Shown one piece after another: positions 1 through 64,000 of a DNA stretch of 64,000 nucleotides. The stretch is from positions 2,767-66,766 of the IMG/VR virus record IMGVR_UViG_3300044695_005266, one strand, 5' to 3'. The stretch comes from a virus. Numbering within the stretch: the stretch's first letter is position 1; each line of letters begins with the position of its first letter. The notes under the pieces are model-generated. The model was given only the letters and a program-made list of their open reading frames with translations. It did no database searches and had not been told where the DNA came from. Made by a program: the position numbers and the translations under genes.

Positions 1-141
1 TCGACTCGGCACGCTGGTAATCCCGAAAATCACGCACTTCTCGTAAATATCCGCCTGTGTTTTATCCATGCCTGTCAGGATGGCGCGAGATACCAGCCCG
101 TAGCGGTGAACTGGAACGGATGCGTTTTGTGTGTGGTGCAT
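1..141 (-). CDS. Hypothetical phage protein, partial (runs off the window)
   Basis: ATG at 141 on the minus strand, open to the window edge (MHHTQNASVPVHRYGL...). Confidence 0.4.
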   Translation of the reverse strand, partial: MHHTQNASVPVHRYGLVSRAILTGMDKTQADIYEKCVIFGITSVPSR

Positions 142-203
142 ATTTTAGAACTGTTTTCCGCCCGCTATTTTTCGAGCTTCGTGGGTGTGATCGAGATGGG
201 TTT

Positions 204-368
204 TCATTGAAGTAGGTGGGGATAGTGCATCTCTGCCCACGCCCGCGCTTCATTCTCCGCAAACTCGACAACCGCTTTAGACGGCAGCGCGCCTAGCGTC
301 ATAATGCCGATGCGCTCGTCCACTCGATAGGCGATTTCTCGGCGGAGTTGTTCGGGTGTTTCGATCAT
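204..368 (-). CDS. Small hypothetical protein (54 aa)
   Basis: Hand-translated MIETPEQLRREIAYRVDERIGIM...; ATGA-type overlap with neighbouring genes. Confidence 0.55.
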   Translation of the reverse strand: MIETPEQLRREIAYRVDERIGIMTLGALPSKAVVEFAENEARAWAEMHYPHLLQ

Positions 369-628
369 TGCCCATCCTCCCTCGATAGCCGTCCTATCTC
401 TGCCATTTCTCCAGTGACTTCGCTGCTTGTGGCGCGGACGAATAGAGACATTGCGATGTGGTTAATGGTGGCGAGTTTGGCTTTCAGCGCATCCCGTTCG
501 GCGGTTACTGCGGCGAGTTCGGTTTCGAGTTCCTCCATGACCTCTGCGCGAACAACCTCGAAAGACAGTTCCCGCACAAGATACGGCTCAGTCAATCGGG
601 CGGCATCTGTTTGTGGTGTAGTGCTCAT
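365..628 (-). CDS. Small coiled-coil phage protein (ELAAVTAERDALK type)
   Basis: Start at MSTTPQTD (628) couples to the upstream stop; heptad-like segment. Confidence 0.65.
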   Translation of the reverse strand: MSTTPQTDAARLTEPYLVRELSFEVVRAEVMEELETELAAVTAERDALKAKLATINHIAMSLFVRATSSEVTGEMAEIGRLSREDGQ

Positions 629-768
629 TTGGCCCCCTTGTTGCGCTCGTAGCAGGCGCGACAGCGGTAGGTGCGGCGGCTCGGCCTGCCGCACACGGCG
701 CAGCGGCCAGCGGCCCTCTGCTTCGTGATCCAGCGTTGCTGGCGGGTTTCTTTTTTGGGTTTCTTCAT
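625..768 (-). CDS. Small Zn-finger protein (47 aa)
   Basis: Hand-translated MKKPKKETRQQRW...CAVC...CRAC; coupled overlaps at both ends. Confidence 0.6.
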   Translation of the reverse strand: MKKPKKETRQQRWITKQRAAGRCAVCGRPSRRTYRCRACYERNKGAK

Positions 769-1025
769 AGAAGTTCGTTTGGGATTTTCACGCGCTCCCG
801 ATACTCGATGCTCATGCCTTTATCGTTGGCTCGTATCAGAACGTCATGGTTCAGTTGTTCAGCGGCAATCACGCGCTCATAAAGCCCGTCCAAGACAAAC
901 CCCTTCCGCTCCTTGAGATCCTTGGCGTTGAAGTAAAACAGGTTGGTGATCTTTCGACATTGCAGCGCGGATGCAAAGCGGCGTCCGATTTCGAGGAGTT
1001 TGGTGTATGGGTTCTTTCGTTTCAT
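765..1025 (-). CDS. Hypothetical protein, first gene of the leftward early operon
   Basis: 86-aa ORF just downstream of a leftward promoter-like element. Confidence 0.7.
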   Translation of the reverse strand: MKRKNPYTKLLEIGRRFASALQCRKITNLFYFNAKDLKERKGFVLDGLYERVIAAEQLNHDVLIRANDKGMSIEYRERVKIPNELL

Positions 1026-1040
1026 AGGGTGTTTCGCACC

Positions 1041-1068
1041 GTCATACCTGCTGTCATACCTAAGTCAA
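1041..1068 (-). promoter_or_regulatory. Leftward sigma70-like promoter overlapped by a direct-repeat operator
   Basis: Minus strand TTGACT-16 nt-TATGAC; GTCATACCT repeated at 1041 and 1053. Confidence 0.5.
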
Positions 1069-1100
1069 TCTCTTTTTTAATTTCTTGCACAATAATTTTG

Positions 1101-1207
1101 CAGGGAGTATCCGCCGCGCACTCCGTAGTGGGCATCTTTGTGGAAGCACCAGCGGATAGCGGCCCGCGTTGTTCATGGGGGTGGTCAGCGTGGGCCGCGC
1201 TCCCCTG
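1101..1207 (+). ncRNA. Putative structured RNA (multi-stem) in the divergent control region
   Basis: CAGGGAG/CTCCCCTG closing stem, TATCCGC/GCGGATA stem, and a 13-bp stem 1159-1171/1186-1198 with two G-U pairs. Confidence 0.45.
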
Positions 1208-1274
1208 TCCGATACGAAAGTTTGAGAAAGTTCTTGCACGGGATGAAACCGTTGGTTACAAACGGAAATCACCC

Positions 1275-1454
1275 ATGACCGCCACCAAATACAAGGCTGA
1301 ACGCCATAGACGAGGAACGCAACAGGAGGTCGCCGATGCGCTCGGCGTGGATCGAGTATCCATAACCCGTAGAGAAACTGGTGCTCGGCCAGTATCGAAG
1401 GAGGCGTGGCTTGCGCTCCTTTCATTACCAATCAGGGAGGCATACATCAAATGA
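1275..1454 (+). CDS. Cro/XRE-family HTH regulator (59 aa)
   Basis: TQQEVADALGVDRVSITRRETG is a classic XRE HTH; likely start is the ATG at 1275. Confidence 0.85.
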   Translation: MTATKYKAERHRRGTQQEVADALGVDRVSITRRETGARPVSKEAWLALLSLPIREAYIK

Positions 1455-2233
1455 GCCTCGAATATCTTACCGCAGTCTGGCGCGATCCATACTACACCGA
1501 GAAGGACAAGACGAAGCTGCTCGTCGCTCTGGCGATAGCAGACTTTGCGGATGCGGGCGGGCTGGCCTACCCCGGCGTCGAAAGGCTCGCCCAAAAGTCC
1601 CGCTCGACACCCCGTTTTGTGCAGATTGTCTGCCGCGAACTCGAAAAGGACAAAAAACTGGAAATCCTTATCGGTAAAGGCAGAAATGGCACCAATCTTT
1701 ACCGCCTTTTAGGGGTGAAGCCAGATCACCCCACTAACGGCTCCGTCCCTGTAAATGGGGGTGAAGCTGGATCAGGGCGAAATCAGATCAGGGCGAAACG
1801 GGGTGGCAGTGGAAGTGGCAGTGGAACTGACAGTGGAAGTGGCAGTCCAGATCACCCGATCCGTAAGGAACCATCAGGAACCGTAAAGAACCACCAAGAA
1901 CCAGCGTCGGCTTCGCCGTCTGTTTTTCCAATCGCGCTGGATACCGAAGCATTCAAGATTGCTTGGAACGACTACATCATTTTTCGCGCTGCTTCCAGAT
2001 TCGTCAAACTCCAACCCCAAAGCGTTAGCGCGAAGCTCAAGGAAATGGCGGAGTGGGGCGAATCAGCCGCGATTGAAGCAATCCGAACCACAATATCGAA
2101 CGGCTGGAAAGGACTCTTCGCTCCGAAATCAGTTCCAGTCAAAAACCCTCGCCACGGCGAATACCCTGAAGATTTCGGGGGCGACAAACTGATCGTGAAA
2201 ATCGATCCCAACGCACCAGACGAACCCTTTTAA
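1451..2233 (+). CDS. Phage replication initiator with N-terminal winged HTH
   Basis: KLLVALAIADFAD..G.AYPGVERLAQKS winged-HTH pattern; C-terminal ISNGWKGLF; internal DNA repeats; followed by a loader ATPase. Confidence 0.85.
   Translation: MSLEYLTAVWRDPYYTEKDKTKLLVALAIADFADAGGLAYPGVERLAQKSRSTPRFVQIVCRELEKDKKLEILIGKGRNGTNLYRLLGVKPDHPTNGSVPVNGGEAGSGRNQIRAKRGGSGSGSGTDSGSGSPDHPIRKEPSGTVKNHQEPASASPSVFPIALDTEAFKIAWNDYIIFRAASRFVKLQPQSVSAKLKEMAEWGESAAIEAIRTTISNGWKGLFAPKSVPVKNPRHGEYPEDFGGDKLIVKIDPNAPDEPF
1712..1857. repeat. Iteron-like repeats (probable origin 1) inside the initiator gene
   Basis: GGGGTGAAGC x2, GATCAGGGCGAAA x2, CAGTGGAA x3 at a 12-bp period, CCAGATCACCC x2. Confidence 0.6.
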
Positions 2234-2235
2234 CC

Positions 2236-2958
2236 ATGAACCCATTCGACAACATTGAAAGCGAAGTGGCGGCAATGCTCGCCAAGATCACACCCATGTC
2301 TCCAGAGCAGGCGCGGGAGCGAGACTTCAACACCTTCATCCTTCCCGTTCTTGTTGAGGCGGGATTCGACAAGCGAGCGTGCAAAGACGACTTGCTCAAC
2401 AGCGGCATGGATTCCCGCAACCACGCGCAGCGCAAAGCGGCGAGGGAATGCCTCGACTTCCTCAAGGACACAGGCGCGGTGGTCGCGCTGGTTGGCCCGC
2501 GAGGGACAGGCAAGACGAGCATCGCCGCGCAGATCGTGCAGAAGTGGGCGTGGGCCGATCACCTTGGCTACATGGCGGGCAAGGGCGTGGGCCGACGCCG
2601 CATGGTCATTTACGAGAAAACCACGGGCCTGATCTCGAAGCTGAAGGCGATGTATGCGGACTTCGGGACAATCGAAATGGACAGGATGGAGCGGAGGCTG
2701 AACGCTCTGGTGAAGGCCGAACTGCTGATCCTCGACGAACTGCATGAAGTTTCAGAGGACTCGAAACACAAGGATCGCATCCTGACGGACATCGTGGACA
2801 GACGATACGCAGCGCAGCGGGACACGATCCTCATCAGCAACCAGACTTCCAAGGAGTTCAAGGCCACGATCAACCCCTCGATCATGAGTCGGATGCAGGA
2901 GCACGGAGGAGTGATCCCGTGCGAGTGGGCATCGTTTCGAGAACAGACTGCCGTATGA
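2236..2958 (+). CDS. DnaC/IstB-like AAA+ helicase loader
   Basis: Walker A GPRGTGKT, Walker B LLILDE, DRRY, TILISN, IMSRM. Confidence 0.9.
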   Translation: MNPFDNIESEVAAMLAKITPMSPEQARERDFNTFILPVLVEAGFDKRACKDDLLNSGMDSRNHAQRKAARECLDFLKDTGAVVALVGPRGTGKTSIAAQIVQKWAWADHLGYMAGKGVGRRRMVIYEKTTGLISKLKAMYADFGTIEMDRMERRLNALVKAELLILDELHEVSEDSKHKDRILTDIVDRRYAAQRDTILISNQTSKEFKATINPSIMSRMQEHGGVIPCEWASFREQTAV

Positions 2959-2997
2959 ACACTTATGGCTTTTTTCGGTAACAGTATATGAGGATAG

Positions 2998-3035
2998 GAT
3001 GTAGAACGAGTTCTACATCGCGCCCGTTCTACATC
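2998..3035. repeat. 10-bp motif in inverted plus direct arrangement
   Basis: GATGTAGAAC-GA-GTTCTACATC perfect inverted repeat, with a third copy GTTCTACATC at 3026. Confidence 0.7.
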
Positions 3036-3127
3036 GAACGCCCCCGACGCCCCAAGGACGTTCTTGTAACGTAGGGACGTAAATCCATCTTGACATTCTC
3101 CCCTAGATACCAGCTATTTACATTGCA

Positions 3128-3277
3128 ATGACTGCAATCCAACTACCTATCGGCGCACTCGCTGGCCCTGATCTCGAAACCGAGATCACGGATCAGTTGC
3201 TCATCGAGCAGGGTGACGCGCTGCTTGCTGCTCTGGAAGCGGAGCATGAGCGCAAGGAAGTCGAGTTCGTGATCTAG
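3128..3277 (+). CDS. Small acidic protein (49 aa)
   Basis: Hand-translated MTAIQLPIGALAGPDLETEITDQLL...; TTGACA at 3090 upstream. Confidence 0.5.
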   Translation: MTAIQLPIGALAGPDLETEITDQLLIEQGDALLAALEAEHERKEVEFVI

Positions 3278-3318
3278 GCTTGACCTGAACGAACTCGAAA
3301 ACGCACGCCCGTCCCCAA

Positions 3319-3783
3319 ATGACGGGAATGGACGTAGCGAAGTTGATGAAACCAGAGACGGCGCGAGTGATCGTGGCGGACTTGGATATGTTCGATCCGC
3401 GAGGCATCATCCTGATCTCGTATGCCACGGCACACGGCGGGACGGATCTGGCGAAACTTCGGGCCGCGCATGAGTGCGCCCATGCAATCCAGTGGGTTCA
3501 AGGCCGAGCGGCATTCGTGTTCTGGCGCATGATGAGTCCGCTGGTGTGGCCGCTCCTCGGCGTATCGTTGGCACTGGCGGGCTTGATCTCGCGCACGCAT
3601 ACGCTTCCCGCCCTTTCGTTCTGCGCGGTGGTGGCTGTCCTGCGATATTACGCGACGATGTGGCTGGAGAAGGATGCGTGGAAAATCGCGTTCGAGTGGC
3701 TGAAAGCGTATGGAGTTCTTGACGACGAGAAAAAGGCGAGGCAGGATGCAGAGGCGATGCTGAACTCCTACCGCACCCGATGA
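3319..3783 (+). CDS. Membrane zinc metallopeptidase, YugP/Zn_peptidase_2-like
   Basis: AAHECAHAIQ (HExxH), two hydrophobic helices, downstream LEKDAW..A..WL motif. Confidence 0.7.
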   Translation: MTGMDVAKLMKPETARVIVADLDMFDPRGIILISYATAHGGTDLAKLRAAHECAHAIQWVQGRAAFVFWRMMSPLVWPLLGVSLALAGLISRTHTLPALSFCAVVAVLRYYATMWLEKDAWKIAFEWLKAYGVLDDEKKARQDAEAMLNSYRTR

Positions 3784-6071
3784 TCCGCTGCCTGATACCA
3801 GACCGTCTCTACATCGCAGATCAGGAAGGATGCAAATGCACCCGCCCTCAGTATCAGGAAAAGACAGCGGCACGGATTCACGCCTGCAAACACCCCTGCC
3901 ACATGGAGAAGTTCGGGCAACTCGCCCCGTCAGATCGCCGATACCTTGGCGGGGAGGAGGCGGGCGAACTCTACCTGAACCTGATTGACGCGAAGGAACC
4001 GCTCTTTCAGCGAAACAGTTTCGAGTATTTCCTACGGTTCGCACGGGATCACTGGCTCGACCAGAGGCCAATCTTCATCCACTGCAACAAAGGCCAGAGC
4101 AGAGCACCGACGCTCGCGCTCCTGTTCATGGCGAAATGTTTGAAGGTGATTCCGAACACCAGCTACGACGATGCGTGGGACGAGTTTCAAAAGTGCTACG
4201 GAGAATACAAACCGAACTCAGGCATCGAGCAATGGATGCGCGAGAACTGGAAATCCATTCAGGAAAAACCCGTGGCCTACTCAGGCGGAGCGCGGAGGAA
4301 GTTCGACCAATACACCCCGCCAGACACCAGCAACATCAGCGCAGAGGAAGCGGTGGCACTGATTCAAGGCGCACCCATCGTCCACTTCTCAACGATGGTG
4401 ACAATCGAGAACAAGAAGCACGAAAGGGAGAAGCCCGTAGCCAACATCCTGCAAATGCGCGTGGACGAAGCCTACGGGCTATGTATGCAACGAGGCATCG
4501 CCCCTCGACTGCAAATGTTGAAGCCCCGCCAGACAGGATGCTCCACGATATGCGGACACCTTTGCTATCACCACGCGAGAACGCATCATGTGGACGGACT
4601 GATCATCGCGGACGAGGGAAGCCGCACGATGAAAGTCTGGCAGATCTTCACGGAGTATTCCGACCACGATTCCTTCCCGTGGGACTCGACGTTCAAATAC
4701 GACACGAAGAAAGCGAGCATCGCGTATGCGGACGGGCAAGTGGGCCAATGGGAATACGACACCGCGAACGACCCGAAGGCGGGAATCTCTGGCACCCGTC
4801 AGGTCATCTGGTATTCCGAAGCCGCCCGTTACGCGAAGCACGGAGCAAGAACGGACGTGAAAGTGATCACCGCATCGCTCGCATCACTCGCCCAAGTGCC
4901 GCACTCGCTCGCCATTGCGGAGAGCACGGCGGAAGGCGCGACAGGGTGGTTCTACAACAACTGGCAGAAAGCGGTGACGCTGGAGGACTTTCGCAACGGC
5001 ATCCACGGGAACGGTTGGATCAAAATCTTCGCAGCATGGTTCGAGTTCGCCGAGCACACACTTCCGCGGGCCGCGCACACCGAACACTATTTCCACACCG
5101 ACTACACAAGCAGAGAGAAGCGCGGCATCCAGCTTTACGGATGGGATGCGAACCAACTCGCGTGGCGGCGGCACACCATCGAGAACGGATGCGACGGCGA
5201 CGAATCGATCTTCGATCAGGATTATCCTGAGAACGACATGGACTGCTTCTTGTCATCAGGCCGACCACGATTCGACGATGATGGAGTGACGCGCCTCGAA
5301 ATGATGGCGGACGCGGAACACGGATTCGCGGATCTCGGCGTGCTGACAGGCGACACGCAGAGCGTCATGTTCACGCCAGACAAAACAAACCCGTGGCTAT
5401 GGCTGAAGGAAAAGCCGATAGCAGGATGCTCCTACCTTGCGTTCATCGATCCTTGCACGGGAGAACAGAGCAGGGGCGCGAAAGATCCCGACTCGCACGC
5501 AGCGGGAGTGATTCGCATGGCATACATTGACGAAGGTGGAAGGTTCTACCCTGACGAGTTGGTGGCGACGATTGACGTTCGGAACGGGTGCCGATGGGAC
5601 GACAGCATGATAGCGCAGCGGGTAGTGCTCATGGCGAATTACTTTGGCGGGTGCATGATTGTTCCAGAGACAGGGAACGGACTTGGAGTTCTTGTGAAGT
5701 TGCGGGACTACGGAGCGGTCATCTACCAAAGGCAAAAGGAGGATGCGCTGATCCCGGGCAAGTTCATCCCGACGATGGGATGGGAAACCAATCAAGCCAC
5801 ACGCGAACTTTGGGTAGGTGCGATGGCCGACGCGATACGCGAGCAGGAGAAAGCGTTCAACTGCTGCTACAAACCAGCCGTGAAAGAAATGCGGACATTC
5901 GTGATCGACGATAGGGGCAAAGCACAGGCCAAAGGAGGAGCGCACGACGACTGGATTGCAGGCATCGGGATCGCGCTCGCGTGCCGCAAGTTCGCACGGG
6001 TGTATATGCCAAAAAGTTCGTTCACAGACTTCCGCGAAAAAAACAAACGGCAGAGCGCGTTTTCGTATTGA
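3780..6071 (+). CDS. terL: Terminase large subunit with N-terminal dual-specificity (CX5R) phosphatase domain
   Basis: IFIHCNKGQSRAPT; terminase motifs LKPRQTGCST, WYSEAA, ESTAEG, FIDPCTG and HDDWI. Confidence 0.9.
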   Translation: MIRCLIPDRLYIADQEGCKCTRPQYQEKTAARIHACKHPCHMEKFGQLAPSDRRYLGGEEAGELYLNLIDAKEPLFQRNSFEYFLRFARDHWLDQRPIFIHCNKGQSRAPTLALLFMAKCLKVIPNTSYDDAWDEFQKCYGEYKPNSGIEQWMRENWKSIQEKPVAYSGGARRKFDQYTPPDTSNISAEEAVALIQGAPIVHFSTMVTIENKKHEREKPVANILQMRVDEAYGLCMQRGIAPRLQMLKPRQTGCSTICGHLCYHHARTHHVDGLIIADEGSRTMKVWQIFTEYSDHDSFPWDSTFKYDTKKASIAYADGQVGQWEYDTANDPKAGISGTRQVIWYSEAARYAKHGARTDVKVITASLASLAQVPHSLAIAESTAEGATGWFYNNWQKAVTLEDFRNGIHGNGWIKIFAAWFEFAEHTLPRAAHTEHYFHTDYTSREKRGIQLYGWDANQLAWRRHTIENGCDGDESIFDQDYPENDMDCFLSSGRPRFDDDGVTRLEMMADAEHGFADLGVLTGDTQSVMFTPDKTNPWLWLKEKPIAGCSYLAFIDPCTGEQSRGAKDPDSHAAGVIRMAYIDEGGRFYPDELVATIDVRNGCRWDDSMIAQRVVLMANYFGGCMIVPETGNGLGVLVKLRDYGAVIYQRQKEDALIPGKFIPTMGWETNQATRELWVGAMADAIREQEKAFNCCYKPAVKEMRTFVIDDRGKAQAKGGAHDDWIAGIGIALACRKFARVYMPKSSFTDFREKNKRQSAFSY

Positions 6072-6103
6072 CTCCGCGCTTTCGTTGAAGGAGGCGCAGC
6101 GGC

Positions 6104-7939
6104 ATGGCTTACCGCACCGACACTCTTCAGAACGAAAAACAGGGCGAAGCTCGCGCAAAGGGCGAGATCAAACACGCGAAAGTCCTACGAGACGAAACAG
6201 GAAAGACGATTCCAGCGGCGAACCTCAAAGCCGAAATCGCGCAATTCTACAAGGACATCGAGAAGCATCCCGCATCCACCAGTTTCCGCATGGGCCTCCC
6301 TGACAAGAAAAACTTGAAGGCAATCAGTTCCGCATCGCCACAGCAGTTGGAGCAATGGACGAACACATTCGCGCAACGGAAGGCGGACTACGAGCAACAG
6401 ATCAAGGCAATCGCGCCCGCCGCGCAGCCGAAGGCAGTCGTCCCGCCCGCATCCGCCGTGCCAACGCCGAGCAACACGACGACGAACCCACGGGCGGCAT
6501 CCGCGCCAGTAGCAGCGGCCACGATAGAACGACTTGGAAACAAGGCAAAAGCTCTCTCTGGATATGCGGAAAAGTCGGCTGGAGCAGCGGCGGCATTGAA
6601 AGCCGCACGCGACAAACTGCCAGCAACGTCACGACAAAAAAACCAGACACAAGCAGCAAAACCAACAGACAACACGGCGGCATCCGTTGGAATGGGCGCA
6701 CCAATAGGAGGCATAGCGACAGGCGCGGCGATGAAAATGGCGCAGCAGGCAACGCAGCAACCAGACACGCTATCAGACAAGGCCGACGCGCTCATTCAGA
6801 AGTTCGACAACCAGACCACACAGGCAACAAAGGATGCGAATAAAGCAGTTCAAAGCCAAGTATCGCAAGCAGCATCCCCTCTGAATCAACTTCAACCCTT
6901 CGACGAAGTGAAAGCGATGGAGTATCAGATGCGCCGCGGAGGATACCAGATACAGGAGGGCGGACTCAAAAAGGACGGCGCAGGCTACCACGTCATTGAC
7001 GAGCAGGGGCGCAAGCTCATGGTCGCACCCACGCAAGCGATGCGGCGGGCTGTAATGGAGAAGATGAGTGGGATAGACAAGCTCGACAACACCCTCAAGG
7101 CAGGCCAGACGATGAGCGACATAGGCCGCGCAAACATGGGACTCGCCCCGCAACAGACCGCGCAGGCAGGCGGAGTTCAAACCACGGATTTTCGCCCCGT
7201 GAACACCGAGCAGAACCCGCGAGGGAAAGTTTTTATGGACGCTCTGGCGAACGAGTTTAAGGAGCAGACGTATCGTGAGCTTGACGCAAAGGCCAACGGC
7301 ACCCAGCTCGACCCGAAGATGCAGACACGCGAATACGCGCACGCGATGGCAGCGGCGGCGGACGCGCAGAGCAGGCAGGTTCAACCAGCACCACTCGCGG
7401 CATCCGCGCCAAATCCAGCGGGGACAGTTCGCCGAGTTCTCACCGACCCAAAATACGGCGGAACAGGAGTCGGTTATGCAACCGAAACGCCAAAGGCAAA
7501 CGTCACGCCAGAGCAATACGCCAACCGCCCACAGGCACCGCAGCCTTCCACGGGAAACCCCGCAGTTGTTGGAACCAACAGCGCAGGAGTAGCGGCAACG
7601 CCTAATGTAGCGGCACCGAAAAGCGAAGCCGCAGATCCGTTTTCGCCGCTCGTTCCAGCATCGCCAAACTTCGTCGGCCCCGCAACCCCCCCACAACAGC
7701 TTACGAACCTTCAATCACAGACAGGATTGCAGACACAAGCAAACGAAACCGAGAACGCACAGAAAGCGCAGGCGCAAGCGACGGCGGATCAAACGCGGAA
7801 AACTCAGCAGGAAATCGAGGACGAAAAGAAAAGACTCAGCCAAGCACAAATTGCAAACAAACCCGCTCTCGTTCAAAACGTAGCAGCCGCAAACGATAGC
7901 GAGGTCTATAAAGGCTTACGCACAGCTTCAGGACAGTAA
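6104..7939 (+). CDS. Ala/Gln/Pro-rich low-complexity protein, probable internal virion protein
   Basis: 611-aa ORF between terL and the giant gene; function inferred from composition and position only. Confidence 0.6.
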   Translation: MAYRTDTLQNEKQGEARAKGEIKHAKVLRDETGKTIPAANLKAEIAQFYKDIEKHPASTSFRMGLPDKKNLKAISSASPQQLEQWTNTFAQRKADYEQQIKAIAPAAQPKAVVPPASAVPTPSNTTTNPRAASAPVAAATIERLGNKAKALSGYAEKSAGAAAALKAARDKLPATSRQKNQTQAAKPTDNTAASVGMGAPIGGIATGAAMKMAQQATQQPDTLSDKADALIQKFDNQTTQATKDANKAVQSQVSQAASPLNQLQPFDEVKAMEYQMRRGGYQIQEGGLKKDGAGYHVIDEQGRKLMVAPTQAMRRAVMEKMSGIDKLDNTLKAGQTMSDIGRANMGLAPQQTAQAGGVQTTDFRPVNTEQNPRGKVFMDALANEFKEQTYRELDAKANGTQLDPKMQTREYAHAMAAAADAQSRQVQPAPLAASAPNPAGTVRRVLTDPKYGGTGVGYATETPKANVTPEQYANRPQAPQPSTGNPAVVGTNSAGVAATPNVAAPKSEAADPFSPLVPASPNFVGPATPPQQLTNLQSQTGLQTQANETENAQKAQAQATADQTRKTQQEIEDEKKRLSQAQIANKPALVQNVAAANDSEVYKGLRTASGQ

Positions 7940-7953
7940 CCCTTTAGAAAAAC

Positions 7954-10900
7954 ATGGCATCACCATACGACGACCTTTTGACAGCGGAGGGGCCAGCGGG
8001 AGACTCCGCACGCTCACTCGCAGAACAAGACACGCAAGTTCAGGCAGGGGAAACCTACGCTGATACTTCAAAGCGCACAGAATACGAAGCGGCAGCGCAG
8101 GCCCGCATCCAAGTCCGCAAGGGCAAGGAACTCGCCTCACGCGGGCTTGTGCCCTACACCGACGCGCAGGGCGGAGTAAGCGCGGTCACGGACAAAGGCG
8201 GGGCGGCACTCACGAAATACGACCCGAAGAACCAGATCGCGTATGACTCGACAGGCAACCCTCAAAAGGTGGACTTTGACCAGTTCGGAAACCCGCAGAC
8301 AAGCGACCCCTTCGCGGGCCTCGCGCCGACGCTCGACGAAAAGACGGGCGAGAAGTATCTGATTGCGCCGGGGCTACCGTGGAGGCACGTAGGCACGGAT
8401 GCACAGGTGAAGAAAAAGGTGGAGTTCGCCAAAGAGGACAAGATGCTTGGCGAGGCTTCATCCACACTCGGACGAAAGCTGAACATAGACGAGAAGCAGC
8501 TAAACATCATCGAGAAGAACAAGAAGGAAGCCGCGCAACGTCTCGCCACAATGGGCATCGGCATCGAGAGCGAAGATGGTAGCCTGCCAAGCGGCGAGCA
8601 ACTAGCCGCAAAGATCAACGCCCACTTTGATTCCGAAATGCAGTCAGGCACCGCGACGAAGAAAGGGTTCTTCGGACTCGGCGGTGAAACCGACGAAGCG
8701 AAAGCCGAGCAGCAACAGATAGGGCAAAAACGCGCATCCGCTCTTGCGATTGCAGGCGAATACGCCAAGCACTACAACGACGGCAGGGCGATACAGCAAG
8801 GACAGGACGCGACACTTGCAAGACGGACGCAGATCGAGGCAGAAAGACTCAGGCGCGACGAGGAACTGCTACGGGATCAGGGCATGGGTGGATTACTCGG
8901 AGCGGAGGAACCCGCGCAGCCAACACAAACAAAGCAACCAGCGGCGGGACTGATTAAAGAGGGCAATATCGATCTCAATAATCGTCCCATCGTGAAGAAC
9001 GAAGATGGAACGATCAGCACGGTTCGTTCGATTGGCGTAGAAGTAGGCGGGAAGGAAGTTCTGATCCCAACCGTCAGTGATGACGGAAGGGTGATGAGCA
9101 ACGAGGAGGCGGTAAAAACATTCAAGCAGACAGGGAAGCACCTTGGAGTATTCGACACGCCAGAGAGCGCAAACGCCTACGCCGAGAAACTTCACAAAGA
9201 GCAAAACGTTCAATACACAGCAAAGGCAGCGGAGCAATCCAAACAGGATACGAAGCGCGGCATGGCGGCAATGGATGCCGTGAAGAAACTGCCACCGCTC
9301 GACATCGGCGACAAGATGAGCGACATTGGAAGCAACCCTCAACAGTTGGTTCCGTTCCTTTCTGGCGCATCGGAAATCAAGCATCTGGTTCAGGTCAAAC
9401 TCGCGGCGAACAGGCTGGAGGAGTCGGCCAAAACAAACTCAGATCCAAGCGCGGACGATCTTTCGCTGGTCAAAGCATTCGTGGAGAACAGCCAGCGCGA
9501 CACGACCTTTGGATACAAGGTTATGTCCGTGCTTTCCGCGCTGCCAGCATTCGCGGGAGAACTCGCGGCGACAGGCGGCATCTACACGGCGGCACAAAAG
9601 GCAACGCTCAAACTCGGCGCAAAGGCTTTGGAGAAGTTCGGCAGCGAGGCGGGCGCGAAACTCTTGGCACAACTCACAGAGCGGGCAATGGAGAAAGCGG
9701 CGGGCCTCGCCGTGAAAGGAACCATTGCAAAGACGGGCGCGATGAAAGCGGTGGAACTCGGCGCACGCAGCGCGGCTGCAATCGCTGGATCGCTGGCGCA
9801 AACCATACCAGCGGCGGGCCTGAACATCGCAGCGGAAACCGTGGAGAGAATGATCCCAAACATATCATTCAGCGAGGACGACAAGGGGAAGATCAACTAC
9901 CTGCTCGAAAACGCTGGCGACGACTTCACTTCCGCTCTCCAGAAATCATTCAAGAGTCAGTTCACAGAAGTTGCATCGGAAAAGACAGGCGGGATGCTCG
10001 CGTTCATCCCCGGCGCAGACAAACTGAAGCTACTCAAAGCAGGAGTGATGCGGCGTTGGTTCGGAATCAACCCAACAGCATCCCCTTCAACCTTTGCAAA
10101 AATGGTGCAGCGGGCAGGCTGGCATGGAATCATTGGGGAGGTATTCGAGGAGCGCGTGGGCGACGTGATGAAGGCGGGCCTTGGACTCCAAGAATGGAAG
10201 CACGTAATCCCGACATGGGAACAGTTTTTTGTGGAAGTCGCAGCGTTCGGTGTCCCGTCAGCGGCGGGCACAGCCTACGGCGCATACCGCAACAAGAAGT
10301 ATCAGGCCGCGGTCAAGGACATGGCGAACCAGTATCAGGAGCGCGAGCACGCGATTGGGCAAGTGGAGCCACCAGCAGGGGCCGAACCAGATCCAACATC
10401 GGAAGTTATCAGCACTATGATGCAGGGGAAGAACGCGCAGACGGCATCCTTCCTCGTCGGCCAGCATCCAGAATCCGCAAAGCAGACTTCCCGCATCATC
10501 GCCGAGACAATCCCGATGGACGTAGAGGACAGGCAAGACGCGACAGAGTTCATGTCCACGGCAGGCCCGCACACGTTTATCGCGCAGCATATCGGCAACC
10601 AAATGGTGTCGCAAGGTGTGATGACGGAAGCGGCGAACGAAATAGACTCCACACTGGAAGATGGCGGAGTCGAACAGCCAGAGCGCAGGGCAGCAATCGT
10701 GAACAATGCCGTTGGCTCAACCGCAATGGCGATGACAGTCAGGCAAGTGACGAGCGGAGCACCGATTACGAACAAGCTCGCCTACGAGTCCATGAAGGAG
10801 GCTGGAATCTTCACAGAGGAAACCGACGCAGCGGGCACGGTCACACGCTCGCTCGACAGGCGGGCAATCCAGCTTTTACCAACCAGCATCGCAGAGCGTA

Positions 10901-13900
10901 TATCTAACAACTTTTCCGAGTTGAAGGTAAGTAACACTCAGGACAGAACTCCGCTCACCGCGCACAAAGCCGCGATACAGTCAGGGCGCAGTCTCGTTCA
11001 CACGATGGCGCAGAGGCTTTCCGTATGGGAAGCCCCGCCCCCTCGTGACGCAGACCTTCCCGACCTTCCCGACGACGAGGTTACACCGCCCGCGAACCCA
11101 ATGGATGCCGAGCACGCCAATGTCGCCAATCTGGTTCAGGGAGTGATAACCAAGCACGCGGACAGACTGCGAGTTCTAGGGCACCCCGACAAGGCCACAG
11201 ACGAGAAAGGCACCCGCAAGGGCAAGTCAGGGTTACGCAACTTTGGCGGAATCATTCACCTTGACGCAGAGGCGTTATACGAAAGCACGAAAAATCTCAC
11301 GCCAGAGGAGCGTGCGGCATTTATCGAGAAAGCGACGGAGGAAGAAATTGACCACGCGGAAACCGTGGCATGGGCCTACGACAGAACCGCTACTCCAGAA
11401 GAACGCAAAAGGCGGCAGGCCAAGGTAAAGAAACTACTCAAGACCGAAGCTGGAATAGCGAAGGGACTGCAAGACGCCCGCAACGATTGGGGCACGCTCA
11501 CTGACGAAGAGAAGTCGTTTGAAGTCTGGCGTGCAATTATGCAGATGGCGCGTGATCCGAACAGCAGAACACCGCTGACGGAGAGCACTTGGCAGATGAT
11601 CGAGGAGTTTGTCGAATGGCTCAGGGGCCGTGTCGGAAATCTTTCTACCAACGCCAAGGAGTTGATGGGCGAACTGGAAACTTGGCTCGCCGAGCACAAA
11701 GCCGAACTGGACAAGGACAAGGGCAATGCCGACGCCGAAAAAGAGAGGGCGGACAAGGAGAAGGCCGAACAGGAGAAAGCCGAACAGGAAAAAGCCGACG
11801 CCGAGAAAGCCGAAAAGGAAAAAGCTGAGAAGGACAAGGCGGACTCCGAAAAGGCCGAACAGGAGAAGGCTGAAAAGGAGAAGGCGGATAAAGAAAAAGC
11901 TGAGAAGGAAAAAGCCGAAAAAGACAAAGCCGACGCCGAAAAGGACAAGCCGAATCCTCCGAAGGACGAAGATCAAAAGCCGCCGAAGGACGAGGAAAAG
12001 GACAAGCCGAAACCACCAGAGGCGGGAGGAAAGAGAAAAGTGGAGGGAGCAAAAGATTGGGAGAACGCTGGCATCGATCTATTTGCCGCCGCCCCAACAA
12101 AATTATCGCTTGCTGCCGCTAAACCAGAAAGCAAGTTCGGAACCAACGTGGGAGATTTGATAATCGCCGCCCAAGCAGGCACGCTAGACCTGAAGAATCC
12201 AGAGGTTCTGGCGAAACTCAACGGAATAGGGGAGGGAATACTGAGCGAAGCAGAGGAGAACCCAAGTGTTAGAACCCCTGAGGGATTCACGGCGAGATTC
12301 TTAGCGTTCTTGAAGAAGTTCGGAAAAGAAGATGCCCTGACAGGGCGGGTAGTCCACATAGTTTGGGGGCTGGCTGACGAAACCCTGCCAGAAGTATCCA
12401 GAACTGAGTTTGAGACAATACTTGAAGATCTTCGCAACCCGAAGGAGAAAACCTACCGCTGGATCACTCCCGAAATGGAGAAGGCGGGATGGAAGGAAAA
12501 GTTCATCAACACGGGACTCATCCCGCAGCATCAAATCACGACGCCAGAGGGGATGGTTTTTACCGCCGTGGAGGACGAAGCGCACCCCGGCTTCGGAGGC
12601 TACAACTTCCTCGTCACGGATAGGAACTTTGCGCCCGAAAAAGAAGCTGACCTTGAGGACGGATCGACAGCATGGGTGAAGGACGGGAACAAGTATGCTT
12701 TCAAGCAGATCGAATCGGCACGGAAATACGCCAACCAAAAGGAAGCGGAGAAACCCCCACGGGAATACAGCAAATACGAACCACTGCCGCCAACAGCAGA
12801 GGGATATTTCCCTACCACGCAAAGCAACGACGAATCACTCCCGAATGACTTCCCCGGCAAAGCGGAAAGCCCCAAGCTCGCCAATGTAGCGGCAGCGGAG
12901 GATCTCATTGCTCAAGTGAAGCTGGAGTTCGGCCCGCTCTGGAGCAGGGTAGGAATCACCGTAGCTGAAGGAGATCCAAACGCAAAGGCATTGGCCTACG
13001 TGAAAGGAAACGGATTCAAGGAAATCTTCGTAGTCACACCGAAACTCCTCTACGCGCTCATGGACAGCGCACACCCCACCGCGCTCGCCAGAAACATCAT
13101 GTATCACGAAACGATACACGCGATGTTCAACAAAGTGATCTTCATGGAAGTCAGGGCCATGTCGCCAAGCCAACGCGAATCATTGGCGAAGAAACTCGAA
13201 ATCGAACTCTCGGCAGGAACCGATGAGGATCAGCAGCAGGAACTCTTTCTCGCTTACCACGCCAGAATACTCAACGACCTTGGAAAAGAGTTGCATCACC
13301 TACACCCACGCGAAGCGAAGCTTGCGGACGAACTCTACCAGAGCGGGCGCGGCAATCTACTCGGCGCGGGCAACCTTGCACATGAAGTGTTCAGGCAGGC
13401 CATTCAGAACCGTGTCTTTGGAAGGTTCGATGAGGCATGGCATACAGGCATATTCACATCGCAAATATCCAGCATTTTAACCCGCGTTCTCGCGTGGATC
13501 AAACGCATCTTCACGGGCAAGGAACTCCGCAAAAGCCCGCTGTTCGAGAACTACGTTGGCCGAGTCGAGCGTGTCCTCTTGAAGAATGGGTATGACCGCA
13601 TCATAACGACTTCCGAAGATTACTCAGAGGCGATCAAGGAAAGGCTTTTGGCTGGAATCAAGATCACCACTCCCGAACTTCAGTTGATGGGTTCTGGCCT
13701 GAACATGAACAAAACCGAACTGCTGTATTGGGCGCAGCGCGGAGTGTTCAGGGCCGCACAGGTAATATCTCAGCATCCAATACTTCCCACGGAACTGATC
13801 GTGGACAGGCTATCGCAACTGGACAAGGACTCGCCAGAGATCACACAGGACGCATCACGGGAGACGAATCTGAAGCCAGTAGTGGCGTATTACGCGAGCA

Positions 13901-16900
13901 GGCTCGCAAACGCGGCGGGAGAGAAAATACAGTGCGCCATCGTTTCCGACGACCTGATGCCGCACTTGGAGCGGGACAACCGCGAGCAACTGACCCACGC
14001 ATATTCAGAGGACTTGGGGCAGAAGGAACTACTGGAAAGCATCGGCGTAACGTCCGCGCCGTCCATGAACTCCTTGGAGGAGAATCAGATCAAGCACACA
14101 CACAAGTCGCTGATTTACTCGACCAACGAAACCGCGATTGCCGACACGGAACCAGAGCAGACAGTTAAGATCGGCTCCGTGGAGTTCAAATCGCGGAACA
14201 TGAACTTCATCAACGCGCTCAACCTACTGGACGAACAACTTCACTCGGCGGGTTCAGCGGTTCTTGTGCTGCCGTCCGTGGACGGAACCACGCCCGAAGA
14301 ACGCCTCGCGGCCTACCAGAGCGAAGATTGGAAAAACTTCTCCAGTATCCTCTATCGGAATTACGGTGTAGCGAGCCACGTTACAGTCAGCGATGCACTG
14401 CTGAATACCGACTCGCCACCCCTTGACATTATCTACATAAAGAGGAAAACTGGTTCAGCTTCGATTAGGACACCACACAAGGAAGCACCACCCATAATTT
14501 CGACAGTCGCAGAACTCAGACAGAAACTATACGATCATGAGCACCCAACTACAAAAGCACCCAAAGCTGGCGGCAATGCTGGAGGAACACGGAATGACCG
14601 TGATGAACCGCCTAAGCCACCAACTAGAGGAAACCCGAAAGATGGTAATGGCGGACGAGATAACGGAGACGACAATAGCGGAGGAAGTGATGGGTTGCCT
14701 CCCAAGGAGGGCGGTGGAGAAACTGGCGGCGGCAGTGAATCGGGGGGTAAGCGTGGAGGTATTTCAGTCGATCTTGGGAGACGAACTCACGAATCTGGAC
14801 TCGATGTAGAGACGCTGGTTCAGCCAGACGAGGGCGACGACTTCCAATCTCTGTATAGGGGAGAGTCCACCGTTAATCCCGGCAAAACACTCACGCCGAA
14901 AAACCTTGTCCAAAAACAAAAGAATGTTCTCGAACAGGTAAAGGAAGAGGTTGGAGACATAGACGAGTTCGTGATCAAGGAACTTGGATACAAAGACCGA
15001 GCGGAACTCGGAAAACGGCTCATGTCCGAGCAAGTGGACGCGGTTGCGCTTTCGATATGGAACCACCGCAGGGGCATAGCAACCATCAACGGGGATCAGA
15101 CAGGGATCGGAAAAGGGCGCGTTTTGGCGGCACTGATGAAGTGGTGCTTGAGGAACGACCTGACTCCGATCTTTATGACGGAGAAGCCGAACCTGTTCAT
15201 GGATATGCTGCGCGATGCGAACAACATCGGCGCGTTTTTTGAGGGAGATACCGACAGGATTGAACCGTTTATCATAGCGAACGATGTCAAGCTCTCCACA
15301 GAAATCGAGGGCAAGACACTGCCGTATAATACACCCGACGACCAAGTGAAGAACAAGGTGTGGGGAATTGCAAAGGACGGGCAACTTCCGAAGGGATACA
15401 ACGTAATCTTCGTCAATTATTCACAGATAGACCAAGAAATACTCCCGCCAGAACACTACGAGTTTCCAGACCCGAACACGCCAGTAACATTACTTTCGTC
15501 AGAGGACAGGGCGATTCGGAAGGACACAATTAGGACGCAGGCTTTACGGGCACTTGCGCCCAAGGCGATGTTGCTGATGGACGAGTCGCACTTTGCGGCA
15601 GGAGAATCGGCAAGCGAATCAGAGGATGGCAAGCGGGTGGACAAGATGCTCGGCATCATGGATAAGATGAGCGGAGTATATTACTCCTCCGCCACCTACG
15701 CCAAACGCGCCTCCTCAATTCCGCTCTACTATCGCACGGCAATCTCACGGAGCGGCATCGAGGCAAAGAAGATCGGAGAAATCATGCACGTAGGCGGGGC
15801 ACCGCTACAACAGGAAGTGGCCTCAATGCTCGCGGAAAGCTCGATGTTCAGAAGGGAGCGAAGTATGCGCGGTGTCTCGTTCGGCATTAAACAGACCGAG
15901 CAATACAGGGAGCGCGACAGGGAGATCGGAAACCAATTCTCAGACATGGTTCAGGAAGTCGCCAGATACCAGAACAACCTAAAGGAAAACCTGAGCAAAC
16001 TAGAGGCGGCGATGCAGGAAAAAGGGATGTGTCAGCAAAAGGACTCCGCCGACAAACCGATGGGTAAAAAAGTAAAGCTGAGTTCATATAATTTTGGAAG
16101 ATCGTTTTTCCACGTAATCGAAACGCTCCTGTTCTCCATGAAAGCCGACGCCGTTGCGGACGACGCAATCGAGCGCGTGAAGAACGGAAATAAAAAGAAC
16201 CCGCTCACAGAAGAACAGTTGCACTTGATGAACCAGATCGAGGCGGCAGCGATGAAGCGCGGAGGAGATCCGTTGAAAGAAAGGTTTTCAAAATACGGCA
16301 CGACTGAACCGTTCCACGCGCAGGACATTCCAGAGGGAGACATGAACCTGCTCTACGCCTCAATGACGAGGCCAGAGGAAATGGAATACCGAACGCACAG
16401 GGATAGCCAAAGACCGCAAAAGGTAGTCATAGCGATTAACCAGACGGGCGAGGCAACGCTGGAAGCTCTGAAAGAAATGGGACTGGATAAAACCTACAAC
16501 TCGGCACTGGAGCGGTATATGAACAAGATCGCGGAGGGGATAGCGGTCAAGTGGGAAGGAGGCTCAACCAAGAAAAACCTCCTCGGCCCCAACGCCGCCT
16601 CTTTGTTGTGGGACACATTGCCAAACCTGCATGGCGAGAACGTATCGGATATGCCCGAATACAAGAAGTTGCTTTCGGACGCACGCGCCGACTACGAGAA
16701 ACTTGTTGGACTTGTGCGAAGCAACGAAGAACTCAAGAAACTACCCGTCTCGCCGATAGACCACATCACAGACAGGCTGAAAAAGGCAAGTATCGAGTTC
16801 GGCGAATATACAAGTCGCACCAACCAGTTAAAGGAGGGCGTTATTATAGACAGACCCGACGACGAGAGTTCGCCAAAAAACAGAGGGCGGATGAACAAGA

Positions 16901-19900
16901 AGTTCAACAACGAGGATCTGGACGTGATGATCATTAACGCATCGGGTGCGGTTGGTATCTCCCTTCATTCATCGCGGGACGACTCTATAAATCTAAAGCA
17001 GCGCGTCATGTTCATCATGTCGCCTATCACTGAGATCAACGGGTTTCAGCAGATCATCGGACGCATCATGCGAACTGGAATGGTGCAGCGGCCAGAATAC
17101 CTACTCATCCAGACAACGCTACCGCACGAAACCCGAAAGGCATCATTCCTACGGGCGAAGCTGTCCAAGCTGAACGCATCCACTACCAGCAACAAGGACA
17201 CGGCGATGACAGGCTCCGTGGAACTACCAGACTTCTTCAACCAAATCGGCGACGATGTTGCGCTGGAGACGCTACTGGAGCACCCGCAGGTTCTTGCCGA
17301 AATGCCCCTAAAGTTTCCGCCGAATATGTTGCCGCCAATGAAGGCGGCATTACTCAATCAGTATTACAAAGCAAAATCAACATGGGAAGGCGGGTTTGTC
17401 AGAACCTTCAGCGGATGGATGAGCACCGTGTCGCCCGACACGATGGACGCATTCTGGAGCGATTTCGGCGAGCGATTCAAAGGCAGGCTGCGCGGGCTTA
17501 TCGAGAACGGGGAAGATCCATTCGCCACGAACGAGAGGGACTTTCAAGCCGAGTTGGTTGCGGCAAACACAATCTTCGACGAAGTGGACGCTGACGTATC
17601 CTTCGGGCAAAAAGCTGTCATTGAAAAACTGAAGGTCAAAGAGGGCGGCGAGCCGATGAGCACGGACGACGCATACGAAGAGGCAAACAAGAACGCCCGC
17701 CGCTGGCTCGAAAAACCGAAGGAGAAATACAGCGGAACCAAACCACTCGACCCGAACGAACGGCGCAGGCGCGACGAAGAAAACTTGCGGCAGGACAGGC
17801 GAACCGAAGTGGACAAGATTCTCGACGAATGGGAAAACAAGAAATCGGACGAAATCAAAGTCGCACAGGATTCCGCACGCGCACGCTTCGAGAAGAAGTG
17901 GAAAGCGGTTCTCGGAAGGCGCGAGGAACGCGACAAACAAATCCGCAATGGAAAGCCGAACGAACTCCAGCAGCTACTCGGTCAAACCATAAAAGAAAAA
18001 ACCGAGGCTGAATACAAAGAGGAGATCGACGCGCTCAATAAAGAGGAGGAGACGGAGCACGAACGCGATCTGGCGCACGCCTTAGTCGTGGCGGAGAGGG
18101 GTGTCGCAAGACCCTACGAGAAGGCCCGCGAAAACATCATCACGGCACTCAACATCGTCGCATCACCAAGGCACGCCAATACATTCCAAGTAGGAATCGG
18201 CGCGGGCGAGGACGCCGAGCGAGTTCTTGCGATATGCACCGACATCCTGCTCCGTCCTGATAGCCCTACAAGTTCAGCGGATCACCTTCTCATTTTCCGC
18301 GTGAATGATGGGCGCAACAAGGGAATGGTGAAAGTTCCACTTTCTCAGCTTGCCAGCATCATCCGTTGGCAACCCAACAGCCCGCAGTTCGGCGGCAACT
18401 ACGACTTCCAATCTGATTGGGACAAGACCATGCGGAGGGAGCGGATTCGCTACGTGGTAACGGGCAACGCGATTGGCGGCTACAAGGCACTGCTCGACAG
18501 AAAGGTGAAAGGCAAAATGTCCTTCATCACGTTCACCCGAAATGACGGGGAGATCTCGAAAGGCATTCTATTGCCAGCAAACTTCACAGGATTCACGGAG
18601 AGGAAAATAACAACAGGCTCCGAAATGCGGCAAGCATTGGAAATCAGAAGGGCCACGCTCGCGCTTGCAGAAGCGCAAGGCTCGATGGTTTTCGACCCAT
18701 ATCGCAGGACGGTGAAAATATCAGTATCCGCAAAAGCGACAAACACCGCCGCCCAATCCATCATAAACGATAGGGCACTCCTCACGCACCTAATCAACAC
18801 CAGTGGAAGTCGGACATGGAACGTATCGCCAAGAAAGCCAGCAACGGCCACATTCCACATCACCAACGCAATCTCCGTGTTCGACGCACTTGCGAGACTG
18901 AAGATCACGGTGAACGAACCCACCGCGCCGGGGGCCGACCTCACATCCTATCCATCGCAAGACACCGATCCAGACGATGACGGGCCAGACGGCGGAGGCG
19001 GAGGGAGATCGCCGAACCTCAACGCCGCCACTCCGAACAAGCAGGCTGGCCCCGCCGCCGACGCGAGCAGGAAGGACGTAACCACAGCCATGATCGCCAG
19101 ACTCAAAAAGCTGTTCGACATGAGCGAAGGGGAGCCAACCCAAACATCGGGCGCGTGGTTCTCGGCGGAAATCACCGACGAGCACGGGGAGATAACAGCA
19201 CGCGGACTCACGGTGAAGATTCCAAACGAAAAGCTGCAAGGTGACGTGACGGAAGCAGACGCCGAAATTACAGGAGACTTCAAAAGCGAATCATCCGTCC
19301 CGCCGCAGTCCAAGGCAACGAGAGCAACTGGCGTGGCGAACGGAGTCGAAGCGCAGGGGCACTACGAACTCATCGAGGCTGACGACCTGAAGAAACTCAT
19401 TCAGCGGGAAGTCGGCGATGCACAGAACCGCGACAGAACCACGAACGAAGCGTCCAAGCGGCAAATTGAAATGATTCGGCAAAAGCCAGACCCAAGTATG
19501 CTCACCGAAAACTCCGTGTCATTGACGGGAGCACCAAGCATTGACGACGAAGCAATCTTGGCAGGCAACGGGCGGGCGGACGGTGTGACGCAAGCATGGG
19601 ACACAAACCCGACAGGCATTAAGCCATACCGCGAAAGCATTGAAGAGTCCGCGAAACGATTGGGCCTGCAAAGCAAGCTGGCAGGAATGAAGCAACCCGT
19701 CTTGGTGTTCAGAGTCACAGGCTACAAGAACGGCACACGCCGCGACTTCATCACGCAATCCAATCCGAAAAGCATCGGCCTGAACGAGAACACGGTTGAG
19801 GAGGCACTGAACGATTACGAAGCACTTGCCGCAACGCCGAACATCGTAGAGTTCACCGAGGGCGGAGATCTCACGGCGCAATCATTGCAGATGGTGGCAA

Positions 19901-22900
19901 GCGTGATGGAGAAGAAACTTCGCCCGCTCAAGGAGGACTCGAAAGGCAAGTTCAACTTGGCGGACGGCACACGCCGCGTGCAGGCGGCGATGCTCGCTGG
20001 CATGGCGCGGAAGGCGGGACTCAAGTATGGCGAACTCGCGCAGGTCATGGAGAGCGAAAACGGCAAGCGTGCGATTTCCACCATCCTAGCGAGGGCGGGA
20101 CGACTCGCGGGCCTCGACTCCGACCTTTCACTCGCAAGCCCAATCATGGCGGCACTGGCGGCATTCCAGCGCGGAATAGCGGCGGTGAAGGGAGAGCAAT
20201 ACAAGAGTCTGGAGGAATGGTTCAGCAACAGAAAGATGGAGTTGATCAAGGACGACCTGAGTGCAGAGGGAGAAGCCTTGCTCTCGTTGTTCTCGCGCTC
20301 GCAGAGATCCGCCAAGGAACTTGCCACCGTTTTAGACGCATATTTAGTGCTGGCAAAAGAAGAACAAAATCAGCGTGACTTGGATAAAGAAACGGGCGAT
20401 ATGTTCGGAAATGAACGCGCCAAAGTCAGTCCCTTCACCCTCCTCTCAAAAATCACGAACACCGCGAGTGCCGAGAACGGCGAACTCTTTACTGAGGGAG
20501 GCAGCAGCAAGCCTGAAAATCCCGCTCCCGCCGCCGAGGACAAAGTAGAACCTCCCGCCGAGGAAAAGCCTGAACCTCCGAAAGAGGAAGAAAAGCAGAC
20601 CCCGCTCAAGGAGCAGCCAGAGGACACAGACGGATCGATTCCTGAAGAACCAGATTTCGGCGCGGACACCGAGGAAGGAATGATCGGCAGACGGCCAATC
20701 AAAGTCAGCGACAAACCGACACCCGAATACAAAGGGCAAACAGTAGGCACACGCGAGGCGCAAAAATCACTCGAAGCAATCGGCGCAGCGGTAGGCAAAA
20801 CGGTTCCGTTCCAAGTCGGCAGAGTAAAAGGGAAACAGAGCGGCACGTTCAAGGAGCATCCCGAAGTGGTCAGGATGCGGACAGCACTCAGCCTCGACGT
20901 GGCCGCGCATGAGACAGGGCATCTTCTCGCCAAGGTTCTCTACAAAACCCTGCGAATCGGTTCACAGAAAGGCGTTGTGCCAAACAACGTATTGCGCGAA
21001 CTAAAAAAACTCGGCGAAGATTTATACGGCGGAGCGAAGCCAATCGGCAGCTACACCAGCGAGGGATTCGCTGAGTTCTGGAGACTTTACTTCACCACGG
21101 ACAACGCTGAAGCAGAGGCACCCAACGCATACAAGTATTTTACGGAAACCGTTCTCCCGCTGTTCGCAGAAGTGGAGAGCGCAGTGAAGCAGGCCCGCGA
21201 AGCATTCACACAATACCGCGCACAAGGAGTCAGGAATAAAGCATCGGCGGACGTGGTTGATCCGAATAGCTCGGCAAACAAGCTGAAGCGTTTCAAGCAG
21301 TCCATGTCTCGGCCTGAACTGATCAGGAAGTGGGTGGACGAACTCGAACCGATACGCCAGATGGTAGCGGAGGCGGAAGGAAAGCTAGGCGACTCACTCC
21401 CGATTGACAGCAACCCATACGCAATGGCGAGCGCACTGCGCGGCACGGCAAAACTTGTGGCAGCGTATATGAATGAGAAGGCGATGCGCGACTTCGCTGG
21501 AAACATTACAGGGCAGGGACTCTCGGAAATCATGGCAATCGTGAAGGGCAACGAGTCCGACTTCATGCTGTTCCTTTGGGCGCACCACGCGCTTGAAAGA
21601 TGGGATGCGAACAAGAACCCCGGCCTCACGCGGGCGGAGGCACAGTTCCTCGTTGATGAACTCGGCAAAGATCCGAACTTCAACATCGCAGCGGACAAAT
21701 ACTGGAACTGGAACCGTGGCTTGATGAACTACGTGCGGGAGGCAAGCCCAAGCATCGCCCCGCTGATCGACAGCATCACGTCACGCTGGAAGAAATACAT
21801 CCCGCTCTCCCGCTGGTTTGAGCCGGGCGAAGTTCGCACCGCCATCCAAAGCGCACAAACAGGCGCAAGCACGGCACTCAAGAGCATCACCCGTTTCGGC
21901 TCAGGGCGCGAGATACTGGAGCCAATGCCAGTGATTCTGAACAACGCCGAGAAATGGATCGAACTCGCTCACAAGCGGGTGATTCTGGATGCTGTGATGA
22001 ATCTCAGGAAGATTGAAGGACTCGGCTTTCAAATCGAGGAAGTGCCGCGTGGCCTGAAAATGAACTCGCTCACCGTGGGCGACATTCGCGATCAGTTGGA
22101 GAAGATGGGCATGGATACCTCCACCGTGGAGGACGACGACATTCTCAACTACTTCACGCCGATGTCGAAGCCGAAGGGGAAAGACCCGATCATTTCCCAC
22201 TCCGTAGAAGTGATGAATCCCGAAACAGGGAAGAAGGAACTCAAGACAAAGTGGTTCTTCGTGGAGCCTCGCATCTTCGACGCACTGGAGGGCATTGACC
22301 TTTACAGGCTGCCAAAAGCACTGAACCTATTGCTCGGTTTCCCTGCCAGAATGTTCCGACTTGGAACCACGGGACTCCGCGCATCGTTCAGCTTCTTCAC
22401 CAACCCCGCCCGCGACTTGCCGACATTGCTCATGCAGTCCGACAGCAAGGCTAGTGCGCTCACACTGTTCGGATCATGGGTTCGCAGTTTCGGCGCACTA
22501 TGGAACCCGAACAGACTTCGCGGACAGAATCATCCGCTCATAGATATGTTCGACAGGTTGGGCCTGCAAGTAGGCCAGCCGCTCGGACAGGACATCGATC
22601 CCTACAAGCAGCACCAATCCAAGAGTCTTTCAGGGCGCATGGTTCACAGGGCGCACAACGCAATCGAGACGCTTCAAAAACTGTTCTCCGTCAGCGAATC
22701 CGCCCCGCGCATTGCCGAAATGGAGCAGATTGCGAAAGACGTAGGTTGGGATTGGAAAGCAGGCGCACCGATAACCACCAAGCAGATGTATGCGATCATG
22801 CTCGCGGCCAAGAGATCCACGGTGGACTTCTCGGCGGCAGGCTCCTACGCGAAGGCTGTCAATCAGGCCATCCCGTTCTTCAACGCGACCATTCAGGGTG

Positions 22901-23934
22901 CCAGAAGTTTCGGCAGGGCATTCCACAAGAACCCGCTCAAGACAGTCCTTCGCGGACTCACCGCGCTCACCATTCCCGCATTGCTTCTCTGGTGGAAATA
23001 CAAGGACGACGATTGGTATAAAGACATGACATGGCGGGAAAAGTATCTGTATTTCAACATCCCCGTGGGCGATCAGTTGATCCAGATACCGCGCCCGCAG
23101 GAGTGGGGTAATTTCTTCTCAGCCGTGCCAGAGGCAATTCTGGACTCGCTCTACCGCAAAGATCCAGAGGCGGCATCGCAAGTGATGAAGCACGTATTCG
23201 TAACGCTCAATCCAGTGGATCTCCCGCCGTTATTCAACACGCTCAAGGAGCAGCTTGAGAACAGGGTGGCATTCTTCGACAGGCCGATTGTTCCGAAGTC
23301 ACTGGTGAACGCACCAGCGGGCGAGCAGCGCGGCAGGCACGACACCGCGCTCGCGGACACGCTCGGCGATATATTCCCGAACTCTGTCAGCCCGCTCCGC
23401 GTAGATGCCGCGATTCGTTCTATGACGGGCGGAGTGATTGGCGACTTCTCGCGGGACGCGCAGACCATCGGCCATCTGATCGGACTAGGGAACACAGAGA
23501 AGCAGCCAAGCGCATCGGACATTCCAGTGTTGGGCAGGATGTTTAGAAGGGGCGGCACCGACTCAAGTTCATCGCTCTCGGTGAATAACTTCTACGCTGA
23601 ACTTGACAAAGCGAATAGGAGAAAGGAGTCGATCACTCAGCCAGAAATGCAGAACGACAGAAAGCGCAGGCTCATGCTCGAAGATGCACAAAAGGCGATC
23701 AAAGTATTAACCATCGCACGCGCATCCGCCAAAACCCCTGAAGCCGAACGGAAACTAAACCAGAAGATCAGGGAGATAGCGCAGACCGCGATCCGAATTG
23801 CGCCAAAGCCGACAGACAACAAGCCCAAAAAATACGAAGAGGCCAAACGAAACCCCGCTCCAAAGGCAAAGGGTGAAGTCTTGAGGCCGCAACCTTTCAA
23901 ACAATTCAACAGGGAGTTCACATCTTTCTACTAA
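7954..23934 (+). CDS. Giant polyvalent virion/anti-defence protein (5326 aa): zincin x2, inactive MTase, strawberry-notch-like SF2 helicase, ParB-like domain, LPD38-like C-terminus
   Basis: HETIH (~13105), GDQTGIGKGR (15091), DESH (15580), SSAT, GISLHS/QIIGRIMRTG, QNRDR..LAGNGR (~19560), HETGH..EGFAE (20908), C-terminal SPLRVD..IRSMTG. Confidence 0.85.
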   Translation: MASPYDDLLTAEGPAGDSARSLAEQDTQVQAGETYADTSKRTEYEAAAQARIQVRKGKELASRGLVPYTDAQGGVSAVTDKGGAALTKYDPKNQIAYDSTGNPQKVDFDQFGNPQTSDPFAGLAPTLDEKTGEKYLIAPGLPWRHVGTDAQVKKKVEFAKEDKMLGEASSTLGRKLNIDEKQLNIIEKNKKEAAQRLATMGIGIESEDGSLPSGEQLAAKINAHFDSEMQSGTATKKGFFGLGGETDEAKAEQQQIGQKRASALAIAGEYAKHYNDGRAIQQGQDATLARRTQIEAERLRRDEELLRDQGMGGLLGAEEPAQPTQTKQPAAGLIKEGNIDLNNRPIVKNEDGTISTVRSIGVEVGGKEVLIPTVSDDGRVMSNEEAVKTFKQTGKHLGVFDTPESANAYAEKLHKEQNVQYTAKAAEQSKQDTKRGMAAMDAVKKLPPLDIGDKMSDIGSNPQQLVPFLSGASEIKHLVQVKLAANRLEESAKTNSDPSADDLSLVKAFVENSQRDTTFGYKVMSVLSALPAFAGELAATGGIYTAAQKATLKLGAKALEKFGSEAGAKLLAQLTERAMEKAAGLAVKGTIAKTGAMKAVELGARSAAAIAGSLAQTIPAAGLNIAAETVERMIPNISFSEDDKGKINYLLENAGDDFTSALQKSFKSQFTEVASEKTGGMLAFIPGADKLKLLKAGVMRRWFGINPTASPSTFAKMVQRAGWHGIIGEVFEERVGDVMKAGLGLQEWKHVIPTWEQFFVEVAAFGVPSAAGTAYGAYRNKKYQAAVKDMANQYQEREHAIGQVEPPAGAEPDPTSEVISTMMQGKNAQTASFLVGQHPESAKQTSRIIAETIPMDVEDRQDATEFMSTAGPHTFIAQHIGNQMVSQGVMTEAANEIDSTLEDGGVEQPERRAAIVNNAVGSTAMAMTVRQVTSGAPITNKLAYESMKEAGIFTEETDAAGTVTRSLDRRAIQLLPTSIAERISNNFSELKVSNTQDRTPLTAHKAAIQSGRSLVHTMAQRLSVWEAPPPRDADLPDLPDDEVTPPANPMDAEHANVANLVQGVITKHADRLRVLGHPDKATDEKGTRKGKSGLRNFGGIIHLDAEALYESTKNLTPEERAAFIEKATEEEIDHAETVAWAYDRTATPEERKRRQAKVKKLLKTEAGIAKGLQDARNDWGTLTDEEKSFEVWRAIMQMARDPNSRTPLTESTWQMIEEFVEWLRGRVGNLSTNAKELMGELETWLAEHKAELDKDKGNADAEKERADKEKAEQEKAEQEKADAEKAEKEKAEKDKADSEKAEQEKAEKEKADKEKAEKEKAEKDKADAEKDKPNPPKDEDQKPPKDEEKDKPKPPEAGGKRKVEGAKDWENAGIDLFAAAPTKLSLAAAKPESKFGTNVGDLIIAAQAGTLDLKNPEVLAKLNGIGEGILSEAEENPSVRTPEGFTARFLAFLKKFGKEDALTGRVVHIVWGLADETLPEVSRTEFETILEDLRNPKEKTYRWITPEMEKAGWKEKFINTGLIPQHQITTPEGMVFTAVEDEAHPGFGGYNFLVTDRNFAPEKEADLEDGSTAWVKDGNKYAFKQIESARKYANQKEAEKPPREYSKYEPLPPTAEGYFPTTQSNDESLPNDFPGKAESPKLANVAAAEDLIAQVKLEFGPLWSRVGITVAEGDPNAKALAYVKGNGFKEIFVVTPKLLYALMDSAHPTALARNIMYHETIHAMFNKVIFMEVRAMSPSQRESLAKKLEIELSAGTDEDQQQELFLAYHARILNDLGKELHHLHPREAKLADELYQSGRGNLLGAGNLAHEVFRQAIQNRVFGRFDEAWHTGIFTSQISSILTRVLAWIKRIFTGKELRKSPLFENYVGRVERVLLKNGYDRIITTSEDYSEAIKERLLAGIKITTPELQLMGSGLNMNKTELLYWAQRGVFRAAQVISQHPILPTELIVDRLSQLDKDSPEITQDASRETNLKPVVAYYASRLANAAGEKIQCAIVSDDLMPHLERDNREQLTHAYSEDLGQKELLESIGVTSAPSMNSLEENQIKHTHKSLIYSTNETAIADTEPEQTVKIGSVEFKSRNMNFINALNLLDEQLHSAGSAVLVLPSVDGTTPEERLAAYQSEDWKNFSSILYRNYGVASHVTVSDALLNTDSPPLDIIYIKRKTGSASIRTPHKEAPPIISTVAELRQKLYDHEHPTTKAPKAGGNAGGTRNDRDEPPKPPTRGNPKDGNGGRDNGDDNSGGSDGLPPKEGGGETGGGSESGGKRGGISVDLGRRTHESGLDVETLVQPDEGDDFQSLYRGESTVNPGKTLTPKNLVQKQKNVLEQVKEEVGDIDEFVIKELGYKDRAELGKRLMSEQVDAVALSIWNHRRGIATINGDQTGIGKGRVLAALMKWCLRNDLTPIFMTEKPNLFMDMLRDANNIGAFFEGDTDRIEPFIIANDVKLSTEIEGKTLPYNTPDDQVKNKVWGIAKDGQLPKGYNVIFVNYSQIDQEILPPEHYEFPDPNTPVTLLSSEDRAIRKDTIRTQALRALAPKAMLLMDESHFAAGESASESEDGKRVDKMLGIMDKMSGVYYSSATYAKRASSIPLYYRTAISRSGIEAKKIGEIMHVGGAPLQQEVASMLAESSMFRRERSMRGVSFGIKQTEQYRERDREIGNQFSDMVQEVARYQNNLKENLSKLEAAMQEKGMCQQKDSADKPMGKKVKLSSYNFGRSFFHVIETLLFSMKADAVADDAIERVKNGNKKNPLTEEQLHLMNQIEAAAMKRGGDPLKERFSKYGTTEPFHAQDIPEGDMNLLYASMTRPEEMEYRTHRDSQRPQKVVIAINQTGEATLEALKEMGLDKTYNSALERYMNKIAEGIAVKWEGGSTKKNLLGPNAASLLWDTLPNLHGENVSDMPEYKKLLSDARADYEKLVGLVRSNEELKKLPVSPIDHITDRLKKASIEFGEYTSRTNQLKEGVIIDRPDDESSPKNRGRMNKKFNNEDLDVMIINASGAVGISLHSSRDDSINLKQRVMFIMSPITEINGFQQIIGRIMRTGMVQRPEYLLIQTTLPHETRKASFLRAKLSKLNASTTSNKDTAMTGSVELPDFFNQIGDDVALETLLEHPQVLAEMPLKFPPNMLPPMKAALLNQYYKAKSTWEGGFVRTFSGWMSTVSPDTMDAFWSDFGERFKGRLRGLIENGEDPFATNERDFQAELVAANTIFDEVDADVSFGQKAVIEKLKVKEGGEPMSTDDAYEEANKNARRWLEKPKEKYSGTKPLDPNERRRRDEENLRQDRRTEVDKILDEWENKKSDEIKVAQDSARARFEKKWKAVLGRREERDKQIRNGKPNELQQLLGQTIKEKTEAEYKEEIDALNKEEETEHERDLAHALVVAERGVARPYEKARENIITALNIVASPRHANTFQVGIGAGEDAERVLAICTDILLRPDSPTSSADHLLIFRVNDGRNKGMVKVPLSQLASIIRWQPNSPQFGGNYDFQSDWDKTMRRERIRYVVTGNAIGGYKALLDRKVKGKMSFITFTRNDGEISKGILLPANFTGFTERKITTGSEMRQALEIRRATLALAEAQGSMVFDPYRRTVKISVSAKATNTAAQSIINDRALLTHLINTSGSRTWNVSPRKPATATFHITNAISVFDALARLKITVNEPTAPGADLTSYPSQDTDPDDDGPDGGGGGRSPNLNAATPNKQAGPAADASRKDVTTAMIARLKKLFDMSEGEPTQTSGAWFSAEITDEHGEITARGLTVKIPNEKLQGDVTEADAEITGDFKSESSVPPQSKATRATGVANGVEAQGHYELIEADDLKKLIQREVGDAQNRDRTTNEASKRQIEMIRQKPDPSMLTENSVSLTGAPSIDDEAILAGNGRADGVTQAWDTNPTGIKPYRESIEESAKRLGLQSKLAGMKQPVLVFRVTGYKNGTRRDFITQSNPKSIGLNENTVEEALNDYEALAATPNIVEFTEGGDLTAQSLQMVASVMEKKLRPLKEDSKGKFNLADGTRRVQAAMLAGMARKAGLKYGELAQVMESENGKRAISTILARAGRLAGLDSDLSLASPIMAALAAFQRGIAAVKGEQYKSLEEWFSNRKMELIKDDLSAEGEALLSLFSRSQRSAKELATVLDAYLVLAKEEQNQRDLDKETGDMFGNERAKVSPFTLLSKITNTASAENGELFTEGGSSKPENPAPAAEDKVEPPAEEKPEPPKEEEKQTPLKEQPEDTDGSIPEEPDFGADTEEGMIGRRPIKVSDKPTPEYKGQTVGTREAQKSLEAIGAAVGKTVPFQVGRVKGKQSGTFKEHPEVVRMRTALSLDVAAHETGHLLAKVLYKTLRIGSQKGVVPNNVLRELKKLGEDLYGGAKPIGSYTSEGFAEFWRLYFTTDNAEAEAPNAYKYFTETVLPLFAEVESAVKQAREAFTQYRAQGVRNKASADVVDPNSSANKLKRFKQSMSRPELIRKWVDELEPIRQMVAEAEGKLGDSLPIDSNPYAMASALRGTAKLVAAYMNEKAMRDFAGNITGQGLSEIMAIVKGNESDFMLFLWAHHALERWDANKNPGLTRAEAQFLVDELGKDPNFNIAADKYWNWNRGLMNYVREASPSIAPLIDSITSRWKKYIPLSRWFEPGEVRTAIQSAQTGASTALKSITRFGSGREILEPMPVILNNAEKWIELAHKRVILDAVMNLRKIEGLGFQIEEVPRGLKMNSLTVGDIRDQLEKMGMDTSTVEDDDILNYFTPMSKPKGKDPIISHSVEVMNPETGKKELKTKWFFVEPRIFDALEGIDLYRLPKALNLLLGFPARMFRLGTTGLRASFSFFTNPARDLPTLLMQSDSKASALTLFGSWVRSFGALWNPNRLRGQNHPLIDMFDRLGLQVGQPLGQDIDPYKQHQSKSLSGRMVHRAHNAIETLQKLFSVSESAPRIAEMEQIAKDVGWDWKAGAPITTKQMYAIMLAAKRSTVDFSAAGSYAKAVNQAIPFFNATIQGARSFGRAFHKNPLKTVLRGLTALTIPALLLWWKYKDDDWYKDMTWREKYLYFNIPVGDQLIQIPRPQEWGNFFSAVPEAILDSLYRKDPEAASQVMKHVFVTLNPVDLPPLFNTLKEQLENRVAFFDRPIVPKSLVNAPAGEQRGRHDTALADTLGDIFPNSVSPLRVDAAIRSMTGGVIGDFSRDAQTIGHLIGLGNTEKQPSASDIPVLGRMFRRGGTDSSSSLSVNNFYAELDKANRRKESITQPEMQNDRKRRLMLEDAQKAIKVLTIARASAKTPEAERKLNQKIREIAQTAIRIAPKPTDNKPKKYEEAKRNPAPKAKGEVLRPQPFKQFNREFTSFY
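11720..11945 (+). repeat. Coding tandem repeat (EKAEK/EKADK pentads) in the giant protein
   Basis: Degenerate 15-nt units encoding a charged single-helix linker. Confidence 0.85.
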
Positions 23935-23935
23935 A

Positions 23936-26146
23936 ATGCCCGATATTTCCACAGGACAAGACTTCGACGTAACGCCACAGCCGCAAGCACCCGTTGCGCT
24001 CCAGAACACCCACCTAAAGCTCGACGCCGAAAAAAAGGAGGAACTGGAGCGACGTTGCGTGACGCGCATCGGCGAACTCCAAAAGGAAAGCGGTGTGCTG
24101 GAAGATGGTTCAGTGGAAACCGATTCATGGATGGGACACAGAAAGAAGTATCAGGACATCTTCGACAGCGACTTTGACTGGCGCAAATTGCAGTTTGGCG
24201 GAGTCTTTGACGTATCCAACCTCACGCTCGGCACCGCACAACGCTACGTGCGCGAGACACACGCCAAAGCAGCCGACGACCTACTCGGCACACGCCCTTT
24301 CTTTGCAGCTGTAAAGACGGACACAGGCGACGACGCCACCGCACGGGCCGTGGAGGAGTTGATTCAGCAGAAGGTGGACAGGAGCGACATTCAACTCGAA
24401 CTCCGCTCCTGCATCCGCAGCGCAATCGTCCGCAACGAGTGCGTGGTGAAGATCCGTTATGTCAGACGCTCGACACCGTATCTCGGCAGCGCAACCGTGA
24501 TGGTGGATCAGAGCGGCCAGCCCGTTTATACGCCGAACGGACTTCTCATCTACGAGAACGACGACTTCCTTCCTGATCCAGCCGTGGAGGAAATGTTCAG
24601 GCTGAAGAAAGACCCGCTCTTTTCCATGCGACAAGGGGAGTTTGACTACCAGAACTTCGACTCGCTCCAGCAGGAGTTGATTCAATACGAGGGCGTGGAA
24701 GTGCGCGAACTCGACTACCGTTCCTTCCTCTGCCCGTTACGGTGCCCGTCCATCCACGAAGCGGACATGGTGGTTCAGCTTTACGACGACACGCCACAGC
24801 ACGCGAAGGAAATCTACGGGCAATTCGAGGGGTTCGACGAATACTTTACCAACTACGGCACGAACGAAACATCAGGCGAACGTCAGGCAAAGACGACACA
24901 GGGCGAGCAGGACTATCACCAGCCGTCCTCCATAGACATCTACCGCCCGTTCGCCGAGTGCTACGTGCGTGCGGATGTGGACGGAGACGGCATCGAGGAG
25001 GAAATCTTCGTAGTCATGGACATGACGAACAAGAAAATGGTGTTCTGCGAGTATCTGGCGAACATCATGCCGAAGCGTCCCTTTGAGGTCATCCCCGGCA
25101 TTGATCGGGTGCCGAACCGTTGGTATGGCGAGGGAGTCATTCAAGCGGTGCTCGACCAATGCACCTACATTGACGCGCAGTTCAATCGTTTCAACGTGAA
25201 GGACGGAAAGGAAAGCTCGATAGACTTCCGCGATCCAAATGCCGTGAAGGAATGGCGCATGGGGGCACAAGTGGAGTTCGGATCGAACAAGGTGTATGAC
25301 GTGGAGCCGGGCTACGATAAGGACAACCGCCCGCCCCTCTGGAGGGTGAACCTTCAGGAGAAGTCGGAGATTGGCATGGAGTTGATGAAGGAAGCGCAGC
25401 AGCAGACCAACCTCATGTTCGGCATCATCGGCGCGAAGGATGCCAGTTCGAGCGACCTGAACCAAAGCCGCACGGCCACGGGCATCCTGAACATCGAACG
25501 CACCGCGAATCTTCTCATCAAGAACACGGAGATCCAACAGCAGCACGCACTCATCCGCATCATGGAGCAAGTGACGACGCTGGTGCTGGAGAACCTGCGC
25601 GACACAGAACTCCTGCTCACGAAAGACGGGAAGCAACTTCTCACGATCAATCGGGACGAGGCGCGGACAATCAGCCGCGAGATTCGACTTCTCCTCACAC
25701 GCTCACGAAGCAGCGAACTTCTCTCGACCAACCAGCAGGCACTCGCCTTCTTCAAGGACTTCCACGCAATCAAAGGCACGCCCGCAATCATGGTGGCGAA
25801 ACTTGGGCGTCCGCTATACCTGAATATGCTGAAGGCACTCGAAGTCGCAGACCCCGACGAACTCTGCCCGAACGTCACCGACGAGGAGATTGCACAGTGG
25901 CAAGAACAACAGGCCGCAGGACAGCAGGCGGAACTCAAACGCACGACCCGCGAAATGATTTCCTACAAGGACTGCCCGCCGAGCATCCAAGCGCAATGGG
26001 AACAGGACAGCGGATGGACACCAGCGACACCAGAGGAACGCATGGCGCATTTCATGTTGCAGAATCCCCCGAAAGAAACGCCAGCGGAGGCGAAGAAAGA
26101 CAAGCCTGCATATCCCAACCCAACCCCATCATACCCGAACCTATGA
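23936..26146 (+). CDS. Portal protein (podovirus type)
   Basis: 736 aa; RPFEVIP...PNRWYGEGV and SRTATGI patterns typical of P22/T7-like portals; Q-rich tail. Confidence 0.8.
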   Translation: MPDISTGQDFDVTPQPQAPVALQNTHLKLDAEKKEELERRCVTRIGELQKESGVLEDGSVETDSWMGHRKKYQDIFDSDFDWRKLQFGGVFDVSNLTLGTAQRYVRETHAKAADDLLGTRPFFAAVKTDTGDDATARAVEELIQQKVDRSDIQLELRSCIRSAIVRNECVVKIRYVRRSTPYLGSATVMVDQSGQPVYTPNGLLIYENDDFLPDPAVEEMFRLKKDPLFSMRQGEFDYQNFDSLQQELIQYEGVEVRELDYRSFLCPLRCPSIHEADMVVQLYDDTPQHAKEIYGQFEGFDEYFTNYGTNETSGERQAKTTQGEQDYHQPSSIDIYRPFAECYVRADVDGDGIEEEIFVVMDMTNKKMVFCEYLANIMPKRPFEVIPGIDRVPNRWYGEGVIQAVLDQCTYIDAQFNRFNVKDGKESSIDFRDPNAVKEWRMGAQVEFGSNKVYDVEPGYDKDNRPPLWRVNLQEKSEIGMELMKEAQQQTNLMFGIIGAKDASSSDLNQSRTATGILNIERTANLLIKNTEIQQQHALIRIMEQVTTLVLENLRDTELLLTKDGKQLLTINRDEARTISREIRLLLTRSRSSELLSTNQQALAFFKDFHAIKGTPAIMVAKLGRPLYLNMLKALEVADPDELCPNVTDEEIAQWQEQQAAGQQAELKRTTREMISYKDCPPSIQAQWEQDSGWTPATPEERMAHFMLQNPPKETPAEAKKDKPAYPNPTPSYPNL

Positions 26147-26436
26147 CCGACGCTGAATCAGCAAACCAGAAGATCGCCGTAGAGGGAATGTCGAAGGTGA
26201 CAAAGCTGCTTTCGTGTCCTGAGTTTGGCTGGTTTATGCGGGAGTGTGTCATCAGCAAAATGACCGAATTGGATGCCGTGATTCACGACAAAAATAAAAG
26301 TGCCGAAGAACGCAATTCTGCGCTTGACGCATGGCACTCGTTGAAGGAGGCGCGTGAGTGGCCTGACCGAACACGCAATATGTTCGGCGCAATACTAGGT
26401 CACAAGCCGAGCGAACCACACAACTTTTCAGAATAA
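26143..26436 (+). CDS. Small helical protein following the portal
   Basis: ATGA overlap with the portal stop; 97 aa. Confidence 0.7.
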   Translation: MTDAESANQKIAVEGMSKVTKLLSCPEFGWFMRECVISKMTELDAVIHDKNKSAEERNSALDAWHSLKEAREWPDRTRNMFGAILGHKPSEPHNFSE

Positions 26437-26457
26437 CCAGAGAACCAAAATACCAAC

Positions 26458-27042
26458 ATGAACAGTATCGATCAACAGAAGGCAGAAACCGTCAAAACGC
26501 AGCAGGGAGTAATCTCCCCGCTGGAAACATCCATCGCCACACTCTCCCGCGCCCTCGTAGGGCCGGATGGAGTCGTGAAACTTCAGGTGAACTCATCAGG
26601 GGAGATTGCGGGGCCGAGCGGTGTCACACCGATCCTGAAGAGCATGGCAATCAAGGAACTGTCCGAGGTCGTCACGGCAACCAACGTCATCACCGCAGCC
26701 GAATCCGGCAGCGTGTTCTATCTGAGCAGCGCAACCGAGTTCGTTTCGACGCTTCCCGCCGCAGCCATCGGACTGAAGTTCACCTTCATTGTCAGCGCAG
26801 CACCATCGGGTGACAGCTACACGATTGTATCAGCAAGCTCCGCGAACATCATCAAGGGGGTGCAAGTTGCCGCCGAACATTTAGGCACGGGCGACAGCGG
26901 CACGGCGGACGACACCATTACCTTCGTGGCCGGGCAGGCCGTCGCTGGCGACAAGGTGGAAGTTGTTTCGGACGGCACAAGCTGGTTCGCCTACGCCACC
27001 AGCAAGCTCAAGGCAGGCATCACATTCACGCAGGCTTCATAA
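26458..27042 (+). CDS. Beta-rich virion protein (decoration/fibre-like)
   Basis: TLPAAAIGLKFTF...GDKVEVVSDGTSWF pattern. Confidence 0.6.
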   Translation: MNSIDQQKAETVKTQQGVISPLETSIATLSRALVGPDGVVKLQVNSSGEIAGPSGVTPILKSMAIKELSEVVTATNVITAAESGSVFYLSSATEFVSTLPAAAIGLKFTFIVSAAPSGDSYTIVSASSANIIKGVQVAAEHLGTGDSGTADDTITFVAGQAVAGDKVEVVSDGTSWFAYATSKLKAGITFTQAS

Positions 27043-27045
27043 CCC

Positions 27046-27336
27046 ATGGAACCCGTCATCAAAGGGCCAGAGGGCACCGCACCAAAAATCACGTCCGCCG
27101 TGGTTGCGGTGCCGCGCTCTGGCACCCGCTCCACCTATCTAAAAACGGCAGGGCAAACCCAAGCCATACCAGTCGGCGCGTTCAACTGGACTGTCACGAT
27201 CCTCACGGGCACGGCAACCTTTGACGGGGTAGCCGTGCCAGCGGGCTTCTCAGCGGGAGACGAGGGAGCCTTGCTGTCCGCGCTCACGGTGGTAATGGAC
27301 ACGCCCGGCACCGCTTTTATGAGTTGGATGACTTAA
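27046..27336 (+). CDS. Small beta-rich virion protein
   Basis: 96-aa ORF in the structural operon. Confidence 0.6.
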   Translation: MEPVIKGPEGTAPKITSAVVAVPRSGTRSTYLKTAGQTQAIPVGAFNWTVTILTGTATFDGVAVPAGFSAGDEGALLSALTVVMDTPGTAFMSWMT

Positions 27337-27339
27337 CCC

Positions 27340-28185
27340 ATGAAAAGTTCCTACGTTCCATCTTCCGTTCTCGGCACCACCATCGAGCCGTCTGAAATGA
27401 CGCTCGGCGCGGGCGTCGGCACGGGCATCCTCGCCCGCCCCATCTTCGCCACGACCGTTGCAGACGGGGGTGCCACGACCACCACGCTCACAGTTACAAG
27501 CGCAAGCAAGCAGGAACTTACGGGGAGCACATACCACTTTTTCAAAGTTCCGGATGTTTCCACGCTGGCCCAAGGATGGGCGACCCTCTTCGTGAACATC
27601 AGCACGGGAATACTGAACATTTACGCCAGCGACGGATCGACTAAATTAGCCGAGGTAGAGGCTGGCGAATCTGCAACGATTATCTGCCGTGATACCGCTG
27701 GCGGGACAGGCACAGCAGGATGGGACGTAGTAGGACAAAGCAGGTGGTTGTTAGCCACGGCTGTAAGCCTCACTACCGTCAATAACACAGAGACGGATTT
27801 TACTTGGGAAAATCTGGACGGGAAAATGCGGTCTGCGCTTTCAGGGGCGGTATTCACTGCTCCCGCAAAAGGCTATTACACATTTCGATTGTCTCTTCGA
27901 TATGAAGGAACGTCGGGCTACTCCACAGGGGGCGACGGCAGTTTTACCGTAAAACTCACTGACAATGCGAACTCCGCCATCGTAACCATCCGCAGCGGAG
28001 GAACCCTATTCGACTACTGGCTTGGCGTCGGGAGTGTAGCTGCCAGCGAGACTATTGAGCGCACTATTCTCTTAGACCAAGGAGCCACGGTGAAAATACG
28101 CTCCATCTTCACGGACGGAGGAAACGGAGCGGGCCTCTATTTTTACAGCGGAACCTGCCAACTCAAAATCACCAAAGAACAATGA
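27340..28185 (+). CDS. Fibre/spike protein with C1q/TNF-like C-terminal domain
   Basis: VFTAPAKGYYTFRLSL motif; Thr/Gly-rich N-terminus. Confidence 0.6.
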   Translation: MKSSYVPSSVLGTTIEPSEMTLGAGVGTGILARPIFATTVADGGATTTTLTVTSASKQELTGSTYHFFKVPDVSTLAQGWATLFVNISTGILNIYASDGSTKLAEVEAGESATIICRDTAGGTGTAGWDVVGQSRWLLATAVSLTTVNNTETDFTWENLDGKMRSALSGAVFTAPAKGYYTFRLSLRYEGTSGYSTGGDGSFTVKLTDNANSAIVTIRSGGTLFDYWLGVGSVAASETIERTILLDQGATVKIRSIFTDGGNGAGLYFYSGTCQLKITKEQ

Positions 28186-28457
28186 GACTAACGCCCGAAC
28201 AATACGCCGAACAATGCAAGCGCACCGCGCTCATTAAGTCACTCAAAACGGCCTACACCAATTTCAGCGACGGCGGCAAATGGGCTTTCGGGAACGCCTA
28301 CGATACCGTAGTCAATCACATCCGCCGTGGCGACATCGCCGCTGCCAAGCTGACCGTCCAAATGATTCAGATTCCAGCCGAAGTGCCGGGAACTTCATCG
28401 GAAGAACTGGCAACGTGGACGGTGAAGAAAACTGAAATCCTCGCGCTGTTTCCATGA
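28182..28457 (+). CDS. Hypothetical protein (possible fibre chaperone)
   Basis: 91-aa ORF coupled to the fibre gene. Confidence 0.55.
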   Translation: MRLTPEQYAEQCKRTALIKSLKTAYTNFSDGGKWAFGNAYDTVVNHIRRGDIAAAKLTVQMIQIPAEVPGTSSEELATWTVKKTEILALFP

Positions 28458-28684
28458 CACTCGAAAACGCCTTGCTCATAGCCGTAAGTTCCGTGACAGG
28501 CGCGCTATGTTTTCTTGCAAGGATTCTTTGGCATCGCAGCGAACAATGCGAGACTGACCGTAAGGAGCTTAGAAGCGAAATCGAATCAGTGAAAACTCAA
28601 GCAGGCGAGAACCACGGTATGCTAATGGCATACAGGATGTGCCCGAACAAGCCGTGCCCCTTCAAGGAAACCACAAAGCTATGA
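28454..28684 (+). CDS. Holin/antiholin-like protein (1 TM plus coiled coil)
   Basis: N-terminal hydrophobic helix; upstream of the endolysin. Confidence 0.55.
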   Translation: MTLENALLIAVSSVTGALCFLARILWHRSEQCETDRKELRSEIESVKTQAGENHGMLMAYRMCPNKPCPFKETTKL

Positions 28685-28866
28685 ACAAAACAAAGTTTAT
28701 CTCGCTCGTCCTTGCGTTTGCCGCAATCCCGCTTTCCGTGGATGCTACAATTATCAAACTTCCAATCATTCCTGCGTCCGTGTCTATGTATTGGCCGCTA
28801 ATCATTGCAGTTGCTTCCGCCCTTCATAAGTGGGCATCAACAATACAAGAGAAACCAAAGCCATGA
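28681..28866 (+). CDS. Holin-like protein (2 TM)
   Basis: 61 aa, two hydrophobic segments, charged C-terminus. Confidence 0.6.
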   Translation: MNKTKFISLVLAFAAIPLSVDATIIKLPIIPASVSMYWPLIIAVASALHKWASTIQEKPKP

Positions 28867-29066
28867 GGCCAAAGTATTCTGCTTACTTTATCCTGCTTGC
28901 GCTTTTCGCCGTCCTTGCGTCTATTTACCTCACAAGCTGTTCCGCTATTCCGTATCGCGTATCGCTCCACTACGGCGGTGCTAGTGCGTCGTATGACGGC
29001 AAGCGCGTTCTTCTCGACGTAAATGGCGATGAAATTGGGAAATCATTAAAAGGATATGCCAAGTGA
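28863..29066 (+). CDS. Small lipoprotein, possible spanin component
   Basis: Signal peptide with lipobox LTSC; located in the lysis cluster. Confidence 0.55.
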   Translation: MRPKYSAYFILLALFAVLASIYLTSCSAIPYRVSLHYGGASASYDGKRVLLDVNGDEIGKSLKGYAK

Positions 29067-29580
29067 TGAAATACGTTTGGCGATTCTTACGCCAGAACAA
29101 GCACGGGATGCTCTGGCTAGGATAGCCGAAAAGGAAATAGGCGTGCGCGAGATTGGCGGAAACAATCGCGGGCCAAGGGTGCGCGAATATCAGTTGGCGA
29201 CTTGGACTGAGCCTGGCGTTTGGCCTTGGTGTGCGGCGTTCATCTGCTGGATTATCCGCGAGTGGCTAAAATCGCCAAGCGTTCAACAGATCGTAAAGTT
29301 TCACCGACCCCGAACAACTGGCGCGTTCGACTTTATTCGATGGGCAAAAGACGAGGGATTGAAAGTGCTCGGTGAAAATGAGCCGTGCCGCCGTGGAGAC
29401 ATTGTGGTTTTTGACTTCTCACATATTGGACTTGTGACGGCTGATAGCGAGCGCGGAGAGATTGAGAGCGTGGACGGAAACACGAACGGAAAGGGAGAGC
29501 GCGATTCAGAAATCGGAGATGGAGTTTGGAGAAAGTATCGCCCGCGATCTGATGCCAAGGCTTTTATCCGTCTAGTATGA
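29056..29580 (+). CDS. Endolysin, CHAP/NlpC-P60-type amidase
   Basis: PWCAAFICW, GDIVVFDFSHIGLV, VDGNT. Confidence 0.85.
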   Translation: MPSDEIRLAILTPEQARDALARIAEKEIGVREIGGNNRGPRVREYQLATWTEPGVWPWCAAFICWIIREWLKSPSVQQIVKFHRPRTTGAFDFIRWAKDEGLKVLGENEPCRRGDIVVFDFSHIGLVTADSERGEIESVDGNTNGKGERDSEIGDGVWRKYRPRSDAKAFIRLV

Positions 29581-29640
29581 ATCTTATGTCCATTGATATT
29601 CCGTGATTGCTTTATTCTAAAAACCAACTAAAACACGCTC

Positions 29641-30696
29641 ATGTCATGCTGTAACACCTGCGGATCAACACAAGGCTGCAACTGCCAATACACAGTCGTA
29701 TTGCCCGACAACCCCGTTGAAGCATACACCTGCGCCAATATCAATCTCACCGGGATCGGCGTTTATGATTCGCAGAACGGCAACGAGTTTGACTTTCGCG
29801 GAATCACCAGCGGCAACAACTCCCTTCTCGTCACGCTCGATGCGGGCAACAACACAATCCTGCTCACGTTCAACATCCAGCAGATTATTGACGATCTACC
29901 CGATGCCACGACAACCCAGCGCGGGGTGCTTGAGACAGCAACCGATGCAGAGGCAATCGGAAAAGCACTCGACAACAAGATTCTCACACCAAGCAATCTT
30001 GCCGCAATCGGTGCGACAACTACCTTCTCTGGACTGATAGAGATTGCCACAAATGCAGAGGCATTAACGGGAGCATCAACAAGCCTTGCAATTACTCCCG
30101 CGAATCTCGCCTACGTCAATGCCGCGCAACTCACGACACGGGTATTCGCTGATGCGGTAGCGCGAGCGGCGGCGGTTGCTGATTTCATCGGTCAGTTCGG
30201 GTGTCAGTCGGATACCACACAGCCGTATTACGCATGGGGTCTTGGGGCTGGCGAATGGGGGGAAATGCTTTCTGAGACAGGGTTGAATACGGCCACCTTC
30301 ACAATGACAGGCGGGCAAATAGACCTGTCCAACAACAGCAATCTATACGTTGGTAACGGGGTGGATACTTCCTACATTTCGGTTGTTAGCGGAGCGAAGA
30401 TAGCAATAGGAGCAGGAGCAATTCTTGATCTTTCGTTGAGCTCCTTGCTGCAAATATCAAGCGCATCAGTTCCAGCAAACAGCGTTATCACCACTTCTGG
30501 CTTAGCAGGTAATCCAAGCAGCAAGCTCATCAACACCTTCATCAGCACCAGCAACACGCAAGCGGGCTACACGGCATTTGCGAATGGGGCAACCCTACGA
30601 ACCTGCGACACCGCAACCGTAACGCTTCCTCAACTGGCGCAGATTGTCGGCACACTCATTGAAGATTTGAAAGCGGTTAAACTACCAGCCACGTAA
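29641..30696 (+). CDS. Tail fibre protein
   Basis: ATTTQRGVLETATDAEA / ATTTFSGLIEIATNAEA fibre repeats; Cys-rich N-terminus. Confidence 0.75.
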   Translation: MSCCNTCGSTQGCNCQYTVVLPDNPVEAYTCANINLTGIGVYDSQNGNEFDFRGITSGNNSLLVTLDAGNNTILLTFNIQQIIDDLPDATTTQRGVLETATDAEAIGKALDNKILTPSNLAAIGATTTFSGLIEIATNAEALTGASTSLAITPANLAYVNAAQLTTRVFADAVARAAAVADFIGQFGCQSDTTQPYYAWGLGAGEWGEMLSETGLNTATFTMTGGQIDLSNNSNLYVGNGVDTSYISVVSGAKIAIGAGAILDLSLSSLLQISSASVPANSVITTSGLAGNPSSKLINTFISTSNTQAGYTAFANGATLRTCDTATVTLPQLAQIVGTLIEDLKAVKLPAT

Positions 30697-30699
30697 CCT

Positions 30700-31752
30700 A
30701 TGTCATGCTCCTGCACTTCTAATCCCTGCTCCTGCTCTCCTTGTTCTCCGGCTAACACGGTATATCAAGGAACCTGCACCGATCCCGGTTCCGCCACATC
30801 CCTGCGACACGTTCTAGGACTCGATAGCCAGTTCTGCGAACGTCGCTTGCTTCCCGGCGACGGCGGCTATCTCGTCGCCCGCGAAACAGGCAGCGGCGGC
30901 TGGCTGATTAGCTTTACCACGGAGCCAGTGGTTCCGCTTTCAAATGTTACCGCCGTCCAAAGTCAGACTTTCGGGCAGTTCATTGTGCAGGGCAGCGACA
31001 ACATCATGCGGACGCTGACTGGGCCAGCGATTGCTAACCTGTATCCTCGCACCAATGCAGCAGGGCAGATCACGTTTGAAGTGCTGCCGAACGCCACGGT
31101 TCCTGATCCGCTGGTGGTGAATGACCTTACGGTTGTCACGAATGCACAGATTGCGGACTTGCAGATTACGGGGACAGCAACGGCAACGGGGCTTGCCACG
31201 GGAACTCTGACTCAGTTTCTTGGGCTAAATGCTTCCAACGAAGTTATAAAAGGCACGATTGCCGACACAGGTTCTCAGTGTGCTTCGTTTTACGAAACTG
31301 CATCCTCTCCTGCTGGTGTCGGGGTGACTCCGAACGCATCTGCCACATCAGGCAATCCGTTGATCATCGGCAGCTGTTTGTTTGATAGTTCTACGGTTGG
31401 CGGCACTACGCCAACGCTGATCACTATTGACAACCCCAATACACTACGATGCGCGGTTGCCGGGGTGTATGTGATAGATTTTGGAGGCATGATAGCGAAT
31501 ACCGCTGGCGGGGCCAACAACAACGGCAAGCCGAACATCTCTCTTTCCGTCAACGGGATTATCGTCAATTCCGGCAACGCTTCAAACAACAACTGCCAGC
31601 GCGGAGCTTATCAGAATATAGTAAGCGTATGGGGGCAGGAGATGCGCAGGCTTGCCGCCAATAGCACGATTCAGCTTATTCTCGGATCGAATACCACGGC
31701 TGCATCCAAGGTGTATGAAGTCCGCTGCAACTTCACCCGACTAGGGGCGTGA
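30700..31752 (+). CDS. Tail fibre/spike protein
   Basis: Cys-rich N-terminus; C-terminal beta-sandwich (AGVYVIDFGG). Confidence 0.65.
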   Translation: MSCSCTSNPCSCSPCSPANTVYQGTCTDPGSATSLRHVLGLDSQFCERRLLPGDGGYLVARETGSGGWLISFTTEPVVPLSNVTAVQSQTFGQFIVQGSDNIMRTLTGPAIANLYPRTNAAGQITFEVLPNATVPDPLVVNDLTVVTNAQIADLQITGTATATGLATGTLTQFLGLNASNEVIKGTIADTGSQCASFYETASSPAGVGVTPNASATSGNPLIIGSCLFDSSTVGGTTPTLITIDNPNTLRCAVAGVYVIDFGGMIANTAGGANNNGKPNISLSVNGIIVNSGNASNNNCQRGAYQNIVSVWGQEMRRLAANSTIQLILGSNTTAASKVYEVRCNFTRLGA

Positions 31753-31756
31753 ACCG

Positions 31757-34123
31757 ATGCCCGCGACATATCACTATGACGGGCATCAGCAGCTAAAGGG
31801 AGTATTCGGCGGATCGCCGGATTCCGTTCCTGCAAACTTTGCGCATCAGGCGATCAACCGATTCTTCCGCGAGGACTACAACCGCGCAAGACCGTCAATT
31901 CAGAACATCGAGCTAGAGTTTGAAAACGATGATGAACGGGTATGGTTTCAAGGCGCGAACGGGCAGGGCGCAACATTCTACAACGGCTATCCGTCATACC
32001 TGACAAGCAAGCTGATCGCGAGTGTCGGCGGCAGGATTTACACGATTGAAGTGAACGGCAGGCGCGGAGTAGTGACGAAGTTGTTTGACGGCAACTCCCG
32101 GCAGTTCATGCACACTTGGTTTGCGCAGGGATTTCAATGGCTCGTCATTCAAGATGGGATTCATCCTCCGCTGTTTTGGGATGGGACAAATGCACCAAGG
32201 CGATCTGATCTCGCCAAGAACGAGATGCCGATTGGCAGCGTCATGTCATTCATCCACGGCAGGTTCGTGGTTGCCAGTTCAGACGGCAAGAACAGCATCT
32301 ACGTTGGCGACATCGCATACGGAGCAACTCTTACCCGACCCGACGACATTCTCAGCTTCACCGAGCAAACGTATTGGGCGGAAGGCGGCAGCTTTGGCAC
32401 TCCTGTATTTGTAGGTAACATCATGGGGATGTATGCAATGCCGTTTCTCGATACGGGCACAGGGCAGAATGAATTAGTTATCGGTTGCACCAACGGATTT
32501 ACGTCACTCGATTTATCCAAACCACGAGATCAGTGGATCAATACATCGGTGCAGCGGGTTGCGCTTATCGGCACAGGGCTTTCGTCGTCTCACGGATTTG
32601 CAGGGCTGAACGGCGATATGTTCTATCGCTCTCAGGCGGGCATTGCGAGCTACCGTAACTCGCGCATTGAGTATTCGCAGCGATGGAATCAAACGCCAGT
32701 ATCAAACGAGGTCAATTACTGGCTGGAACCCGATAGAAAGGATTACCTTGAGTTCGTGCCGATGGTGAGTTGGCAGAACATGGTGCTGTGCGGAACGTCG
32801 CCGCTTATCGGCTCACCGAACAACGCAGCATTTGGGAAGCACCGATATTGTCGCGGCATGGTAGTGTTCGATGCGGAAGCAATGAGCACCGCTGGCAGGG
32901 ACGGCACTCCGGCATGGCACGGGATGTGGAGCGGCGTAAGACCCTGGGCATTTGCGCAGGGATACATCGGCAACGCCAACCGTTGCTTTGCGTTTTCGTA
33001 TGATCGTGACGGAAAGAATCGGCTCTACGAGTTCACGCTTTCGGATGGTGACGATTTATTTGAAGGGCAACGAAAGAAGATCGAGAGCAGTTACACGACT
33101 TCCATGTATGGAAATGTGGAGTCTATCACCAACGCATTTGCGCCGAAGATTATTAACGGTGGAGTCATTGAGCTTTCAATGATTCGCGGGGCATCCAGCT
33201 TCACCGTAGAGTATCGGCCCGATGGTTCGCCTTGCTGGGTTTTCGTGGATCAGGGAAGCCCCGGATGCGATTGCCCTACAAGAGAAACCTGCGAGGAAAA
33301 TCCAGAACGCCCGCTGACTGCATCACCGCAATGGGCGCGGAAGTATCTGCAACAGGTTCCTTCTAACAAATGTGTGCCGGGATCAATCCAGCCCGCGAAC
33401 AACTTTCATCATTGTCAGGTAAAGGTGAATGCAATCGGCAGCTTCACGGTGGATCGCATGAACATCCGTTTCGAGGTTCGCCCTGATGGGCAGATTTCGG
33501 AGTGTATGGGCAACAACTGCGCCCCGATTGACTGCTGCCCGAATGAGGGTGACTACGCCTACTCGATTGCTCCTGTTGGCGAGAACAATGAAATCCCGAA
33601 TCCTCCTGAGATTCCTGATGTAAGATTCGTCGCTACAAGGACGGCGCGTGTGTGCTGCTCGGACTTCCCGTTAATCTGCGCAATCGCAGAAGGAAGCGCG
33701 AACTCGCTAATCAGCCAAAAAGATGCCGACACGAAGGCGCAGGAGGCGGCTACAACCAACGCCTATGCGACATTGCAATGTCCAGAATGCGAGACGCTGA
33801 CGCTATCGGATACCTACGTTGTCTCCGGCGATATTGTGGATTACAGCGGGTTCTTTGCGGCAGGAGAATACCTTGGATCAGTTGGGCAACCGATTCGACT
33901 GATCAACGTGCTCACTGATGCGCTGATAGTCGGCGGGATAGTGGACGAAACCGGAACTTTAGTGATCAACCAGTCATACGATTATCCCGATGGAACCTAC
34001 GACACTGGAACCAACATTTACACGGATGCGGGAGCAGGCAGCGCGAGGATTCAACTACAAATCGGGTGCAGCTTTTTCGGAAATCCTACGTGGCCGGAAG
34101 TAGAACCTTATTACGGAAGCTAG
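31757..34123 (+). CDS. Tail tubular B / DNA stabilisation protein (beta-propeller) with Cys-rich extension
   Basis: 788 aa beta-rich, in the podovirus tail position; C-terminal SLISQKDADTKA module. Confidence 0.7.
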   Translation: MPATYHYDGHQQLKGVFGGSPDSVPANFAHQAINRFFREDYNRARPSIQNIELEFENDDERVWFQGANGQGATFYNGYPSYLTSKLIASVGGRIYTIEVNGRRGVVTKLFDGNSRQFMHTWFAQGFQWLVIQDGIHPPLFWDGTNAPRRSDLAKNEMPIGSVMSFIHGRFVVASSDGKNSIYVGDIAYGATLTRPDDILSFTEQTYWAEGGSFGTPVFVGNIMGMYAMPFLDTGTGQNELVIGCTNGFTSLDLSKPRDQWINTSVQRVALIGTGLSSSHGFAGLNGDMFYRSQAGIASYRNSRIEYSQRWNQTPVSNEVNYWLEPDRKDYLEFVPMVSWQNMVLCGTSPLIGSPNNAAFGKHRYCRGMVVFDAEAMSTAGRDGTPAWHGMWSGVRPWAFAQGYIGNANRCFAFSYDRDGKNRLYEFTLSDGDDLFEGQRKKIESSYTTSMYGNVESITNAFAPKIINGGVIELSMIRGASSFTVEYRPDGSPCWVFVDQGSPGCDCPTRETCEENPERPLTASPQWARKYLQQVPSNKCVPGSIQPANNFHHCQVKVNAIGSFTVDRMNIRFEVRPDGQISECMGNNCAPIDCCPNEGDYAYSIAPVGENNEIPNPPEIPDVRFVATRTARVCCSDFPLICAIAEGSANSLISQKDADTKAQEAATTNAYATLQCPECETLTLSDTYVVSGDIVDYSGFFAAGEYLGSVGQPIRLINVLTDALIVGGIVDETGTLVINQSYDYPDGTYDTGTNIYTDAGAGSARIQLQIGCSFFGNPTWPEVEPYYGS

Positions 34124-34155
34124 ACATTCATTAAAAATCAACGTATAAAGAATAT

Positions 34156-34656
34156 ATGCCCACCAACACACAGATTGTAGCGACTCTTGGATGGACGGAT
34201 GCGCCACCTGATCTCTCTTGTATTCCCGGCGATCTGAATGAACTCGGCAGGGTGATGTCGCAGTTCTTTAACGTCAATTCTACTACCAGCGAAATTGACA
34301 CGGGTTCACAAAACTCCATTGCGCAACAGGCACTTGAACAATCCGCGATTGCCCTCGCTACCGCACAGCAGGCGATTGCCGTTCAACCGCAACTTAGAAG
34401 CAGCGGTGAACCTATTCCGTTGGCTACGGGAACATTCAATGAGCTTTCAATCTCATGGTCGCCAGCAATGCCCGACACGAACTACATGGTGATCGGAACA
34501 TTCTACGGAGACACAGGAAATCTTGGAGCTTCCAAGCCAACATTCCGTGTCATTACCGGAACGAGAACCACGACATCTTGCAGGCTCGGAATGGAGGATA
34601 TTCCGGCTGGTAAAAACTTTGCCTTCGCCTACCTGATTCGTTCGCTTACTACGTGA
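34156..34656 (+). CDS. Minor tail protein
   Basis: C-terminal SWSPAMPDTNYMV lectin-like pattern. Confidence 0.55.
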   Translation: MPTNTQIVATLGWTDAPPDLSCIPGDLNELGRVMSQFFNVNSTTSEIDTGSQNSIAQQALEQSAIALATAQQAIAVQPQLRSSGEPIPLATGTFNELSISWSPAMPDTNYMVIGTFYGDTGNLGASKPTFRVITGTRTTTSCRLGMEDIPAGKNFAFAYLIRSLTT

Positions 34657-35624
34657 AAACTCAACGCACCATAGTCCGTGACATCATAGAGGACATCGCG
34701 CCAATGGTGCTCGACAGCGGCGTATGCCCGACGACACCGGAAGGGATTGAAATCGTTCTATCGTTTCTGAACAAAGCCTGCTTTGAACTGCATACGCGCA
34801 TTGATTCAGAGGGAACACTTTTCGAGTGGTATGTTCCAGTGGAGAGCGGTTGCTTTGCGCTTCCGCAGGATTGCCGTGAAGCCCGTCAAATCGGCATCAA
34901 CGGCTTGCCATTGCGCCAGCGCAGCGAGTTCTTCATCGGCAAGGTTGCGACAGGCGGCAGCTACGGCGGGTGCGCCCCATACGAGTGCCGCGATCTCGGT
35001 GACTTCTACATCCCGAAATATCTACCCAAGACACAGGGCATCAGGATTGCGCTGGTAGCGACGGAAGATGCCGATGCAGGGAAAGAGGTTATAATCGAAA
35101 TCACGAACGAACACGGGGTTCCTGTGCGTCAGACGTTGACGCTGTTGCGCGATGCGCTTCCCGTGGTGATGGATTCCGTTGCATTCGACGTAACCTTTTT
35201 TAAGAAGCCTAAGACAACTGGGCCTGTCTTGCTTCAACTGCACTACGACAACGGGCAACGGTTCAACTTCTGTTCGTATCTACCCGACACAGAGGAAGGG
35301 CTGTTCCGCAGAAAGCAACTTCCGCAAATGTGGTGGGGCTGCAACCTTGTTCGCATCCTCGGCAAAACAAGATTTGTGAAGATTGATTCCGTGGATCAGA
35401 TTCTTCCGTTCAATCATCCAGTGGCAATCGGGTGGGCGTGTTCAGCGATTGCGGCATGGCGAAGGCGGGATGACGAGACGAACGTGAAGCATATGAACCT
35501 TGCGCTGGAATCGCTGAAATCGCAGATGCGCGATGCCGACAGCGCGAGCAACGAGAAGCAGGTAAAGATTCGCAGCAACTTCAACAACCCGTCACTCGCC
35601 GGAAACTACAAACGCTGGTCATGA
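34653..35624 (+). CDS. Tail tubular A / head-tail adaptor-like protein
   Basis: FLNKA..EL N-terminus, C-terminal helices; position in the tail cluster. Confidence 0.6.
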   Translation: MKTQRTIVRDIIEDIAPMVLDSGVCPTTPEGIEIVLSFLNKACFELHTRIDSEGTLFEWYVPVESGCFALPQDCREARQIGINGLPLRQRSEFFIGKVATGGSYGGCAPYECRDLGDFYIPKYLPKTQGIRIALVATEDADAGKEVIIEITNEHGVPVRQTLTLLRDALPVVMDSVAFDVTFFKKPKTTGPVLLQLHYDNGQRFNFCSYLPDTEEGLFRRKQLPQMWWGCNLVRILGKTRFVKIDSVDQILPFNHPVAIGWACSAIAAWRRRDDETNVKHMNLALESLKSQMRDADSASNEKQVKIRSNFNNPSLAGNYKRWS

Positions 35625-36154
35625 AGAAGCCATTTATCATTCTCGCCATGCCTCGCTCGATGACAGCGTGGACTTCCTGCTTCCTGACAATCGGCAACGT
35701 GTTTTGTCAGCATGAGATTCTTCGTAAGGACAGGCGCACGGATGTTGTGGTTCAATCCATCCTCGGCCAGCCTTACAAGTATAGCGGGGCAGCGTGTCCA
35801 GGGTCGCTGATGGTGTGGCAGGAGTTGGTTCATCGAATGCCTGATGCCAACTACATCTACATTCGCCGTTCTCCGGCACAGTCGTTGAAGTCATTGGCGA
35901 AGGTTGCGCAAGTGACAGAGGATATGATGGAGGAAGGGTATGAACAACTCAATCAGAAGGCGCGGGAGTTCATGCAATTCGTGGAGCCGAAGGTGATAGA
36001 CTTTGCAGAGCTTGCTACAATGAAGGGGATGCGGAAGTTGTGGAATTGGGTTTGCCCCGAAGAACATTTACCGGATCAACATTTGGTCAAGATGCACTCG
36101 CTGCACATCGAACAGAGAAGGGAAATAATTCATGCACAAGTATTGGGAAAATAA
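35621..36154 (+). CDS. Sulfotransferase-like P-loop protein
   Basis: FIILAMPRSMTAW...CQHE and IYIRRSP..S..SL motifs. Confidence 0.65.
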   Translation: MKKPFIILAMPRSMTAWTSCFLTIGNVFCQHEILRKDRRTDVVVQSILGQPYKYSGAACPGSLMVWQELVHRMPDANYIYIRRSPAQSLKSLAKVAQVTEDMMEEGYEQLNQKAREFMQFVEPKVIDFAELATMKGMRKLWNWVCPEEHLPDQHLVKMHSLHIEQRREIIHAQVLGK

Positions 36155-36689
36155 CGAATCACTCACTGAACCCGAAATGCGCCTGCTCGGTGCGCTTTAC
36201 CATGCTCACGCGCAATGCGTGTTCCGCGAGAACTGTTCCACGATGGCACTTCAACAGGCTGCATTCGGCAGTCGCAATGTGGTCAATGGCTACATCGCTG
36301 CACTCGCAACGCTTGGCGAGGTTCACGGGCCGATTGTTGAGGCTTGCAAGGTTCTGACGGGCGAAAGAACCAACGGCGACAGGGTTGCGGGTTTCGGCAA
36401 CAGCTTCATCAAGGGTGAGCCGGATGCCGCATTTGCGAAGGTGCATGAGTTGCTGAAAGAACAAGCACCGCATCTCGTTGATCGGATTGAAAAGATTCAA
36501 GAGAACTTACTGCTTTCGGGGAAGAACCTGTTCCCGAATCCAGCGTGTTACACGGCGGCGGTTGCGCTGGCACTTGGGATGCCTGCAATCGTCGCTCCTT
36601 CGCTATTCGTGCAGGCGCGTATCGAGCCTTGGACGGTGCTGTTTTATCAAGTCATTAAATCAAATACTAATATGAAGGAGGGAATATAA
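36132..36689 (+). CDS. Truncated citrate-synthase-like protein
   Basis: ALATLGEVHGP, RVAGFGN, FPNPACYTA, LFVQAR match the citrate synthase C-terminal half. Confidence 0.75.
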   Translation: MHKYWENNESLTEPEMRLLGALYHAHAQCVFRENCSTMALQQAAFGSRNVVNGYIAALATLGEVHGPIVEACKVLTGERTNGDRVAGFGNSFIKGEPDAAFAKVHELLKEQAPHLVDRIEKIQENLLLSGKNLFPNPACYTAAVALALGMPAIVAPSLFVQARIEPWTVLFYQVIKSNTNMKEGI

Positions 36690-37567
36690 TGGGCGCGATT
36701 ATCGCCGGGGCCGTTATCGCAGCAGGGGGCGCAGCCTATGCCGCCAACGAATCATCCAAGGCATCCAAAGAGGCTCAATCCGGCATGGCTGAACTCGCCA
36801 AAAAGGGTAGGCTGGACGATCCAGAATTGGTGGATTGGATGAACGCTGGTCGGTTTGCCACAGATCAGAATCAGCAGAATTGGGGAAGAACCATGCGGCT
36901 TGCTGGCGGGGTGAACCGATTCCAGCAGAATCAGGCGTTGAAGGGCTACGAGAAGTTTCAGCCTTACTTCCGCCAGAATCAGGAACTCATCGGGCGCAAC
37001 GCTGCATCCTTTGCCCGTGGTGAGCTACCAAGTGATGTAGTTGGCAGCATCGGCAGGGCGGCAGCACAGCGCGGCATCCAAGGCGGGTTCGGCATGAGTC
37101 AAGGCGCAGGTGGCGGCGGCACAGCATTGGGCGGATTAAATCTGCGCAACCTTGGACTCGCATCACTCGACCTAAGTAAATGGGGAACGCAATTCGCGCA
37201 GGAGACGAACAAAGCGGGTGCATCCATGATGCCGGGACTCTTTGATCCAAGTAGCCAGTTCCTCAACCCCGCTCTCGCCTTAAACGGGATGCAGTTCAAC
37301 GCGAACGCAATCAATCAGACGAATCAACTGAATGCGGGCTACGAGAACGCGATGGGCATGGGCATGATTGCGAATCAGCAACAGTCGTCGTTGCAGCAGG
37401 GGCAGATGGTGCAAGGCGCAAGCAACACAGTTGCAGGATTGATGGGTCAGTATGCACAGATGCAGCAGGCGCAACAGATGCAGAACAACTACAACAACAA
37501 CGCCAACAGTTCGTCCCCTGATTTGAGGCAGTATAACATAAATACCAGAGAACAGATAACCTCATAA
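36689..37567 (+). CDS. DNA ejection/pilot protein
   Basis: MGAIIAGAVIAAGGAAY N-terminus; Gly/Gln/Ala-rich. Confidence 0.7.
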   Translation: MGAIIAGAVIAAGGAAYAANESSKASKEAQSGMAELAKKGRLDDPELVDWMNAGRFATDQNQQNWGRTMRLAGGVNRFQQNQALKGYEKFQPYFRQNQELIGRNAASFARGELPSDVVGSIGRAAAQRGIQGGFGMSQGAGGGGTALGGLNLRNLGLASLDLSKWGTQFAQETNKAGASMMPGLFDPSSQFLNPALALNGMQFNANAINQTNQLNAGYENAMGMGMIANQQQSSLQQGQMVQGASNTVAGLMGQYAQMQQAQQMQNNYNNNANSSSPDLRQYNINTREQITS

Positions 37568-37568
37568 T

Positions 37569-38873
37569 ATGCCACTAGGAATACCAGAAGGAAACCCGAT
37601 GGCGATTGCCGCAATGGGCGAACGCTACGGGGATCGTCTTGTCGGCCAGCTTGCACAGGCTGGCGGCATGATCGAGAACGGATTGAAGGCTGTAACCACG
37701 ATGAAGGAGTTACAGAGTCTCGGTCAGAACCTTTCGCAGATTTCGCCGGAATCACCGGACTACCAGCAACAGTTGATGCAGTTGGGTGCAGCGCATCCGT
37801 TCGCCATGCAAGACCCGCGAGGTCAGGCTTTGGTCAGCATGGGCAACCAGCAACATCTACAATGGAAGAATCAGCAATTTGCAATGCGGCAGGCTGATCG
37901 ACAGGAGGAGCGGGCGGATCGGCGCGACGAGGCATCATATACAAGACAGGGAAAACGAGATGCTTCATTGCACGACTTCCGTATGGCGGAAATTAATCAG
38001 CGATGGGGCGGTGGGGGCGAAGGGGGTATTGATTTTAGCGGAGGATTGCCAACAAAAACTACGCCCGTATCCGGTTTTTCTGATGATACTTTAGGGGGAG
38101 CTTCGGCGGCGAATATGGGCGATCCGTCTATGGTTCAACCAGAGCCTTCTCTTTTTATTGATGCAACAGCAGCGGAACCTACTAGCCCGCCAGCCGGGTT
38201 TTCGGCCAGAGGGCAAGCGATGGGCGATCCGAACAACAAGGAGCTTCAAGATGCATACAGGGAGCGCGGAAGGATTATTCAACAAGCGTATGGAGGCAGA
38301 CCGCTTTCAAGAAAGGAGGTTGCCCAACTTGTAGTTGCGCCAGTAAATAAGGAGCTTGCGGCAGGGACTTCGGCCGAGGGCAAAGTAGTAGCGCAAGATA
38401 AGAGCCTTGCCGCTAGAAAACAATCCGAAACTGATAAGCGGGAGTATGATAAATGGAAGCTGCAAACGCTACAAGAAGCCAGCGTGAAAGCAGCGGCAAC
38501 AATGCAAGAGGCCAAAAAGGAATCGGCACGCATTCTTGCTGGCGGCAAGTTCACCGATTTCCAGAAGGGGGAGATGAGACCATTGCAGAAAGAAATGGAG
38601 GACTCGATTGAAATTGCTAATTTATTACTTTTGAAGTTACGGGCAGCCGAAGCTAGCGGTGAAGAATTGGCCGAAACTCAGTCGCAGGCGACGCAAGCCA
38701 GAATTGCGGCGAATGAGGCCACAGAGCGTTACAAGAATTGGATGAAAGAGAATGGCGGCGGCAGCGCGGCAAGCTCGGATAAGGTTCGTGTCGTCGGCCC
38801 TGATGGAAAGAAATACAATTTACCAAAGTCTCAACTTGAAGATGCTATCCGGCAGGGATACAAGCAGGAATGA
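37569..38873 (+). CDS. Internal virion (ejection) protein
   Basis: Helical and Q-rich; C-terminal VRVVGPDGKKY..P...GY motif. Confidence 0.65.
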   Translation: MPLGIPEGNPMAIAAMGERYGDRLVGQLAQAGGMIENGLKAVTTMKELQSLGQNLSQISPESPDYQQQLMQLGAAHPFAMQDPRGQALVSMGNQQHLQWKNQQFAMRQADRQEERADRRDEASYTRQGKRDASLHDFRMAEINQRWGGGGEGGIDFSGGLPTKTTPVSGFSDDTLGGASAANMGDPSMVQPEPSLFIDATAAEPTSPPAGFSARGQAMGDPNNKELQDAYRERGRIIQQAYGGRPLSRKEVAQLVVAPVNKELAAGTSAEGKVVAQDKSLAARKQSETDKREYDKWKLQTLQEASVKAAATMQEAKKESARILAGGKFTDFQKGEMRPLQKEMEDSIEIANLLLLKLRAAEASGEELAETQSQATQARIAANEATERYKNWMKENGGGSAASSDKVRVVGPDGKKYNLPKSQLEDAIRQGYKQE

Positions 38874-41800
38874 CTTTAAACCTAGAGCCTGTTCTTGATT
38901 TAGAACCGATTGACGATAAAGGTTCTAAGCTGGATTTGGAGCCTATTGACGAATCCCCGAAAGAATCCATAACCCCGTCACAGGATTACGGTGGTGCGGG
39001 GACAGCACCAGCATCCGATCCATATCCCGCACCCCCTGCATGGATGGCTACGCCCGATATTCCGGAAGCACCGCCAGAAGTCGCGCAGCAGGCACGGTAT
39101 GCGCAGGAAATGGCAAGGCATGGAATAGACTCAATTACGCTCGCGTCAAAGTGGGATTGGAGCGATCAATATACACCGGAGCAGAAGTTCTTAGAACAGA
39201 ACAGGCGCAGGGCCGTAGCCTCGATTGAACGGGATGATCTCAAGGAGAAGCTGAAAACCCCTGACCGATTACCGCAGGAACCCTTCAACCCTACATCTGC
39301 GCTCTCACCTGAGTATCGCGCTACGGCACAAACAGAGGGGCGCGTGCGGGAGCTAGATGCGCAGATTTCGGCGTTGTCCGAATCCGCGAAAAGCCCTGCC
39401 GTCTTGGACTACGAGAAACGCGCACGCGACAAGGAGAAGGAGCAGATGGAGCTAGAGCAAATGCGGGAGCGCATTAAAAAAGAGGTCTATGGTGAAGGCC
39501 CGAATCCGGTATTTAGCACAGTTCTCAGGACTGGCGGTGCGCTTGCGGGACAACTTGGTGGTGCGTTCGCGTTTTTCACGGGCAACAAAGAAGATGGGTC
39601 TATCGCGTATAACTTGGCTAATGTAGAAAAGAGCATCCGAGATGCGACTGGCGTTGACGAAAGCACGGCGGGACGGGTTGCCGGGGCAATCGGTGACACG
39701 TTAGGGCTGATTGTCGGCCCGACAGGAAAGAGCGGACTAGCGAGAACGGCTTTCGGATTATCAACGGCAGCAAGGGCGGCGGCTCATGCTTACGGCAACG
39801 CGCTTTCATCTGGCGAAACCAAGGGGCAAGCGCTGAAATCGGCATTGATGACGGCGGTGGAAATGGCGGCGTTTCTTGGGCTGGCTCACAAGGCAAAGGC
39901 CGGGATCACAAGTATCACAGGGTCATTGAAACCCACAGCCGCTCCCGCTGCTTTGGCAGCAGAGGAAATGCTGAAATCGGGTGTAGCGAATATGGCTGCA
40001 AGCGGTGCATTGCGATTCGCGCATGGAGAAGGATTCGCGCCTACACTGGAATCAGCGGTGACGGATTGGACTTTTGCCGCGCATGGCGGGATGAACGCAT
40101 TCGGTCAACGTCGGTCAAGCATTGCGGCTGTTGCAAAGGCTGACGCTATGCGCGGAACTCTGTTTCCAGAGGGGGCTACCGAAGTAAAAACCAGAGATTC
40201 CGTTGTTCATACCGCGACAACCAGCGAATTGTTTTCAGCTTTAGTCAATAGACAAAGCGAACTTGCAAACAAGCCTACTCGCACAAAAGCAGAGGAAAAA
40301 GAACTAAAAGAGCTTGATGCGGTTGATGGAGATCACTTGGCGATCAAGAAGATACTTGATGCCAAAGCGAAAGAGGCAGGGATACAGCGTGTCAGAGATA
40401 CAGACAGGACGGAGTTTGAGCAGGCGATAAAGGAGAAAATTACAGAACTGGAATCCCGCGAACTTGACGGACAGGAGGAAAGGCTATTGGAGACGCTGAA
40501 ATCACAGCCAATAGAAGCCATTGCTACGATGTATGGCAAGAGGTTGTCGGAACCCGTATCCAGCCAAGCAGGGATGCAGCAGCAGCCGATCAACGTGAAT
40601 GTTTCACCTGCACCCGCTGCACCAACTGCTGCAAAACCAGCAGAAGCGATACGGGTTGATCTTGGTGATTCTGCTATTGCTGAGATAAATCCAGCGACAG
40701 CGGAAATAAGGTATTCATCCACAGCCGATCCGAATGCGTTTGGAAGATTGGAAACCAGCGAGGGTCTAAATGGTGAGATTATTGTAGAGAATCATCATTT
40801 GGATGAAGGATTGCGCGGAAAAGGATTCGGAGGAAAAGCCATACAGAAATTACAGGAAATAACAGGGAGAACAATTATTTCCGATGAGCGTCCATCGGCT
40901 AACGCAAGGGCGATGTGGGACAGGCTTGGAGCAAAGCGGGAGCGCGTTAAATTGACGGAGGACGAAAGCCAGATGCGCTATGTTCTTCGTCCCGAAAAAC
41001 CAGCATCACCCGCACCCGAAAACCTTCCGCCAAAAGTTGAAACCGCAATCCGCGAAGGCACAGCAACCCCGGATCAGCTTCAAAGCGCAACCGAGCAACC
41101 CTTGCTATTCGACACACCAAAGCAGAAGCGGGATGCGTTTGTGCTGCGCGATGCTTTGCGGCAGAAGATTGACGAGGTTGAAGCTGGCGAATACAGCGAG
41201 AACCAGGACAGGAATCACGCGAGACTCACGGAAATGTTGGGTAAAGTGGAAAAGCAGATCGCGGATAATGCGAAGCCAGCGGATAAACCGGATGTGGTGG
41301 AGGCTGTGCCGGAATCGGCTGAACCCGCTGCCGAGGTTAGGGGTTCTGTATTTGAAACTACCGTAAGAACGCATGAGGGAGAGGCAAAAAAGATGTTTGC
41401 CGTTCAGCGCGGCGAAAATCGAGGCATGGGAGATAGGGTTTTCAATACACGGGAGCAGGCAGAAGCGTTCTCCAAAGAGCAGGAAGCGGACATAAAGCGT
41501 GCTGCCGACAAGAAGATAGCTATCGAAAAAGAAGCAGCCGATAAAGCGAGGGCAGAGGCTGAAAGACCTAGAACCGATATAGAGATTTACACCGACGGTA
41601 TGCCGCCAATGCAGCGCGGAAAGATTTCCGCAACGCTGTCTGAATACGGAGGAAAGAGGGCTGGCGGAAAGACGTATGACGGGACAAGGGCGCAAGTAAC
41701 CAAGCAGTTATTAGAGGCTGGCTATGTCCCGAAATCGGTTGAGGTTTCTGCCGTTAAGGAGTTGTCCGGCAATCGCATGAACAAGATGGATCAGCGCGAG

Positions 41801-44800
41801 CAAGATGCGTATGAAGCCAAAAGAAAAAAGGCAGGAACGAAAACCGAGTATAGGCTTGAAAAGGGCGATGGAGATAGCGTTTTTACTGTCACAAAAGCAG
41901 AGCATGATTATGCGGTTCATCTAAAGAGCAAGGAACCAACTGCTGAAAAACCAGCATCACCTGCAAAAGCGGAACCCGCACCCGTTGCGAAGGATGTGCC
42001 AGCCAAGGCGGAAGAACAAAAGTTTAGATACTACGCCGAAGTAAAGAAGTCTCAAATGCCGCTCATAGAAGATGCGGAAACTGGCATAAAAAAGAGATAC
42101 GAAGATGCAGTTGGAAAGAAACTCACGGGCGACGAGGTTTTCAATTTAGCGACTCGCATTGCCGATTCAATCGAATCCACTGGAAAGAAATCTCCGCACA
42201 TTCAAGACCTACTGGACTCGGCTACGGATCAGCAAATCAAACGGGCATACGAATCTCTGAATAAGCAAGCAGAACCCGCACCCGTGCTACGCAAGGGGGA
42301 GAATCAGGGTGACTTGCTCAAGGGAAGATCGGATGACGCTTTCAACCTAGTAGGCGAAAAGCAGGCTGAACCTAAACCAGCGGAACCCGCAGGCCCGACA
42401 AAGGAGAAAATGGCAGATGCCGCGATGCGGGCTTACGGTAGCTACGAGAGGGCTATCGAATCGCTCAAGGTGCAGATGGAGGGCAAAATATCGGCAGAAT
42501 CGAAGCAGCGGGTCAAGATAACCATCAACGAACTAGAGCGCAGACGAGATAACGAATTACGCGCCGAAATGGAGAAGGAGCAGATGGACGCTGTTCGTGA
42601 ACAGGAAGATAGTGGCGGCAACGAACTACTGTCCGTTATCAGGAAGCTAGGCGGGTTGCCGTTGATCGGGAAAGAGACGGTGCTAGGTGGCGAGTTTAAG
42701 CGTGTTTTCGAGATGCCGCGAGGCAAGCATCTGCGCATGAAGTGGACGAGCAAGATGCAAGGCAAGTCGCTGGATGCCATTCGCCAGGAGTTGGAGGGGC
42801 ATGGGTTCTACTTTGAAACGCCAGCGGAGATGCTAGAAGCAATCGGTAGGGCGATGCGCGGTGAACGGATTGTCGGTAGCGAGAAGCCGATGGAGGGTGG
42901 ACAGGAGGATTTCTTCAATCGTCAATCCATATCCGACAAAGCTCCGGCATCCCCGATGCACGTTAATGCGGTGCAACGTATCGCCACTACGCTGATAGCC
43001 AGGTTCAAGGGTGCTGCCAAGACTACGGTTGTAGCTGATGGAGAGCAGTTGCCGGAAGCCGTGAAAGCCAAAGCGCGGGAGCAGGGCATTGCTTTGAATC
43101 GCATTGGCGGGGCTGTGCATGACGGCAAGGTGTATCTGAACGCCGCTGGACTTGAATCGCCTAAACGTGCTGCCGAGATATTCTTTCACGAACAAGCGGG
43201 TCATATGGGCGTTGACGGGCTGCTGGATGGCATATCGGCTAAGAGTTCATCGCGGCTGATGGAGGTATTAAAGCGCGAGTTTCCGGCTGAATCGAAGTAT
43301 GTCGCTGAACGCTACGTCGAGGGCGAGCATCTGGCGGAAACGCTTGCTCGTATCATGGAGAAGTTCGGGCCGGAATCCGATGCAACCCCGCAAGCGCAAT
43401 CGCGCTATCGCAGAGTTGTGGATTTCATTCGCACGATTCTCGCAAAATCCGGCATCAAGAATTGGAGCAAAAACGACATCGAAGCCCTGTTGCGCCGTGG
43501 CATTGAAAAGGTTCGCAGGGGTGAAGGGAAGGCGGATAAGGGGGATACGAAGCTGAGCATTGAAGATGAAGAATATACACTTTCGGGCGACCTAAACGAT
43601 CCATACACAAAACGAGAAATTGTTGCAGAAAAAAAGCGAATCGCAGAAAAGTCAGACAAGGAACTACTTGAAAGCATACAAGGGCAAGCCGCTCTATTTA
43701 AGCTAAGGAGTCAGGACTTAAAGGCAGGAAGCGAAGTTGTATTTCCTGCGTCAACTTCCGTTACGCCATTTACGAGAGCAAGGATGGGACTGCATTACGA
43801 AGAAGCCATGAGGAGGGGGCTGGATGTGCCGCAATCCAGTGGATTAAACAAATACATCGGATTCAAAGAGCAGGGCATGGACAGAATCGGAGGTTCGCGG
43901 GACAACATCCGTTTCGCTATTAACGATGAACCCGGTGGTCGTTCTGCATGGGAAGCCAAGCGCGATGCCTTCCGTAAGAACAAGGAAAAGACAAAAGAGG
44001 ATGACTTGTTTGCCGCTGCGCCAAAAGCGGAACCGATCCTCATGTCGAGCAAGAACGCCTTTCAAGCGGAAGAAGCGCGGAAGCGCGGCGAATCACCGAT
44101 TGAATCGGACTTCTACCGCTCAAATCCAGAGGTAGCCGAAGCAGCGCGTGTAGCGATGGACAAGAACCCTGATGCCGTGGATACGGTGATTAGGCATCTG
44201 CTAGAGGAAGGGCGGGACACGCGCAAAATCTCCATACAGGAAGAAGCGATGTTGGTTCATCGCGGGTTCGATCTGAAACGTCAGGTTGCGGGGGCTGAAC
44301 GGATGATTGAAAACAAAAACAGCACACCAGCGCAAAAGGCAATGGCCGAGGACAGTATTATAGATGCACAGACGAAGATGATTGAGCTTGCAACTGCCAT
44401 GCACGCATCAGGCGAGGTATGGGGCGCGTTCGGTTCATTCCGTCAGCGGATATTCCAAGATGACTTTTCTCCGGCTTCGATGGTGCGCAAGCTGGAAAAG
44501 GCGAAGAACGATAAGTTGACCGATGCAGAAATTGCAGAGGTCGAGATTGAGGCGAAGAACATTGAGATGATTCGCGTTGATTTTGAAAAGGCGGAAAGGG
44601 CTGCCGTGGACATTCAGCGGGACGATGCCGCACAGGATGCGTTCGACAAAGCCTCTAGGTATCATCCGAAGGTGCTGGAATATGCAGAGGGTATCGTTGC
44701 CAAGTGGGAAGCGGAAGCCGTGAAAGCGCGGAAAGATTTACGCGAGGCAATGGGTATGGTGTCTGCCAACCCGCTATCGCTCAAGGTTGCCGCTGCCTTG

Positions 44801-47773
44801 TTCAAGATTGCGCGGGCTAAGATTGCTCGCGGATCGCTGAACGCCGCTGAGTTCACAGCGGAAATGGTTGCTGAGTTCGGTGATTCGGTGAAAACAGCAA
44901 TACAACCTGCATGGGATCAAGCGATGAAGGCTATCGGCAAGCTGGATGCGAATAAGGAGCGCAAGAAAACACCGAAGCAGAAGAAAGCAGAGAAAACCGC
45001 AATGGACGAAGCGGAATCCATCGAGGACGGTATCAAGGCTGTTGCGAAAGACCCGAAATCGCTGAATGACGGCTTTGACTCATACGTGAAGAAGCTGGCG
45101 AACGAGTATGTTCGGATGGGCGAAACCACTGTTGCCGGGGTAATCGCCAAGCTGCACAAGTTTTTCGATCCAATGCTGCCGGGCTTGACCGACAATGCTT
45201 TGAAGGAGGCATGGACAAAGTTCGGCAAAGGTAAAGAGGCTACAACCGATCCAACGAAGATGCTGCAAAGCCAGCTGCGCTACGAAGCGTTGTTGGAGCG
45301 CAAGATTTCCGATTTAGAGAAGCTGAAAAGCCCACCGCGCACCGCCAATGAGCGCGTGAAACAGACGGAACGAGCAGGGCGATTGCTGGCAGAGATCGCG
45401 GAACTCAAGAAGAAGCTACCGCCTGATGAGGGCAATGCCGCTGGACGGCTGCAATCCTCACTGGATGCGATGGAGACTCGCGTTCGTAACCGCATCGCGG
45501 AACTGCGCTACGAGATCGCTAAGGGCGAACGCACGCTGAAACAAAAGGGTGTGCCGCCGACAAGCCCAAATCTGGAAGCCTTACGCGCTGAACTCGCGGA
45601 AGTGGATGCGGCTCATCTTGCGGTGTTTGGCAAGCGTCAGATGACCGAGGAACAGAGGCAAAAAGCTGCAATCCGCTTGGCTGAACATTTGGAGAAAAAG
45701 GCTATGGCGGAACTCGCCAACGCCAAGAAGGGTATCTTCGCGCAACCTGCTGCAAAAGGAGTCAGCCGATTCGTTGAGGTTGAGGCGATACGCAAAAGGG
45801 CGGAAGCTGCGCGGGCTGAGACGAAGGCGTTGAAGGGAATGGATGCGGCGATACAGGAGGCGAAGAAAACTGCTGCCTTGGAGTCTGAAATCAAGAAGTT
45901 GGAATCCACGCTTGCCGAAGGAAAGTTTGCGCCGAAGGAAAAGGAATCCGATCCTACCGTGGAGACGGAAGCCGTCACAAACCTGCGAGCCAAACGGGAT
46001 GCACTCGCTGCTGAACTGGCAGAGAAGCGCAAGGCTGCGCGTCCTGTGCCAGATGCGGAGTTGCGGGAGTTAAATCGGCTGGAAAGCGAACTAGCATCGC
46101 TGATGGTCGGCAGGGCTAAACCGCAGAAGAAGATGACAGTGGACACGGAGCAACAGGCGTTCGCACGGGAGCAGCTTGCAGCTAAACGCGCTGAACTGGC
46201 AGAGATTCGGGCTAACGATGATATGCTCAAGATCGCCAACAGGAAAGCGGCAATCCTTCGCCAAATGGCAGACCTGGCGGATCGCACGGCTCGCGGTGAC
46301 TTTGAACCGCGCAAGAAAAAGCCCGCACTCGATATATCCAAAGACCCGGATACGATGAGACTAGCGGCAGAGCTAACAAAGAAAAAAGCTGATTTCGCAA
46401 GGCGCGTAGAGAAATACAGACTAGCGAATCTGACATCCGTGCAGCGCGGGCTTATCAATCTCGGTAAGACTTGGGATGCTACCCGCAACCTTTTCCTCTC
46501 ATTCGATTTCAGCGCATTCCTACAAACGGCAGCGGCGGCGGCAGCGCACCCGTTGGAAGCCGGGAAAGCACTTGGTAAAGGAGTCAAGGCGTTTGCCTTC
46601 ACTCTGTTCTCAGATCGTTACGCGCATGAGTTACAAGAGCGGGCGCGTCAGGAGCCGTTATACAAGAACGGAACATTCAAGAAGATGGGGCTGGAAATCA
46701 GCGAGACGATGGGCGAAGCGCGGGAAGAAAATATGGTGAACGTGTTGGAGCGATTAGCTGACGTTCAGACGCGCTGGAAGGATATGCCGGAAGCCGTGAA
46801 GAAGCTGATCGGGATGCGCGGTGTTCGGAATATCGTTAGCGGGCCAATGGATATGTTGAAGTATGCTGGTTGGAGAAGCGGCATCGGGCGCGGACTCAAG
46901 GCGAGCAATGTAGCGTTCGGTGCTATCGCTGGTCACATGAGGCTGGTTGTAGCAAAGTCGCTTCTGCGCCGTTGGTTTCCGGACGGAAACGCGACAGACG
47001 CACAGCTTAAACTGCTTGGGAAATTGGCGAATACCTTCTCAGGAAAAGGCGGAATCAAGAACGGTGGTGCGCTGAATCGGATTTTCTTTGCGCCTAATTA
47101 TTACCTCTCAATTATGAAGGGGCTTTCTGCATGGGATATGAGGGAAGCGGCTATCGCTGGCGAAGGAAAGGTGGTGGCGGCTATGGCGGAAGAATACGTT
47201 CGCGCAATCGCTACTATCGTTACCGTTGGCAGCATCGCGTATCTACTCGGAGACAGGAATGAGCAGGACATCAATCCGCTGGATAGCGATTTCGGCAAGT
47301 TCGTCGGCAAGCACGGCACTCGGACAGACCTATCAATGGGGCGCGGGGCTTACGTCACGCAGGCTGCGAGATACCTTACTGGCTATACGAAAGAGGATGG
47401 AAAATATGTCAAGCGCGACAGGAATACAGGGCTTGCGCTGTTCCTCGCTGGAAGGTTTAGCCGTGAAATCAAAATGGCTACGGCTATCCTGGACGGGAAA
47501 TCCTACGACAAAAAGCTGGAAGGGCCGTTGGATTACTTAAAAGAGTCGTCGCTTCCGCTCGCTTGGCGTGATCTCGATAAGGTGCTGGAAAAAGAGGGCA
47601 TCACCCGTGGCGCATTTCTGCAAATGCTCAATCTTCTCGGCATCACTTCTCGCATCAAAGACGAGAAAAAGAGCAGCGGATCAATCAACAACATGGACAG
47701 CAAAATAAAACGAGAGATTACAGGTGAAATCGGCCTTGGCAAAGGCTCAATACTTCGTCAAAGGGTTGATTGA
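38870..47773 (+). CDS. Second giant polyvalent ejection protein (2967 aa) with GNAT and zincin-like domains
   Basis: LDLEPID N-terminal repeats; LRGKGFGGK..SANARAMWDRLG (GNAT, ~40800); FFHEQAGH..EHLAE (~43180); long coiled coils. Confidence 0.8.
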   Translation: MTLNLEPVLDLEPIDDKGSKLDLEPIDESPKESITPSQDYGGAGTAPASDPYPAPPAWMATPDIPEAPPEVAQQARYAQEMARHGIDSITLASKWDWSDQYTPEQKFLEQNRRRAVASIERDDLKEKLKTPDRLPQEPFNPTSALSPEYRATAQTEGRVRELDAQISALSESAKSPAVLDYEKRARDKEKEQMELEQMRERIKKEVYGEGPNPVFSTVLRTGGALAGQLGGAFAFFTGNKEDGSIAYNLANVEKSIRDATGVDESTAGRVAGAIGDTLGLIVGPTGKSGLARTAFGLSTAARAAAHAYGNALSSGETKGQALKSALMTAVEMAAFLGLAHKAKAGITSITGSLKPTAAPAALAAEEMLKSGVANMAASGALRFAHGEGFAPTLESAVTDWTFAAHGGMNAFGQRRSSIAAVAKADAMRGTLFPEGATEVKTRDSVVHTATTSELFSALVNRQSELANKPTRTKAEEKELKELDAVDGDHLAIKKILDAKAKEAGIQRVRDTDRTEFEQAIKEKITELESRELDGQEERLLETLKSQPIEAIATMYGKRLSEPVSSQAGMQQQPINVNVSPAPAAPTAAKPAEAIRVDLGDSAIAEINPATAEIRYSSTADPNAFGRLETSEGLNGEIIVENHHLDEGLRGKGFGGKAIQKLQEITGRTIISDERPSANARAMWDRLGAKRERVKLTEDESQMRYVLRPEKPASPAPENLPPKVETAIREGTATPDQLQSATEQPLLFDTPKQKRDAFVLRDALRQKIDEVEAGEYSENQDRNHARLTEMLGKVEKQIADNAKPADKPDVVEAVPESAEPAAEVRGSVFETTVRTHEGEAKKMFAVQRGENRGMGDRVFNTREQAEAFSKEQEADIKRAADKKIAIEKEAADKARAEAERPRTDIEIYTDGMPPMQRGKISATLSEYGGKRAGGKTYDGTRAQVTKQLLEAGYVPKSVEVSAVKELSGNRMNKMDQREQDAYEAKRKKAGTKTEYRLEKGDGDSVFTVTKAEHDYAVHLKSKEPTAEKPASPAKAEPAPVAKDVPAKAEEQKFRYYAEVKKSQMPLIEDAETGIKKRYEDAVGKKLTGDEVFNLATRIADSIESTGKKSPHIQDLLDSATDQQIKRAYESLNKQAEPAPVLRKGENQGDLLKGRSDDAFNLVGEKQAEPKPAEPAGPTKEKMADAAMRAYGSYERAIESLKVQMEGKISAESKQRVKITINELERRRDNELRAEMEKEQMDAVREQEDSGGNELLSVIRKLGGLPLIGKETVLGGEFKRVFEMPRGKHLRMKWTSKMQGKSLDAIRQELEGHGFYFETPAEMLEAIGRAMRGERIVGSEKPMEGGQEDFFNRQSISDKAPASPMHVNAVQRIATTLIARFKGAAKTTVVADGEQLPEAVKAKAREQGIALNRIGGAVHDGKVYLNAAGLESPKRAAEIFFHEQAGHMGVDGLLDGISAKSSSRLMEVLKREFPAESKYVAERYVEGEHLAETLARIMEKFGPESDATPQAQSRYRRVVDFIRTILAKSGIKNWSKNDIEALLRRGIEKVRRGEGKADKGDTKLSIEDEEYTLSGDLNDPYTKREIVAEKKRIAEKSDKELLESIQGQAALFKLRSQDLKAGSEVVFPASTSVTPFTRARMGLHYEEAMRRGLDVPQSSGLNKYIGFKEQGMDRIGGSRDNIRFAINDEPGGRSAWEAKRDAFRKNKEKTKEDDLFAAAPKAEPILMSSKNAFQAEEARKRGESPIESDFYRSNPEVAEAARVAMDKNPDAVDTVIRHLLEEGRDTRKISIQEEAMLVHRGFDLKRQVAGAERMIENKNSTPAQKAMAEDSIIDAQTKMIELATAMHASGEVWGAFGSFRQRIFQDDFSPASMVRKLEKAKNDKLTDAEIAEVEIEAKNIEMIRVDFEKAERAAVDIQRDDAAQDAFDKASRYHPKVLEYAEGIVAKWEAEAVKARKDLREAMGMVSANPLSLKVAAALFKIARAKIARGSLNAAEFTAEMVAEFGDSVKTAIQPAWDQAMKAIGKLDANKERKKTPKQKKAEKTAMDEAESIEDGIKAVAKDPKSLNDGFDSYVKKLANEYVRMGETTVAGVIAKLHKFFDPMLPGLTDNALKEAWTKFGKGKEATTDPTKMLQSQLRYEALLERKISDLEKLKSPPRTANERVKQTERAGRLLAEIAELKKKLPPDEGNAAGRLQSSLDAMETRVRNRIAELRYEIAKGERTLKQKGVPPTSPNLEALRAELAEVDAAHLAVFGKRQMTEEQRQKAAIRLAEHLEKKAMAELANAKKGIFAQPAAKGVSRFVEVEAIRKRAEAARAETKALKGMDAAIQEAKKTAALESEIKKLESTLAEGKFAPKEKESDPTVETEAVTNLRAKRDALAAELAEKRKAARPVPDAELRELNRLESELASLMVGRAKPQKKMTVDTEQQAFAREQLAAKRAELAEIRANDDMLKIANRKAAILRQMADLADRTARGDFEPRKKKPALDISKDPDTMRLAAELTKKKADFARRVEKYRLANLTSVQRGLINLGKTWDATRNLFLSFDFSAFLQTAAAAAAHPLEAGKALGKGVKAFAFTLFSDRYAHELQERARQEPLYKNGTFKKMGLEISETMGEAREENMVNVLERLADVQTRWKDMPEAVKKLIGMRGVRNIVSGPMDMLKYAGWRSGIGRGLKASNVAFGAIAGHMRLVVAKSLLRRWFPDGNATDAQLKLLGKLANTFSGKGGIKNGGALNRIFFAPNYYLSIMKGLSAWDMREAAIAGEGKVVAAMAEEYVRAIATIVTVGSIAYLLGDRNEQDINPLDSDFGKFVGKHGTRTDLSMGRGAYVTQAARYLTGYTKEDGKYVKRDRNTGLALFLAGRFSREIKMATAILDGKSYDKKLEGPLDYLKESSLPLAWRDLDKVLEKEGITRGAFLQMLNLLGITSRIKDEKKSSGSINNMDSKIKREITGEIGLGKGSILRQRVD

Positions 47774-47831
47774 TATACCCGATTATCAAGGTATCGTTAT
47801 TAAGTTTTTAAGTCTTTTTGCATTTTTCCTA

Positions 47832-47861
47832 TTGACGAGATTTCGGGGTTCTGCTTTAAGT
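47832..47861 (+). promoter_or_regulatory. Sigma70-like promoter for the replication operon
   Basis: TTGACG-17 nt-TTTAAG(T) with an AT-rich upstream tract, ~8 nt before the GTG (near-leaderless). Confidence 0.5.
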
Positions 47862-47868
47862 GGAATCC

Positions 47869-48024
47869 GTGAAAACGACTGACAAAAAACCGAAGGAAAA
47901 AGAGGTCAATAAGACCCTCAACATTGATGCTTCCCTGCATCAGCGTATCCGCATTGCGGCTGCGCAAGAGGGGACATCTATCAAGCAATGGATCAAGTTC
48001 GCCTTGGAAGCGATGCTGCCATGA
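47869..48024 (+). CDS. Ribbon-helix-helix (Arc/HicB-like) regulator (51 aa)
   Basis: Hand-translated ...KTLNIDASLHQRIRIAAAQEGTSIKQWIKFALE. Confidence 0.8.
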   Translation: MKTTDKKPKEKEVNKTLNIDASLHQRIRIAAAQEGTSIKQWIKFALEAMLP

Positions 48025-48158
48025 AAACCGTTGAACAGCTAGCCCGCGAAGCTAATCAAGCACTCGCGCAATACCGCCGAGTGCGCAACATCACAACCCT
48101 GCTTCTGATAGCCGTTATCCTTAGCGGCATCATGGTGGCAATCATCTACTCACTATGA
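48021..48158 (+). CDS. Small single-TM protein (45 aa)
   Basis: Hand-translated; ATGA coupling at both ends. Confidence 0.6.
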   Translation: MKTVEQLAREANQALAQYRRVRNITTLLLIAVILSGIMVAIIYSL

Positions 48159-48370
48159 ACGATCCGCATCAAGCTGCTGCCGATGAAGTGTGGAACGCAT
48201 TTCCTCCTGATCTGGCGAAAAAAATGAACTACGACGATTTCAGCATTGGATTCAAGCTAGGTCGTGTCTCGATGAAAGCCTGCTACGACAAAGCTGAACT
48301 CCTGCAACCCGGCGACGAGCCGAAACCCTTTAACCCAAACAACACAACAACAACCAAAACACAACAATGA
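48155..48370 (+). CDS. Hypothetical protein
   Basis: 71-aa coupled ORF. Confidence 0.55.
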   Translation: MNDPHQAAADEVWNAFPPDLAKKMNYDDFSIGFKLGRVSMKACYDKAELLQPGDEPKPFNPNNTTTTKTQQ

Positions 48371-48951
48371 GCAACCTAGTATTACGTAACGTCAGACTGA
48401 GCTTCCCTGCAATCTGGAAGCCGAAAGCCGCGCAAGGTGGCGGCACACCCAAGTTCAGCGCATCCCTGCTGCTGGACAAAGCAACCAACGCCAAGGACAT
48501 TGCCGCCGTCAAAGCTGCAATGACGGAAGTCGGCAAAGCCAAATGGCCTACCGGAATCCCCAAGGGCTGCACCCCCTGTCTCAAGGAAGGCAACAGCAAA
48601 GACTATGACGGCTACGACGACAGTAATATGTTCGTCTCCGCTTCATCCGACAAACGCCCCGTGATCGTGGACACTGATCCAACGGTTGCGCTGGTCGAGG
48701 AAGATGGGAAACCGTATGCCGGATGCGTCATCAACGCCAGTATCCGCCTGTGGGCACAAGATAATCAGTTCGGCAAAAGGATAAACGCCCAACTCACGGG
48801 CATCCAGTTTGTCGAGGATGGCGAGGCGTTCGGTGACGCACCACTCAATCCGGTGGATGTGTTCGGCGCGGTTGAGGGGAAGCCCTCTGCCAAGTCCACT
48901 CCAAAACCCGAAGCAACAACTGCTACTGCTGACGACGACATTCCTTGGTAG
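48367..48951 (+). CDS. ssDNA-binding protein (DUF2815 / T7 gp2.5-like)
   Basis: NVRLSFP, YAGC..NASI.LWAQDNQFGKRIN.L.GIQF..DGE.FG, acidic DDIPW tail. Confidence 0.9.
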   Translation: MSNLVLRNVRLSFPAIWKPKAAQGGGTPKFSASLLLDKATNAKDIAAVKAAMTEVGKAKWPTGIPKGCTPCLKEGNSKDYDGYDDSNMFVSASSDKRPVIVDTDPTVALVEEDGKPYAGCVINASIRLWAQDNQFGKRINAQLTGIQFVEDGEAFGDAPLNPVDVFGAVEGKPSAKSTPKPEATTATADDDIPW

Positions 48952-48964
48952 CAGCAACAACACT

Positions 48965-49118
48965 TTAGCGGGGTTGGACTCGCTGAACGGGCTAACTCGG
49001 CCTGCATACCCGAAGAGGGACAGAGTGACGGCGGGATAGACCGCATACGGAAACGTCAGCCGGGCATAACGGGTAGCAACCGTAGGCTATGGGCGTGACA
49101 GCAGGAGAGACTGCACAA
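48965..49118 (+). ncRNA. Putative structured RNA with two copies of a 21-nt hairpin motif
   Basis: GTGACGGCGGGATAGACCGCA (49025) and GTGACAGCAGGAGAGACTGCA (49095) show a compensatory stem change; several extra hairpins. Confidence 0.5.
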
Positions 49119-49130
49119 CTTTTACATATT

Positions 49131-49925
49131 ATGACTATTACCAACGGAATACACAAAGGATTAGCAGACCCGACCTACCGCGCAATCGAAGGACTCTCGC
49201 AATCCGCGATGAAGTCTCTCATGCGCTCGCCGGGACATTTCCGGCATCAACAGGAGAACCCCCGTGAAGGCACTCCTGCTATGATTATGGGGCGACTCTT
49301 TCACCACTTAGCCTTAACGCCTGACGTAGCCCCGTGGTGGGCGATTAAACCTGATGGGATGTCGTTCGCCACAAAGGAGGGCAAGGCATGGCGGGCAGAG
49401 CAGATAGGGGAAATCGTGAGTCAAGATCAATGGGAACAGAGTAAGGGCATGGCTATGGCCGTGCGCCAGCATCCCGCTCTACCGATTTTCGAGGCAACCG
49501 AAGTCTCGATATTCGGGGAGATGGACGGGGTGAAGGTCAAGGCACGGCTGGATGCGCTGGCTGGTGACATTTGGGATTTGAAGTCCACCGATGACGCTAG
49601 GCCCGAAGGATTCGGCAAATCCATCTTTACCTACGGCTACTACATCCAAGCTGCCTTCTACCTTGATCTCTACAACGAGTTCGCGGAGAAAAAGGCTGAG
49701 TCGTTCTACTTTGTAGCCGTTGAGTCTGAACCGCCGCACGGTTGCCGGATTTACCGCCTGTCCGATGATGCCGTGGAGCAGGGGCGCAACGAATACCGTC
49801 GCTTGTTGCAAGTGTTCAAGTTCTGCGCGGCTCACAACTCCTGGCCGATATACCCTGACGAGGTATCGGAAATCGGGTTGCCGAGTTGGGCTATCAAAAC
49901 CTTTAACGTCAATCCATTCCAATGA
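49131..49925 (+). CDS. RecE/exonuclease VIII-like PD-(D/E)XK nuclease
   Basis: LSQS, KARLD, DLKST, YGYYIQAAFY, FVAVE. Confidence 0.9.
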   Translation: MTITNGIHKGLADPTYRAIEGLSQSAMKSLMRSPGHFRHQQENPREGTPAMIMGRLFHHLALTPDVAPWWAIKPDGMSFATKEGKAWRAEQIGEIVSQDQWEQSKGMAMAVRQHPALPIFEATEVSIFGEMDGVKVKARLDALAGDIWDLKSTDDARPEGFGKSIFTYGYYIQAAFYLDLYNEFAEKKAESFYFVAVESEPPHGCRIYRLSDDAVEQGRNEYRRLLQVFKFCAAHNSWPIYPDEVSEIGLPSWAIKTFNVNPFQ

Positions 49926-50068
49926 ACAACCCCGACACCGATTGCCGCAAATGTGGTGCGCCGATGAACCTTGTCGCCACATCAAACTTCACGATTACAG
50001 GGTATCTCTGCGAGAAGTGCGACCATTGGAATGACTTGAAGCGCAGGAAACCGAGGAAGAAGAAATGA
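49922..50068 (+). CDS. Small Zn-ribbon protein (48 aa)
   Basis: Hand-translated CRKC...CEKC; ATGA coupling. Confidence 0.6.
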   Translation: MNNPDTDCRKCGAPMNLVATSNFTITGYLCEKCDHWNDLKRRKPRKKK

Positions 50069-50292
50069 CCGCTACACATCTAGACGGACTCGACAAGTGC
50101 GACCTGCACAAGCGCACGCCATACGGCATCACGAATGTCCGCATGACACAATTCAGCATTGCGCGACACTACGGGGGAATCACGTTCAACGGTGACACGT
50201 TCATCTACTTCCCCGACACGGATGAGCTTGTCCGGGATGACGTTCTCAAGTGGAAGAAGAAATCACAGAAGAAACCAAGGAAGCAGAAATAG
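50065..50292 (+). CDS. Hypothetical protein
   Basis: 75-aa coupled ORF. Confidence 0.6.
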   Translation: MTATHLDGLDKCDLHKRTPYGITNVRMTQFSIARHYGGITFNGDTFIYFPDTDELVRDDVLKWKKKSQKKPRKQK

Positions 50293-50326
50293 CAGTTGAC
50301 TTGTAAACTTGTAAACATTAACAGTC

Positions 50327-51202
50327 ATGGGTATGTATGCAAAACTGATGAGCAGAATCACCGAATCCTCCTTAATGGAGGAAGCCGTTCCCGTTCGCTA
50401 TGTCTTTATGATGATGCTGGCTATGGCCGATCCTCAAGGATACGTGATAGGGACTGATGTGGCGATTGCCCGCAGGATGAACATATCGGTAAAGGAGTTG
50501 CAGGATGCGCTTGTGCCGCTGATGTCGCCCGACGAAAGCTCCAATTCAAAGGAACAAGATGGTCGTCGCGTGATACTGTCTGACTGCGAGCGGGGATACT
50601 ACTGCGTAAACTATTGCAAGTATCGGGATACGCGCAACGAAGAAGATAGGAGGGAATACATGAGGGACTATATGCGTAAACGCCGGAGCGGTAACGATGT
50701 AGCTGATGTAAACTCTTGTAAACTCGGTAAGCTGCCGTTAGCCCAAGTAGAAGCAGAAGAAAAAGAAGGAAGAAGTAAGAAGGAAGAAGTCGGTCAAACT
50801 TTGTCAAACGATGTCAAAGACCGTCAAACTGCAACTCGCAAACCCGCGATGCTTCCTGATGCCGATTGGATTGCTGGACTGCAACGGATGGATGCCTATC
50901 GCGGCATCAACATTCCCGCTGAACTGCAAAAGGCTCAAGTTTGGTGTGAAGCGAAGCGTCGTAAATGTTCCCGTCCTTTCTTTGTGAATTGGATCAATCG
51001 TGCGTGCGCGGATCGGTCTGTCACGACGAACTTCCAGTTACAGAAACCCGCGAAATCCCGTGGACAGTGTATCGGGGAAGCAGGACAACGCTATGCCCTG
51101 TTGGAGAATTACAACGATTGGCCTAAACGTCCTGACGGGACGAATCAGACTCCCGATGAAGTCGGGGATGCGGATTGGAAGAAACAACTACCTGCGCTAT
51201 GA
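50327..51202 (+). CDS. Second phage replication initiator
   Basis: YAKL.SRITESSL N-terminus, RREYMRDYMRKRR, FFVNWINRA C-terminus; upstream of dnaB. Confidence 0.75.
   Translation: MGMYAKLMSRITESSLMEEAVPVRYVFMMMLAMADPQGYVIGTDVAIARRMNISVKELQDALVPLMSPDESSNSKEQDGRRVILSDCERGYYCVNYCKYRDTRNEEDRREYMRDYMRKRRSGNDVADVNSCKLGKLPLAQVEAEEKEGRSKKEEVGQTLSNDVKDRQTATRKPAMLPDADWIAGLQRMDAYRGINIPAELQKAQVWCEAKRRKCSRPFFVNWINRACADRSVTTNFQLQKPAKSRGQCIGEAGQRYALLENYNDWPKRPDGTNQTPDEVGDADWKKQLPAL
50707..50830. repeat. Iteron-like 10-bp-phased repeats (probable origin 2)
   Basis: TGTAAACT x2 (50707, 50717); GTCAAA x4 at 10-bp spacing (50793-50828), flanking a purine-rich tract. Confidence 0.65.
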
Positions 51203-51513
51203 ACTCTCAGAACGAACTCGACTTTTCCGGCCCCGCGCTGCGCGACAGTGGCATATCCAAGGTTCTCGCCAATAACGAGGAATGGAAGCAACGCTTTTTC
51301 ACGGCTGCTGCGATGATCGTTCAAGCCCGTGGAACAGTTACCAGCGATCTAGTGGTTGAGGCGATAGGCGAGCCGGATGGTAGCCCTAACGTCATTGGTG
51401 CGGCTATGCGGTCATTCGCTGTCAGCAACAACCTGCAAGTGGTTCACTACATGAAAAGCCAGAAGCCCAGGCGTCATGCTGCGATTGTCGCGGTATGGGG
51501 GAGAGTGATATGA
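51199..51513 (+). CDS. Hypothetical phage protein
   Basis: Start MNSQNELDF coupled to the upstream stop. Confidence 0.65.
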   Translation: MNSQNELDFSGPALRDSGISKVLANNEEWKQRFFTAAAMIVQARGTVTSDLVVEAIGEPDGSPNVIGAAMRSFAVSNNLQVVHYMKSQKPRRHAAIVAVWGRVI

Positions 51514-52811
51514 GTGAACAGACTTACCTTCCGGCAATTCACCGGATGCTCCCTCAATCCGAAGAAGCCGAAAAAGGGGTGCTATCGTGCCTCGTTCTAA
51601 GCCCAAACGAGGTAGGTGCGATATGCAGCAAGATGGGCATCACTCACAAGCACTTCCTGATTCCCGCTCACTCCCTGTTGTTTCGAGCGGCAACCGCGCT
51701 ATGGAAAGCAGGGAAGCCCCTGGACTTCATCACCCTGACGCAGTTCCTCCGCGACAAGGGCAAGCTGGATCAAGCGGGTGGGGCTGCTGCCGTTTCCTCC
51801 CTGTTCACGTTCCTGCCAACTGCCGCCAACGCTGAATACTATCTTGGCTTACTCACGGAAAAGGCGATTGCTCGCGCTTTGATTCATATCGGGACAAAGT
51901 ATGCGAGCAAGGCGTATGACGAGCAGGGCGGGGTCAATGCGCTCGCGGCTGAACTGCATAGGGAAGTCTGTGAACTACTAGGGCAGGGGCGGATCAAGGA
52001 TCAGCCTATCAAGGAAGTCTTGAAGGAGATTTTGCAGGAGATAGCCAGCGGGAAAGAGGATGAAAGCAATCTGCCGACCTACATCCCGGCACTCGATCAG
52101 AACTTGAAGCTCTATCGTTCTGACTTTGTAGCTATCAAGGGCGGCACGGGTAGCGGCAAATCCTCTCTAGGGTCACAGATTATCGTGGAGACGGCTATCA
52201 GGGGCAGCAACAACTTGTTTTTCCCGCTAGAAATGTCAGCGAAGCAATGCCTTAAACGGGCTATCGCGGGCATATCCGGTCACAACATGGAGGCTGCGCG
52301 GTTCCAGATGAAGGTTGCGCTCAGGACAGGCGATATGTCAGGGACACAGCAGATGCAACAGGATGTCGCCGGAGCCGTGCAAAAGCTGATGGCGAGTAAC
52401 CTACGGATGCCGAAGTCGTGCAGGACGCTCAACTCGATTATCGGGGAGTGCAGAAGCGCGAATGCGGAGAAGCAGCTAGATTATGTCCTCATAGACTACA
52501 TACAATTATTGCACGTTGAAGGCAATTTCGGGACTCGCCAACTCTCCATCGGTCACGCGACACAAACGCTCAAGCAGCTGGCCGACGAACTCAAGTGCAT
52601 CATCATCACCCCGTCACAGGTGAATAAGGACGGGGTATCGCGGGAAGCTGCGGACATCGAGAACGACGCCAACTCTGTAATCGCCATTGACTACAACAAG
52701 GAGGACGGGACGCGCAAGGTGCGCGTGGAGAAGCAGCGCGAGGGTGCATCGGGTATCGAGGTTCCGCTGGAATGGAATGGGCCTTTAACCAAGTTTGAAC
52801 CTATAAAATAA
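51510..52811 (+). CDS. dnaB: Replicative DNA helicase, DnaB-like
   Basis: LPQSEEAEKGVL N-domain, GGTGSGKS, LEMS, IDYIQL, SQVN, IENDA, KQREG. Confidence 0.92.
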   Translation: MSEQTYLPAIHRMLPQSEEAEKGVLSCLVLSPNEVGAICSKMGITHKHFLIPAHSLLFRAATALWKAGKPLDFITLTQFLRDKGKLDQAGGAAAVSSLFTFLPTAANAEYYLGLLTEKAIARALIHIGTKYASKAYDEQGGVNALAAELHREVCELLGQGRIKDQPIKEVLKEILQEIASGKEDESNLPTYIPALDQNLKLYRSDFVAIKGGTGSGKSSLGSQIIVETAIRGSNNLFFPLEMSAKQCLKRAIAGISGHNMEAARFQMKVALRTGDMSGTQQMQQDVAGAVQKLMASNLRMPKSCRTLNSIIGECRSANAEKQLDYVLIDYIQLLHVEGNFGTRQLSIGHATQTLKQLADELKCIIITPSQVNKDGVSREAADIENDANSVIAIDYNKEDGTRKVRVEKQREGASGIEVPLEWNGPLTKFEPIK

Positions 52812-53080
52812 TGAATACATACATCATAGATTGGGGCGCGGGAGCCACTGGCGGAAGATACGCCTTGGTTCAAGCGGAGACAATTCAAGAAGCAATAGAT
52901 GCCATTGATGGAGCGGTTGGCTGGCCGTTTAAGATTGGAGAGCTAGTAATTCCGATGTGCGAGGGTGCTAGATACGTGGATATTGATCCGCCTAAAAAGC
53001 CTTTTTTCGGAAAGAAGCTATCATCAATCAGAACAAAATGGGTGGATGATTGGATTAAAGATCAACCGATATTCCCATGA
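52811..53080 (+). CDS. Hypothetical protein
   Basis: 89-aa coupled ORF. Confidence 0.6.
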   Translation: MNTYIIDWGAGATGGRYALVQAETIQEAIDAIDGAVGWPFKIGELVIPMCEGARYVDIDPPKKPFFGKKLSSIRTKWVDDWIKDQPIFP

Positions 53081-53268
53081 AAATAACCGCCATGTCCGAC
53101 GCATACGACAACTACGACGACCCTGATCCCGATAACCTGCGCCATGAGTTCGGGAAGCCGAAGCGCAAGGGATTCGATTGCGCCGATGGATTTTGCGGGG
53201 CTGGCGATTGCCGGAAGTGCAATGGCGCGTATGCAGAGAAACGGGAGGAAGATGAAAACGCACCTTGA
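53077..53268 (+). CDS. Small Cys-cluster protein
   Basis: CADGFCGAGDCRKC. Confidence 0.55.
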   Translation: MKITAMSDAYDNYDDPDPDNLRHEFGKPKRKGFDCADGFCGAGDCRKCNGAYAEKREEDENAP

Positions 53269-54202
53269 CCTTTTCAGCGGAATCGGAGGATTTGCGATAG
53301 CCGCGCAAGCCTGCGGATATACAACAATCGGCTTTTGCGAAAAAGAGAAATATGCACAACAAATACTCAAAGAACGGTTCGGAGCGGTTCTGGTTGACAG
53401 CACAAGCGCGGGACTACCGAAGCGTCACGGGGCGGGAGCACTTACAGCGGGAGAACGCCATGCAAAACTTGAATGTAGCAGCAGTATATTCCCAACGCTC
53501 CACCCCGACATCTTCGACCTCGACGGAGCCGACTACGCCGGGGTTGACCTGCTCACAGGGGGATTTCCTTGCCAGCCTTTCAGTGTCGCCGGGAAGCGAC
53601 GAGGCGCGGAAGATGACCGTGCGCTCTGGCCGGAAATGCTCAGAGTTATTAACGAAGCAAGACCCCGTTGGCTCATTGGTGAAAACGTTGCTGGAATCGT
53701 CACGATGGAACTCGACAATATCCTTTCTTCACTGGAAGCAATCGGTTACTCCTGCTGGCCGCTTGTTATTCCGGCTTGCGCCGTCGATGCCAGACACAGA
53801 AGGGACAGAGTTTGGATTGTGGCCCACGCCGACCGTTCAGGACAGCGACAAGGCGACGAAGAAGATGCGGAGCGAGCATCAAAATAACCTGACAGCGGTG
53901 GTTTTCAACAGTCCCATGTTTCCGACGCCAACTGCGAGGGATCACAAGGGCAGCTACACCCCGGAGGCGATGACACGGAAGGACGGCAAAAGCCGGATGG
54001 ATGGGCTTCCGCAGGCAGCGGCATATCATGCGGATGGAAACCCGAATCACAGTGGTTCGCTGAATCCGGCATGGGTCGAGTGGCTCATGGGATACCCCAT
54101 CGGTCACACCGTTTGCGCGGATTGGGAAACGCCATCGTCCCGCAAGTCGCGGAAGAAATCATCCGAGCAATCGCCACAATAGATGAACCCGCACACGATT
54201 AA
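53252..54202 (+). CDS. C5 cytosine methyltransferase alpha frame, interrupted by one in-frame TAA at 53885-53887
   Basis: DLFSGIGG, GGFPCQPFS, ENV, RDRVWIV before the stop; the same frame continues to GRVAHGIP..RLRGLGNAIVPQVA (motif X) and TAA at 54200-54202. Confidence 0.8.
53352..54182 (+). CDS. C5 methyltransferase beta polypeptide, nested in the +1 frame
   Basis: 276-aa open frame with WPTP/FPTP repeats and LNPAWVEWLMGYPIGHT (motif IX-like). Confidence 0.75.
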   Translation: MHNKYSKNGSERFWLTAQARDYRSVTGREHLQRENAMQNLNVAAVYSQRSTPTSSTSTEPTTPGLTCSQGDFLASLSVSPGSDEARKMTVRSGRKCSELLTKQDPVGSLVKTLLESSRWNSTISFLHWKQSVTPAGRLLFRLAPSMPDTEGTEFGLWPTPTVQDSDKATKKMRSEHQNNLTAVVFNSPMFPTPTARDHKGSYTPEAMTRKDGKSRMDGLPQAAAYHADGNPNHSGSLNPAWVEWLMGYPIGHTVCADWETPSSRKSRKKSSEQSPQ

Positions 54203-54560
54203 ACGCTTATTCCCGAATGCCTCTGCATCCCTGATACAAGCCAACCTACAAGACTATGGACAAGCTCACGTTGATAATCCCCGGACGACTCCCGTTGTGG
54301 AATCAAATACTTGCGATGCACCACTGGAAACGAAAGAAGTTCAAGGACGCGCAGATGGACGATTTCTTGTCCGCGTTATCAGTTGCCGCAAGCGACTTGC
54401 AGATGAGGACGGGTTGTGCGAAAAATATGTTTTGGATTGCTGCCGATACGCTGGCCTCATTCCAGACGACTCGCCGGAACTCTGCAAAATTGAAACGAGC
54501 CAAAGGAAAGCCGCGAAAGGCGAAGCGGAGCATACGATCATCGAAATAACACGACCATGA
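54183..54560 (+). CDS. RusA-like Holliday junction resolvase, catalytic half
   Basis: RKRLADEDGLCEKYVLDCCRYAGLIPDDS...TIIEI. Confidence 0.7.
   Translation: MNPHTIKRLFPNASASLIQANLQDYGQAHVDNPRTTPVVESNTCDAPLETKEVQGRADGRFLVRVISCRKRLADEDGLCEKYVLDCCRYAGLIPDDSPELCKIETSQRKAAKGEAEHTIIEITRP
54256..54549 (+). CDS. Nested +1-frame ORF resembling the RusA N-terminal strand/helix
   Basis: MDKLTLIIPGRLPLWNQILAMHHWKRKKFK, with its own ATG. Confidence 0.55.
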   Translation: MDKLTLIIPGRLPLWNQILAMHHWKRKKFKDAQMDDFLSALSVAASDLQMRTGCAKNMFWIAADTLASFQTTRRNSAKLKRAKGKPRKAKRSIRSSK

Positions 54561-54775
54561 ACACCGACGAACTATTCACCCTGCCCCCGTCACAACCTTC
54601 ACCCCTGCAATCCGCTCGCAGGGCATTGGCTGATGCTGAACGGGATTACGCCGCCGAGCGCGAACGCTGGAAAGAAAACTCGATTGAGCTAGAGCCGTAT
54701 CGTCGTGCCGTGAACCGATACTCGGAACTCGTTAAAGCCGAAGAACTTAAAGAACTTAATAACCGCGCTGGGTAA
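54557..54775 (+). CDS. Hypothetical helical protein
   Basis: 72-aa coupled ORF. Confidence 0.55.
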   Translation: MNTDELFTLPPSQPSPLQSARRALADAERDYAAERERWKENSIELEPYRRAVNRYSELVKAEELKELNNRAG

Positions 54776-54904
54776 ATTATCCCGCTTGTCTGCTGCTAAA
54801 GCCGTTCCTGTCTTTTGAAAAGAGTCACAGGGATGAACTAAAGTGGTGGGTAAAGAACAAGTGCATCTGCATCGTGTGATGCGGGTGGCGCGACCCCTTT
54901 TTAC

Positions 54905-55207
54905 ATGAAAAAGCCAAAGCAGGAGGGTGATTTCGTAGCACAGTTTCACGCCTCAAAGCCTAAGCTGTCCGACTTCCTGATCAAGCATGACGTATGCACC
55001 TACTACTCGAAAAACTGGACAATCGGCAACCCGTGGATCGCGTGGTTTGCTCATCCGAAAGATGATCCAGAGCATCGCAGTTTCGTGCAACTTGTGGAGC
55101 GGTATTCGATGGAAGCGTGCGCTCGGCGCAACCTGTGCGCAACTGGACGGGATAGGGAGGATGCGTGCAGGAATCTAGCCAAGCTGAACAACCTGACGTT
55201 CCCGTAA
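54905..55207 (+). CDS. Hypothetical protein
   Basis: 100-aa ORF. Confidence 0.55.
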   Translation: MKKPKQEGDFVAQFHASKPKLSDFLIKHDVCTYYSKNWTIGNPWIAWFAHPKDDPEHRSFVQLVERYSMEACARRNLCATGRDREDACRNLAKLNNLTFP

Positions 55208-55428
55208 TACGCATATACGGTCACGGGTTGTTCTTCGTCCACTCCACGAATAGCGGGAAGGATTATCTCGTTGATCTGTCTGATCCGGAGTGGCCGGATG
55301 GACAATGTGACTGCGCCCATTTCCGCTATGTCCTGTATCCCTTGATCGTGCGCGGGTTCCCGCCTGCGAACAGGGCTTGCAAGCATATCGAAGCTGTGAT
55401 TCAATCGGGTTTATGGAAAAAGACGTAA
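55165..55428 (+). CDS. SWIM zinc-finger protein (start uncertain)
   Basis: YLVDL...CDC..F...CKHI. Confidence 0.7.
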   Translation: MQESSQAEQPDVPVIRIYGHGLFFVHSTNSGKDYLVDLSDPEWPDGQCDCAHFRYVLYPLIVRGFPPANRACKHIEAVIQSGLWKKT

Positions 55429-55931
55429 CGCCTGCCCCCGCCAGATCGGAATACTCGGATGAACAGAAAGACGCGCTCAAGGTTCTCGTTATCGAGATCG
55501 GGGTGACGGCAACGAGCAACCGATTAGGCATCCCCCGCACTACATTGCAATCGTGGGTGGATCGTTACGGCTGGCTCAAGGAGATTCCTAAGCACCTGCT
55601 TCCGACTCGCCGGAGGAACAAGATGAAGATGAAGCCGGGGGACGCGCTTGTGCAGGAGTTCAAGGACTTGGACGGCGATTCTCGGATCAACCTGGCGCGT
55701 GGACTGAACAAGGGTGCGCGGGCAATCGGGCAAATGAACGGAATCGAAGTCGTGGAAAAAGCTACGGAAGTGAAATCCGTGGTGCAGAGCATCGCCATTA
55801 CTCATGCTTGGGATTCAACCAGACCCGTGAACAAGGTGTCACTGTCCATCACGGGTAACGGCAAGGCGATTGAGGGTGCGGTGGAAGCTGAGTGGCAGGA
55901 GATTGGGGAAACGAATCTGTTGGAGGATTAA
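55413..55931 (+). CDS. HTH protein, probable terminase small subunit
   Basis: YSDEQK...LGIPRTTLQSWVDRYGW HTH, helical middle, acidic tail. Confidence 0.55.
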   Translation: MEKDVTPAPARSEYSDEQKDALKVLVIEIGVTATSNRLGIPRTTLQSWVDRYGWLKEIPKHLLPTRRRNKMKMKPGDALVQEFKDLDGDSRINLARGLNKGARAIGQMNGIEVVEKATEVKSVVQSIAITHAWDSTRPVNKVSLSITGNGKAIEGAVEAEWQEIGETNLLED

Positions 55932-55938
55932 AAGGGAA

Positions 55939-55971
55939 TCGCCCCGCCCATGTCGAGACACGGACGAGGCG
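55939..55971. terminator. Imperfect hairpin between convergent operons
   Basis: TCGCC..TGTC-GA-GACA..GGCGA. Confidence 0.35.
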
Positions 55972-56310
55972 ACTATCCATCACCACAATGAAAGGTTTAT
56001 CCGTATTAACTATTCCGGTGCTGCCGGGATTGCTGGTTGCGCGGGTTCGGGCTGCTCGGTTGTCGGGTTGTCGTCTGCACGGTCACGCTGTTCAAGCTCT
56101 CGGCGTATAGCCTCTGCGCGGGCGCGGTTAATGTCGAGGATGAAGTGGAGAAGGTTCATGGCTTTGCTTGTTTCATTTCCGCCCTTAGCTGTTTTGTAAG
56201 TTTTGCGAAAAAGTCCCGGCTGGTTCTTGCGCTTTCGTAGCGCATTCGCAGTAACTTAAAAGCCTGCAACTTCCTTGCCTTCTTTCTGGCGGATTTGGTG
56301 ATTTTCTTTT

Positions 56311-56526
56311 TCATGACTTCACCTCCCCGCCTATGCCTCGCGCTATTGTCGCGGCTGCGATGTCGCGGTTTGTCACTGTCTGCCCCATAAAAATATGCGT
56401 TGCAACGTATCGGATTGCCACGATCTCCCCTGCCAGATTGCGGGTTGTCAGCATATCGGTCACGGTGCATTCCGTTGCGTGCTTGCCTATCGGGGTGAAC
56501 TTTGTGCCTATCGGGTAGTAGTTCAT
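56311..56526 (-). CDS. Hypothetical early protein
   Basis: 71-aa coupled ORF (YPIGTKF). Confidence 0.65.
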   Translation of the reverse strand: MNYYPIGTKFTPIGKHATECTVTDMLTTRNLAGEIVAIRYVATHIFMGQTVTNRDIAAATIARGIGGEVKS

Positions 56527-57224
56527 GCTGCAACCTCCTGCAACGCTGCTACGGTGTTCTGCAATTCTTCGACTATCGCTCCTATCGGGGCTGCAACTCT
56601 TACCCTGCGCCCCATTTCCACGGCTACGCTGTAAGGGTGGACGGCAACGCCTACGGGATGCCCGATTGCACGCTTCCTGCGCCCCGCCTTGGGCTTTTTA
56701 GCGGTAATCGGTGGTGGGAGTGCCTGTCCCCGCCTTTCGTCGTGGAGCATCCCGTCTGTAAGTCCAGCAATAAACTGCCGTTTCACGTTCTGCTCGATGC
56801 CCGGTGTCTTGGCGAACTCCTGCCATAGTCGGGCGAAACTTTTGCCGATGGATTCCGCCAGTGAGCGCAAGCCGGGCATAGCGGAAGCGGGGGAGGCTAT
56901 GCGGATTTCTAGCTTGGCTCCGGCATAGCGGAAGCTCCCCGCCAGCCCTAGCTGGCTTTCAAATGCCCACTTGATAGCGGAAGCTATATCTCCATCAGCA
57001 TCCGGCAATTCAATCAGCGGTTGCGCTTCGCCTCGGATGCAATGGGAAAAGGCGAAGCCGGAAAAAATGTCGCCTGTTGCTTCTGGTGGAGTGGTGAAGT
57101 CGTAGCGGGTGCAAAGTTTGGCGAGCTTCGCGGCTGCGCTTTCGCGCTCTCCATCGGTTCCGCGTTCCGCGAGTGCTGTTAGCTTCGCGTGAAGTGTCCA
57201 GTGTTTCGGGGTTGCGGGGTTCAT
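56523..57224 (-). CDS. DUF2786-like early protein
   Basis: KLTALAERGTDGERESAAAKLAKL..RY N-terminus. Confidence 0.6.
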   Translation of the reverse strand: MNPATPKHWTLHAKLTALAERGTDGERESAAAKLAKLCTRYDFTTPPEATGDIFSGFAFSHCIRGEAQPLIELPDADGDIASAIKWAFESQLGLAGSFRYAGAKLEIRIASPASAMPGLRSLAESIGKSFARLWQEFAKTPGIEQNVKRQFIAGLTDGMLHDERRGQALPPPITAKKPKAGRRKRAIGHPVGVAVHPYSVAVEMGRRVRVAAPIGAIVEELQNTVAALQEVAA

Positions 57225-57511
57225 TGCGCCACCTCCGCATAATTTTCTGCTGGCATCTTGATCGCTCCGATCCGCAAGTCAGCGCAAACGTCGCCATTGT
57301 ATTCCCGCGACGTATAAAACGGGGCAAATCCTACCCGCGATCCGATCCACTCGTTCCGCGCTCTACTGTCTGCGCTGTGCTCAAGTGGCGGGAAGGGTGC
57401 GGCAATGCTGATTTTGATATACTGCCGCATCGATCCGGCTCCGATCCGGCATCGTTTCAGCTTCACGCCTAGCATATGCTCAAGCGTTGCCTTGTAGTGG
57501 TTCGCGTTCAT
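57221..57511 (-). CDS. Hypothetical early protein
   Basis: Coupled ORF. Confidence 0.6.
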   Translation of the reverse strand: MNANHYKATLEHMLGVKLKRCRIGAGSMRQYIKISIAAPFPPLEHSADSRARNEWIGSRVGFAPFYTSREYNGDVCADLRIGAIKMPAENYAEVAQ

Positions 57512-57864
57512 ACTGTTGCTCCTTTCTTCTCGAAAATGTCTGCCAGTTCTGCCTCGTATTGCGCTGCATCGTCAAAAGTCTCGATGTATCGGGCAAAGGT
57601 CGGGTAATGGGGTGCGCTTGCCGTTTGGCGATGCCAGTGGATCGATTTCTCGCGTGCTGTGCATGAGACTTCGCGGAAGCTAGGGATTCGCCCCGCATAG
57701 TTTTTCTGCTTTTCAACTGTTGCCCATGCAACCTCGTCGCCGGGTTGCCCCGCCCCGCAAAAGCTGAAAACGGTTTCCGCTCCTGCGATGCAACCTCCGC
57801 AACTTGTTCCGGCGATTCCCCATAGCTTGCGCTTGATCCGCCTTGTGAGGATATAGGTGATCAT
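57508..57864 (-). CDS. Hypothetical early protein
   Basis: Coupled ORF. Confidence 0.6.
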   Translation of the reverse strand: MITYILTRRIKRKLWGIAGTSCGGCIAGAETVFSFCGAGQPGDEVAWATVEKQKNYAGRIPSFREVSCTAREKSIHWHRQTASAPHYPTFARYIETFDDAAQYEAELADIFEKKGATV

Positions 57865-58265
57865 TTGGTCGCTCCTTTCAAGGCTGCGCGTGCGGGCTTC
57901 ATCACCCCGTTTTCATATTCGTTCAACTCACTGAATATGTCGCGGATTTTTCCCGTGGGGCGGTGCTTTTCAAGATACTGCACAGCGGCGGCGAGCGCAT
58001 CCCGCAACGCTTTGATCTCTGCTCTCTGTGTCTCTGTATGCGAGAAAAGACTTGCGACAAGCGTGCAAAGTTGATCCTCTGTTTCCGTATCGGTGGCGAA
58101 TGCGTCCTCTAATACCTCGCGCAAAAGCGTTTCATCTGCTCCGGGTATCGCTGCGATCTCCGGCGTGTGACCGGGTGAAGCGGGCGCGGTGTCCCCGCCA
58201 GTAACGCGATCTGTTGTGCTGTCTCCGGCGATCTGCTGGTAGCTTTTCTGTGATGTGGTTTTCAT
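57861..58265 (-). CDS. Hypothetical early protein
   Basis: Coupled ORF with an A/C-rich leader. Confidence 0.6.
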   Translation of the reverse strand: MKTTSQKSYQQIAGDSTTDRVTGGDTAPASPGHTPEIAAIPGADETLLREVLEDAFATDTETEDQLCTLVASLFSHTETQRAEIKALRDALAAAVQYLEKHRPTGKIRDIFSELNEYENGVMKPARAALKGATK

Positions 58266-58301
58266 TGTTGTGGTGTTGTTGTGTTGTTGTGTTGTTGTTG
58301 T

Positions 58302-58493
58302 TTAGTGCTGGGGTGAAAGGGTTTTGTGGTAGGTCAATGGCCGGATCGCGTTCGGCTGTGCTGGAATCTTCCAAGTGCCGCAAATTACCCGGACGTAATC
58401 GCCGCAAAAGTCTGACATTTTCCAGAGCACTCCCCGCCCATCGCGGAAGTGGGTTGCTGCGGGTGCATAGGTTGCGCGGGTGCTTGTTGTCAT
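58302..58493 (-). CDS. Hypothetical early protein
   Basis: 63-aa coupled ORF. Confidence 0.5.
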   Translation of the reverse strand: MTTSTRATYAPAATHFRDGRGVLWKMSDFCGDYVRVICGTWKIPAQPNAIRPLTYHKTLSPQH

Positions 58494-58708
58494 CGGGTTG
58501 CCTCCTGTGCTTTGCGCTCTAGTGCATCGGCAATCTCGTTCCGAATCTGGCGGCGTTTGCGGGTGTAGCGTTCGGGGGTTCCGCGATATACTCCGAAAAG
58601 GAAAGCAAGCCCCGCCTGCGTTATTAGTTCAAGGGTTGAAACGTGGTTCGTGTCGCTGCTGTTGCGTCGGAAAATGACAGCAAGGTTGCAGAGGTCGTGT
58701 GATTTCAT
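58490..58708 (-). CDS. Hypothetical early protein
   Basis: 72-aa ORF with an A/C-rich leader. Confidence 0.55.
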   Translation of the reverse strand: MKSHDLCNLAVIFRRNSSDTNHVSTLELITQAGLAFLFGVYRGTPERYTRKRRQIRNEIADALERKAQEATR

Positions 58709-58805
58709 GGTCGTGGTGGATGTGGTGTTGCTTCGGTTGCTGGGTTTATCCGGCCCCGCTGCCGCCCTTCGCCTCGGTGACCGGGGAAAAGGGCGGGGTG
58801 CGGGG

Positions 58806-59804
58806 CTAGTATTTCGGGCGATCTTGAAAGGTGAACGCGATGCCTTCGGGAAGTGCGGATCGGTCTGCTTCTGCTACTACCTGATCAAACTCGTCGCGGG
58901 TGGTCAACTTCTCCGTGCTGCTCCAGTTGAAACTGATCGTGTTGCTGTGGGTGTAGTAAATGAAGTTGCGGAAGCGCGGGAAATAGCGTTCGGCCATGTA
59001 AAGCGCAACTTGCGCGCCGCGTTGCTCCTTCTCGATCTTCTTCGCTAGGTCTGCGCGGATTTCTGCCAGCTTCGCGGATTTCTGCGCCTTTGCTTTCGCC
59101 TTGTCGCGTGCTGCGACTTGTTCGGGCGTGTAGTATCCGGAAGCGCGACGATGCTCGATCTGTGCGCGTTGTTCGGGTGTTACGGTGTCCCACAAGCCAC
59201 GGGTCGCTGTGCTCTTGAACTTTTTACCTGTCCACTGTTCCAGCATTGCGATAGCGGCATCTGCTTCGCCTTTCCATTGTGCAATGAATCCGTGATCCTC
59301 TAAGACTGCGCGGAGTTCTAGCTCCGTGCGCGGCATTGCTGCGACGATGGCGGCAACTTGTTCGTTGGTTGCGTGGATATGCTCGGCAAAAATTCGGCGG
59401 CAATCTTCCGCGCTATTTCCGCTTTTTCCGCTTCCGCCGTGATACTGCTGCCCTAGTCCGCCACTGAAACCAGCGAACCAGTAGAAAGCATTCGCTGCGC
59501 TGTGCATCGGCAAGCCTTCGTGTGTGCAAAGGTGGAGCGTCACAAAGGGCGCGAGATCGGGGCGAAGTTTCAATATTTGATCGTGACAGCATCCTGCCAT
59601 TAAATTTACCCATCTGCCGTTTTTGCGCTTCTCGTCAACGTCTGCGGTGATGCTGAAATCCTCGTGTCCGTTGTTGCATTCGTCATTGAGGCGGATTTTG
59701 ATCGTGGTGCGCTCGTTTCCGCTGATTATGGTAATGCCGTGGCGCAAGTCGTTCGTGGTGGTGGTTGCTTCGGTTGCTGGTGCTGGTGCTGTCGTTGTTT
59801 TCAT
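58806..59804 (-). CDS. Conserved-looking early protein (332 aa)
   Basis: GHEDFSITAD..GCCHDQI..LHLC potential metal site; A/C-rich leader. Confidence 0.75.
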   Translation of the reverse strand: MKTTTAPAPATEATTTTNDLRHGITIISGNERTTIKIRLNDECNNGHEDFSITADVDEKRKNGRWVNLMAGCCHDQILKLRPDLAPFVTLHLCTHEGLPMHSAANAFYWFAGFSGGLGQQYHGGSGKSGNSAEDCRRIFAEHIHATNEQVAAIVAAMPRTELELRAVLEDHGFIAQWKGEADAAIAMLEQWTGKKFKSTATRGLWDTVTPEQRAQIEHRRASGYYTPEQVAARDKAKAKAQKSAKLAEIRADLAKKIEKEQRGAQVALYMAERYFPRFRNFIYYTHSNTISFNWSSTEKLTTRDEFDQVVAEADRSALPEGIAFTFQDRPKY

Positions 59805-59852
59805 GTTGTTGCTTTTGTGGTGTTTGGTTTTGTTGTTGTTGCGCTCCAGGGG

Positions 59853-59987
59853 TTACAAGCTCGCCGCGATGATAGCGGCAAGGGTCAAAAGGGTTAAGAT
59901 GATCGCCCGGTGGATCGTTTGCGCTCTGCGATAGCTGGCGAGGTTGTGCCGGATGCGGGGTGCGGTGGTGATGGGTTTTGCGGTCAT
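59853..59987 (-). CDS. Small single-TM protein (44 aa)
   Basis: Hand-translated MTAKPITTAPRIRHNLASYRRAQTIHRAIILTLLTLAAIIAASL. Confidence 0.5.
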   Translation of the reverse strand: MTAKPITTAPRIRHNLASYRRAQTIHRAIILTLLTLAAIIAASL

Positions 59988-60202
59988 TTGTTAAGGTTTA
60001 CGAGGTTGGCGTTGATCTGCGAAAGGGTGAAACCGTAGAAGGCGGGCCGTTGGTTCCCGGCTGCATCGTAAAGCGGGATCGGTTGCGCGTGCCATTTTCC
60101 ATAGCTGGAAGTGCTGCGCGTGATGCGGTAGGTTCCGTTTGCGTAACCGATATACTCGCCACGGCGGAACGCGCTTTTGTCAATGTTGGAAAGGTCTTTC
60201 AT
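59984..60202 (-). CDS. Hypothetical early protein
   Basis: 72 aa, NIDKSAFRRGEYIGYA. Confidence 0.65.
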   Translation of the reverse strand: MKDLSNIDKSAFRRGEYIGYANGTYRITRSTSSYGKWHAQPIPLYDAAGNQRPAFYGFTLSQINANLVNLNK

Positions 60203-60223
60203 CGGGTGCGGTGGTGCGGTGGT

Positions 60224-60589
60224 TTAGTTGTTCAAAATTGCGCGGGCGGTGGCGCGGAGTGATTCGGTGTCTCGGTTGAGCTTGCGGCGTTGCTCCTCGG
60301 TTGCTGCTGTTGCTGCTGCTGTGATTTGCTTAGCCTCGCGCATCGCCTGCGCCTTGATCTGTTCAGCGTCGGCTTTCGCGTCTTCGCGGATTTGCTTCGC
60401 GTGCTGCGCTGCATGGGCCGGGAGCGCATCGGGGAAAATGTCGCTTGTGATCGCCTGTATGATTGAGGGGATCGCGTAGTTCAGCCACTCGGCAAGATAG
60501 CTGTTATCTGGCAGGGATTTGCAGAATGCGACAAGTGCGGCGATCTCCTGGCTTTTGGTGGGTGCGGTTGTTTTGGATAGTGTGATCAC
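60224..60589 (-). CDS. Hypothetical coiled-coil early protein
   Basis: Probable GTG start at 60589 after an A/C-rich leader. Confidence 0.6.
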   Translation of the reverse strand: MITLSKTTAPTKSQEIAALVAFCKSLPDNSYLAEWLNYAIPSIIQAITSDIFPDALPAHAAQHAKQIREDAKADAEQIKAQAMREAKQITAAATAATEEQRRKLNRDTESLRATARAILNN

Positions 60590-60614
60590 GGTGGTGCGGT
60601 GTTGGTTTGTTGGT

Positions 60615-60845
60615 TTAGCGGGGGGAAAGGGTTCCATTTTCAGATTCAAATGCCCAGCCCTTGCGGAATAGGAAAGCGCGGACTTTGCGGGCGTGCTTGC
60701 GGCATCGGGCGTGCTCGGCATCGGTGCGGAGTTTGGCGGGATCGGTCAAACAGTTGTAAAGATAGCATCCTCGCTCACTCTGCAAGGTGCGGTTGCTGAT
60801 TGCAGGGGTTGAACGTGAGCGGTAGAAAAGCGGTGGAAGTGTCAT
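60615..60845 (-). CDS. Hypothetical early protein
   Basis: Probable start MTLPPLFY at 60845. Confidence 0.45.
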   Translation of the reverse strand: MTLPPLFYRSRSTPAISNRTLQSERGCYLYNCLTDPAKLRTDAEHARCRKHARKVRAFLFRKGWAFESENGTLSPR

Positions 60846-60865
60846 TGCGTTAAAAGGGTTATGGT

Positions 60866-61345
60866 TTAGAGTTCGGTGATGTCTGCTACTGCGGGAGAGA
60901 CGGCGTGTGCCTTTTGCACGGCTTCGGCGTAGGTGCGGCACTTGAAGCGGCGGGTCTTTCCGTTCATGTATTCGGCAACGTAGGTTTTGCGGGTGCTGTC
61001 GTTGTTGGGCTGTGCGGTCTGTGCTGCCGTGTTGCGCTTTTCCATTTCTGCGAGATAGATCGCCTTTTGCGCTGCTATGCGCTCGGCCATCAAATCGGGA
61101 TCGCGCTCTGCGGGGTCGCCTGGCGTGAGGATGACGCAAGCTCCAAGGGCGGCTTGTTGCTGGTTGTGTTTGCGCTGCATAGCAAGCGCGGCGGCGGCGG
61201 GCTTCGCGCACTCGATCAAGTGTTGCAAAGTCTCAATGCCGTCGTGCGTGATGTGTCCGCATTTGTCGCAAGCGTGGCCGGGTGCGGGTTTGTCGCTGAT
61301 ATATGCGTCCGCTAGTATATCGGCTAGTTGGGTGGAGTGTTTCAT
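60866..61345 (-). CDS. Hypothetical early protein with CxxC
   Basis: First ORF after the leftward promoter; CDKC. Confidence 0.6.
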   Translation of the reverse strand: MKHSTQLADILADAYISDKPAPGHACDKCGHITHDGIETLQHLIECAKPAAAALAMQRKHNQQQAALGACVILTPGDPAERDPDLMAERIAAQKAIYLAEMEKRNTAAQTAQPNNDSTRKTYVAEYMNGKTRRFKCRTYAEAVQKAHAVSPAVADITEL

Positions 61346-61388
61346 AAGTGGTTTTTGTTGGTGGATGTTGAATGTTCTCACGTAGGGG

Positions 61389-61445
61389 AATCTACACGGT
61401 GCACGTCTGCCGTCAATAACTATTTCACTTTTTAACTAAAATAGT
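61389..61445 (-). promoter_or_regulatory. Sigma70-like early promoter with an UP-like AT tract
   Basis: Minus strand TTGACG-16 nt-TAGATT, preceded by an AT-rich tract. Confidence 0.55.
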
Positions 61446-61519
61446 TTAGAGCGGAAAAACAGAAACCGTGCCAAGTCGGGAAAATAGATATTCGGTCACG
61501 CTGACTATTCTGGTGCGCT

Positions 61520-62215
61520 TAGCATCGGCTGCATCGGCTGCCGTGGTGCTTCGGGTGTCGTCGTCCAGGTGCTGCCGTGGTGCTGTTGTCGCTTGTCCGG
61601 TGCTGCCGTGGTGAAGGGTGATCGGGATGCGGTGGTTTGCGTCTCCTGCTTCTTCTGCGCTGCTGCCATTTCTGCCATTTGCGGGCATACTGCATCCGAG
61701 CACCGTTCAACCGTTCATCCCCTCTGATTGTCTATCGGATTGGTAGACAATGCCGTGGGTGCTGCGTCTTTCGGGTATTTCTGCACCTGCCGCACCTGCT
61801 GATCCGTGGTCGAGCGTGGGCCGTGGATCGCTGGTCGCGCTGGTGCTGTGCTGTCCGGTGCTGGTGCTGCTCCTTATATCGGGGAGGAGCGTGTTCAGTG
61901 GATAGCTGCTGCTGTTGTCGCCTGCTGCCGCTGTCTCCTGCTGCTGGGGCTGTCCGGTGCTGGTGCTGGTGCTGTGCTGCTGCTGGGGCTGCCGTGGTGC
62001 AGGGGCTAAGGAATCCCTTTGCCCGGAGCAATGGGTGATCCACCCTAGCGGGAGGGGCGGATCAGCGGAGATGCGGTTCCGTAACACCCCTCCCGCAGAT
62101 TTTACCTCTGAAACCGTTTTCAGCGGAACCACGACAACCCGATACCGCTGCATCCCTATTACCGCTGCAACCCCGCACTCCTGCATCCCTGCTGCTCGGC
62201 AACCCTGCAACCGTG
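61520..62215. repeat. Non-coding, strand-skewed repeat-rich region
   Basis: GCTGCCGTGGTG x4, TGTCCGGTGCTG x3, 10-bp inverted repeat at 62048-62057/62087-62096. Confidence 0.65.
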
Positions 62216-62451
62216 AATACGGAGCGTCCGTTCACTTTCTTATACCGTGGTGAAGTGGAGAGCGGTTGAAGTGGATCGCGGCAACGGTGCTACGTGCAAC
62301 GGTGCAACACGACATCCCTATTCCCCGATATAGCCATGATCCGCTTCGCGTTTATGATCTACACGCGAGGGAATCTGGAAGATGGAAACGTGTCAAGATT
62401 ATATTTGTCCAACAGGGGAAAATAGATCAGGTGGTTAGGGGGATTGATTGT

Positions 62452-63036
62452 TTATATGCGTGTATTATCAACGGATGAGAGCAAGTCGTATTCAACCTGA
62501 TTTCCCCATGCAGTCCAGCCTGGTCGTTTTCGGCGGGCGAATAGTTCAAGATATGGGCCGTAACTTATGCGTTCGATTATCGAGTAAAAGCTATCGGGTT
62601 TTCTGCTATGATCTTGTTTTGGCTCCGAGATGACGCTTGAGATAGTTACTCGCTTACCAGCCTCATACCTGTATGGCATCGGCTTTCCTTTTCTGCCGAA
62701 AAGAAGCAGTTCGTGCTGGCCTCGAAAGTATTGCCCCATGCCGATTTTGTCCTTCACCCACACCAAGTTTGTTATGTAGTGAAATCCTAGCTCCTTCATT
62801 AAATCCAAGCCGTCTTGAAGTTTATTATTCACGACCCATAAATAGCAGTTAGCCTGTTCCGCTATTAGCGGCTTTACCCATTGAAGCTCTCTGATTATTT
62901 GAGGCGTAGGCATAACTTGGTAGTGCATTTGAGGCGTTCCCCATCCACCTTTTCCTCCTGTGCATATCTGCCAAGGAGGGTCTGCGAGGATGCAGCCGAA
63001 CTTACTGCCGCCGAGATCGTGGAGTAGGTTATTCAA
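62452..63036 (-). CDS. MT-A70-family N6-adenine methyltransferase
   Basis: ILADPPW, YLWV, WVK..GMGQYFRGQHELLLFG, HSRKP, ELFAR; probable TTG start at 63036. Confidence 0.9.
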   Translation of the reverse strand: MNNLLHDLGGSKFGCILADPPWQICTGGKGGWGTPQMHYQVMPTPQIIRELQWVKPLIAEQANCYLWVVNNKLQDGLDLMKELGFHYITNLVWVKDKIGMGQYFRGQHELLLFGRKGKPMPYRYEAGKRVTISSVISEPKQDHSRKPDSFYSIIERISYGPYLELFARRKRPGWTAWGNQVEYDLLSSVDNTRI

Positions 63037-63244
63037 GGAAGTTGAGTAATGGGGTTTTGCACTTTTCCAGTTCCCGGCAGGCTGCGCAGACTTTGCGGTG
63101 GTCGAGTAGCAGGGAGTCCCGTTCAAGGGATGCTGCGATGAGTTGGAGTTCAAGGGATTGGGCGAACTGGATGAAGTCGGCCTTGGTCATCAGTTGATTG
63201 TTGAGGGAAGAAAGGGCTGCGGTGGTGAGCGGGGTTGGGGTCAT
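63029..63244 (-). CDS. Small coiled-coil protein
   Basis: Start MTPTPLT coupled to the upstream stop. Confidence 0.55.
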   Translation of the reverse strand: MTPTPLTTAALSSLNNQLMTKADFIQFAQSLELQLIAASLERDSLLLDHRKVCAACRELEKCKTPLLNFLE

Positions 63245-63729
63245 AGATGGATGATTCCCTTGTGTCTGTTGCCCCAATAGAACCATGCGTAGTCTGTCGC
63301 ATCTGTCTTTCCGTTGTCCGTGAAGCATGGGCGTTTGCTCAGGACGAATAATGCGGAAGGTTCGTTTGCCTTAAACCATGCTGCTCGTTTGCGGCTGGCG
63401 AGGAAGTTGATCCGAAGCAGCATGAATACTTCGTCTGCATGAGCTACTGCGTGCTGGCAGAACTCGAAAGCGATGGAGTAGGGCGGGTTGGTGATGATGC
63501 ACTCGCGTAGGGTGTCGTCCTTTAGGAAGTCGTATCCGTTGTTTAGGTCGTTGCCGAATGCGGCTATTTTGTAATCCAGCATGGATGTGACGAGTCTTGC
63601 GTCTCCGTAGGATGGCTCCCAATGTTCGAGATTCCTGTCCAGATACGGCAAGAGCTGGGTAAATGCTGATAGTGGGGTGGCGTAGAAATCTGCTTCTCGG
63701 CGGATTGCGCCACGGTTGGTTGCGCTCAT
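63241..63729 (-). CDS. Phage DNA adenine methyltransferase (NPPY type)
   Basis: DFYATP, WEPSYGDA, IITNPPY, LLRINFL, DYAWFYW. Confidence 0.85.
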   Translation of the reverse strand: MSATNRGAIRREADFYATPLSAFTQLLPYLDRNLEHWEPSYGDARLVTSMLDYKIAAFGNDLNNGYDFLKDDTLRECIITNPPYSIAFEFCQHAVAHADEVFMLLRINFLASRKRAAWFKANEPSALFVLSKRPCFTDNGKTDATDYAWFYWGNRHKGIIHL

Positions 63730-64000
63730 TGTTCGCCTCCAAGTCTCGGTATTGCCGAGAGTTCGTTTGCTGCTTTCAGCGCGGACAATAGGCGATTGCC
63801 GTCCGAGACGGTTATCGGCTGAACAAGCCCACAGCGGCTATCCGTTGCCCGCGATTGATCTGCCGCGTAAGCCTCCGCTGCCGCCTCAAGTTCGATTAGC
63901 GCGTGTTTCAGCGCATCCCGCTCGGCCTTATCTTCTTCCCTAACTATGCTTCCATCTCGCCACATCTCCAGCTCTGCGGTGACTGCGGCGAGTTCGATGC
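63726..64000 (-). CDS. Coiled-coil phage protein, partial (ELAAVTAE type)
   Basis: Open from the window edge: IELAAVTAELEMW...ERDALK. Confidence 0.55.
   Translation of the reverse strand, partial: IELAAVTAELEMWRDGSIVREEDKAERDALKHALIELEAAAEAYAADQSRATDSRCGLVQPITVSDGNRLLSALKAANELSAIPRLGGEQ

Follow-up and report, generated by a model that had tools for sequence, protein, structure and literature searches.

The stretch of viral DNA considered here, a window of 64,000 nucleotides, harbors at positions 3780..6071 a gene whose product joins a domain of predicted dual-specificity phosphatase (DSP) fold to the large subunit of the DNA-packaging terminase (TerL). Like all the features described below, it lies on the plus strand. 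The gene starts with ATG and encodes 763 amino acids, and its ATG overlaps the stop codon of the preceding gene within an ATGA at 3780-3783. This upstream gene (3319..3783) specifies a 154-amino acid protein that resembles Zn_peptidase_2 (PF04298, E 4.5e-8). The peptidase-like gene is absent from other loci with the fusion, and different upstream genes are found at L007, L010, and L012. Neither terminal repeats of the virus record nor tRNAs were found.

That the fusion is a real single gene is as good as certain. The original prediction had read one unbroken open reading frame across 3780..6071 and had proposed that coverage be checked over the linker between its two halves. The list of open reading frames agrees with this reading, and a second IMG/VR contig (L002) carries an identical copy of the gene. 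Moreover, contigs from four other lake metagenome runs, belonging to four studies, bridge the linker junction; they span positions 4049-5048, 3700-4809, 4051-4590, and 4184-4478 with no differing letter and no gap. The reading frame is unbroken, with no stop or frameshift. A search for related loci with the single window protein returned only the identical copy, and the use of an alignment as the query gave a wider set. The frequency of the fusion, which the original prediction had wished to see surveyed, can be read from 84 relatives that stem from many assemblies, 52 of which have the same architecture. The notion that two genes were merged by an assembly or sequencing error is refuted by the second contig, the bridging contigs, and the shared architecture.

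The N-terminal domain and its active site

The N-terminal domain (amino acids 1-160; 3780..4259) is matched over amino acids 6-160 by the HMM of its family with an E value of 3e-61. AlphaFold2 models amino acids 1-187 with a mean pLDDT of 93.7 and a pTM of 0.87, and Foldseek returns 144 PDB matches to the N-domain model at E≤1e-3; those listed are all dual-specificity phosphatases or entries containing them, with DUSP22, DUSP8, and DUSP5 on top. At the level of sequence, a family profile is required to reach known structures: it finds a PDB structure of DUSP3/VHR with an E value of 1.3e-6, whereas phmmer with the single N-domain sequence finds nothing better than E 0.2. The Pfam family DSPc (PF00782) matches the whole protein at E 6.7e-4 and the N-domain alone at 6.8e-5, with scores of 19.9 and 23.1 bits that both fall under the gathering cut-off of 33.5. 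This cut-off is exceeded by the relatives P0170 (38.2 bits), P0223 (40.2), and P0245 (41.4), and 22 of 24 aligned family members match DSPc at E≤0.01. NCBIfam offers no model for the window protein or its N-domain, and none for any of the three stand-alone DSPs that were tried. The N-domain models as a cysteine phosphatase fold of the DUSP/VH1 type, a resemblance that goes beyond a chance CX5R motif.

The P-loop HCNKGQSR (amino acids 101-108; 4080..4103) is exactly as first reported (cac tgc aac aaa ggc cag agc aga) and holds the predicted nucleophile, Cys102, together with Arg108 as the predicted phosphate clamp. All sequences in the alignment of fused proteins have H101, S107, and R108, while C102 and G105 each occur in at least 90%; among fused domains 49 of 54 retain HCx5R, as do 150 of the 158 stand-alone ones. 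The D-loop LNLID (amino acids 66-70; 3975..3989) contains the Asp that had originally been put forward, within LNLIDA, as a general acid. L66 and N67 are invariant in the fused alignment, where D70 is present in at least 90%, and no stand-alone sequence that was aligned departs from D70. In the AlphaFold2 model Asp70 follows strand 63-66 and precedes helix 78-93, and the HMMER alignment to VHR puts it two residues off the Asp of that enzyme. The loop between beta4 and alpha2 is the position of the general acid/base Asp in DUSPs (PMC13577060). Asp70 has this position in the model, and for the catalytic role itself it is a candidate.

A further motif, HACKHPCH (amino acids 34-41; 3879..3902), emerges from the conserved alignment columns and is specific to the family. 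H34 and C40 are invariant in the fused forms and, when the stand-alone forms are included, K37 is invariant with P39 and H41 nearly so. Immediately after the P-loop Arg the window protein has Ala109 rather than the usual Ser/Thr. Across the family the two residues that follow this Arg are Ala-Pro in 130 of 211 sequences, and Ser comes first in 71 of 211. Ala at this position may slow turnover, as is known from the PRL phosphatases, and the precedents of PRL and SEX4 indicate that a missing Ser/Thr modulates activity and does not exclude membership of the DUSPs. The domain is near neutral, with a median pI of 6.2-6.5, and its P-loop often contains Glu. With Cys102, Arg108, and Asp70 intact, the domain is probably catalytically competent.

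The catalytic Cys is missing from 5 of the 54 fused domains, with D in its place twice, S twice, and G once. Such Cys-less domains are otherwise conserved in two lineages. P0030 and P0048 share 55.8% identity in the DSP and 57.5% in TerL, and the identity of P0037 to both P0046 and P0047 is around 60% in the DSP and 41% in TerL. Outright decay of the domain is seen in P0057 and P0058, the latter having only a vestige left.

One class of related enzyme was considered and set aside. Cysteine phosphatases of the RNA 5'-triphosphatase type (BVP/PIR1/DUSP11) lack the general-acid Asp, so the conserved Asp, along with the nearest structural relatives, argues against this type; DUSP11 (4jmj) is only the 31st match, with a TMq of 0.37, compared with 0.53-0.61 for the protein DUSPs at the top of the ranking.

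The terminase half and the spread of the fusion

The two halves are connected by a variable and flexible linker (amino acids 161-189; 4260..4346), for which pLDDT lies between 57 and 83 over amino acids 161-187. Its length in 43 fused homologues ranges from 12 to 161 amino acids with a median of 30, and unfused homologues begin at about amino acid 186 of the window protein. The original prediction had raised an internal start near amino acids 190-210. A GTG at amino acid 192 is indeed preceded by a promising GAGGAA; no such signal recurs in L007, L010, or L012, a Shine-Dalgarno-like motif of any kind precedes just 5 of the 27 window genes, and an internal start at GTG192 is therefore not supported.

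The large terminase itself (amino acids 190-757; 4347..6050), with an ATPase followed by a nuclease, is recognized by PHROG profiles, the family HMM, and tblastn. The profile phrog_2, "terminase large subunit," matches amino acids 230-745 at E 1.4e-10 and phrog_24361 matches amino acids 607-744 at E 2.2e-9, and tblastn finds 40 cultured-phage records that match the fusion protein, many of the 30 listed being annotated as terminase large subunit. Conserved columns were taken from 68 sequences. In the Walker-A-like KPRQTGCST (4521..4547) K248 and R250 are invariant and G253, S255, and T256 nearly so; in the Walker-B-like LIIADE (4599..4616) D278 is nearly invariant; and in the nuclease region (5448..5951) D557, D571, E630, and D723-D724 are invariant. 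We take the first two motifs to be Walker A and Walker B, and the acidic residues presumably sit in an RNase-H-like nuclease center. A portal gene is found at 23936..26146 (SU10_portal, PF23899, E 1.2e-10; phrog_1216), separated from TerL by two genes, one of which is an open reading frame of 5326 amino acids. Judged from these matches, the TerL half is complete and forms part of a head-packaging module with the portal, and both the profiles and the catalytic residues agree with the earlier description of a linker followed by complete ATPase and nuclease motifs. No small terminase is recognizable upstream in 4 fused or 25 unfused loci, although small terminases are hard to recognize, and the failure to find one says little.

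Large terminases had been said usually to lack a domain of this kind, and the relatives bear this out: the N-domain is absent from all 40 of the cultured-phage records that match the fusion protein, from 66 of 79 IMG/VR relatives, and, without exception, from the 47 prophage-like relatives that lie within bacterial genomes. Where it is present the domain appears to be old. Compared pairwise (903 pairs), the fused homologues average 45.1% identity in the DSP and 46.0% in TerL (r = 0.65), which suggests that purifying selection on the DSP equals that on TerL. In a tree of DSPs, 53 of 54 TerL-fused domains form one group with a support of 87, and in a second tree 14 fused representatives group together with one stand-alone row, L088, with a support of 93. 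The trees thus point to a fusion that arose once, early in a TerL family whose prophage-borne members are all Verrucomicrobiota. On trees of TerL the fused or unfused label changes 6-7 times, with starred branches forcing at least four changes, and the AU test rejects a single split (delta lnL 427.8, p 3.6e-135). From this the domain would have been lost at least four times, and the vestige left in P0058 is in keeping with such loss.

These losses do not appear to be cases in which the domain has become a gene of its own. A DSP homologue is found in none of five whole records with a plain TerL, two of them 100% complete, in a search that detected five of five known carriers as a positive control; nor is there a separate DSP gene near the unfused TerL in 66 IMG/VR loci, within the flanks fetched, or in 47 Verrucomicrobiota loci. 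The idea of a split gene is accordingly rejected for these loci and records; the unfused proteins most closely related to the fused ones, such as P0013, P0016, P0022, and P0028, come from Logan or ENA and are not among them. The repeated discarding of the domain and the existence of relatives devoid of any such gene argue against a core role, and the DSP is probably an accessory to, rather than a part of, the packaging chemistry.

Beyond this family, P0170 represents an independent fusion of a DSP to a TerL that has no sequence similarity to that of the window. The DSP family as a whole comprises 1878 cluster representatives, largely unannotated, and most members are free-standing proteins of 150-210 amino acids; 12 of the best 150 family matches exceed 260. 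Of 30 phage lineages with stand-alone homologues, 8 have the DSP no more than two genes away from a TerL and 15 have it within 5 kb, next to TerLs that belong to different PHROG families, and in several phages the DSP occupies the slot just upstream of TerL. In L119 a small terminase is present alongside the DSP. These neighborhoods were surveyed by scanning three genes on each side in 23 stand-alone loci and by listing open reading frames of at least 350 amino acids in all 39. After removal of those already scanned and exact duplicates 61 long frames were left, of which 46 were searched with near-duplicate loci omitted, a design by which short or split terminases would be missed.

What the domain may act upon

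The pairing of DSP with TerL recurs across many uncultured phages. It takes three forms, an old fusion that has apparently been under selection, a second independent fusion, and free copies adjoining TerL; the latter two point to a functional link with TerL, and the three together represent a classic Rosetta-stone signal that is apparently undescribed. Large terminases are among the best studied of phage machines, and we know of no phosphatase partner for any TerL. A literature search found no description of the fusion, and the main text of a 2025 review of microbial DUSPs contains none of the words "phage," "bacteriophage," or "terminase" (PMC13577060).

Three roles had been raised by the original prediction, in the control of packaging, in the treatment of DNA ends, or against a host defence that is kinase-based or senses the terminase, and the present results do no more than alter their likelihood. 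We suggest, with a probability of roughly 40%, that the substrate of the domain is a phosphoprotein at the packaging complex. The DSP would be an active phosphomonoesterase that is brought by TerL to this complex late in infection, where it would strip phosphate from its target, and the Cys-less variants would merely clamp the phosphoprotein. A host Ser/Thr/Tyr kinase response could supply the target, in the form of a product or of its activation loop, or phosphorylated packaging or assembly proteins could be the target instead, and in this way the packaging of DNA would be able to continue. A phosphoprotein is favored over nucleic acid by the protein-directed atypical DUSPs, which are nearest in both sequence and structure, and by the near-neutral pI and the P-loop Glu. 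Pseudophosphatases have binding or trapping roles, which the conserved Cys-less variants would fit. On the other side, the Ala after Arg108 and the decay in P0057 and P0058 count against an active phosphoprotein phosphatase, and a kinase gene as partner was not found in the window (Pfam, E≤1e-4). The DNA-metabolism and sugar-nucleotide genes that neighbor the stand-alone copies, as well as a fusion to a glycosyltransferase, point to the phosphate of DNA or sugar instead of protein.

The latter observations lead to the view that the DSP is a phosphomonoesterase acting on sugar hydroxyls, which on TerL removes the terminal phosphate from a freshly cut DNA end. The packaged or ejected end would then look different to ligases, exonucleases, and end-sensing defences, and relatives elsewhere would dephosphorylate sugar-phosphate intermediates. 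We regard this as unlikely, despite several points in its favor. The stand-alone DSPs are mostly found amid DNA metabolism genes (resolvases, ERCC4 and HNH nucleases, and helicases, with a P-loop kinase also among the neighbors) or sugar-nucleotide genes. In L099 and L102 the DSP lies within a nonulosonic-acid-like sugar cluster that encodes a DegT aminotransferase, a UDP-GlcNAc 2-epimerase, a cytidylyltransferase, and a GFO/IDH/MocA oxidoreductase; the neighbors in L090 are GT4- and GDP-mannose-dehydratase-like, and P0245 is a DSP fused to a GT4 glycosyltransferase. The copies in the sugar clusters are close kin of those adjacent to TerL. From the mechanism described for DUSPs, the conserved Asp would suit a poor (alkoxide) leaving group (PMC13577060), and a tether to TerL is most easily understood if TerL itself holds the substrate. 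However, the domain is not basic and frequently has Glu in its P-loop, its nearest structures are protein DUSPs and not polynucleotide phosphatases, and relatives package their DNA without it. Purely catalytic processing of ends also leaves the conserved Cys-less copies unexplained, and a dephosphorylated genome end has no established benefit.

Less probable still is that the fusion merely secures late, stoichiometric co-expression, with the DSP working at a distance from the motor on something diffusible, such as a nucleotide, a second messenger, or a metabolite, perhaps after release by proteolysis or with plain TerL also made from an internal start. The long, variable, and poorly predicted linker, the free-standing nature of most family members, the GAGGAA before GTG192, and the peptidase-like gene directly upstream would all be in keeping with this. 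Yet the fusion persists through deep divergence in which both halves co-diverge, the second independent fusion is also with TerL, and neither the internal-start signal nor the upstream gene is shared with the other fused loci compared.

A further reading sees the domain as a guard against host defence, in which the DSP, whether borne by TerL or encoded next to it, would dephosphorylate, at the moment of contact, a terminase-sensing host sensor that is either kinase-type or dependent on phosphorylation. The hosts in this case would probably be Verrucomicrobiota, and the Cys-to-Ser/Asp variants would trap the sensor. Such a role would explain why fusions arose twice on unrelated terminases, why free copies lie close to TerL in many phages, and why the domain is dispensable and often lost while catalytically dead copies persist. 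We consider the guard role improbable. A general counter-defence enzyme would need no tether to TerL, which counts against the phosphoprotein reading.

Finally, it is very doubtful that the DSP is a non-catalytic adaptor, either a pseudophosphatase-like binder or a stand-in for the small terminase or for DNA recognition that positions TerL. The conserved domains without Cys, the lack of a recognizable small terminase beside the fusion gene, and the slot just upstream of TerL taken by stand-alone copies could be read in this way, but HCx5R, Arg108, and Asp70 are retained in the great majority of domains and L119 has both a small terminase and a DSP.

Were the substrate a phosphoprotein, packaging would be revealed as a step subject to control by phosphorylation or to kinase-based immunity; were it a DNA end, there would be a new step in genome-end chemistry. 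Either way, the fusion provides a handle for discovering the function of a largely unannotated DSP family, for which two cultured phage-host systems exist for experiments.

Comparison with known systems

Examples of free relatives in named phages are gp146 of Tunturiibacter phage Tunturi_3 and gp32 of Vibrio phage 1.077.O, which belong to the same family (HMM E 3e-39 and 1e-45). The hosts of these phages are Tunturiibacter psychrotolerans X5P2 and Enterovibrio norvegicus, respectively. The two are free proteins of 165-169 amino acids with 27-29% identity, and they are annotated by domain name only; the main text of the Tunturi paper has no mention of a phosphatase. On the circular map of the cultured Tunturi_3 the order is gp146 (the DSP), gp147, and gp1 (TerL), which places the DSP two genes upstream of a TerL that belongs to another family than that of the window.

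Large terminases with other additions are also found, and TerL thus puts up with additional modules. Six relatives are about 1112-1119 amino acids in length, four of them with a LAGLIDADG intein-type domain (PF14528) on record; L112 and L114 have an HNH-like N-terminus before TerL, and L115 and L119 an extra N-terminal (ATPase) module. These additions are DNA-acting or selfish elements and, unlike the addition in the window, none is a phosphatase.

In some respects the domain mirrors the pseudophosphatases and slow PTPs such as STYX and PRL. A minority of the fused copies have likewise had the Cys replaced yet are conserved, and the Arg-Ala-Pro found after the P-loop in the window family resembles PRL. 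The window copy differs from the pseudophosphatases in that it keeps Cys102, Arg108, and Asp70.

The fold is held in common with DUSP3/VHR, DUSP22, DUSP10, and vaccinia VH1, with a Foldseek probability of 1.00. For these atypical DUSPs the TMq is 0.56-0.61 and the TMt 0.65-0.74, and the vaccinia VH1 entry 3cm3 matches at E 2.7e-5. The N-domain and the atypical DUSPs both have an HCxxGxxR P-loop and an Asp in the beta4-alpha2 loop some 31-32 residues before the Cys. VH1, which is made late and packaged, is like the N-domain a viral DSP. In contrast to the known DUSPs, with which identity is merely 10-19%, the N-domain family shows HACKxPCH and GIExW as motifs peculiar to it, and the DSP of the window is covalently joined to a DNA-packaging motor.

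The fusion gene and its encoded domains

The gene lies at 3780-6071 (+), where the ORF listing of the window gives one unbroken frame of 763 amino acids, and its ATG overlaps the stop codon of the preceding 154-residue gene (ATGA). Read directly from the sequence, the codons of the P-loop HCNKGQSR (Cys102 and Arg108) occupy 4080-4103 (+), exactly where the original prediction had placed them within a single uninterrupted ORF, and those of LNLID occupy 3975-3989 (+). The source IMG/VR record, of which bases 2767-66766 form the window, comprises 66,766 bases and is rated 100% complete by CheckV; a second IMG/VR contig (L002) harbors an identical copy of the gene. The stretch was found, whole or in part, in 20 public runs, with at least half of the sampled words present in 17; these metagenomes, sampled from lakes, freshwater and wastewater, come from 16 studies, and the record may itself derive from two of the runs. 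Four other runs (X3, X4, X5 and X7), each from a different study, were compared over 3700-6100, and their contigs spanning the linker (4049-5048, 3700-4809, 4051-4590 and 4184-4478) contain no other letters and no gaps. Because these independent contigs cross the linker without differences, and the copy in L002 is identical, a stop or frameshift splitting the gene is ruled out.

The proposal that a plain large terminase (TerL) is also made from an internal start near residues 190-210 is not supported by comparison of the genes. There is a GTG at residue 192 preceded by GAGGAA, but the fused genes of the related loci L010 and L012 lack this signal, and Shine-Dalgarno-like motifs precede just 5 of the 27 window genes inspected, many starts following A/C-rich stretches. 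In loci L007, L008 and L009 a GTG at residue 190 follows GAGG at a spacing that seems too short. No promoter-like sites were found in 2800-8200, nor plus-strand terminator-like sites inside the ORF; a terminator-like hairpin is found at 2950-2969, after the gene for a DnaC-like loader.

The C-terminal half (residues 230-745) matches 'terminase large subunit' in PHROGs (E 1.4e-10). The N-terminal half matches Pfam DSPc, the dual-specificity phosphatase (DSP) domain, over residues 81-153 at E 6.7e-4 and 19.9 bits, under the 33.5-bit cut-off, and searching the PDB with the single sequence gave little (best E 0.21). The family profile, searched against the PDB, retrieved 52 sequences at E<=0.01, all of DSP or PTP type, with DUSP3/VHR the best at 1.3e-6. 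An AlphaFold2 model of residues 1-187, built from a 42-homologue alignment, has a mean pLDDT of 93.7 and a pTM of 0.87, with confidence dropping only past residue 160. In Foldseek this model gave 144 PDB matches at E<=1e-3, led by DUSP22 (E 1.3e-6, TMq 0.56, TMt 0.65), DUSP8, DUSP5 and MKP5; vaccinia VH1 was matched at E 2.7e-5, and the RNA phosphatase DUSP11 ranked 31st (TMq 0.37). The modelled domain shows the DSP fold with intact catalytic triad positions, bearing out the assignment of a CX5R domain with a candidate general-acid Asp, here the conserved Asp70 of the D-loop.

Several other features of the window deserve mention. Between terminase and portal, a single ORF of 5326 residues (7954-23934, +) bears the marks of large polyvalent proteins in its second half, namely LPD38 (E 1.3e-26), a Strawberry-notch-type helicase C domain and a ddrB-like ParB domain. 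It resembles a polyvalent protein delivered by the virion. Another giant ORF (2967 residues; 38870-47773, +) drew no match from Pfam or PHROGs at the thresholds applied. An ORF of 185 residues (36132-36689, +), surrounded by genes without matches, resembles the citrate synthase C-terminal domain (PF00285, E 2.5e-8), which is odd for a phage. There are three DNA methyltransferase genes (53144-53887, +; 62452-63153, -; 63241-63729, -), of which the kinds are C5-cytosine, MT-A70 and one matching phrog_799, and no tRNA genes were found in the window.

Distribution and history of the fusion

Among 5.8 billion clustered proteins, 84 relatives were found. The N-terminal domain is detected by HMM in 52, including P0058, which retains a vestige only and looks like a loss in progress; the remaining 32 are plain TerLs starting at around residue 186. 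As had been anticipated, terminases usually do without such a domain. Only 13 of the 79 related IMG/VR loci are fused, and no DSP gene lies in the flanks, of up to 6 kb on either side, of the 66 unfused loci. The fusion is found in no cultured phage of INPHARED, where 40 records match in the TerL part only (22-27% identity), and, in a set holding one genome for each prokaryote species, none of the 47 related loci is fused or has a DSP within 4 kb. Since these 47 loci (L124-L170) all sit in records titled Verrucomicrobiota or its members (Chthoniobacteraceae, Prosthecobacter, Phragmitibacter and others), this phylum is probably the host of the terminase family as a whole. Phragmitibacter and Brevifollis were checked in the taxonomy, and Chthoniobacter and Spartobacteria are taken by us to belong to the same phylum. 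Six fused relatives (P0003, P0006, P0007, P0009, P0031 and P0051; loci L008, L009, L013 and L019) are longer, at about 1112-1119 residues, and for four of these the records list a LAGLIDADG intein-type domain (PF14528) within the TerL half, a domain that the window copy lacks.

Across the fused alignments the DSP domain shows purifying selection. Of 54 fused domains, 49 retain HCx5R; in the others the Cys is replaced by Asp (P0030, P0037), Ser (P0048, P0057) or Gly (P0051). Over 903 fused pairs, mean pairwise identity is 45.1% for DSP and 46.0% for TerL (r = 0.65); linker length ranges between 12 and 161 residues (median 30). The fused/unfused label switches no fewer than 6-7 times on TerL trees; the number of changes required by starred branches is 6 for FastTree (87 rows) and 4 for the IQ-TREE quick tree, which has 77 rows after removal of 10 long or near-identical ones. 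An AU test rejected a single fused/unfused split (delta lnL 427.8, p 3.6e-135), the group having been named after the tree was seen. On the DSP tree, 53 of the 54 TerL-fused domains fall within one 56-row group (support 87, not starred), and the degenerate P0057 stands outside it on a long branch. These trees are most simply read as a single early gain with several later losses. A search that recovered a single copy from every one of five known carriers found no DSP homologue in five whole records whose TerL is unfused, including two that are 100% complete; on this genome content, the domain is dispensable for packaging in this terminase family. The fusion is old, selected and recurrent, yet accessory.

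Free phosphatases and other terminases

The profile of stand-alone copies matches 1878 cluster representatives at E<=1e-3 and 386 at E<=1e-30, and among the best 150 matches 138 are at most 260 residues long. One related protein, P0170 (968 residues), joins the DSP domain to a TerL of phrog_6681, which neither matches the HMM of the window's TerL family nor aligns with the window TerL; alignment with the window protein is confined to the DSP part (35% identity, E 5e-23). Because its DSP domain groups among free copies on the DSP trees, P0170 represents a second, independent fusion.

Comparison of gene neighborhoods likewise shows a recurrent link between DSP and TerL. Free copies in 39 IMG/VR loci form 30 clusters at 70% identity, and a TerL lies at most two genes away in 8 of them (L097/L106, L108, L112, L114, L115/116, L117, L118/119 and L123) and at most 5 kb away in 15; our own rough chance expectation, for genomes of 40-90 kb, is about 5% and 11-25%, respectively. 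The TerLs concerned come from different PHROG families (2, 38, 36964/5902, 2666 and 6681), and the adjacent DSP copies are spread across the DSP tree with no single lineage. The cultured Tunturiibacter phage Tunturi_3 (circular, 97,608 bp) has the order gp146 DSP, gp147, gp1 TerL and gp2 portal, its TerL being of a different family from that of the window; a phosphatase is mentioned nowhere in the main text of its paper, of which Table S3 may name gp146.

In L112 (5875-7653) and L114 (5594-7375), where the free DSP gene is immediately upstream, the TerLs of 593-594 residues carry an HNH-endonuclease-like N-terminal region (phrog_1271), and a glycosyltransferase is encoded a few genes downstream. 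In L054 (4356-5228) and L058 (946-1806) a calcineurin-like metallophosphoesterase is encoded two genes upstream of an unfused TerL, perhaps as a non-homologous phosphoesterase occupying a comparable place.

Possible substrates and known phosphatases

Our tentative reading, to which we give a probability of about 0.4, is that the DSP domain is a phosphoprotein phosphatase that TerL would carry to the packaging complex. It was chosen on the basis of the D-loop Asp, the charge, the P-loop Glu, the kinship to DUSPs, the Cys-less copies and the losses. At least 90% of the fused alignment retains the D-loop Asp, which is invariant among the aligned stand-alone copies; its conservation speaks for a phosphomonoester whose leaving group is poor, such as a protein Ser/Thr/Tyr or a sugar hydroxyl, and against phosphoanhydrides of the RNA 5'-triphosphate kind. 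The near-neutral charge of the family (median pI 6.2-6.5), the Glu common in its P-loop and its kinship to protein DUSPs favour a protein over a nucleic acid. Copies without the Cys are no less conserved than TerL (P0030 versus P0048, DSP 55.8% and TerL 57.5% identical; P0037 versus P0046 and P0047, about 60% and 41%), which suggests that binding of a phospho-ligand can suffice. Losses that recur, as here, typify accessory functions in host interaction.

The main rival, in which the substrate is a DNA end or a sugar phosphate, is unlikely by our estimate, although it offers the most direct reason for tethering to TerL and draws support from the neighborhoods of free copies. Many of these adjoin DNA-metabolism genes. 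In L099 (1209-10449) and L102 (1743-8845) the DSP-family gene lies midway in a nonulosonic-acid-like sugar cluster encoding a DegT aminotransferase, a UDP-GlcNAc 2-epimerase, a cytidylyltransferase, a GFO/IDH/MocA oxidoreductase and a class-III aminotransferase, with a P-loop kinase additionally in L102, and on the DSP tree such copies are close kin to TerL-adjacent ones. The DSP of locus L090 neighbors a methyltransferase, a GT4 and a dehydratase, P0245 (535 residues) is a DSP fused to a GT4 glycosyltransferase (Glycos_transf_1, E 3.4e-28), and in Vibrio phage 1.077.O the DSP gene adjoins one for a HAD-type phosphatase, and a metallophosphatase is encoded another three genes upstream.

A literature search over titles and the starts of abstracts found no report of a phage large terminase fused to a dual-specificity phosphatase. 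In the portions covered, one phage genome report lists a putative phosphatase gene and nothing more (PMC10671443), and another source gives the general idea that enzymes encoded near terminase and portal may be packaged or counter immunity against the packaging apparatus (PMC9503650). The words 'phage', 'bacteriophage' and 'terminase' are absent from the main text of a 2025 review of DUSPs, which, in the part covered, gives as their hallmarks the fold, a shallow pocket, the P-loop HCxxGxxR(S/T) and an Asp in the beta4-alpha2 loop (PMC13577060). The window domain shares the fold and HCxxGxxR, and its Asp70 lies between strand 63-66 and helix 78-93 of the model; it differs in the residue after the P-loop Arg, which is Ala rather than Ser/Thr.

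Follow-up and report, generated by a model that had tools for sequence, protein, structure and literature searches.

The DNA methyltransferase M.EcoHK31I of E. coli HK31 (YGGCCR) is described as an enzyme of two chains, an alpha chain holding motifs I-VIII plus X, along with a beta chain with motif IX, and its activity needs both (PMC2836561, PMC3404938). The M.EcoHK31I beta gene lies wholly inside the alpha gene in another frame, internal Met codons acted as starts in E. coli (PMC2836561), and the target recognition domain was placed in alpha (PMC2836561, PMC3404938). M.AquI is likewise made as two polypeptides, divided in the variable region, but these are consecutive (motifs I-VIII, then IX-X together) and not read from nested frames; it shows that the fold can be interrupted between motif VIII and motifs IX/X (PMC3404938). 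Separate N- and C-terminal fragments of M.SssI, M.HhaI and M.BspRI rebuild an active enzyme in the cell, with the best M.SssI fragment pairs reaching ~4% of full-length activity and the pair [1-304]+[304-386], cut near the C-terminus, being inactive; the passages on complementation in these three enzymes contain no three-fragment case (PMC3404938). Among cultured phages, nested pairs have already been annotated in Paenibacillus phage Bloom (BLOOM_56/57) and also in Escherichia phage K1ind2 (ORF29/ORF28, 'Mte8-like'), both with unbroken alphas (351 and 309 aa, respectively). Our full-text literature search, outside which the 1995 M.EcoHK31I paper and REBASE lay, returned no paper on a family of such enzymes and showed M.EcoHK31I treated as a curiosity.

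[quoted passage not shown] The analogy drawn in the original prediction was right, as judged by layout against the published description. Differences from M.EcoHK31I are that the window alpha is broken by a stop, that its stretch between motifs VIII and X is unconserved, with a conserved core and WPTP modules (the latter presumably the target-recognition part) found here in beta, and that beta also overlaps alpha motifs IV-VIII. The features of the locus are as follows.

51495..52811, plus strand: DnaB-type replicative helicase, two small ORFs upstream of the methyltransferase (PF03796 1e-29, PF00772 1.6e-21)
53252..53887, plus strand: alpha-N, 211 aa, motifs I-VIII up to the premature TAA (PF00145, TIGR00675 and M.HhaI matches)
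53352..54182, plus strand: beta, nested +1 ORF of 276 aa, wholly within the alpha span (phrog_1008 match)
53819..53836, plus strand: junction of a 28-codon deletion relative to the alphas P0006 and P0008 (VAHADR in alpha, WPTPTV in beta)
53885..53887, plus strand: TAA nonsense codon in the alpha linker, opposite a Gln of P0006 and P0008 and present in the X4 and X7 contigs
53888..54202, plus strand: orphaned remainder of alpha, an unconserved linker followed by motif X (RLRGLGNAIVPQVA), open frame with a phrog_363 match
54071..54202, plus strand: candidate 43-aa alpha-C ORF (MGRVAHGIP...) from the ORF list, the sole route to a separate motif X

The DnaB surroundings are a phage replication module, and a helicase adjoins the nested methyltransferase in phages Bloom and K1ind2 as well. 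The ORF 53144..53887 is closed by the TAA at 53885-53887, and starting at ATG 53252 it encodes 211 aa; the start MKTHLDLFSGIGG is common to P0009 and P0010, and GGGAGGAAG lies immediately 5' of the ATG. Using the C5 motif definitions FxGxGG (I), PCQ (IV), ENV (VI), RxR (VIII) and GNAxxP (X), we could read FSGIGG, PCQPFS, ENV and RRDRVW in alpha-N, so that motifs I, IV, VI and VIII follow in order in one chain. As had been predicted for motifs I-VIII, domain searches placed this part of alpha with the C5 enzymes: PF00145 matched with 4.2e-38, TIGR00675 with 2.3e-30 (106.4 bits against a cut-off of 100.65), and M.HhaI with 5e-18, aligning at motif I and motifs IV-VIII. Past position 53887 the same frame does stay open, reading ...MGRVAHGIPHRSHRLRGLGNAIVPQVAEEIIRAIA... 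and meeting its next stop only at TAA 54200-54202, and this tail matched phrog_363 at its C-terminal end (4.3e-10, positions 256-317 of 327). Motif X, which is near-invariant across the family, is separated by the TAA from the polypeptide with motifs I-VIII.

The beta ORF consists of an N-terminal WPTP-like module, a conserved core that overlaps alpha motifs IV-VIII, further WPTP/FPTP modules and the motif IX-like EWLMGYP, which lies in the stretch ...SLNPAWVEWLMGYPIGHT... and confirms the motif IX-like segment reported at first reading. An open frame of this kind is far beyond chance: beta matched phrog_1008 with 1.4e-34 over most of the profile (its residues 36-256 aligned to positions 9-282 of 329) and had 2652 homologues in the protein database at E<=1e-10. 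Its N-terminus MHNKY aligns with an MHNKS/MPNKS opening in 11 of the 22 other alignment rows shown, and a tblastn search with the window beta (212-aa query) found its counterparts in Bloom (3e-28) and K1ind2 (3e-7) at 30-38% identity. Profile searches with beta matched no Pfam or NCBIfam model, and there was no Pfam domain in any of the best 120 of its 2652 homologues. The AlphaFold2 model of beta (mean pLDDT 56.9) was confident only at residues ~80-150 and 239-246, and Foldseek found nothing in the PDB that resembled this model at E<=0.001. When we looked for a single chain combining alpha and beta among longer proteins, the 18 long beta-like proteins that came up all lacked PF00145, a weak hint that an in-frame fusion of the two may not exist. 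Alpha-N, beta and motif X contain no other stop or frameshift besides the TAA; a tolerated split would look alike.

The T of the alpha TAA is the third base of a beta Asn codon AAT, and all three letters of that stop come from the beta codons AAT AAC at 53883-53888, as was noted at the outset. The source record is a metagenome assembly, which is what an explanation by sequencing or assembly error would build on, and we compared contigs from four sequencing runs, of which X4 and X7 covered the site and X5 and X6 did not. These two lake runs, from other samples and other studies, gave independently assembled contigs with the identical TAA: record 6 of X4 spans 53801-54700 (900 aligned bases, 0 differences) and record 25 of X7 spans 53624-54032 (409 aligned bases, 0 differences). 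Neither shows a variant letter at 53885-53887, although contigs may hide minor variants. With two independent contigs in full agreement an error is extremely improbable, and the TAA is real. Since its genotype is found in several lake samples, it has not been quickly purged.

Two natural alphas, P0006 (338 aa) and P0008 (339 aa), are full-length and unbroken, and they share 104 of 108 residues with the window alpha over its residues 193-300. In protein alignments both read Gln opposite the window TAA, and a Gln at the stop position in such near-identical proteins implies a change from CAA to TAA that would be silent in beta; that the codon was CAA or CAG and that beta was left unchanged is what we infer from these protein alignments. 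Being silent there (AAC to AAT, Asn in both cases), the change would be visible only to selection on alpha. By this comparison the stop appears to be young. The same alpha shows a second change, a 28-residue gap after VWIVAH relative to both P0006 and P0008. P0006 has VAHA...ENVADAD, two similar stretches that are collapsed in the window copy, and the loss of 28 codons probably took place between direct repeats. Scans for the DNA of near relatives reached only more distant ones: a P0008 query in viral contigs found 3 loci, all distant, the beta of L100 (a locus of the same clade as the window) had no match above 45% identity, and the best identities were 59% in the metagenome scan and 48% in the genome scan.

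To place the window among its relatives we took the best 80 matches per scan, giving 328 loci, of which 279 were motif-anchored and 237 distinct; 234 had the layout of alpha, beta in +1, and motif X back in the alpha frame. The window locus is one of them, with no stop in beta, and its distance of 47 nt from EWLMGYP to GNAI is also that of 150 of the 158 loci tallied. Beta was free of stops in 232 of the 234 loci and alpha, from motif IV to X, in 228, the window with its one TAA being an exception, while the third frame held 6-29 stops (mean 13.4). Pairwise identity at third codon positions of alpha was 0.57 in the overlapped motif IV block versus 0.34 for motif I and 0.41 for motif X, with first and second positions similar between these blocks, a pattern that points to dual-coding constraint. 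The searches each gave at least several hundred related loci and matched at least 7960 alpha proteins, and in all of the 119 best non-self homologues of alpha-N among them motif X was in the same chain. These counts argue that continuity of the alpha chain is selected. Some ~600-830 bases are read in two frames across the family, both products are conserved in phages of Bacillota, Proteobacteria and Bacteroidota, and relatives of beta also occur in metagenome-assembled genomes that carry the labels of many other phyla, a spread that does not single out a host; on this sequence evidence the nesting is evidently not peculiar to the window locus.

Five of the 234 loci have one alpha stop with beta open, namely the window, L031, L084, L100 and L250. 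In the first four the stop falls within the linker and spares motif X, so linker stops that leave motif X intact do occur among homologues, as the original prediction had wondered, but they stand against 228 loci without any stop. In L250 a TGA falls within motif X itself, which indicates that decaying copies do occur in the family. The stops of the six stop-bearing loci are at different places and the nearest neighbour of each is stop-free, i.e., they are scattered tips, and with the best homologues of alpha-N all unbroken a split state is not conserved among diverged relatives. Two regularities that we considered were rejected: alpha stops are not always TAA (4 of 4 at first), as L250 and L159 have TGA, and the clade of which the window and L100 were the known members is not uniformly broken, as it has many unbroken members. 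For the break itself the original prediction had left open a recent nonsense mutation, stop readthrough or a tripartite enzyme whose motif X peptide has a start of its own. The Gln in P0006 and P0008, the 119 unbroken homologues and the 228 stop-free loci favour the first of these over the other two.

A working three-piece enzyme would need alpha-N, beta and a 43-aa alpha-C begun at ATG 54071, together with a linker in which a break costs little. Each piece has an open frame and is well preserved, and the ATG is present as predicted; it is the first ATG, GTG or TTG in the alpha frame past the TAA and sits 184 nt 3' of the stop, just ahead of the conserved alpha-C part. At this codon 186 of 196 loci have ATG, GTG or TTG, and the four loci with a single linker stop and intact beta and motif X would fit such an arrangement, above all L100, whose TAA precedes that ATG by only 15 nt, close enough for re-initiation to be plausible. 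Split C5 methyltransferases are known from nature and from engineering (PMC3404938), and internal starts were used in M.EcoHK31I (PMC2836561). The AlphaFold2 model of P0008, a poor one (mean pLDDT 45), predicts no structure for the linker (residues 198-323 under 50), a weak hint that it may be disordered. No SD-like word was found 5' of ATG 54071; however, such words were found at 11 of 48 crude ORF starts of the phage against a background of 0.26, and as SD use thus seems low across the phage, the missing one argues little. The RNA fold around the ATG is unremarkable (z = -0.86).

Other properties of this ATG count against a third chain. It arises from the beta codons GCA TGG (Ala-Trp), and a start-type codon precedes alpha-C in so many loci because the beta Trp codon is invariant. 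Where the codon is ATG (17 of the 196 loci) alpha is unbroken in 15, and 44 listed alpha homologues showing the GRVA pattern have a Met ahead of it; the ATG is a by-product of beta that many unbroken alphas share. It also lies 184 nt past the stop, inside a frame that beta-translating ribosomes run through. Stops occurred in 2 of the 17 ATG-bearing loci against 3 of the 179 others, counts that include a window chosen for its stop, and we dropped the apparent enrichment as not clear. In the 80-codon linker of this alpha 44 single-base changes give a stop, 19 of them silent in beta; if splitting were harmless, stops by these 19 routes should be common, yet nearly all loci and all of the best homologues are unbroken. 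The stop is moreover apparently young, which gives no indication that it is maintained, and the inactive M.SssI pair [1-304]+[304-386] was likewise cut near the C-terminus (PMC3404938). The tripartite enzyme of the original prediction is thus not supported, and we consider it unlikely. It is equally doubtful that the break is tolerated in a more general way, such that any beta-silent linker stop could, owing to the start-type codon ahead of alpha-C, leave a motif X peptide of 40-odd residues that starts and docks. If it were so, the window, L031, L084 and L100 would be natural three-chain C5 methyltransferases, the first such enzymes with three polypeptides read from two overlapping frames.

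Full-length alpha could still be made if ribosomes got past the TAA, whether through readthrough, with a suppressor tRNA or by a frame hop, and the alpha frame is indeed open on either side of the single stop, which follows the A-run TCAAAATAAC. UAA is in general the least leaky stop. For the readthrough originally proposed we found nothing in favour: ARAGORN detected no tRNA gene anywhere in the record, neither in the window nor in the 2.8 kb outside it, and TAA closes the DnaB gene as well as 15 of the 33 long plus-strand ORFs (this one counted), making it an ordinary stop in this phage. Nor would slippage on the A-run restore alpha, as a -1 slip leads into the third frame with a stop two codons on and a +1 slip into beta. 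Since P0006 and P0008 carry a sense codon at this place, there is no conserved recoding signal, and bypass of the stop seems very improbable.

Alternatively, alpha-N and beta might be useful without motif X, for instance in sequence-specific DNA binding or weak methylation, in which case the stop would mark a change of function rather than a loss. In favour of this, neither ORF is interrupted, and the genotype has persisted across several lake samples. Against it, motif X is near-invariant in the family and no data point to a new role, while the preservation of motif X 3' of the stop would follow from the stop being young. We think a changed function quite unlikely, though somewhat less so than bypass.

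A recent nonsense mutation that disabled or weakened the enzyme is probably the correct explanation. The locus encodes an orphan C5 DNA methyltransferase of a phage and is of the nested, two-chain type, with catalytic motifs I-VIII, an unconserved linker and motif X in the alpha frame and, in +1 inside it, a beta that combines a conserved core with repeats of the WPTP module and, as its motif IX-like part, the EWLMGYP helix. If the M.EcoHK31I case carries over, alpha and beta would have to associate to methylate DNA. A single C-to-T change would have turned a Gln codon of the alpha linker, most simply CAA, into TAA; this direction of change, the association of the chains and the loss of activity are what we infer. 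Alpha now stops after motif VIII and motif X would be left without an evolved translation start, most likely giving an enzyme with no activity or far less of it, a pseudogene at an early stage of formation and no designed three-piece enzyme.

The stop itself is ordinary, probably a nonsense mutation of recent date in an accessory gene of the phage. More useful is the locus as an entry to a large and little-described family of nested methyltransferases. Many matching phage records annotate only a methyltransferase or a hypothetical protein and no second nested gene, so that beta is often missed. The family offers a natural data set on the evolution of long same-strand overlapping genes, showing linkers in each frame that serve only to carry the domain of the other frame, and mutations lethal to one gene yet silent in its partner.

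The window's C5 methyltransferase locus lies in an IMG/VR virus record of 66,766 bases that CheckV rates as complete and that occurs in lake-water metagenomes. The methyltransferase chain, alpha, is read in frame A and is interrupted by a TAA that delimits its first part, alpha-N; a second ORF, beta, is nested within it:

53252 to 53887, + strand: alpha-N, 211 aa, from ATG 53252 to TAA 53885-53887, with motifs I (FSGIGG), IV (PCQPFS), VI (ENV) and VIII (RRDRVW)
53352..54182, + strand: beta ORF, 276 aa, one base to the right of frame A and entirely within the alpha span

The 211 residues of alpha-N matched PF00145 (4.2e-38), TIGR00675 and M.HhaI (5e-18). Past the TAA, frame A next meets a stop only at 54200-54202, running through a G/S/E/Q-rich stretch and then MGRVAHGIPHRSHRLRGLGNAIVPQVAEEIIRAIA, and this tail resembles the C-terminal end of the phage methyltransferase profile phrog_363 (4.3e-10). 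Beta, which ends in SLNPAWVEWLMGYPIGHT, supplies the frame A TAA with its codons AAT AAC. The original prediction's observation of the locus, i.e., motifs I-VIII in one frame up to the TAA, an open frame from there to motif X, and a nested +1 ORF creating the stop, held in every detail. A replicative helicase lies beside the methyltransferase in the window (51495-54202), as it does in two distant phages with the nested gene, Paenibacillus phage Bloom (L001; helicase upstream) and Escherichia phage K1ind2 (L169; downstream).

The TAA at 53885-53887 is real. Contigs assembled from other samples and studies covered it with no differences (public run X4, record 6, 53801-54700; public run X7, record 25, 53624-54032); those of runs X5 and X6 had no coverage of the site. 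The support is from contigs, and no alternative letter was listed at 53885-53887 in those of X4 and X7, although contigs hide rare variants and a minor C allele is possible. An assembly error, one of the cases in which the prediction would have failed, is contradicted by both contigs, and we give it next to no credence.

The stop is also young. There were at least 7960 homologues of alpha-N, and among the best 120 the other 119 all had motif X in the same chain, the sole exception being the window's own product. Two of the database homologues, P0006 (338 aa) and P0008 (339 aa), have the window's linker, the alpha stretch between motifs VIII and X, nearly letter for letter (104/108 identical over alpha residues 193-300), and the stop aligns with the Gln in their ...ERASKQPDSGG.... 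Elsewhere in alpha-N, identity to the best homologues is only 70-87%; the linker segment thus has very recent common ancestry with P0006 and P0008, and the TAA arose recently. The simplest history, with the codon inferred from protein alignments, would be one transition, CAA>TAA, that changed beta's AAC to AAT, both Asn. Relative to these two proteins the window lacks 28 codons right after VWIVAH; at the junction (53819-53836, + strand) alpha reads VAHADR and beta reads WPTPTV from identical bases, and the gap probably arose when one WPTP module dropped out between a pair of similar stretches, which kept both genes in frame.

Readthrough of the TAA had been proposed, and we consider it very improbable. 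No tRNA gene was found in the window or the rest of the record; TAA is an ordinary terminator here, standing at the end of the adjacent DnaB gene and, with the window's alpha counted, of 15 of the 33 long ORFs on the plus strand; and slippage on the A-run ahead of the stop leads either into beta or into a frame with an immediate stop.

Relatives were collected from scans of viral, metagenome and genome contigs (best 80 of several hundred per scan) and anchored on motif IV, the EWLMGYP stretch and motif X. This gave 328 loci, 279 of them anchored and 237 distinct, and 234 of these shared one layout, with beta at +1 and motif X in the alpha frame, usually 47 nt past EWLMGYP. From motif IV to X alpha had no stops in 228 of the 234 loci, beta had none in 232, and the third frame had 6-29 (mean 13.4). 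Identity between loci at alpha third codon positions, which are beta second positions, was 0.57 in the overlapped motif IV block, against 0.34 in motif I and 0.41 in motif X, where first- and second-position identity equals that of the motif IV block. Selection thus acts on both frames. In one viral contig (L033:2512-2990), whose best matching segment has 70% identity to beta of the window, the core of beta is in frame with motif X and EWLMGYP is in the third frame; a deletion has shifted the frame in this derivative, which thereby imitates an M.AquI-like split.

Alpha was stopped in only six of the 234 loci despite a large target: 44 single-base changes in the window's 80-codon linker create a stop, 19 of them silent in beta. 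The six were:

The window's own locus, L031, L084 and L100: TAA in the linker
L250, 2253-2255: TGA inside motif X (KLK*LGNAIVPQ), beta open; on a contig of a metagenome-assembled genome labelled Acidobacteria
L159: TGA in alpha and an additional stop in beta

L250 is either a clear broken copy or a sequencing error. The six stops lie at differing places and the nearest neighbour of each is stop-free, a pattern consistent with alpha continuity mattering and broken copies being short-lived tips. The four linker stops with intact beta (L031:1099, L084:643, L100:2154 and window 53885) are all TAA, the beta codon pair there being NNT AAN (AAT AAG, CCT AAG, AAT AAT and AAT AAC, respectively), which would fit beta-silent changes at the beta third codon position; the family's two remaining alpha stops are TGA.

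A three-piece enzyme, with motif X on a separately started peptide, is open but unfavoured, and we think it unlikely. In its favour, all three pieces are open and preserved, and ATG 54071, the first ATG/GTG/TTG in the alpha frame past the stop, would give a candidate 43-aa product with motif X (54071..54202). C5 methyltransferases made in separate fragments can be functional (M.AquI; complementation of M.SssI, ~4% activity; PMC3404938) and internal Met codons of M.EcoHK31I beta acted as starts in E. coli (PMC2836561), but one M.SssI pair, divided close to the C-terminus, showed no activity (PMC3404938). The ATG sits 184 nt past the stop, with no SD-like word seen before it; this absence counts for little because the phage shows no excess of such words ahead of its ORF starts (11/48 vs. 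a background of 0.26, with crude start calls). Moreover, the ATG is formed by beta codons GCA-TGG, of which TGG encodes the Trp in conserved WVEWLMGYP; the equivalent codon in 196 loci was GTG in 153, ATG in 17, TTG in 16 and CTG in 6, and Met precedes GRVA in 44 alpha proteins showing that pattern among the best 120 alpha-N homologues. As beta makes this ATG and relatives share a start-type codon, it would be a by-product rather than an adaptation to the stop, and with a young stop and a split state that is not kept, the proposed tripartite enzyme is disfavoured. A metagenome relative of the same clade, L100 (2154-2174), also speaks for the idea: its own TAA, at another site, lies just 15 nt ahead of the same ATG (opening MGRVANGIP...), with beta and motif X intact, and it is the most promising case of re-initiation after termination.

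We conclude that the locus is an M.EcoHK31I-type phage C5 methyltransferase with two nested frames, whose alpha has recently acquired a nonsense mutation that is probably silent in beta. The recent nonsense mutant, one of the options originally put forward, is thus the favoured reading, and the stop has probably disabled or weakened the enzyme. The likeness to M.EcoHK31I, the published precedent, compared by description, is the nested beta and the split of motifs (I-VIII and X in alpha, IX in beta); both chains are needed there and the N-terminal 42-70 residues of beta drive association with alpha (PMC2836561; PMC3404938). In these papers the recognition domain is assigned to alpha, whereas in the present family alpha has no conservation between motifs VIII and X (consensus mostly x), its middle being filler, and the conserved recognition-like parts are in beta.

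Beta matched phrog_1008 (1.4e-34), and 2652 proteins in the database reached E<=1e-10; a Pfam domain was absent from all 120 of the matches listed, and no NCBIfam model matched beta. Its core is strongly conserved (...DFLASLSVSPGS.EAR.MTVRSG.KC...SRWNSTI.FLTWK...GRLLFRL.PSMPDT..TEFGLWPTP), and it also has WPTP modules, variable in number, and the EWLMGYP helix. Beta most likely starts at ATG 53352, because its first residues, MHNKY..., match the relatives' N-terminus (MHNKS/MPNKS in 11 of 22 other rows shown), a WPTP-like module coming next. Read in the alpha frame, this module is an insertion between motifs II/III and IV: the ~35-aa alpha insertion at 53352-53520 (+ strand; AVLVDSTSAGLPKRHG...) is the shadow of beta's extra module (RFWLTAQARDYRSVTG...), and clade relatives have other beta modules there, with alpha insertions that differ to match. 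Filler in each frame exists to carry the other frame's domain. Among longer proteins, 18 matches included none with PF00145 fused to beta in a single frame, which is weak evidence against such a fused form. One database protein, P0221, begins with alpha motif I (HLDLFSGIGGF) and goes on as beta; either the two frames are naturally fused in it or a single base is in error. Several other relatives have a beta ORF that stays open across motif I on its upstream side.

Elsewhere in the window, a single 5326-aa ORF (7954-23934, + strand) takes up a quarter of the 66.8-kb phage record; its first 4900 residues matched a ddrB-like ParB domain (3.3e-16) and a Strawberry-notch helicase C-terminal domain (8e-12), and it resembles a giant "polyvalent" phage protein. 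A second giant ORF (38870-47773, + strand; 2967 aa) had no Pfam match at 1e-5.

A tblastn search of phage records with beta matched 111-113 genomes. Two nested CDS are annotated in phage Bloom (BLOOM_56, 351 aa; BLOOM_57, 234 aa, +1 frame) and in K1ind2 (ORF29 "C-specific methylase", 309 aa; ORF28 "Mte8-like protein", 265 aa, +1 frame); alpha is annotated alone in Lacticaseibacillus phage R9.1 and Phage C72C1, yet the +1 ORF is present there, and beta was left unannotated in many of the phage records examined. Neither Pfam nor NCBIfam has a model for beta, and open-access full text on EcoHK31I, overlapping phage cytosine methyltransferases and Mte8 yielded no description of the nested family as such; the Paenibacillus phage paper, in the part available, lists two cytosine methyltransferase genes without comment. 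The C5 methyltransferase family with nested beta is large and open in both frames, and this wider family is a more interesting subject for follow-up than the window's stop.

Follow-up and report, generated by a model that had tools for sequence, protein, structure and literature searches.

Two overlapping reading frames at one locus

The record IMGVR_UViG_3300044695_005266 is that of a lake-water phage and, at 66.8 kb, represents a CheckV-complete virus genome. In the window, by which we mean the whole stretch of 64,000 nucleotides of this record that was analysed, a DnaB-like ORF lies at 51495-52811. Downstream of the replication genes a segment of about 380 bases carries two overlapping open reading frames, A and B, with B in the +1 frame of A. 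Both frames had been noticed in a sequence-only reading of the window and were confirmed, B with its own ATG, at the following positions.

54183..54560, + strand: ORF A, 125 amino acids plus stop, comprising a motif at the N-terminus, a linker not under selection and a RusA-like, putatively catalytic core
54183..54251, + strand: frame-A N-terminal motif MNPHTIKRLFPNASASLIQANLQ, conserved in frame A; frame B is closed by a stop here
54252..54353, + strand: frame-A linker (about residues 24-57), open and not selected as protein, a -1 shadow of the N-terminal element of B
54256..54549, + strand: ORF B, 97 amino acids plus stop, in the +1 frame and wholly within ORF A
54256..54399, + strand: B residues 1-48, with an extended N-terminal strand (LTLII), a P-L-W-N motif and a long helix
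54331..54336, + strand: CGA AAG in the phase of frame B, a candidate -1 slip site only, not conserved in relatives
54354..54387, + strand: switch zone, with apparent constraint on both frames (A ..GRFLVRVIS, B ..DDFLSALSVA)
54354..54557, + strand: RusA-like core of frame A, strand-helix-strand-strand, assigned from the coding pattern, hhalign and the PDB and PHROG matches
54402-54404, 54408-54410 and 54423-54425, + strand: D74, D76 and K81 of the core, invariant in the ORF A alignment
54435-54437 and 54468-54470, + strand: D85 and D96 of the core, invariant in the same alignment
54439..54462, + strand: B residues 62-69 (AADTLASF), a conserved motif specific to frame B, lying over C-R-Y-A-G of A
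54466..54546, + strand: Lys/Arg-rich C-terminal tail of B, modelled as the last part of a long helix (H58-96)

The integrity of the sequence was verified with contigs of three independent lake DNA runs, which covered 54043-54800 with zero gaps and zero differences. This excludes an indel error in the present assembly, and the dual-frame layout, for which such an error had been considered beforehand, is not a sequence error. A contig from an RNA library spanned 54298-54529; it may derive from carried-over DNA and has no bearing on translation.

The protein of ORF A contains GRFLVRVISCRKRLADEDGLCEKYVLDCCRYAGLIPDDSPE and finishes with ...HTIIEITRP. Of 110 candidates, 99 proteins were homologous at E<=1e-3, and none of these carried a precomputed Pfam domain. 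The residues P11, D74, D76, K81, D85, D96, Q107 and E116 were invariant in the alignment. The N-terminus of A, which had been called unrelated-looking, proved to consist of a conserved motif, RLFPNAS.S.I.AN (consensus M....I.RLFPNASAS.IAAN, with a frame-B stop upstream of 54256), and of the linker, an unselected shadow of frame B. When A was modelled alone with AF2, the pLDDT was 68, with two short helices, spanning residues 3-9 and 15-22, and a pLDDT of about 50 over residues 23-60.

The N-terminus of ORF B reads MDKLTLIIPGRLPLWNQILAMHHWKRKKFK, in agreement with the translation given earlier. A search with B found 12 called homologues, and a profile of its N-terminus retrieved 252 cluster representatives at E<=1e-3. 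P13, N16, W24, R26, F37 and L41 were invariant columns in the alignments. In the AF2 model of B the helices H15-20 and H23-48 had a pLDDT of 79-89, and the whole chain 70.6. Of the 150 best B-type representatives, 95 have at least 30% K/R over their last 25 residues. Searches of Pfam, PHROG and PDB sequences with the B sequence or its profiles gave no match. A fused form, in which a B-type chain would also carry the D.D..K...D core motif, was found in 0/150 of the best B-type cluster representatives.

The relation to RusA was examined by profile comparison. An alignment of the core from two clades of relatives matched an alignment of E. coli-type RusA by hhalign with a probability of 90.3% (E 1.5e-6), core positions 9-68 aligning to RusA 62-118. 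D17, K24, D28 and D39 were invariant and D19 nearly invariant in 69 core sequences. The residues D74, D76, K81, D85 and D96 of A align with D70, D72, K76, D80 and D90/91 of RusA, of which we take D70, D72, K76 and D91 to be the catalytic residues; the acidic/basic constellation of RusA is thus present in the frame-A core. Three clade-2 A ORFs matched phrog_34, 'RusA-like Holliday junction resolvase' (1.3e-12, 3.6e-8 and 4.8e-10), and one matched the NCBIfam RusA model at 0.0068 with a score far under the cut-off. The second match of the core profile in the PDB was 1q8r_A (E 0.19) with the D/D/K/D/DD columns aligned. PDB matches of the A profile to ribosomal protein S15 were rejected as chance level. 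By its sequence the core of A is a homologue of the C-terminal half of RusA, which is the catalytic one, as had been proposed. Chain A aligns to RusA 57/62-118 only, and a complete alpha/beta fold was not found in one polypeptide.

More direct searches gave less. The Pfam RusA model (PF05866) matched neither A nor B at E<=1 and, at E<=10, nothing in the 66.8-kb record or in 12 clade-2 ORFs; PHROG and NCBIfam searches with A and B of the window itself also returned no match. Fold searches with the low-confidence AF2 model of A alone yielded nothing beyond generic strand-helix-strand-strand matches (best E 0.1 in Foldseek pdb, best Z 5.9 in VIA-align wide), with no RusA entry among the solved structures matched. 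The ESM Atlas search with A had a best score of 0.84 and included, at 0.83, one cluster in which 10% of the members carry PF05866, which we regard as a lead only. For the B element the earlier claim was partly upheld: the strand, P-x-x-N and helix are present in B, and the label RusA is weak, B 1-20 giving a colinear hhalign match to RusA 1-19 with a probability of 8.7% over 19 columns.

Conservation and selection of the two frames

The relatives examined comprised 60 distinct loci of clade 1, 66 distinct loci of the distant clade 2 and 9 MAG loci, and frames A and B were both open in every one of them. In most of the clade-1 loci frame B was open up to about 10-25 nt short of the frame-A stop, and the third frame had a mean of 5.35 stops. 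When codons were resampled with the frame-A protein fixed, B was open in about 20% of draws for clade 1 and in 8% for clade 2, compared to 30/30 and 53/53 observed. The spacing between the B and A motifs was exactly 95 nt in 59/60 clade-1 loci, the remaining locus having 140 nt with an equal frame offset, and 107 nt in 68/76 loci of clade 2. The nine MAG loci with the motif had a layout identical to that of the viral loci. Phages carrying the dual-frame arrangement are uncultured and come from lakes, seas and sediments.

The selected frame changes once along the segment. In 30 clade-1 representatives, the entropy at frame-A codon positions 1/2/3 was 1.39/1.09/0.69 over codons 0-30 of the linker, which is the coding pattern of frame B, and 0.81/0.63/1.29 from codon ~33-39 onward, the coding pattern of frame A. 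In 53 clade-2 representatives the change occurred at codon 34/35. Within the linker 4/33 frame-A columns exceeded the null imposed by frame B, and frame A was open across it in 30/30 representatives with 0.28 expected. An FPNAS-like motif upstream of the linker was present in 17/30 clade-1 representatives. In the switch zone frame-A constraint begins at codons 31 and 33 while codons 39-41 of B are still above the null. The third positions of frame A there are invariably T at codons 34 and 38, and almost always at codon 35 (entropy 0.21); these T positions specify F37 and L41 of B.

Beyond the switch the tail of B is still selected. In a test with 26 clade-1 sequences at <=78% nucleotide identity, 8/49 B-tail columns lay above all 1000 resamplings that preserved frame A, and the columns A-D-T-L beat 1000/1000. 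For clade 2, 14/45 columns were above all 2000 resamplings; the motif E-Y-L-x-M-I-R-P-x-x-S, the counterpart of ADTL, beat 2000/2000. Since the sequences share phylogeny, the p-values of these tests are inexact. At the protein level purifying selection acts on both frames, with p-values to be taken as approximate, and the proposed check on homologues showed that the nested ORF and its ATG stay open under dual-frame codon constraint.

Each frame has, as read from the sequence, its own start codon. In clade 1 all 30/30 representatives had a frame-B ATG upstream of the first strand, and 28/30 had an upstream ATG in frame A. In clade 2 an upstream frame-A start was present in 37/44 loci, and in 15/44 its distance to the B ATG was just 4 or 7 nt, compared to 3/44 in the control frame. 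Clade 2 also contained loci without a frame-A ATG upstream of the core (12/53) and loci with frame-A stops upstream of the core (8/53). All 4 loci stopped at frame-A codon >=24 have an ATG at codon 26 or 29, compared to 5/49 of the others (hypergeometric p ~4e-4), and would make a core-only chain A. In one clade-2 locus, L171, no ATG, GTG or TTG follows the frame-A stop.

The predicted complex and competing explanations

Chains A and B were then modelled together. The co-fold reached an ipSAE of 0.85 (0.84-0.85 in three runs), whereas the best of 3 controls reached 0.01. In the calibration of the ipSAE mark 58/80 solved complexes reached it versus 2/110 mismatched pairs, counts that are valid here only roughly because our own alignments were used as input. 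At least 94% of the contacts were common to the runs and the partner pLDDT was at least 89; for each chain the pLDDT increased from about 70 alone to about 88-90 in the co-fold. The co-folding that had been suggested earlier thus yielded a complex of high model confidence.

In the model the first strand of B sits as an edge strand beside the last strand of A. B 2-18 pair with A 115-124, B 29-41 touch A 77-92, and B 62-63, 65-66 and 69 contact A 89-90. The B residues F37, L41 and A63-L66 of this predicted interface are those flagged as frame-B-selected by the DNA-level tests. The model suggests that A and B bind each other; the co-fold result may stem from its resemblance to RusA, whose fold has been solved as a single chain, a tendency of the halves of split genes. 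At the contact of B 62-66 with A 89-90, the residues on both sides are encoded by shared nucleotides.

Of the explanations considered for the locus, two polypeptides from one dual-coded segment, which was the first alternative of the sequence-only reading, is best supported, given the conserved, dual-constrained arrangement and the confident co-fold. We estimate at roughly 0.6 the probability that the segment yields two polypeptides that assemble into one RusA-type resolvase. The two polypeptides would be made from separate start codons of the dual-coding gene, and presumably both are translated. Chain A would provide the catalytic C-terminal half, strand-helix-strand-strand with Asp/Asp/Lys/Asp/Asp, and chain B from the +1 frame the missing N-terminal strand and helix. 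The conserved C-terminal helix of B would clamp onto the A helix, and B would add its basic tail. The chains would join non-covalently into one RusA-like fold, presumably dimerising like RusA, and the complex, probably a junction nuclease, would cut branched DNA late in phage replication.

For the origin of the arrangement we infer an old frameshift that was rescued by fragment complementation. Whether the resolvase is an obligate two-chain enzyme, with halves in two frames of about 300 bases, whose ancient frameshift was rescued rather than repaired and in which the tail of B evolved into a clamp, seems to us evenly balanced. If this is true, two deep clades have kept the arrangement, with some contact residues sharing nucleotides, and it would offer a natural and widespread test case for frameshift rescue by complementation and for the co-evolution of proteins that share nucleotides. 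The locus also marks a blind spot of annotation: the databases carry the product of A or of B, each as a hypothetical protein, gene callers detect one frame at a time, and the Pfam RusA model misses both.

B might instead be an independent overprinted gene, encoding for example a small basic protein that binds DNA or acts as a regulator, or one that inhibits or chaperones A, while A would be a RusA variant without the first strand and helix that works alone. Embedded +1-frame genes whose products bind the product of the host gene exist, lambda Rz/Rz1 being an example. The insignificant match of B to RusA would fit such a gene, as would the C-terminal helix motif and K/R tail of B, which no RusA has, and the conserved N-terminal motif that A itself has in about half of clade 1. 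However, the part of RusA that is missing from A, about residues 1-56, is the kind of element that opens B, and the order is kept. In addition, the co-fold completes a fold by an edge strand and helix packing, with the gain in pLDDT described above, rather than covering a surface, and the frames occur together in two deep clades, where a single-frame or B-less version was unseen. We consider an overprinted gene unlikely.

A programmed -1 ribosomal frameshift had been the other proposal, placed near 54350-54375. Translation would start in B, slip near 54331-54378 and end in A, giving a single RusA-like chain of about 100 residues in canonical order, with or without the unshifted products. The order of the elements suits such a joining, with the N-terminal one in B, the core in A, and A equal to B minus 1, and the selected frame changes at a single place. 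The clade-2 loci that are stopped in frame A before the core or lack an upstream frame-A ATG would also be explained. In the window the CGA AAG in the phase of frame B corresponds to the hexanucleotide of -1 shifting in IS1222, as cited in the reference list of PMC10885494. The signals, however, were not conserved. Inspection by eye of 30 clade-1 sequences around the switch showed no X XXY YYZ heptamer, an in-phase heptamer between codons 18 and 38 occurred in only 6/53 clade-2 representatives, and the conserved nucleotides at the switch differ between the clades. A stable downstream RNA structure was not found in the 78 nt analysed in 12/30 clade-1 representatives (MFE z -0.88 to +1.65), and a GCAAG-CGA-CTTGC hairpin noticed by eye after the switch (~54384-54396) was rejected, being absent in relatives.

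The coding pattern also speaks against a shift. B is open and selected for about 60 further codons past the putative site, and the constraints on A and B overlap by about 5-10 codons, which is impossible within one chain. A fusion at the R-K-K site would remove the long helix, and in the clade-2 locus L114 the frame-A stop at codon 27 lies downstream of that site. The window is without a tRNA gene. The RNA-library contig runs gap-free across the switch zone, which counts weakly against transcriptional slippage. Hopping back by 3n+1 bases, or shifting twice from A to B and back to A, might account for the overlapping constraints; both ideas were dropped because selection acts on B over its full length and the two frames start separately. 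We regard a programmed frameshift as improbable. An indel from sequencing, or a pseudogene frameshifted as its prophage decays, to which the change of frame in two adjacent genes, resolvase and methyltransferase, and an in-frame TAA at 53885-53887 in the methyltransferase main frame (absent in 74/75 relatives) might point, is refuted for the RusA-like gene by the identical, gap-free contigs of three independent runs from a CheckV-complete genome, by the frame offset common to 60 + 66 viral and 9 MAG loci and by purifying selection on both frames, and is of negligible probability.

Comparison with known systems

The two-chain resolvase proposed here resembles RusA (E. coli DLP12 prophage rusA; PF05866; PDB 1Q8R) in its core residues, size, phage origin and position downstream of replication genes. 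RusA is one chain of 120 residues, whereas here the equivalent of about residues 1-56 is missing from the catalytic chain and has a look-alike in the +1 frame. A conserved helix and a basic tail in chain B have no counterpart in RusA. In the literature on RusA frameshifting, RusA embedded frames and dual-coding phage genes we found no description of such an arrangement for RusA. A 'RusA/RuvC' frameshift listing in the PRFect paper was rejected as a precedent, as the only RusA/RuvC-related reference found in that paper is Sharples & Lloyd 1991, which concerns ruvC.

In dnaX, the phage tail chaperone genes G/GT and the IS3-family transposases, including IS1222 with its CGA AAG, the two frames likewise differ by -1, and the 0 frame holds the upstream element. 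At the present locus the defining signals are missing or unconserved, and the 0 frame is selected far downstream. Of the spanin genes Rz and Rz1 of the tailed phage lambda, one lies inside the other in its +1 frame, and the two products bind each other; these are different proteins of a membrane-spanning complex and not halves of one ancestral enzyme fold. Long same-strand overlaps with both frames selected are rare in tailed dsDNA phages.

As far as we found, C5 DNA methyltransferases of the M.EcoHK31I type are the only documented case of an enzyme fold divided between two frames of a single piece of DNA. Like M.EcoHK31I and M.AquI, the resolvase would be an enzyme of two chains, and its layout is that of M.EcoHK31I, two ORFs in different frames of one DNA, each with its own start. 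In the M.EcoHK31I study internal start codons were suspected to serve the nested chain, and the frame-A codons 26/29 may act alike here. The need for both chains is proven for M.EcoHK31I; the resolvase may have the same need. M.EcoHK31I belongs to another enzyme family, and its large chain comes close to a complete enzyme, to which the nested one contributes a single motif, whereas here the fold is cut approximately in half and the ORFs are nearly co-extensive.

The gene adjoining the resolvase is itself a methyltransferase in two frames, and a cassette of nested two-part enzymes had been suggested. C5-methyltransferase motifs within 1.5 kb were found in 2/59 clade-1 and 2/53 clade-2 loci, and with adjacency in only 4/112 loci the idea of a cassette fails. 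The methyltransferase family itself has the same nested two-frame layout in at least 595 viral loci, which suggests that genes of this kind may be more frequent in phages than their annotation indicates.

Two overlapping frames at one locus

The virus record that carries the window has 66,766 bases, 64 kb of which form the window; it is rated complete by CheckV, and the virus was found in lake-water metagenomes. Two frames are open at the locus.

54183-54560, + strand: ORF A (frame A), 125 aa
54256-54549, + strand: ORF B (frame B), 97 aa, with its own ATG, nested in the +1 frame of ORF A

The peptides quoted in the sequence-only reading matched the translations of both frames exactly. Neither product had a match in Pfam or PHROGs, and the Pfam RusA model had no match anywhere in the record, even with the threshold relaxed to E≤10. 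Three independent DNA runs supplied contigs that covered 54043-54427, 54201-54595 and 54292-54800 with zero differences and zero gaps, and no insertion or deletion was reported inside 54183-54560 in the four runs compared. Because these contigs are gapless and identical and the layout recurs in relatives, decay or a sequencing error, such as an indel hiding a single ORF, was rejected; the recurrence is the more telling of the two arguments.

A pattern search for the A family found 184 viral relatives; the best 80 were retained and, together with the window, comprise 60 distinct sequences (clade 1). In 59 of them exactly 95 nt separate the B motif P-[S/L]-[W/L/S]-[N/K] from the A motif R.R..D.D; the 60th has a spacing of 140 nt, which leaves the frame offset unchanged. 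Frame B reaches near the stop of A in almost all clade-1 loci, most commonly ending 11-23 nt before it, with a few ends 29-116 nt earlier or 13-19 nt later. The third frame has a mean of 5.35 stops.

A profile of the first 43 residues of B was searched against 1.84 billion cluster representatives and found 252 proteins at E≤1e-3. All 40 B-type proteins inspected start with the strand/P-x-W-N/helix element and finish in a basic tail. The N-terminal motif was present in 146 of the 150 best representatives; among these 150, a RusA-core-like motif was never seen in the same chain as the B element, nor was a single-frame version of ORF A/B. The weaker matches, with the motif LPF.LPTWN.LLAM.HW.RKK.RD, defined clade 2, distant relatives with the same layout. 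Here the search gave 146 viral relatives with the best 80 kept; 66 distinct sequences had the motif, and the motif search was blank in four kept loci. Their -1 frame encodes a far more canonical core, ..IHIHS.RKRL.DPDGISAKA.IDGLV.AGIL.DDS...EETIIEI.

The layout was also found in nine MAG contigs from several bacterial phyla and one bin labelled archaeal. The latter (L186) is labelled Thorarchaeota, all remaining MAG matches being bacterial, and the binning may mislead. Only one of 50,697 GenBank phage records, a metagenomic assembly, showed the layout, with the B ORF alone annotated, as a hypothetical protein. This sole record, BK063671.1 (L179), has the host label Methanomicrobiales.

Selection and start codons in both frames

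Selection was followed by codon-position entropy in 30 clade-1 representatives at ≤90% nucleotide identity. The first ~30 codons shared by the two frames had an entropy of 1.39/1.09/0.69 at frame-A positions 1/2/3, which is the signature of frame-B coding, and from codon ~39 onward it was 0.81/0.63/1.29, the signature of frame-A coding. The 53 clade-2 representatives showed the same switch between codons 34 and 35. Because of the frame-B pattern, the middle of protein A is an unselected shadow of the N-terminus of B. Only 4 of 33 frame-A columns there exceeded the prediction of codon resampling with the B protein given, and two of these, at codons 31 and 33, already belong to the start of the core.

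The N-terminus of A, which had been called unrelated-looking, has a conserved motif at 54183-54251, ahead of the shadowed middle. This motif, RLFPNAS.S.I.AN, occurs in 17 of the 30 representatives, forms two short helices in the model and belongs to no known family. Some clade-1 relatives (L065, L076 and L077) differ in this region (MTDAMRRCMHREPTLK...). At about 1400-1500 of the IMG/VR locus L074, the MTDAMRRCMHREPTLK... segment lies in frame B instead; B gains an N-terminal extension and the segment has no ATG for A. By eye, from the translations, the difference looks like a one-base change in an A run; either natural variation or an assembly slip could account for it.

Frame-B selection continues beyond the switch zone (54354-54387). 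In clade 2 (45 sequences at ≤72% identity), codons were resampled 2000 times with the A protein held fixed, and 14 of the 45 B columns that overlap the A core were more conserved than in any of these runs. They concentrate in E-Y-L-x-M-I-R-P-x-x-S-x-K-S; its Tyr, for instance, is shared by 42 of the 45 sequences, whereas the null averages 15.9 and peaks at 25. In the window's clade (26 sequences at ≤78% identity), 8 of 49 B columns beat all 1000 resamplings, among them A-D-T-L (B residues 63-66). Frame B is open in 30/30 clade-1 and 53/53 clade-2 representatives, where resampling predicts 0.20 and 0.08, and no representative lacks the nested ORF. Frame A is open across the N-terminal region of B in 30/30 (0.28 expected) and 45/53 (0.33 expected), respectively. 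Since the sequences are related, these figures are not exact probabilities; even so, the effect is large and is repeated in two deep clades. The nested ORF first noticed in the window is thus confirmed, with both frames open and under codon constraint across relatives.

In clade 1 a frame-B ATG precedes the first strand in 30/30 and a frame-A ATG lies further upstream in 28/30. An upstream frame-A start with no intervening stop was found in 37/44 clade-2 sequences; it lies 4 or 7 nt before the ATG of B in 15/44, against 3/44 in the control frame. Where the starts interleave (e.g. L158, L127, L135, L140, L145 and L172), they read N-T-G-N-A-T-G: frame A starts 4 nt ahead of the ATG of B, and one ribosome-binding region could therefore serve both frames. 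GGAGG-like sequences precede several B ATGs. Frame A is stopped inside the N-terminal region of B in 8/53 clade-2 loci. In four of them the stop is codon 24 or 27 and is followed by an ATG at codon 26 or 29 of frame A (4/4 against 5/49 others; p about 4e-4); in these phages chain A would consist of the core only, about 70 aa long. L171 has no ATG, GTG or TTG downstream of its frame-A stop.

Two chains or a frameshifted fusion

In a 69-sequence core alignment of both clades, D17, K24, D28 and D39 are invariant and D19 is nearly so (D74, K81, D85, D96 and D76 of the window's protein A). Among solved structures, the second match of the core was E. coli RusA (1q8r_A; core 3-40 onto RusA 57-93), with an E-value of 0.19 that is not significant alone. 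Against an alignment of 18 RusA proteins, hhalign gave a probability of 90.3% (E 1.5e-6; core 9-68, RusA 62-118) and set the conserved residues on RusA D70, D72, K76, D80 and D90/91. Three clade-2 A ORFs matched phrog_34, 'RusA-like Holliday junction resolvase' (1.3e-12, 3.6e-8 and 4.8e-10), always in the C-terminal half of the profile. From these alignments and matches, A is read, as had been proposed, as the catalytic C-terminal half of a RusA-family enzyme; it lacks the first ~56 residues.

B begins with a hydrophobic strand followed by L-P-x-x-P-S-x-N, an element that resembles the RusA N-terminus and has its order. The profile match is weak (hhalign probability 8.7% over 19 columns). Modelled alone, A reached pLDDT 68 (two short helices, a low-confidence linker and strand-helix-strand-strand) and B 70.6 (an extended N-terminus and two long helices).

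A residues 55-125 and B residues 1-75 were then co-folded from separate alignments whose rows did not correspond in order, which made covariation from the shared codons unreadable. The ipSAE was 0.84-0.85 in three runs and 0.00-0.01 in three controls; it is a model confidence, not a measurement, and our own alignments were used. The ipSAE mark was reached by 58/80 solved complexes and 2/110 mismatched pairs, and halves of a split fold tend to pass through likeness to a solved single-chain structure. The runs shared at least 94% of contacts, with partner pLDDT at least 89. In the models B 5-8 pairs as a strand with the last strand of A (117-122), the B helix 29-41, including the invariant F37 and L41, packs on A helix 77-92, and A-D-T-L contacts A 89-90. 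Thus, residues selected in frame B at the DNA level are residues of the modelled interface.

The alternative is a programmed -1 shift from frame B into frame A giving one fused chain, which had been placed near 54350-54375. At 54331-54336 the window has CGA AAG in the phase of B, which serves as a -1 site in IS1222 according to an entry in the reference list of PMC10885494, but relatives do not conserve it, and in L114 a frame-A stop lies downstream of its position. Inspection by eye around the switch zone in 30 clade-1 sequences revealed no X XXY YYZ heptamer, and only 6/53 clade-2 representatives have one anywhere near it. The two clades conserve different nucleotides at the switch, the following 78 nt are no more structured than codon shuffles (z -0.88 to +1.65; 12 of 30 representatives), and the window encodes no tRNA genes. 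Frame-A constraint starts at codon 31-33 and frame-B constraint runs through codon 41 and beyond, so one chain cannot hold both. Low-level frameshifting may occur in addition to the two chains.

The best explanation, at a probability of about 0.6, is a putative RusA-type resolvase whose two chains are encoded in different frames of a single DNA segment. A would supply the catalytic C-terminal half and B the N-terminal strand and helix, the first strand of B pairing with the last strand of A and its helix lying on the A helix, as modelled. Each chain would start at its own codon, and some clade-2 phages would make the core-only A.

The neighbouring methyltransferase and known systems

The gene upstream of ORF A is a C5 methyltransferase, also in two frames.

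53144-54202: frame F1, C5 methyltransferase motifs I-VIII and X, with a single in-frame TAA at 53885-53887
53352-54182: ORF F2, in the +1 frame of F1, matching phrog_1008 over residues 36-256

Relatives of F2 are encoded by at least 595 viral loci, and PCQ is present in 78 of the best 80. In 30 loci inspected, with a single exception, PCQ shares its frame with ENV and GNA where these were found, and W-P-T-P, when found, is always in the +1 frame. F1 is unbroken from PCQ to GNA in 74/75 loci, and the open stretch of F2 covers roughly that span. In the window's phage, the alpha chain may be truncated or split by the TAA.

The suggested cassette with the resolvase did not hold up: methyltransferase motifs lie within 1.5 kb in only 2/59 clade-1 and 2/53 clade-2 loci. 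In an RNA-library contig (run X22), 20 other letters replace the 945 bases between 53249 and 54195; the contig therefore represents a relative without the whole methyltransferase. The methyltransferase looks like a mosaic insertion beside the resolvase gene. In run X8, the motif IX/X region (54012-54125) had a summed contig depth of 288-520 with many loose ends; this stretch is common to many other organisms in the sample, so the jump is not a copy-number signal.

The dual-frame methyltransferase itself is real and of a known kind, because the same architecture is reported for M.EcoHK31I, where, according to PMC2836561, the alpha gene encodes the entire beta chain in a second frame and activity requires that chain. 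F1/F2 has this nested alpha/beta layout. The putative split resolvase belongs with two known kinds, the RusA family and the nested two-chain enzymes. RusA has the N-terminal element and the core in one chain, whereas here the core would be in A and the N-terminus-like element in the frame of B; the use of two frames of one gene is shared with enzymes of the M.EcoHK31I type.
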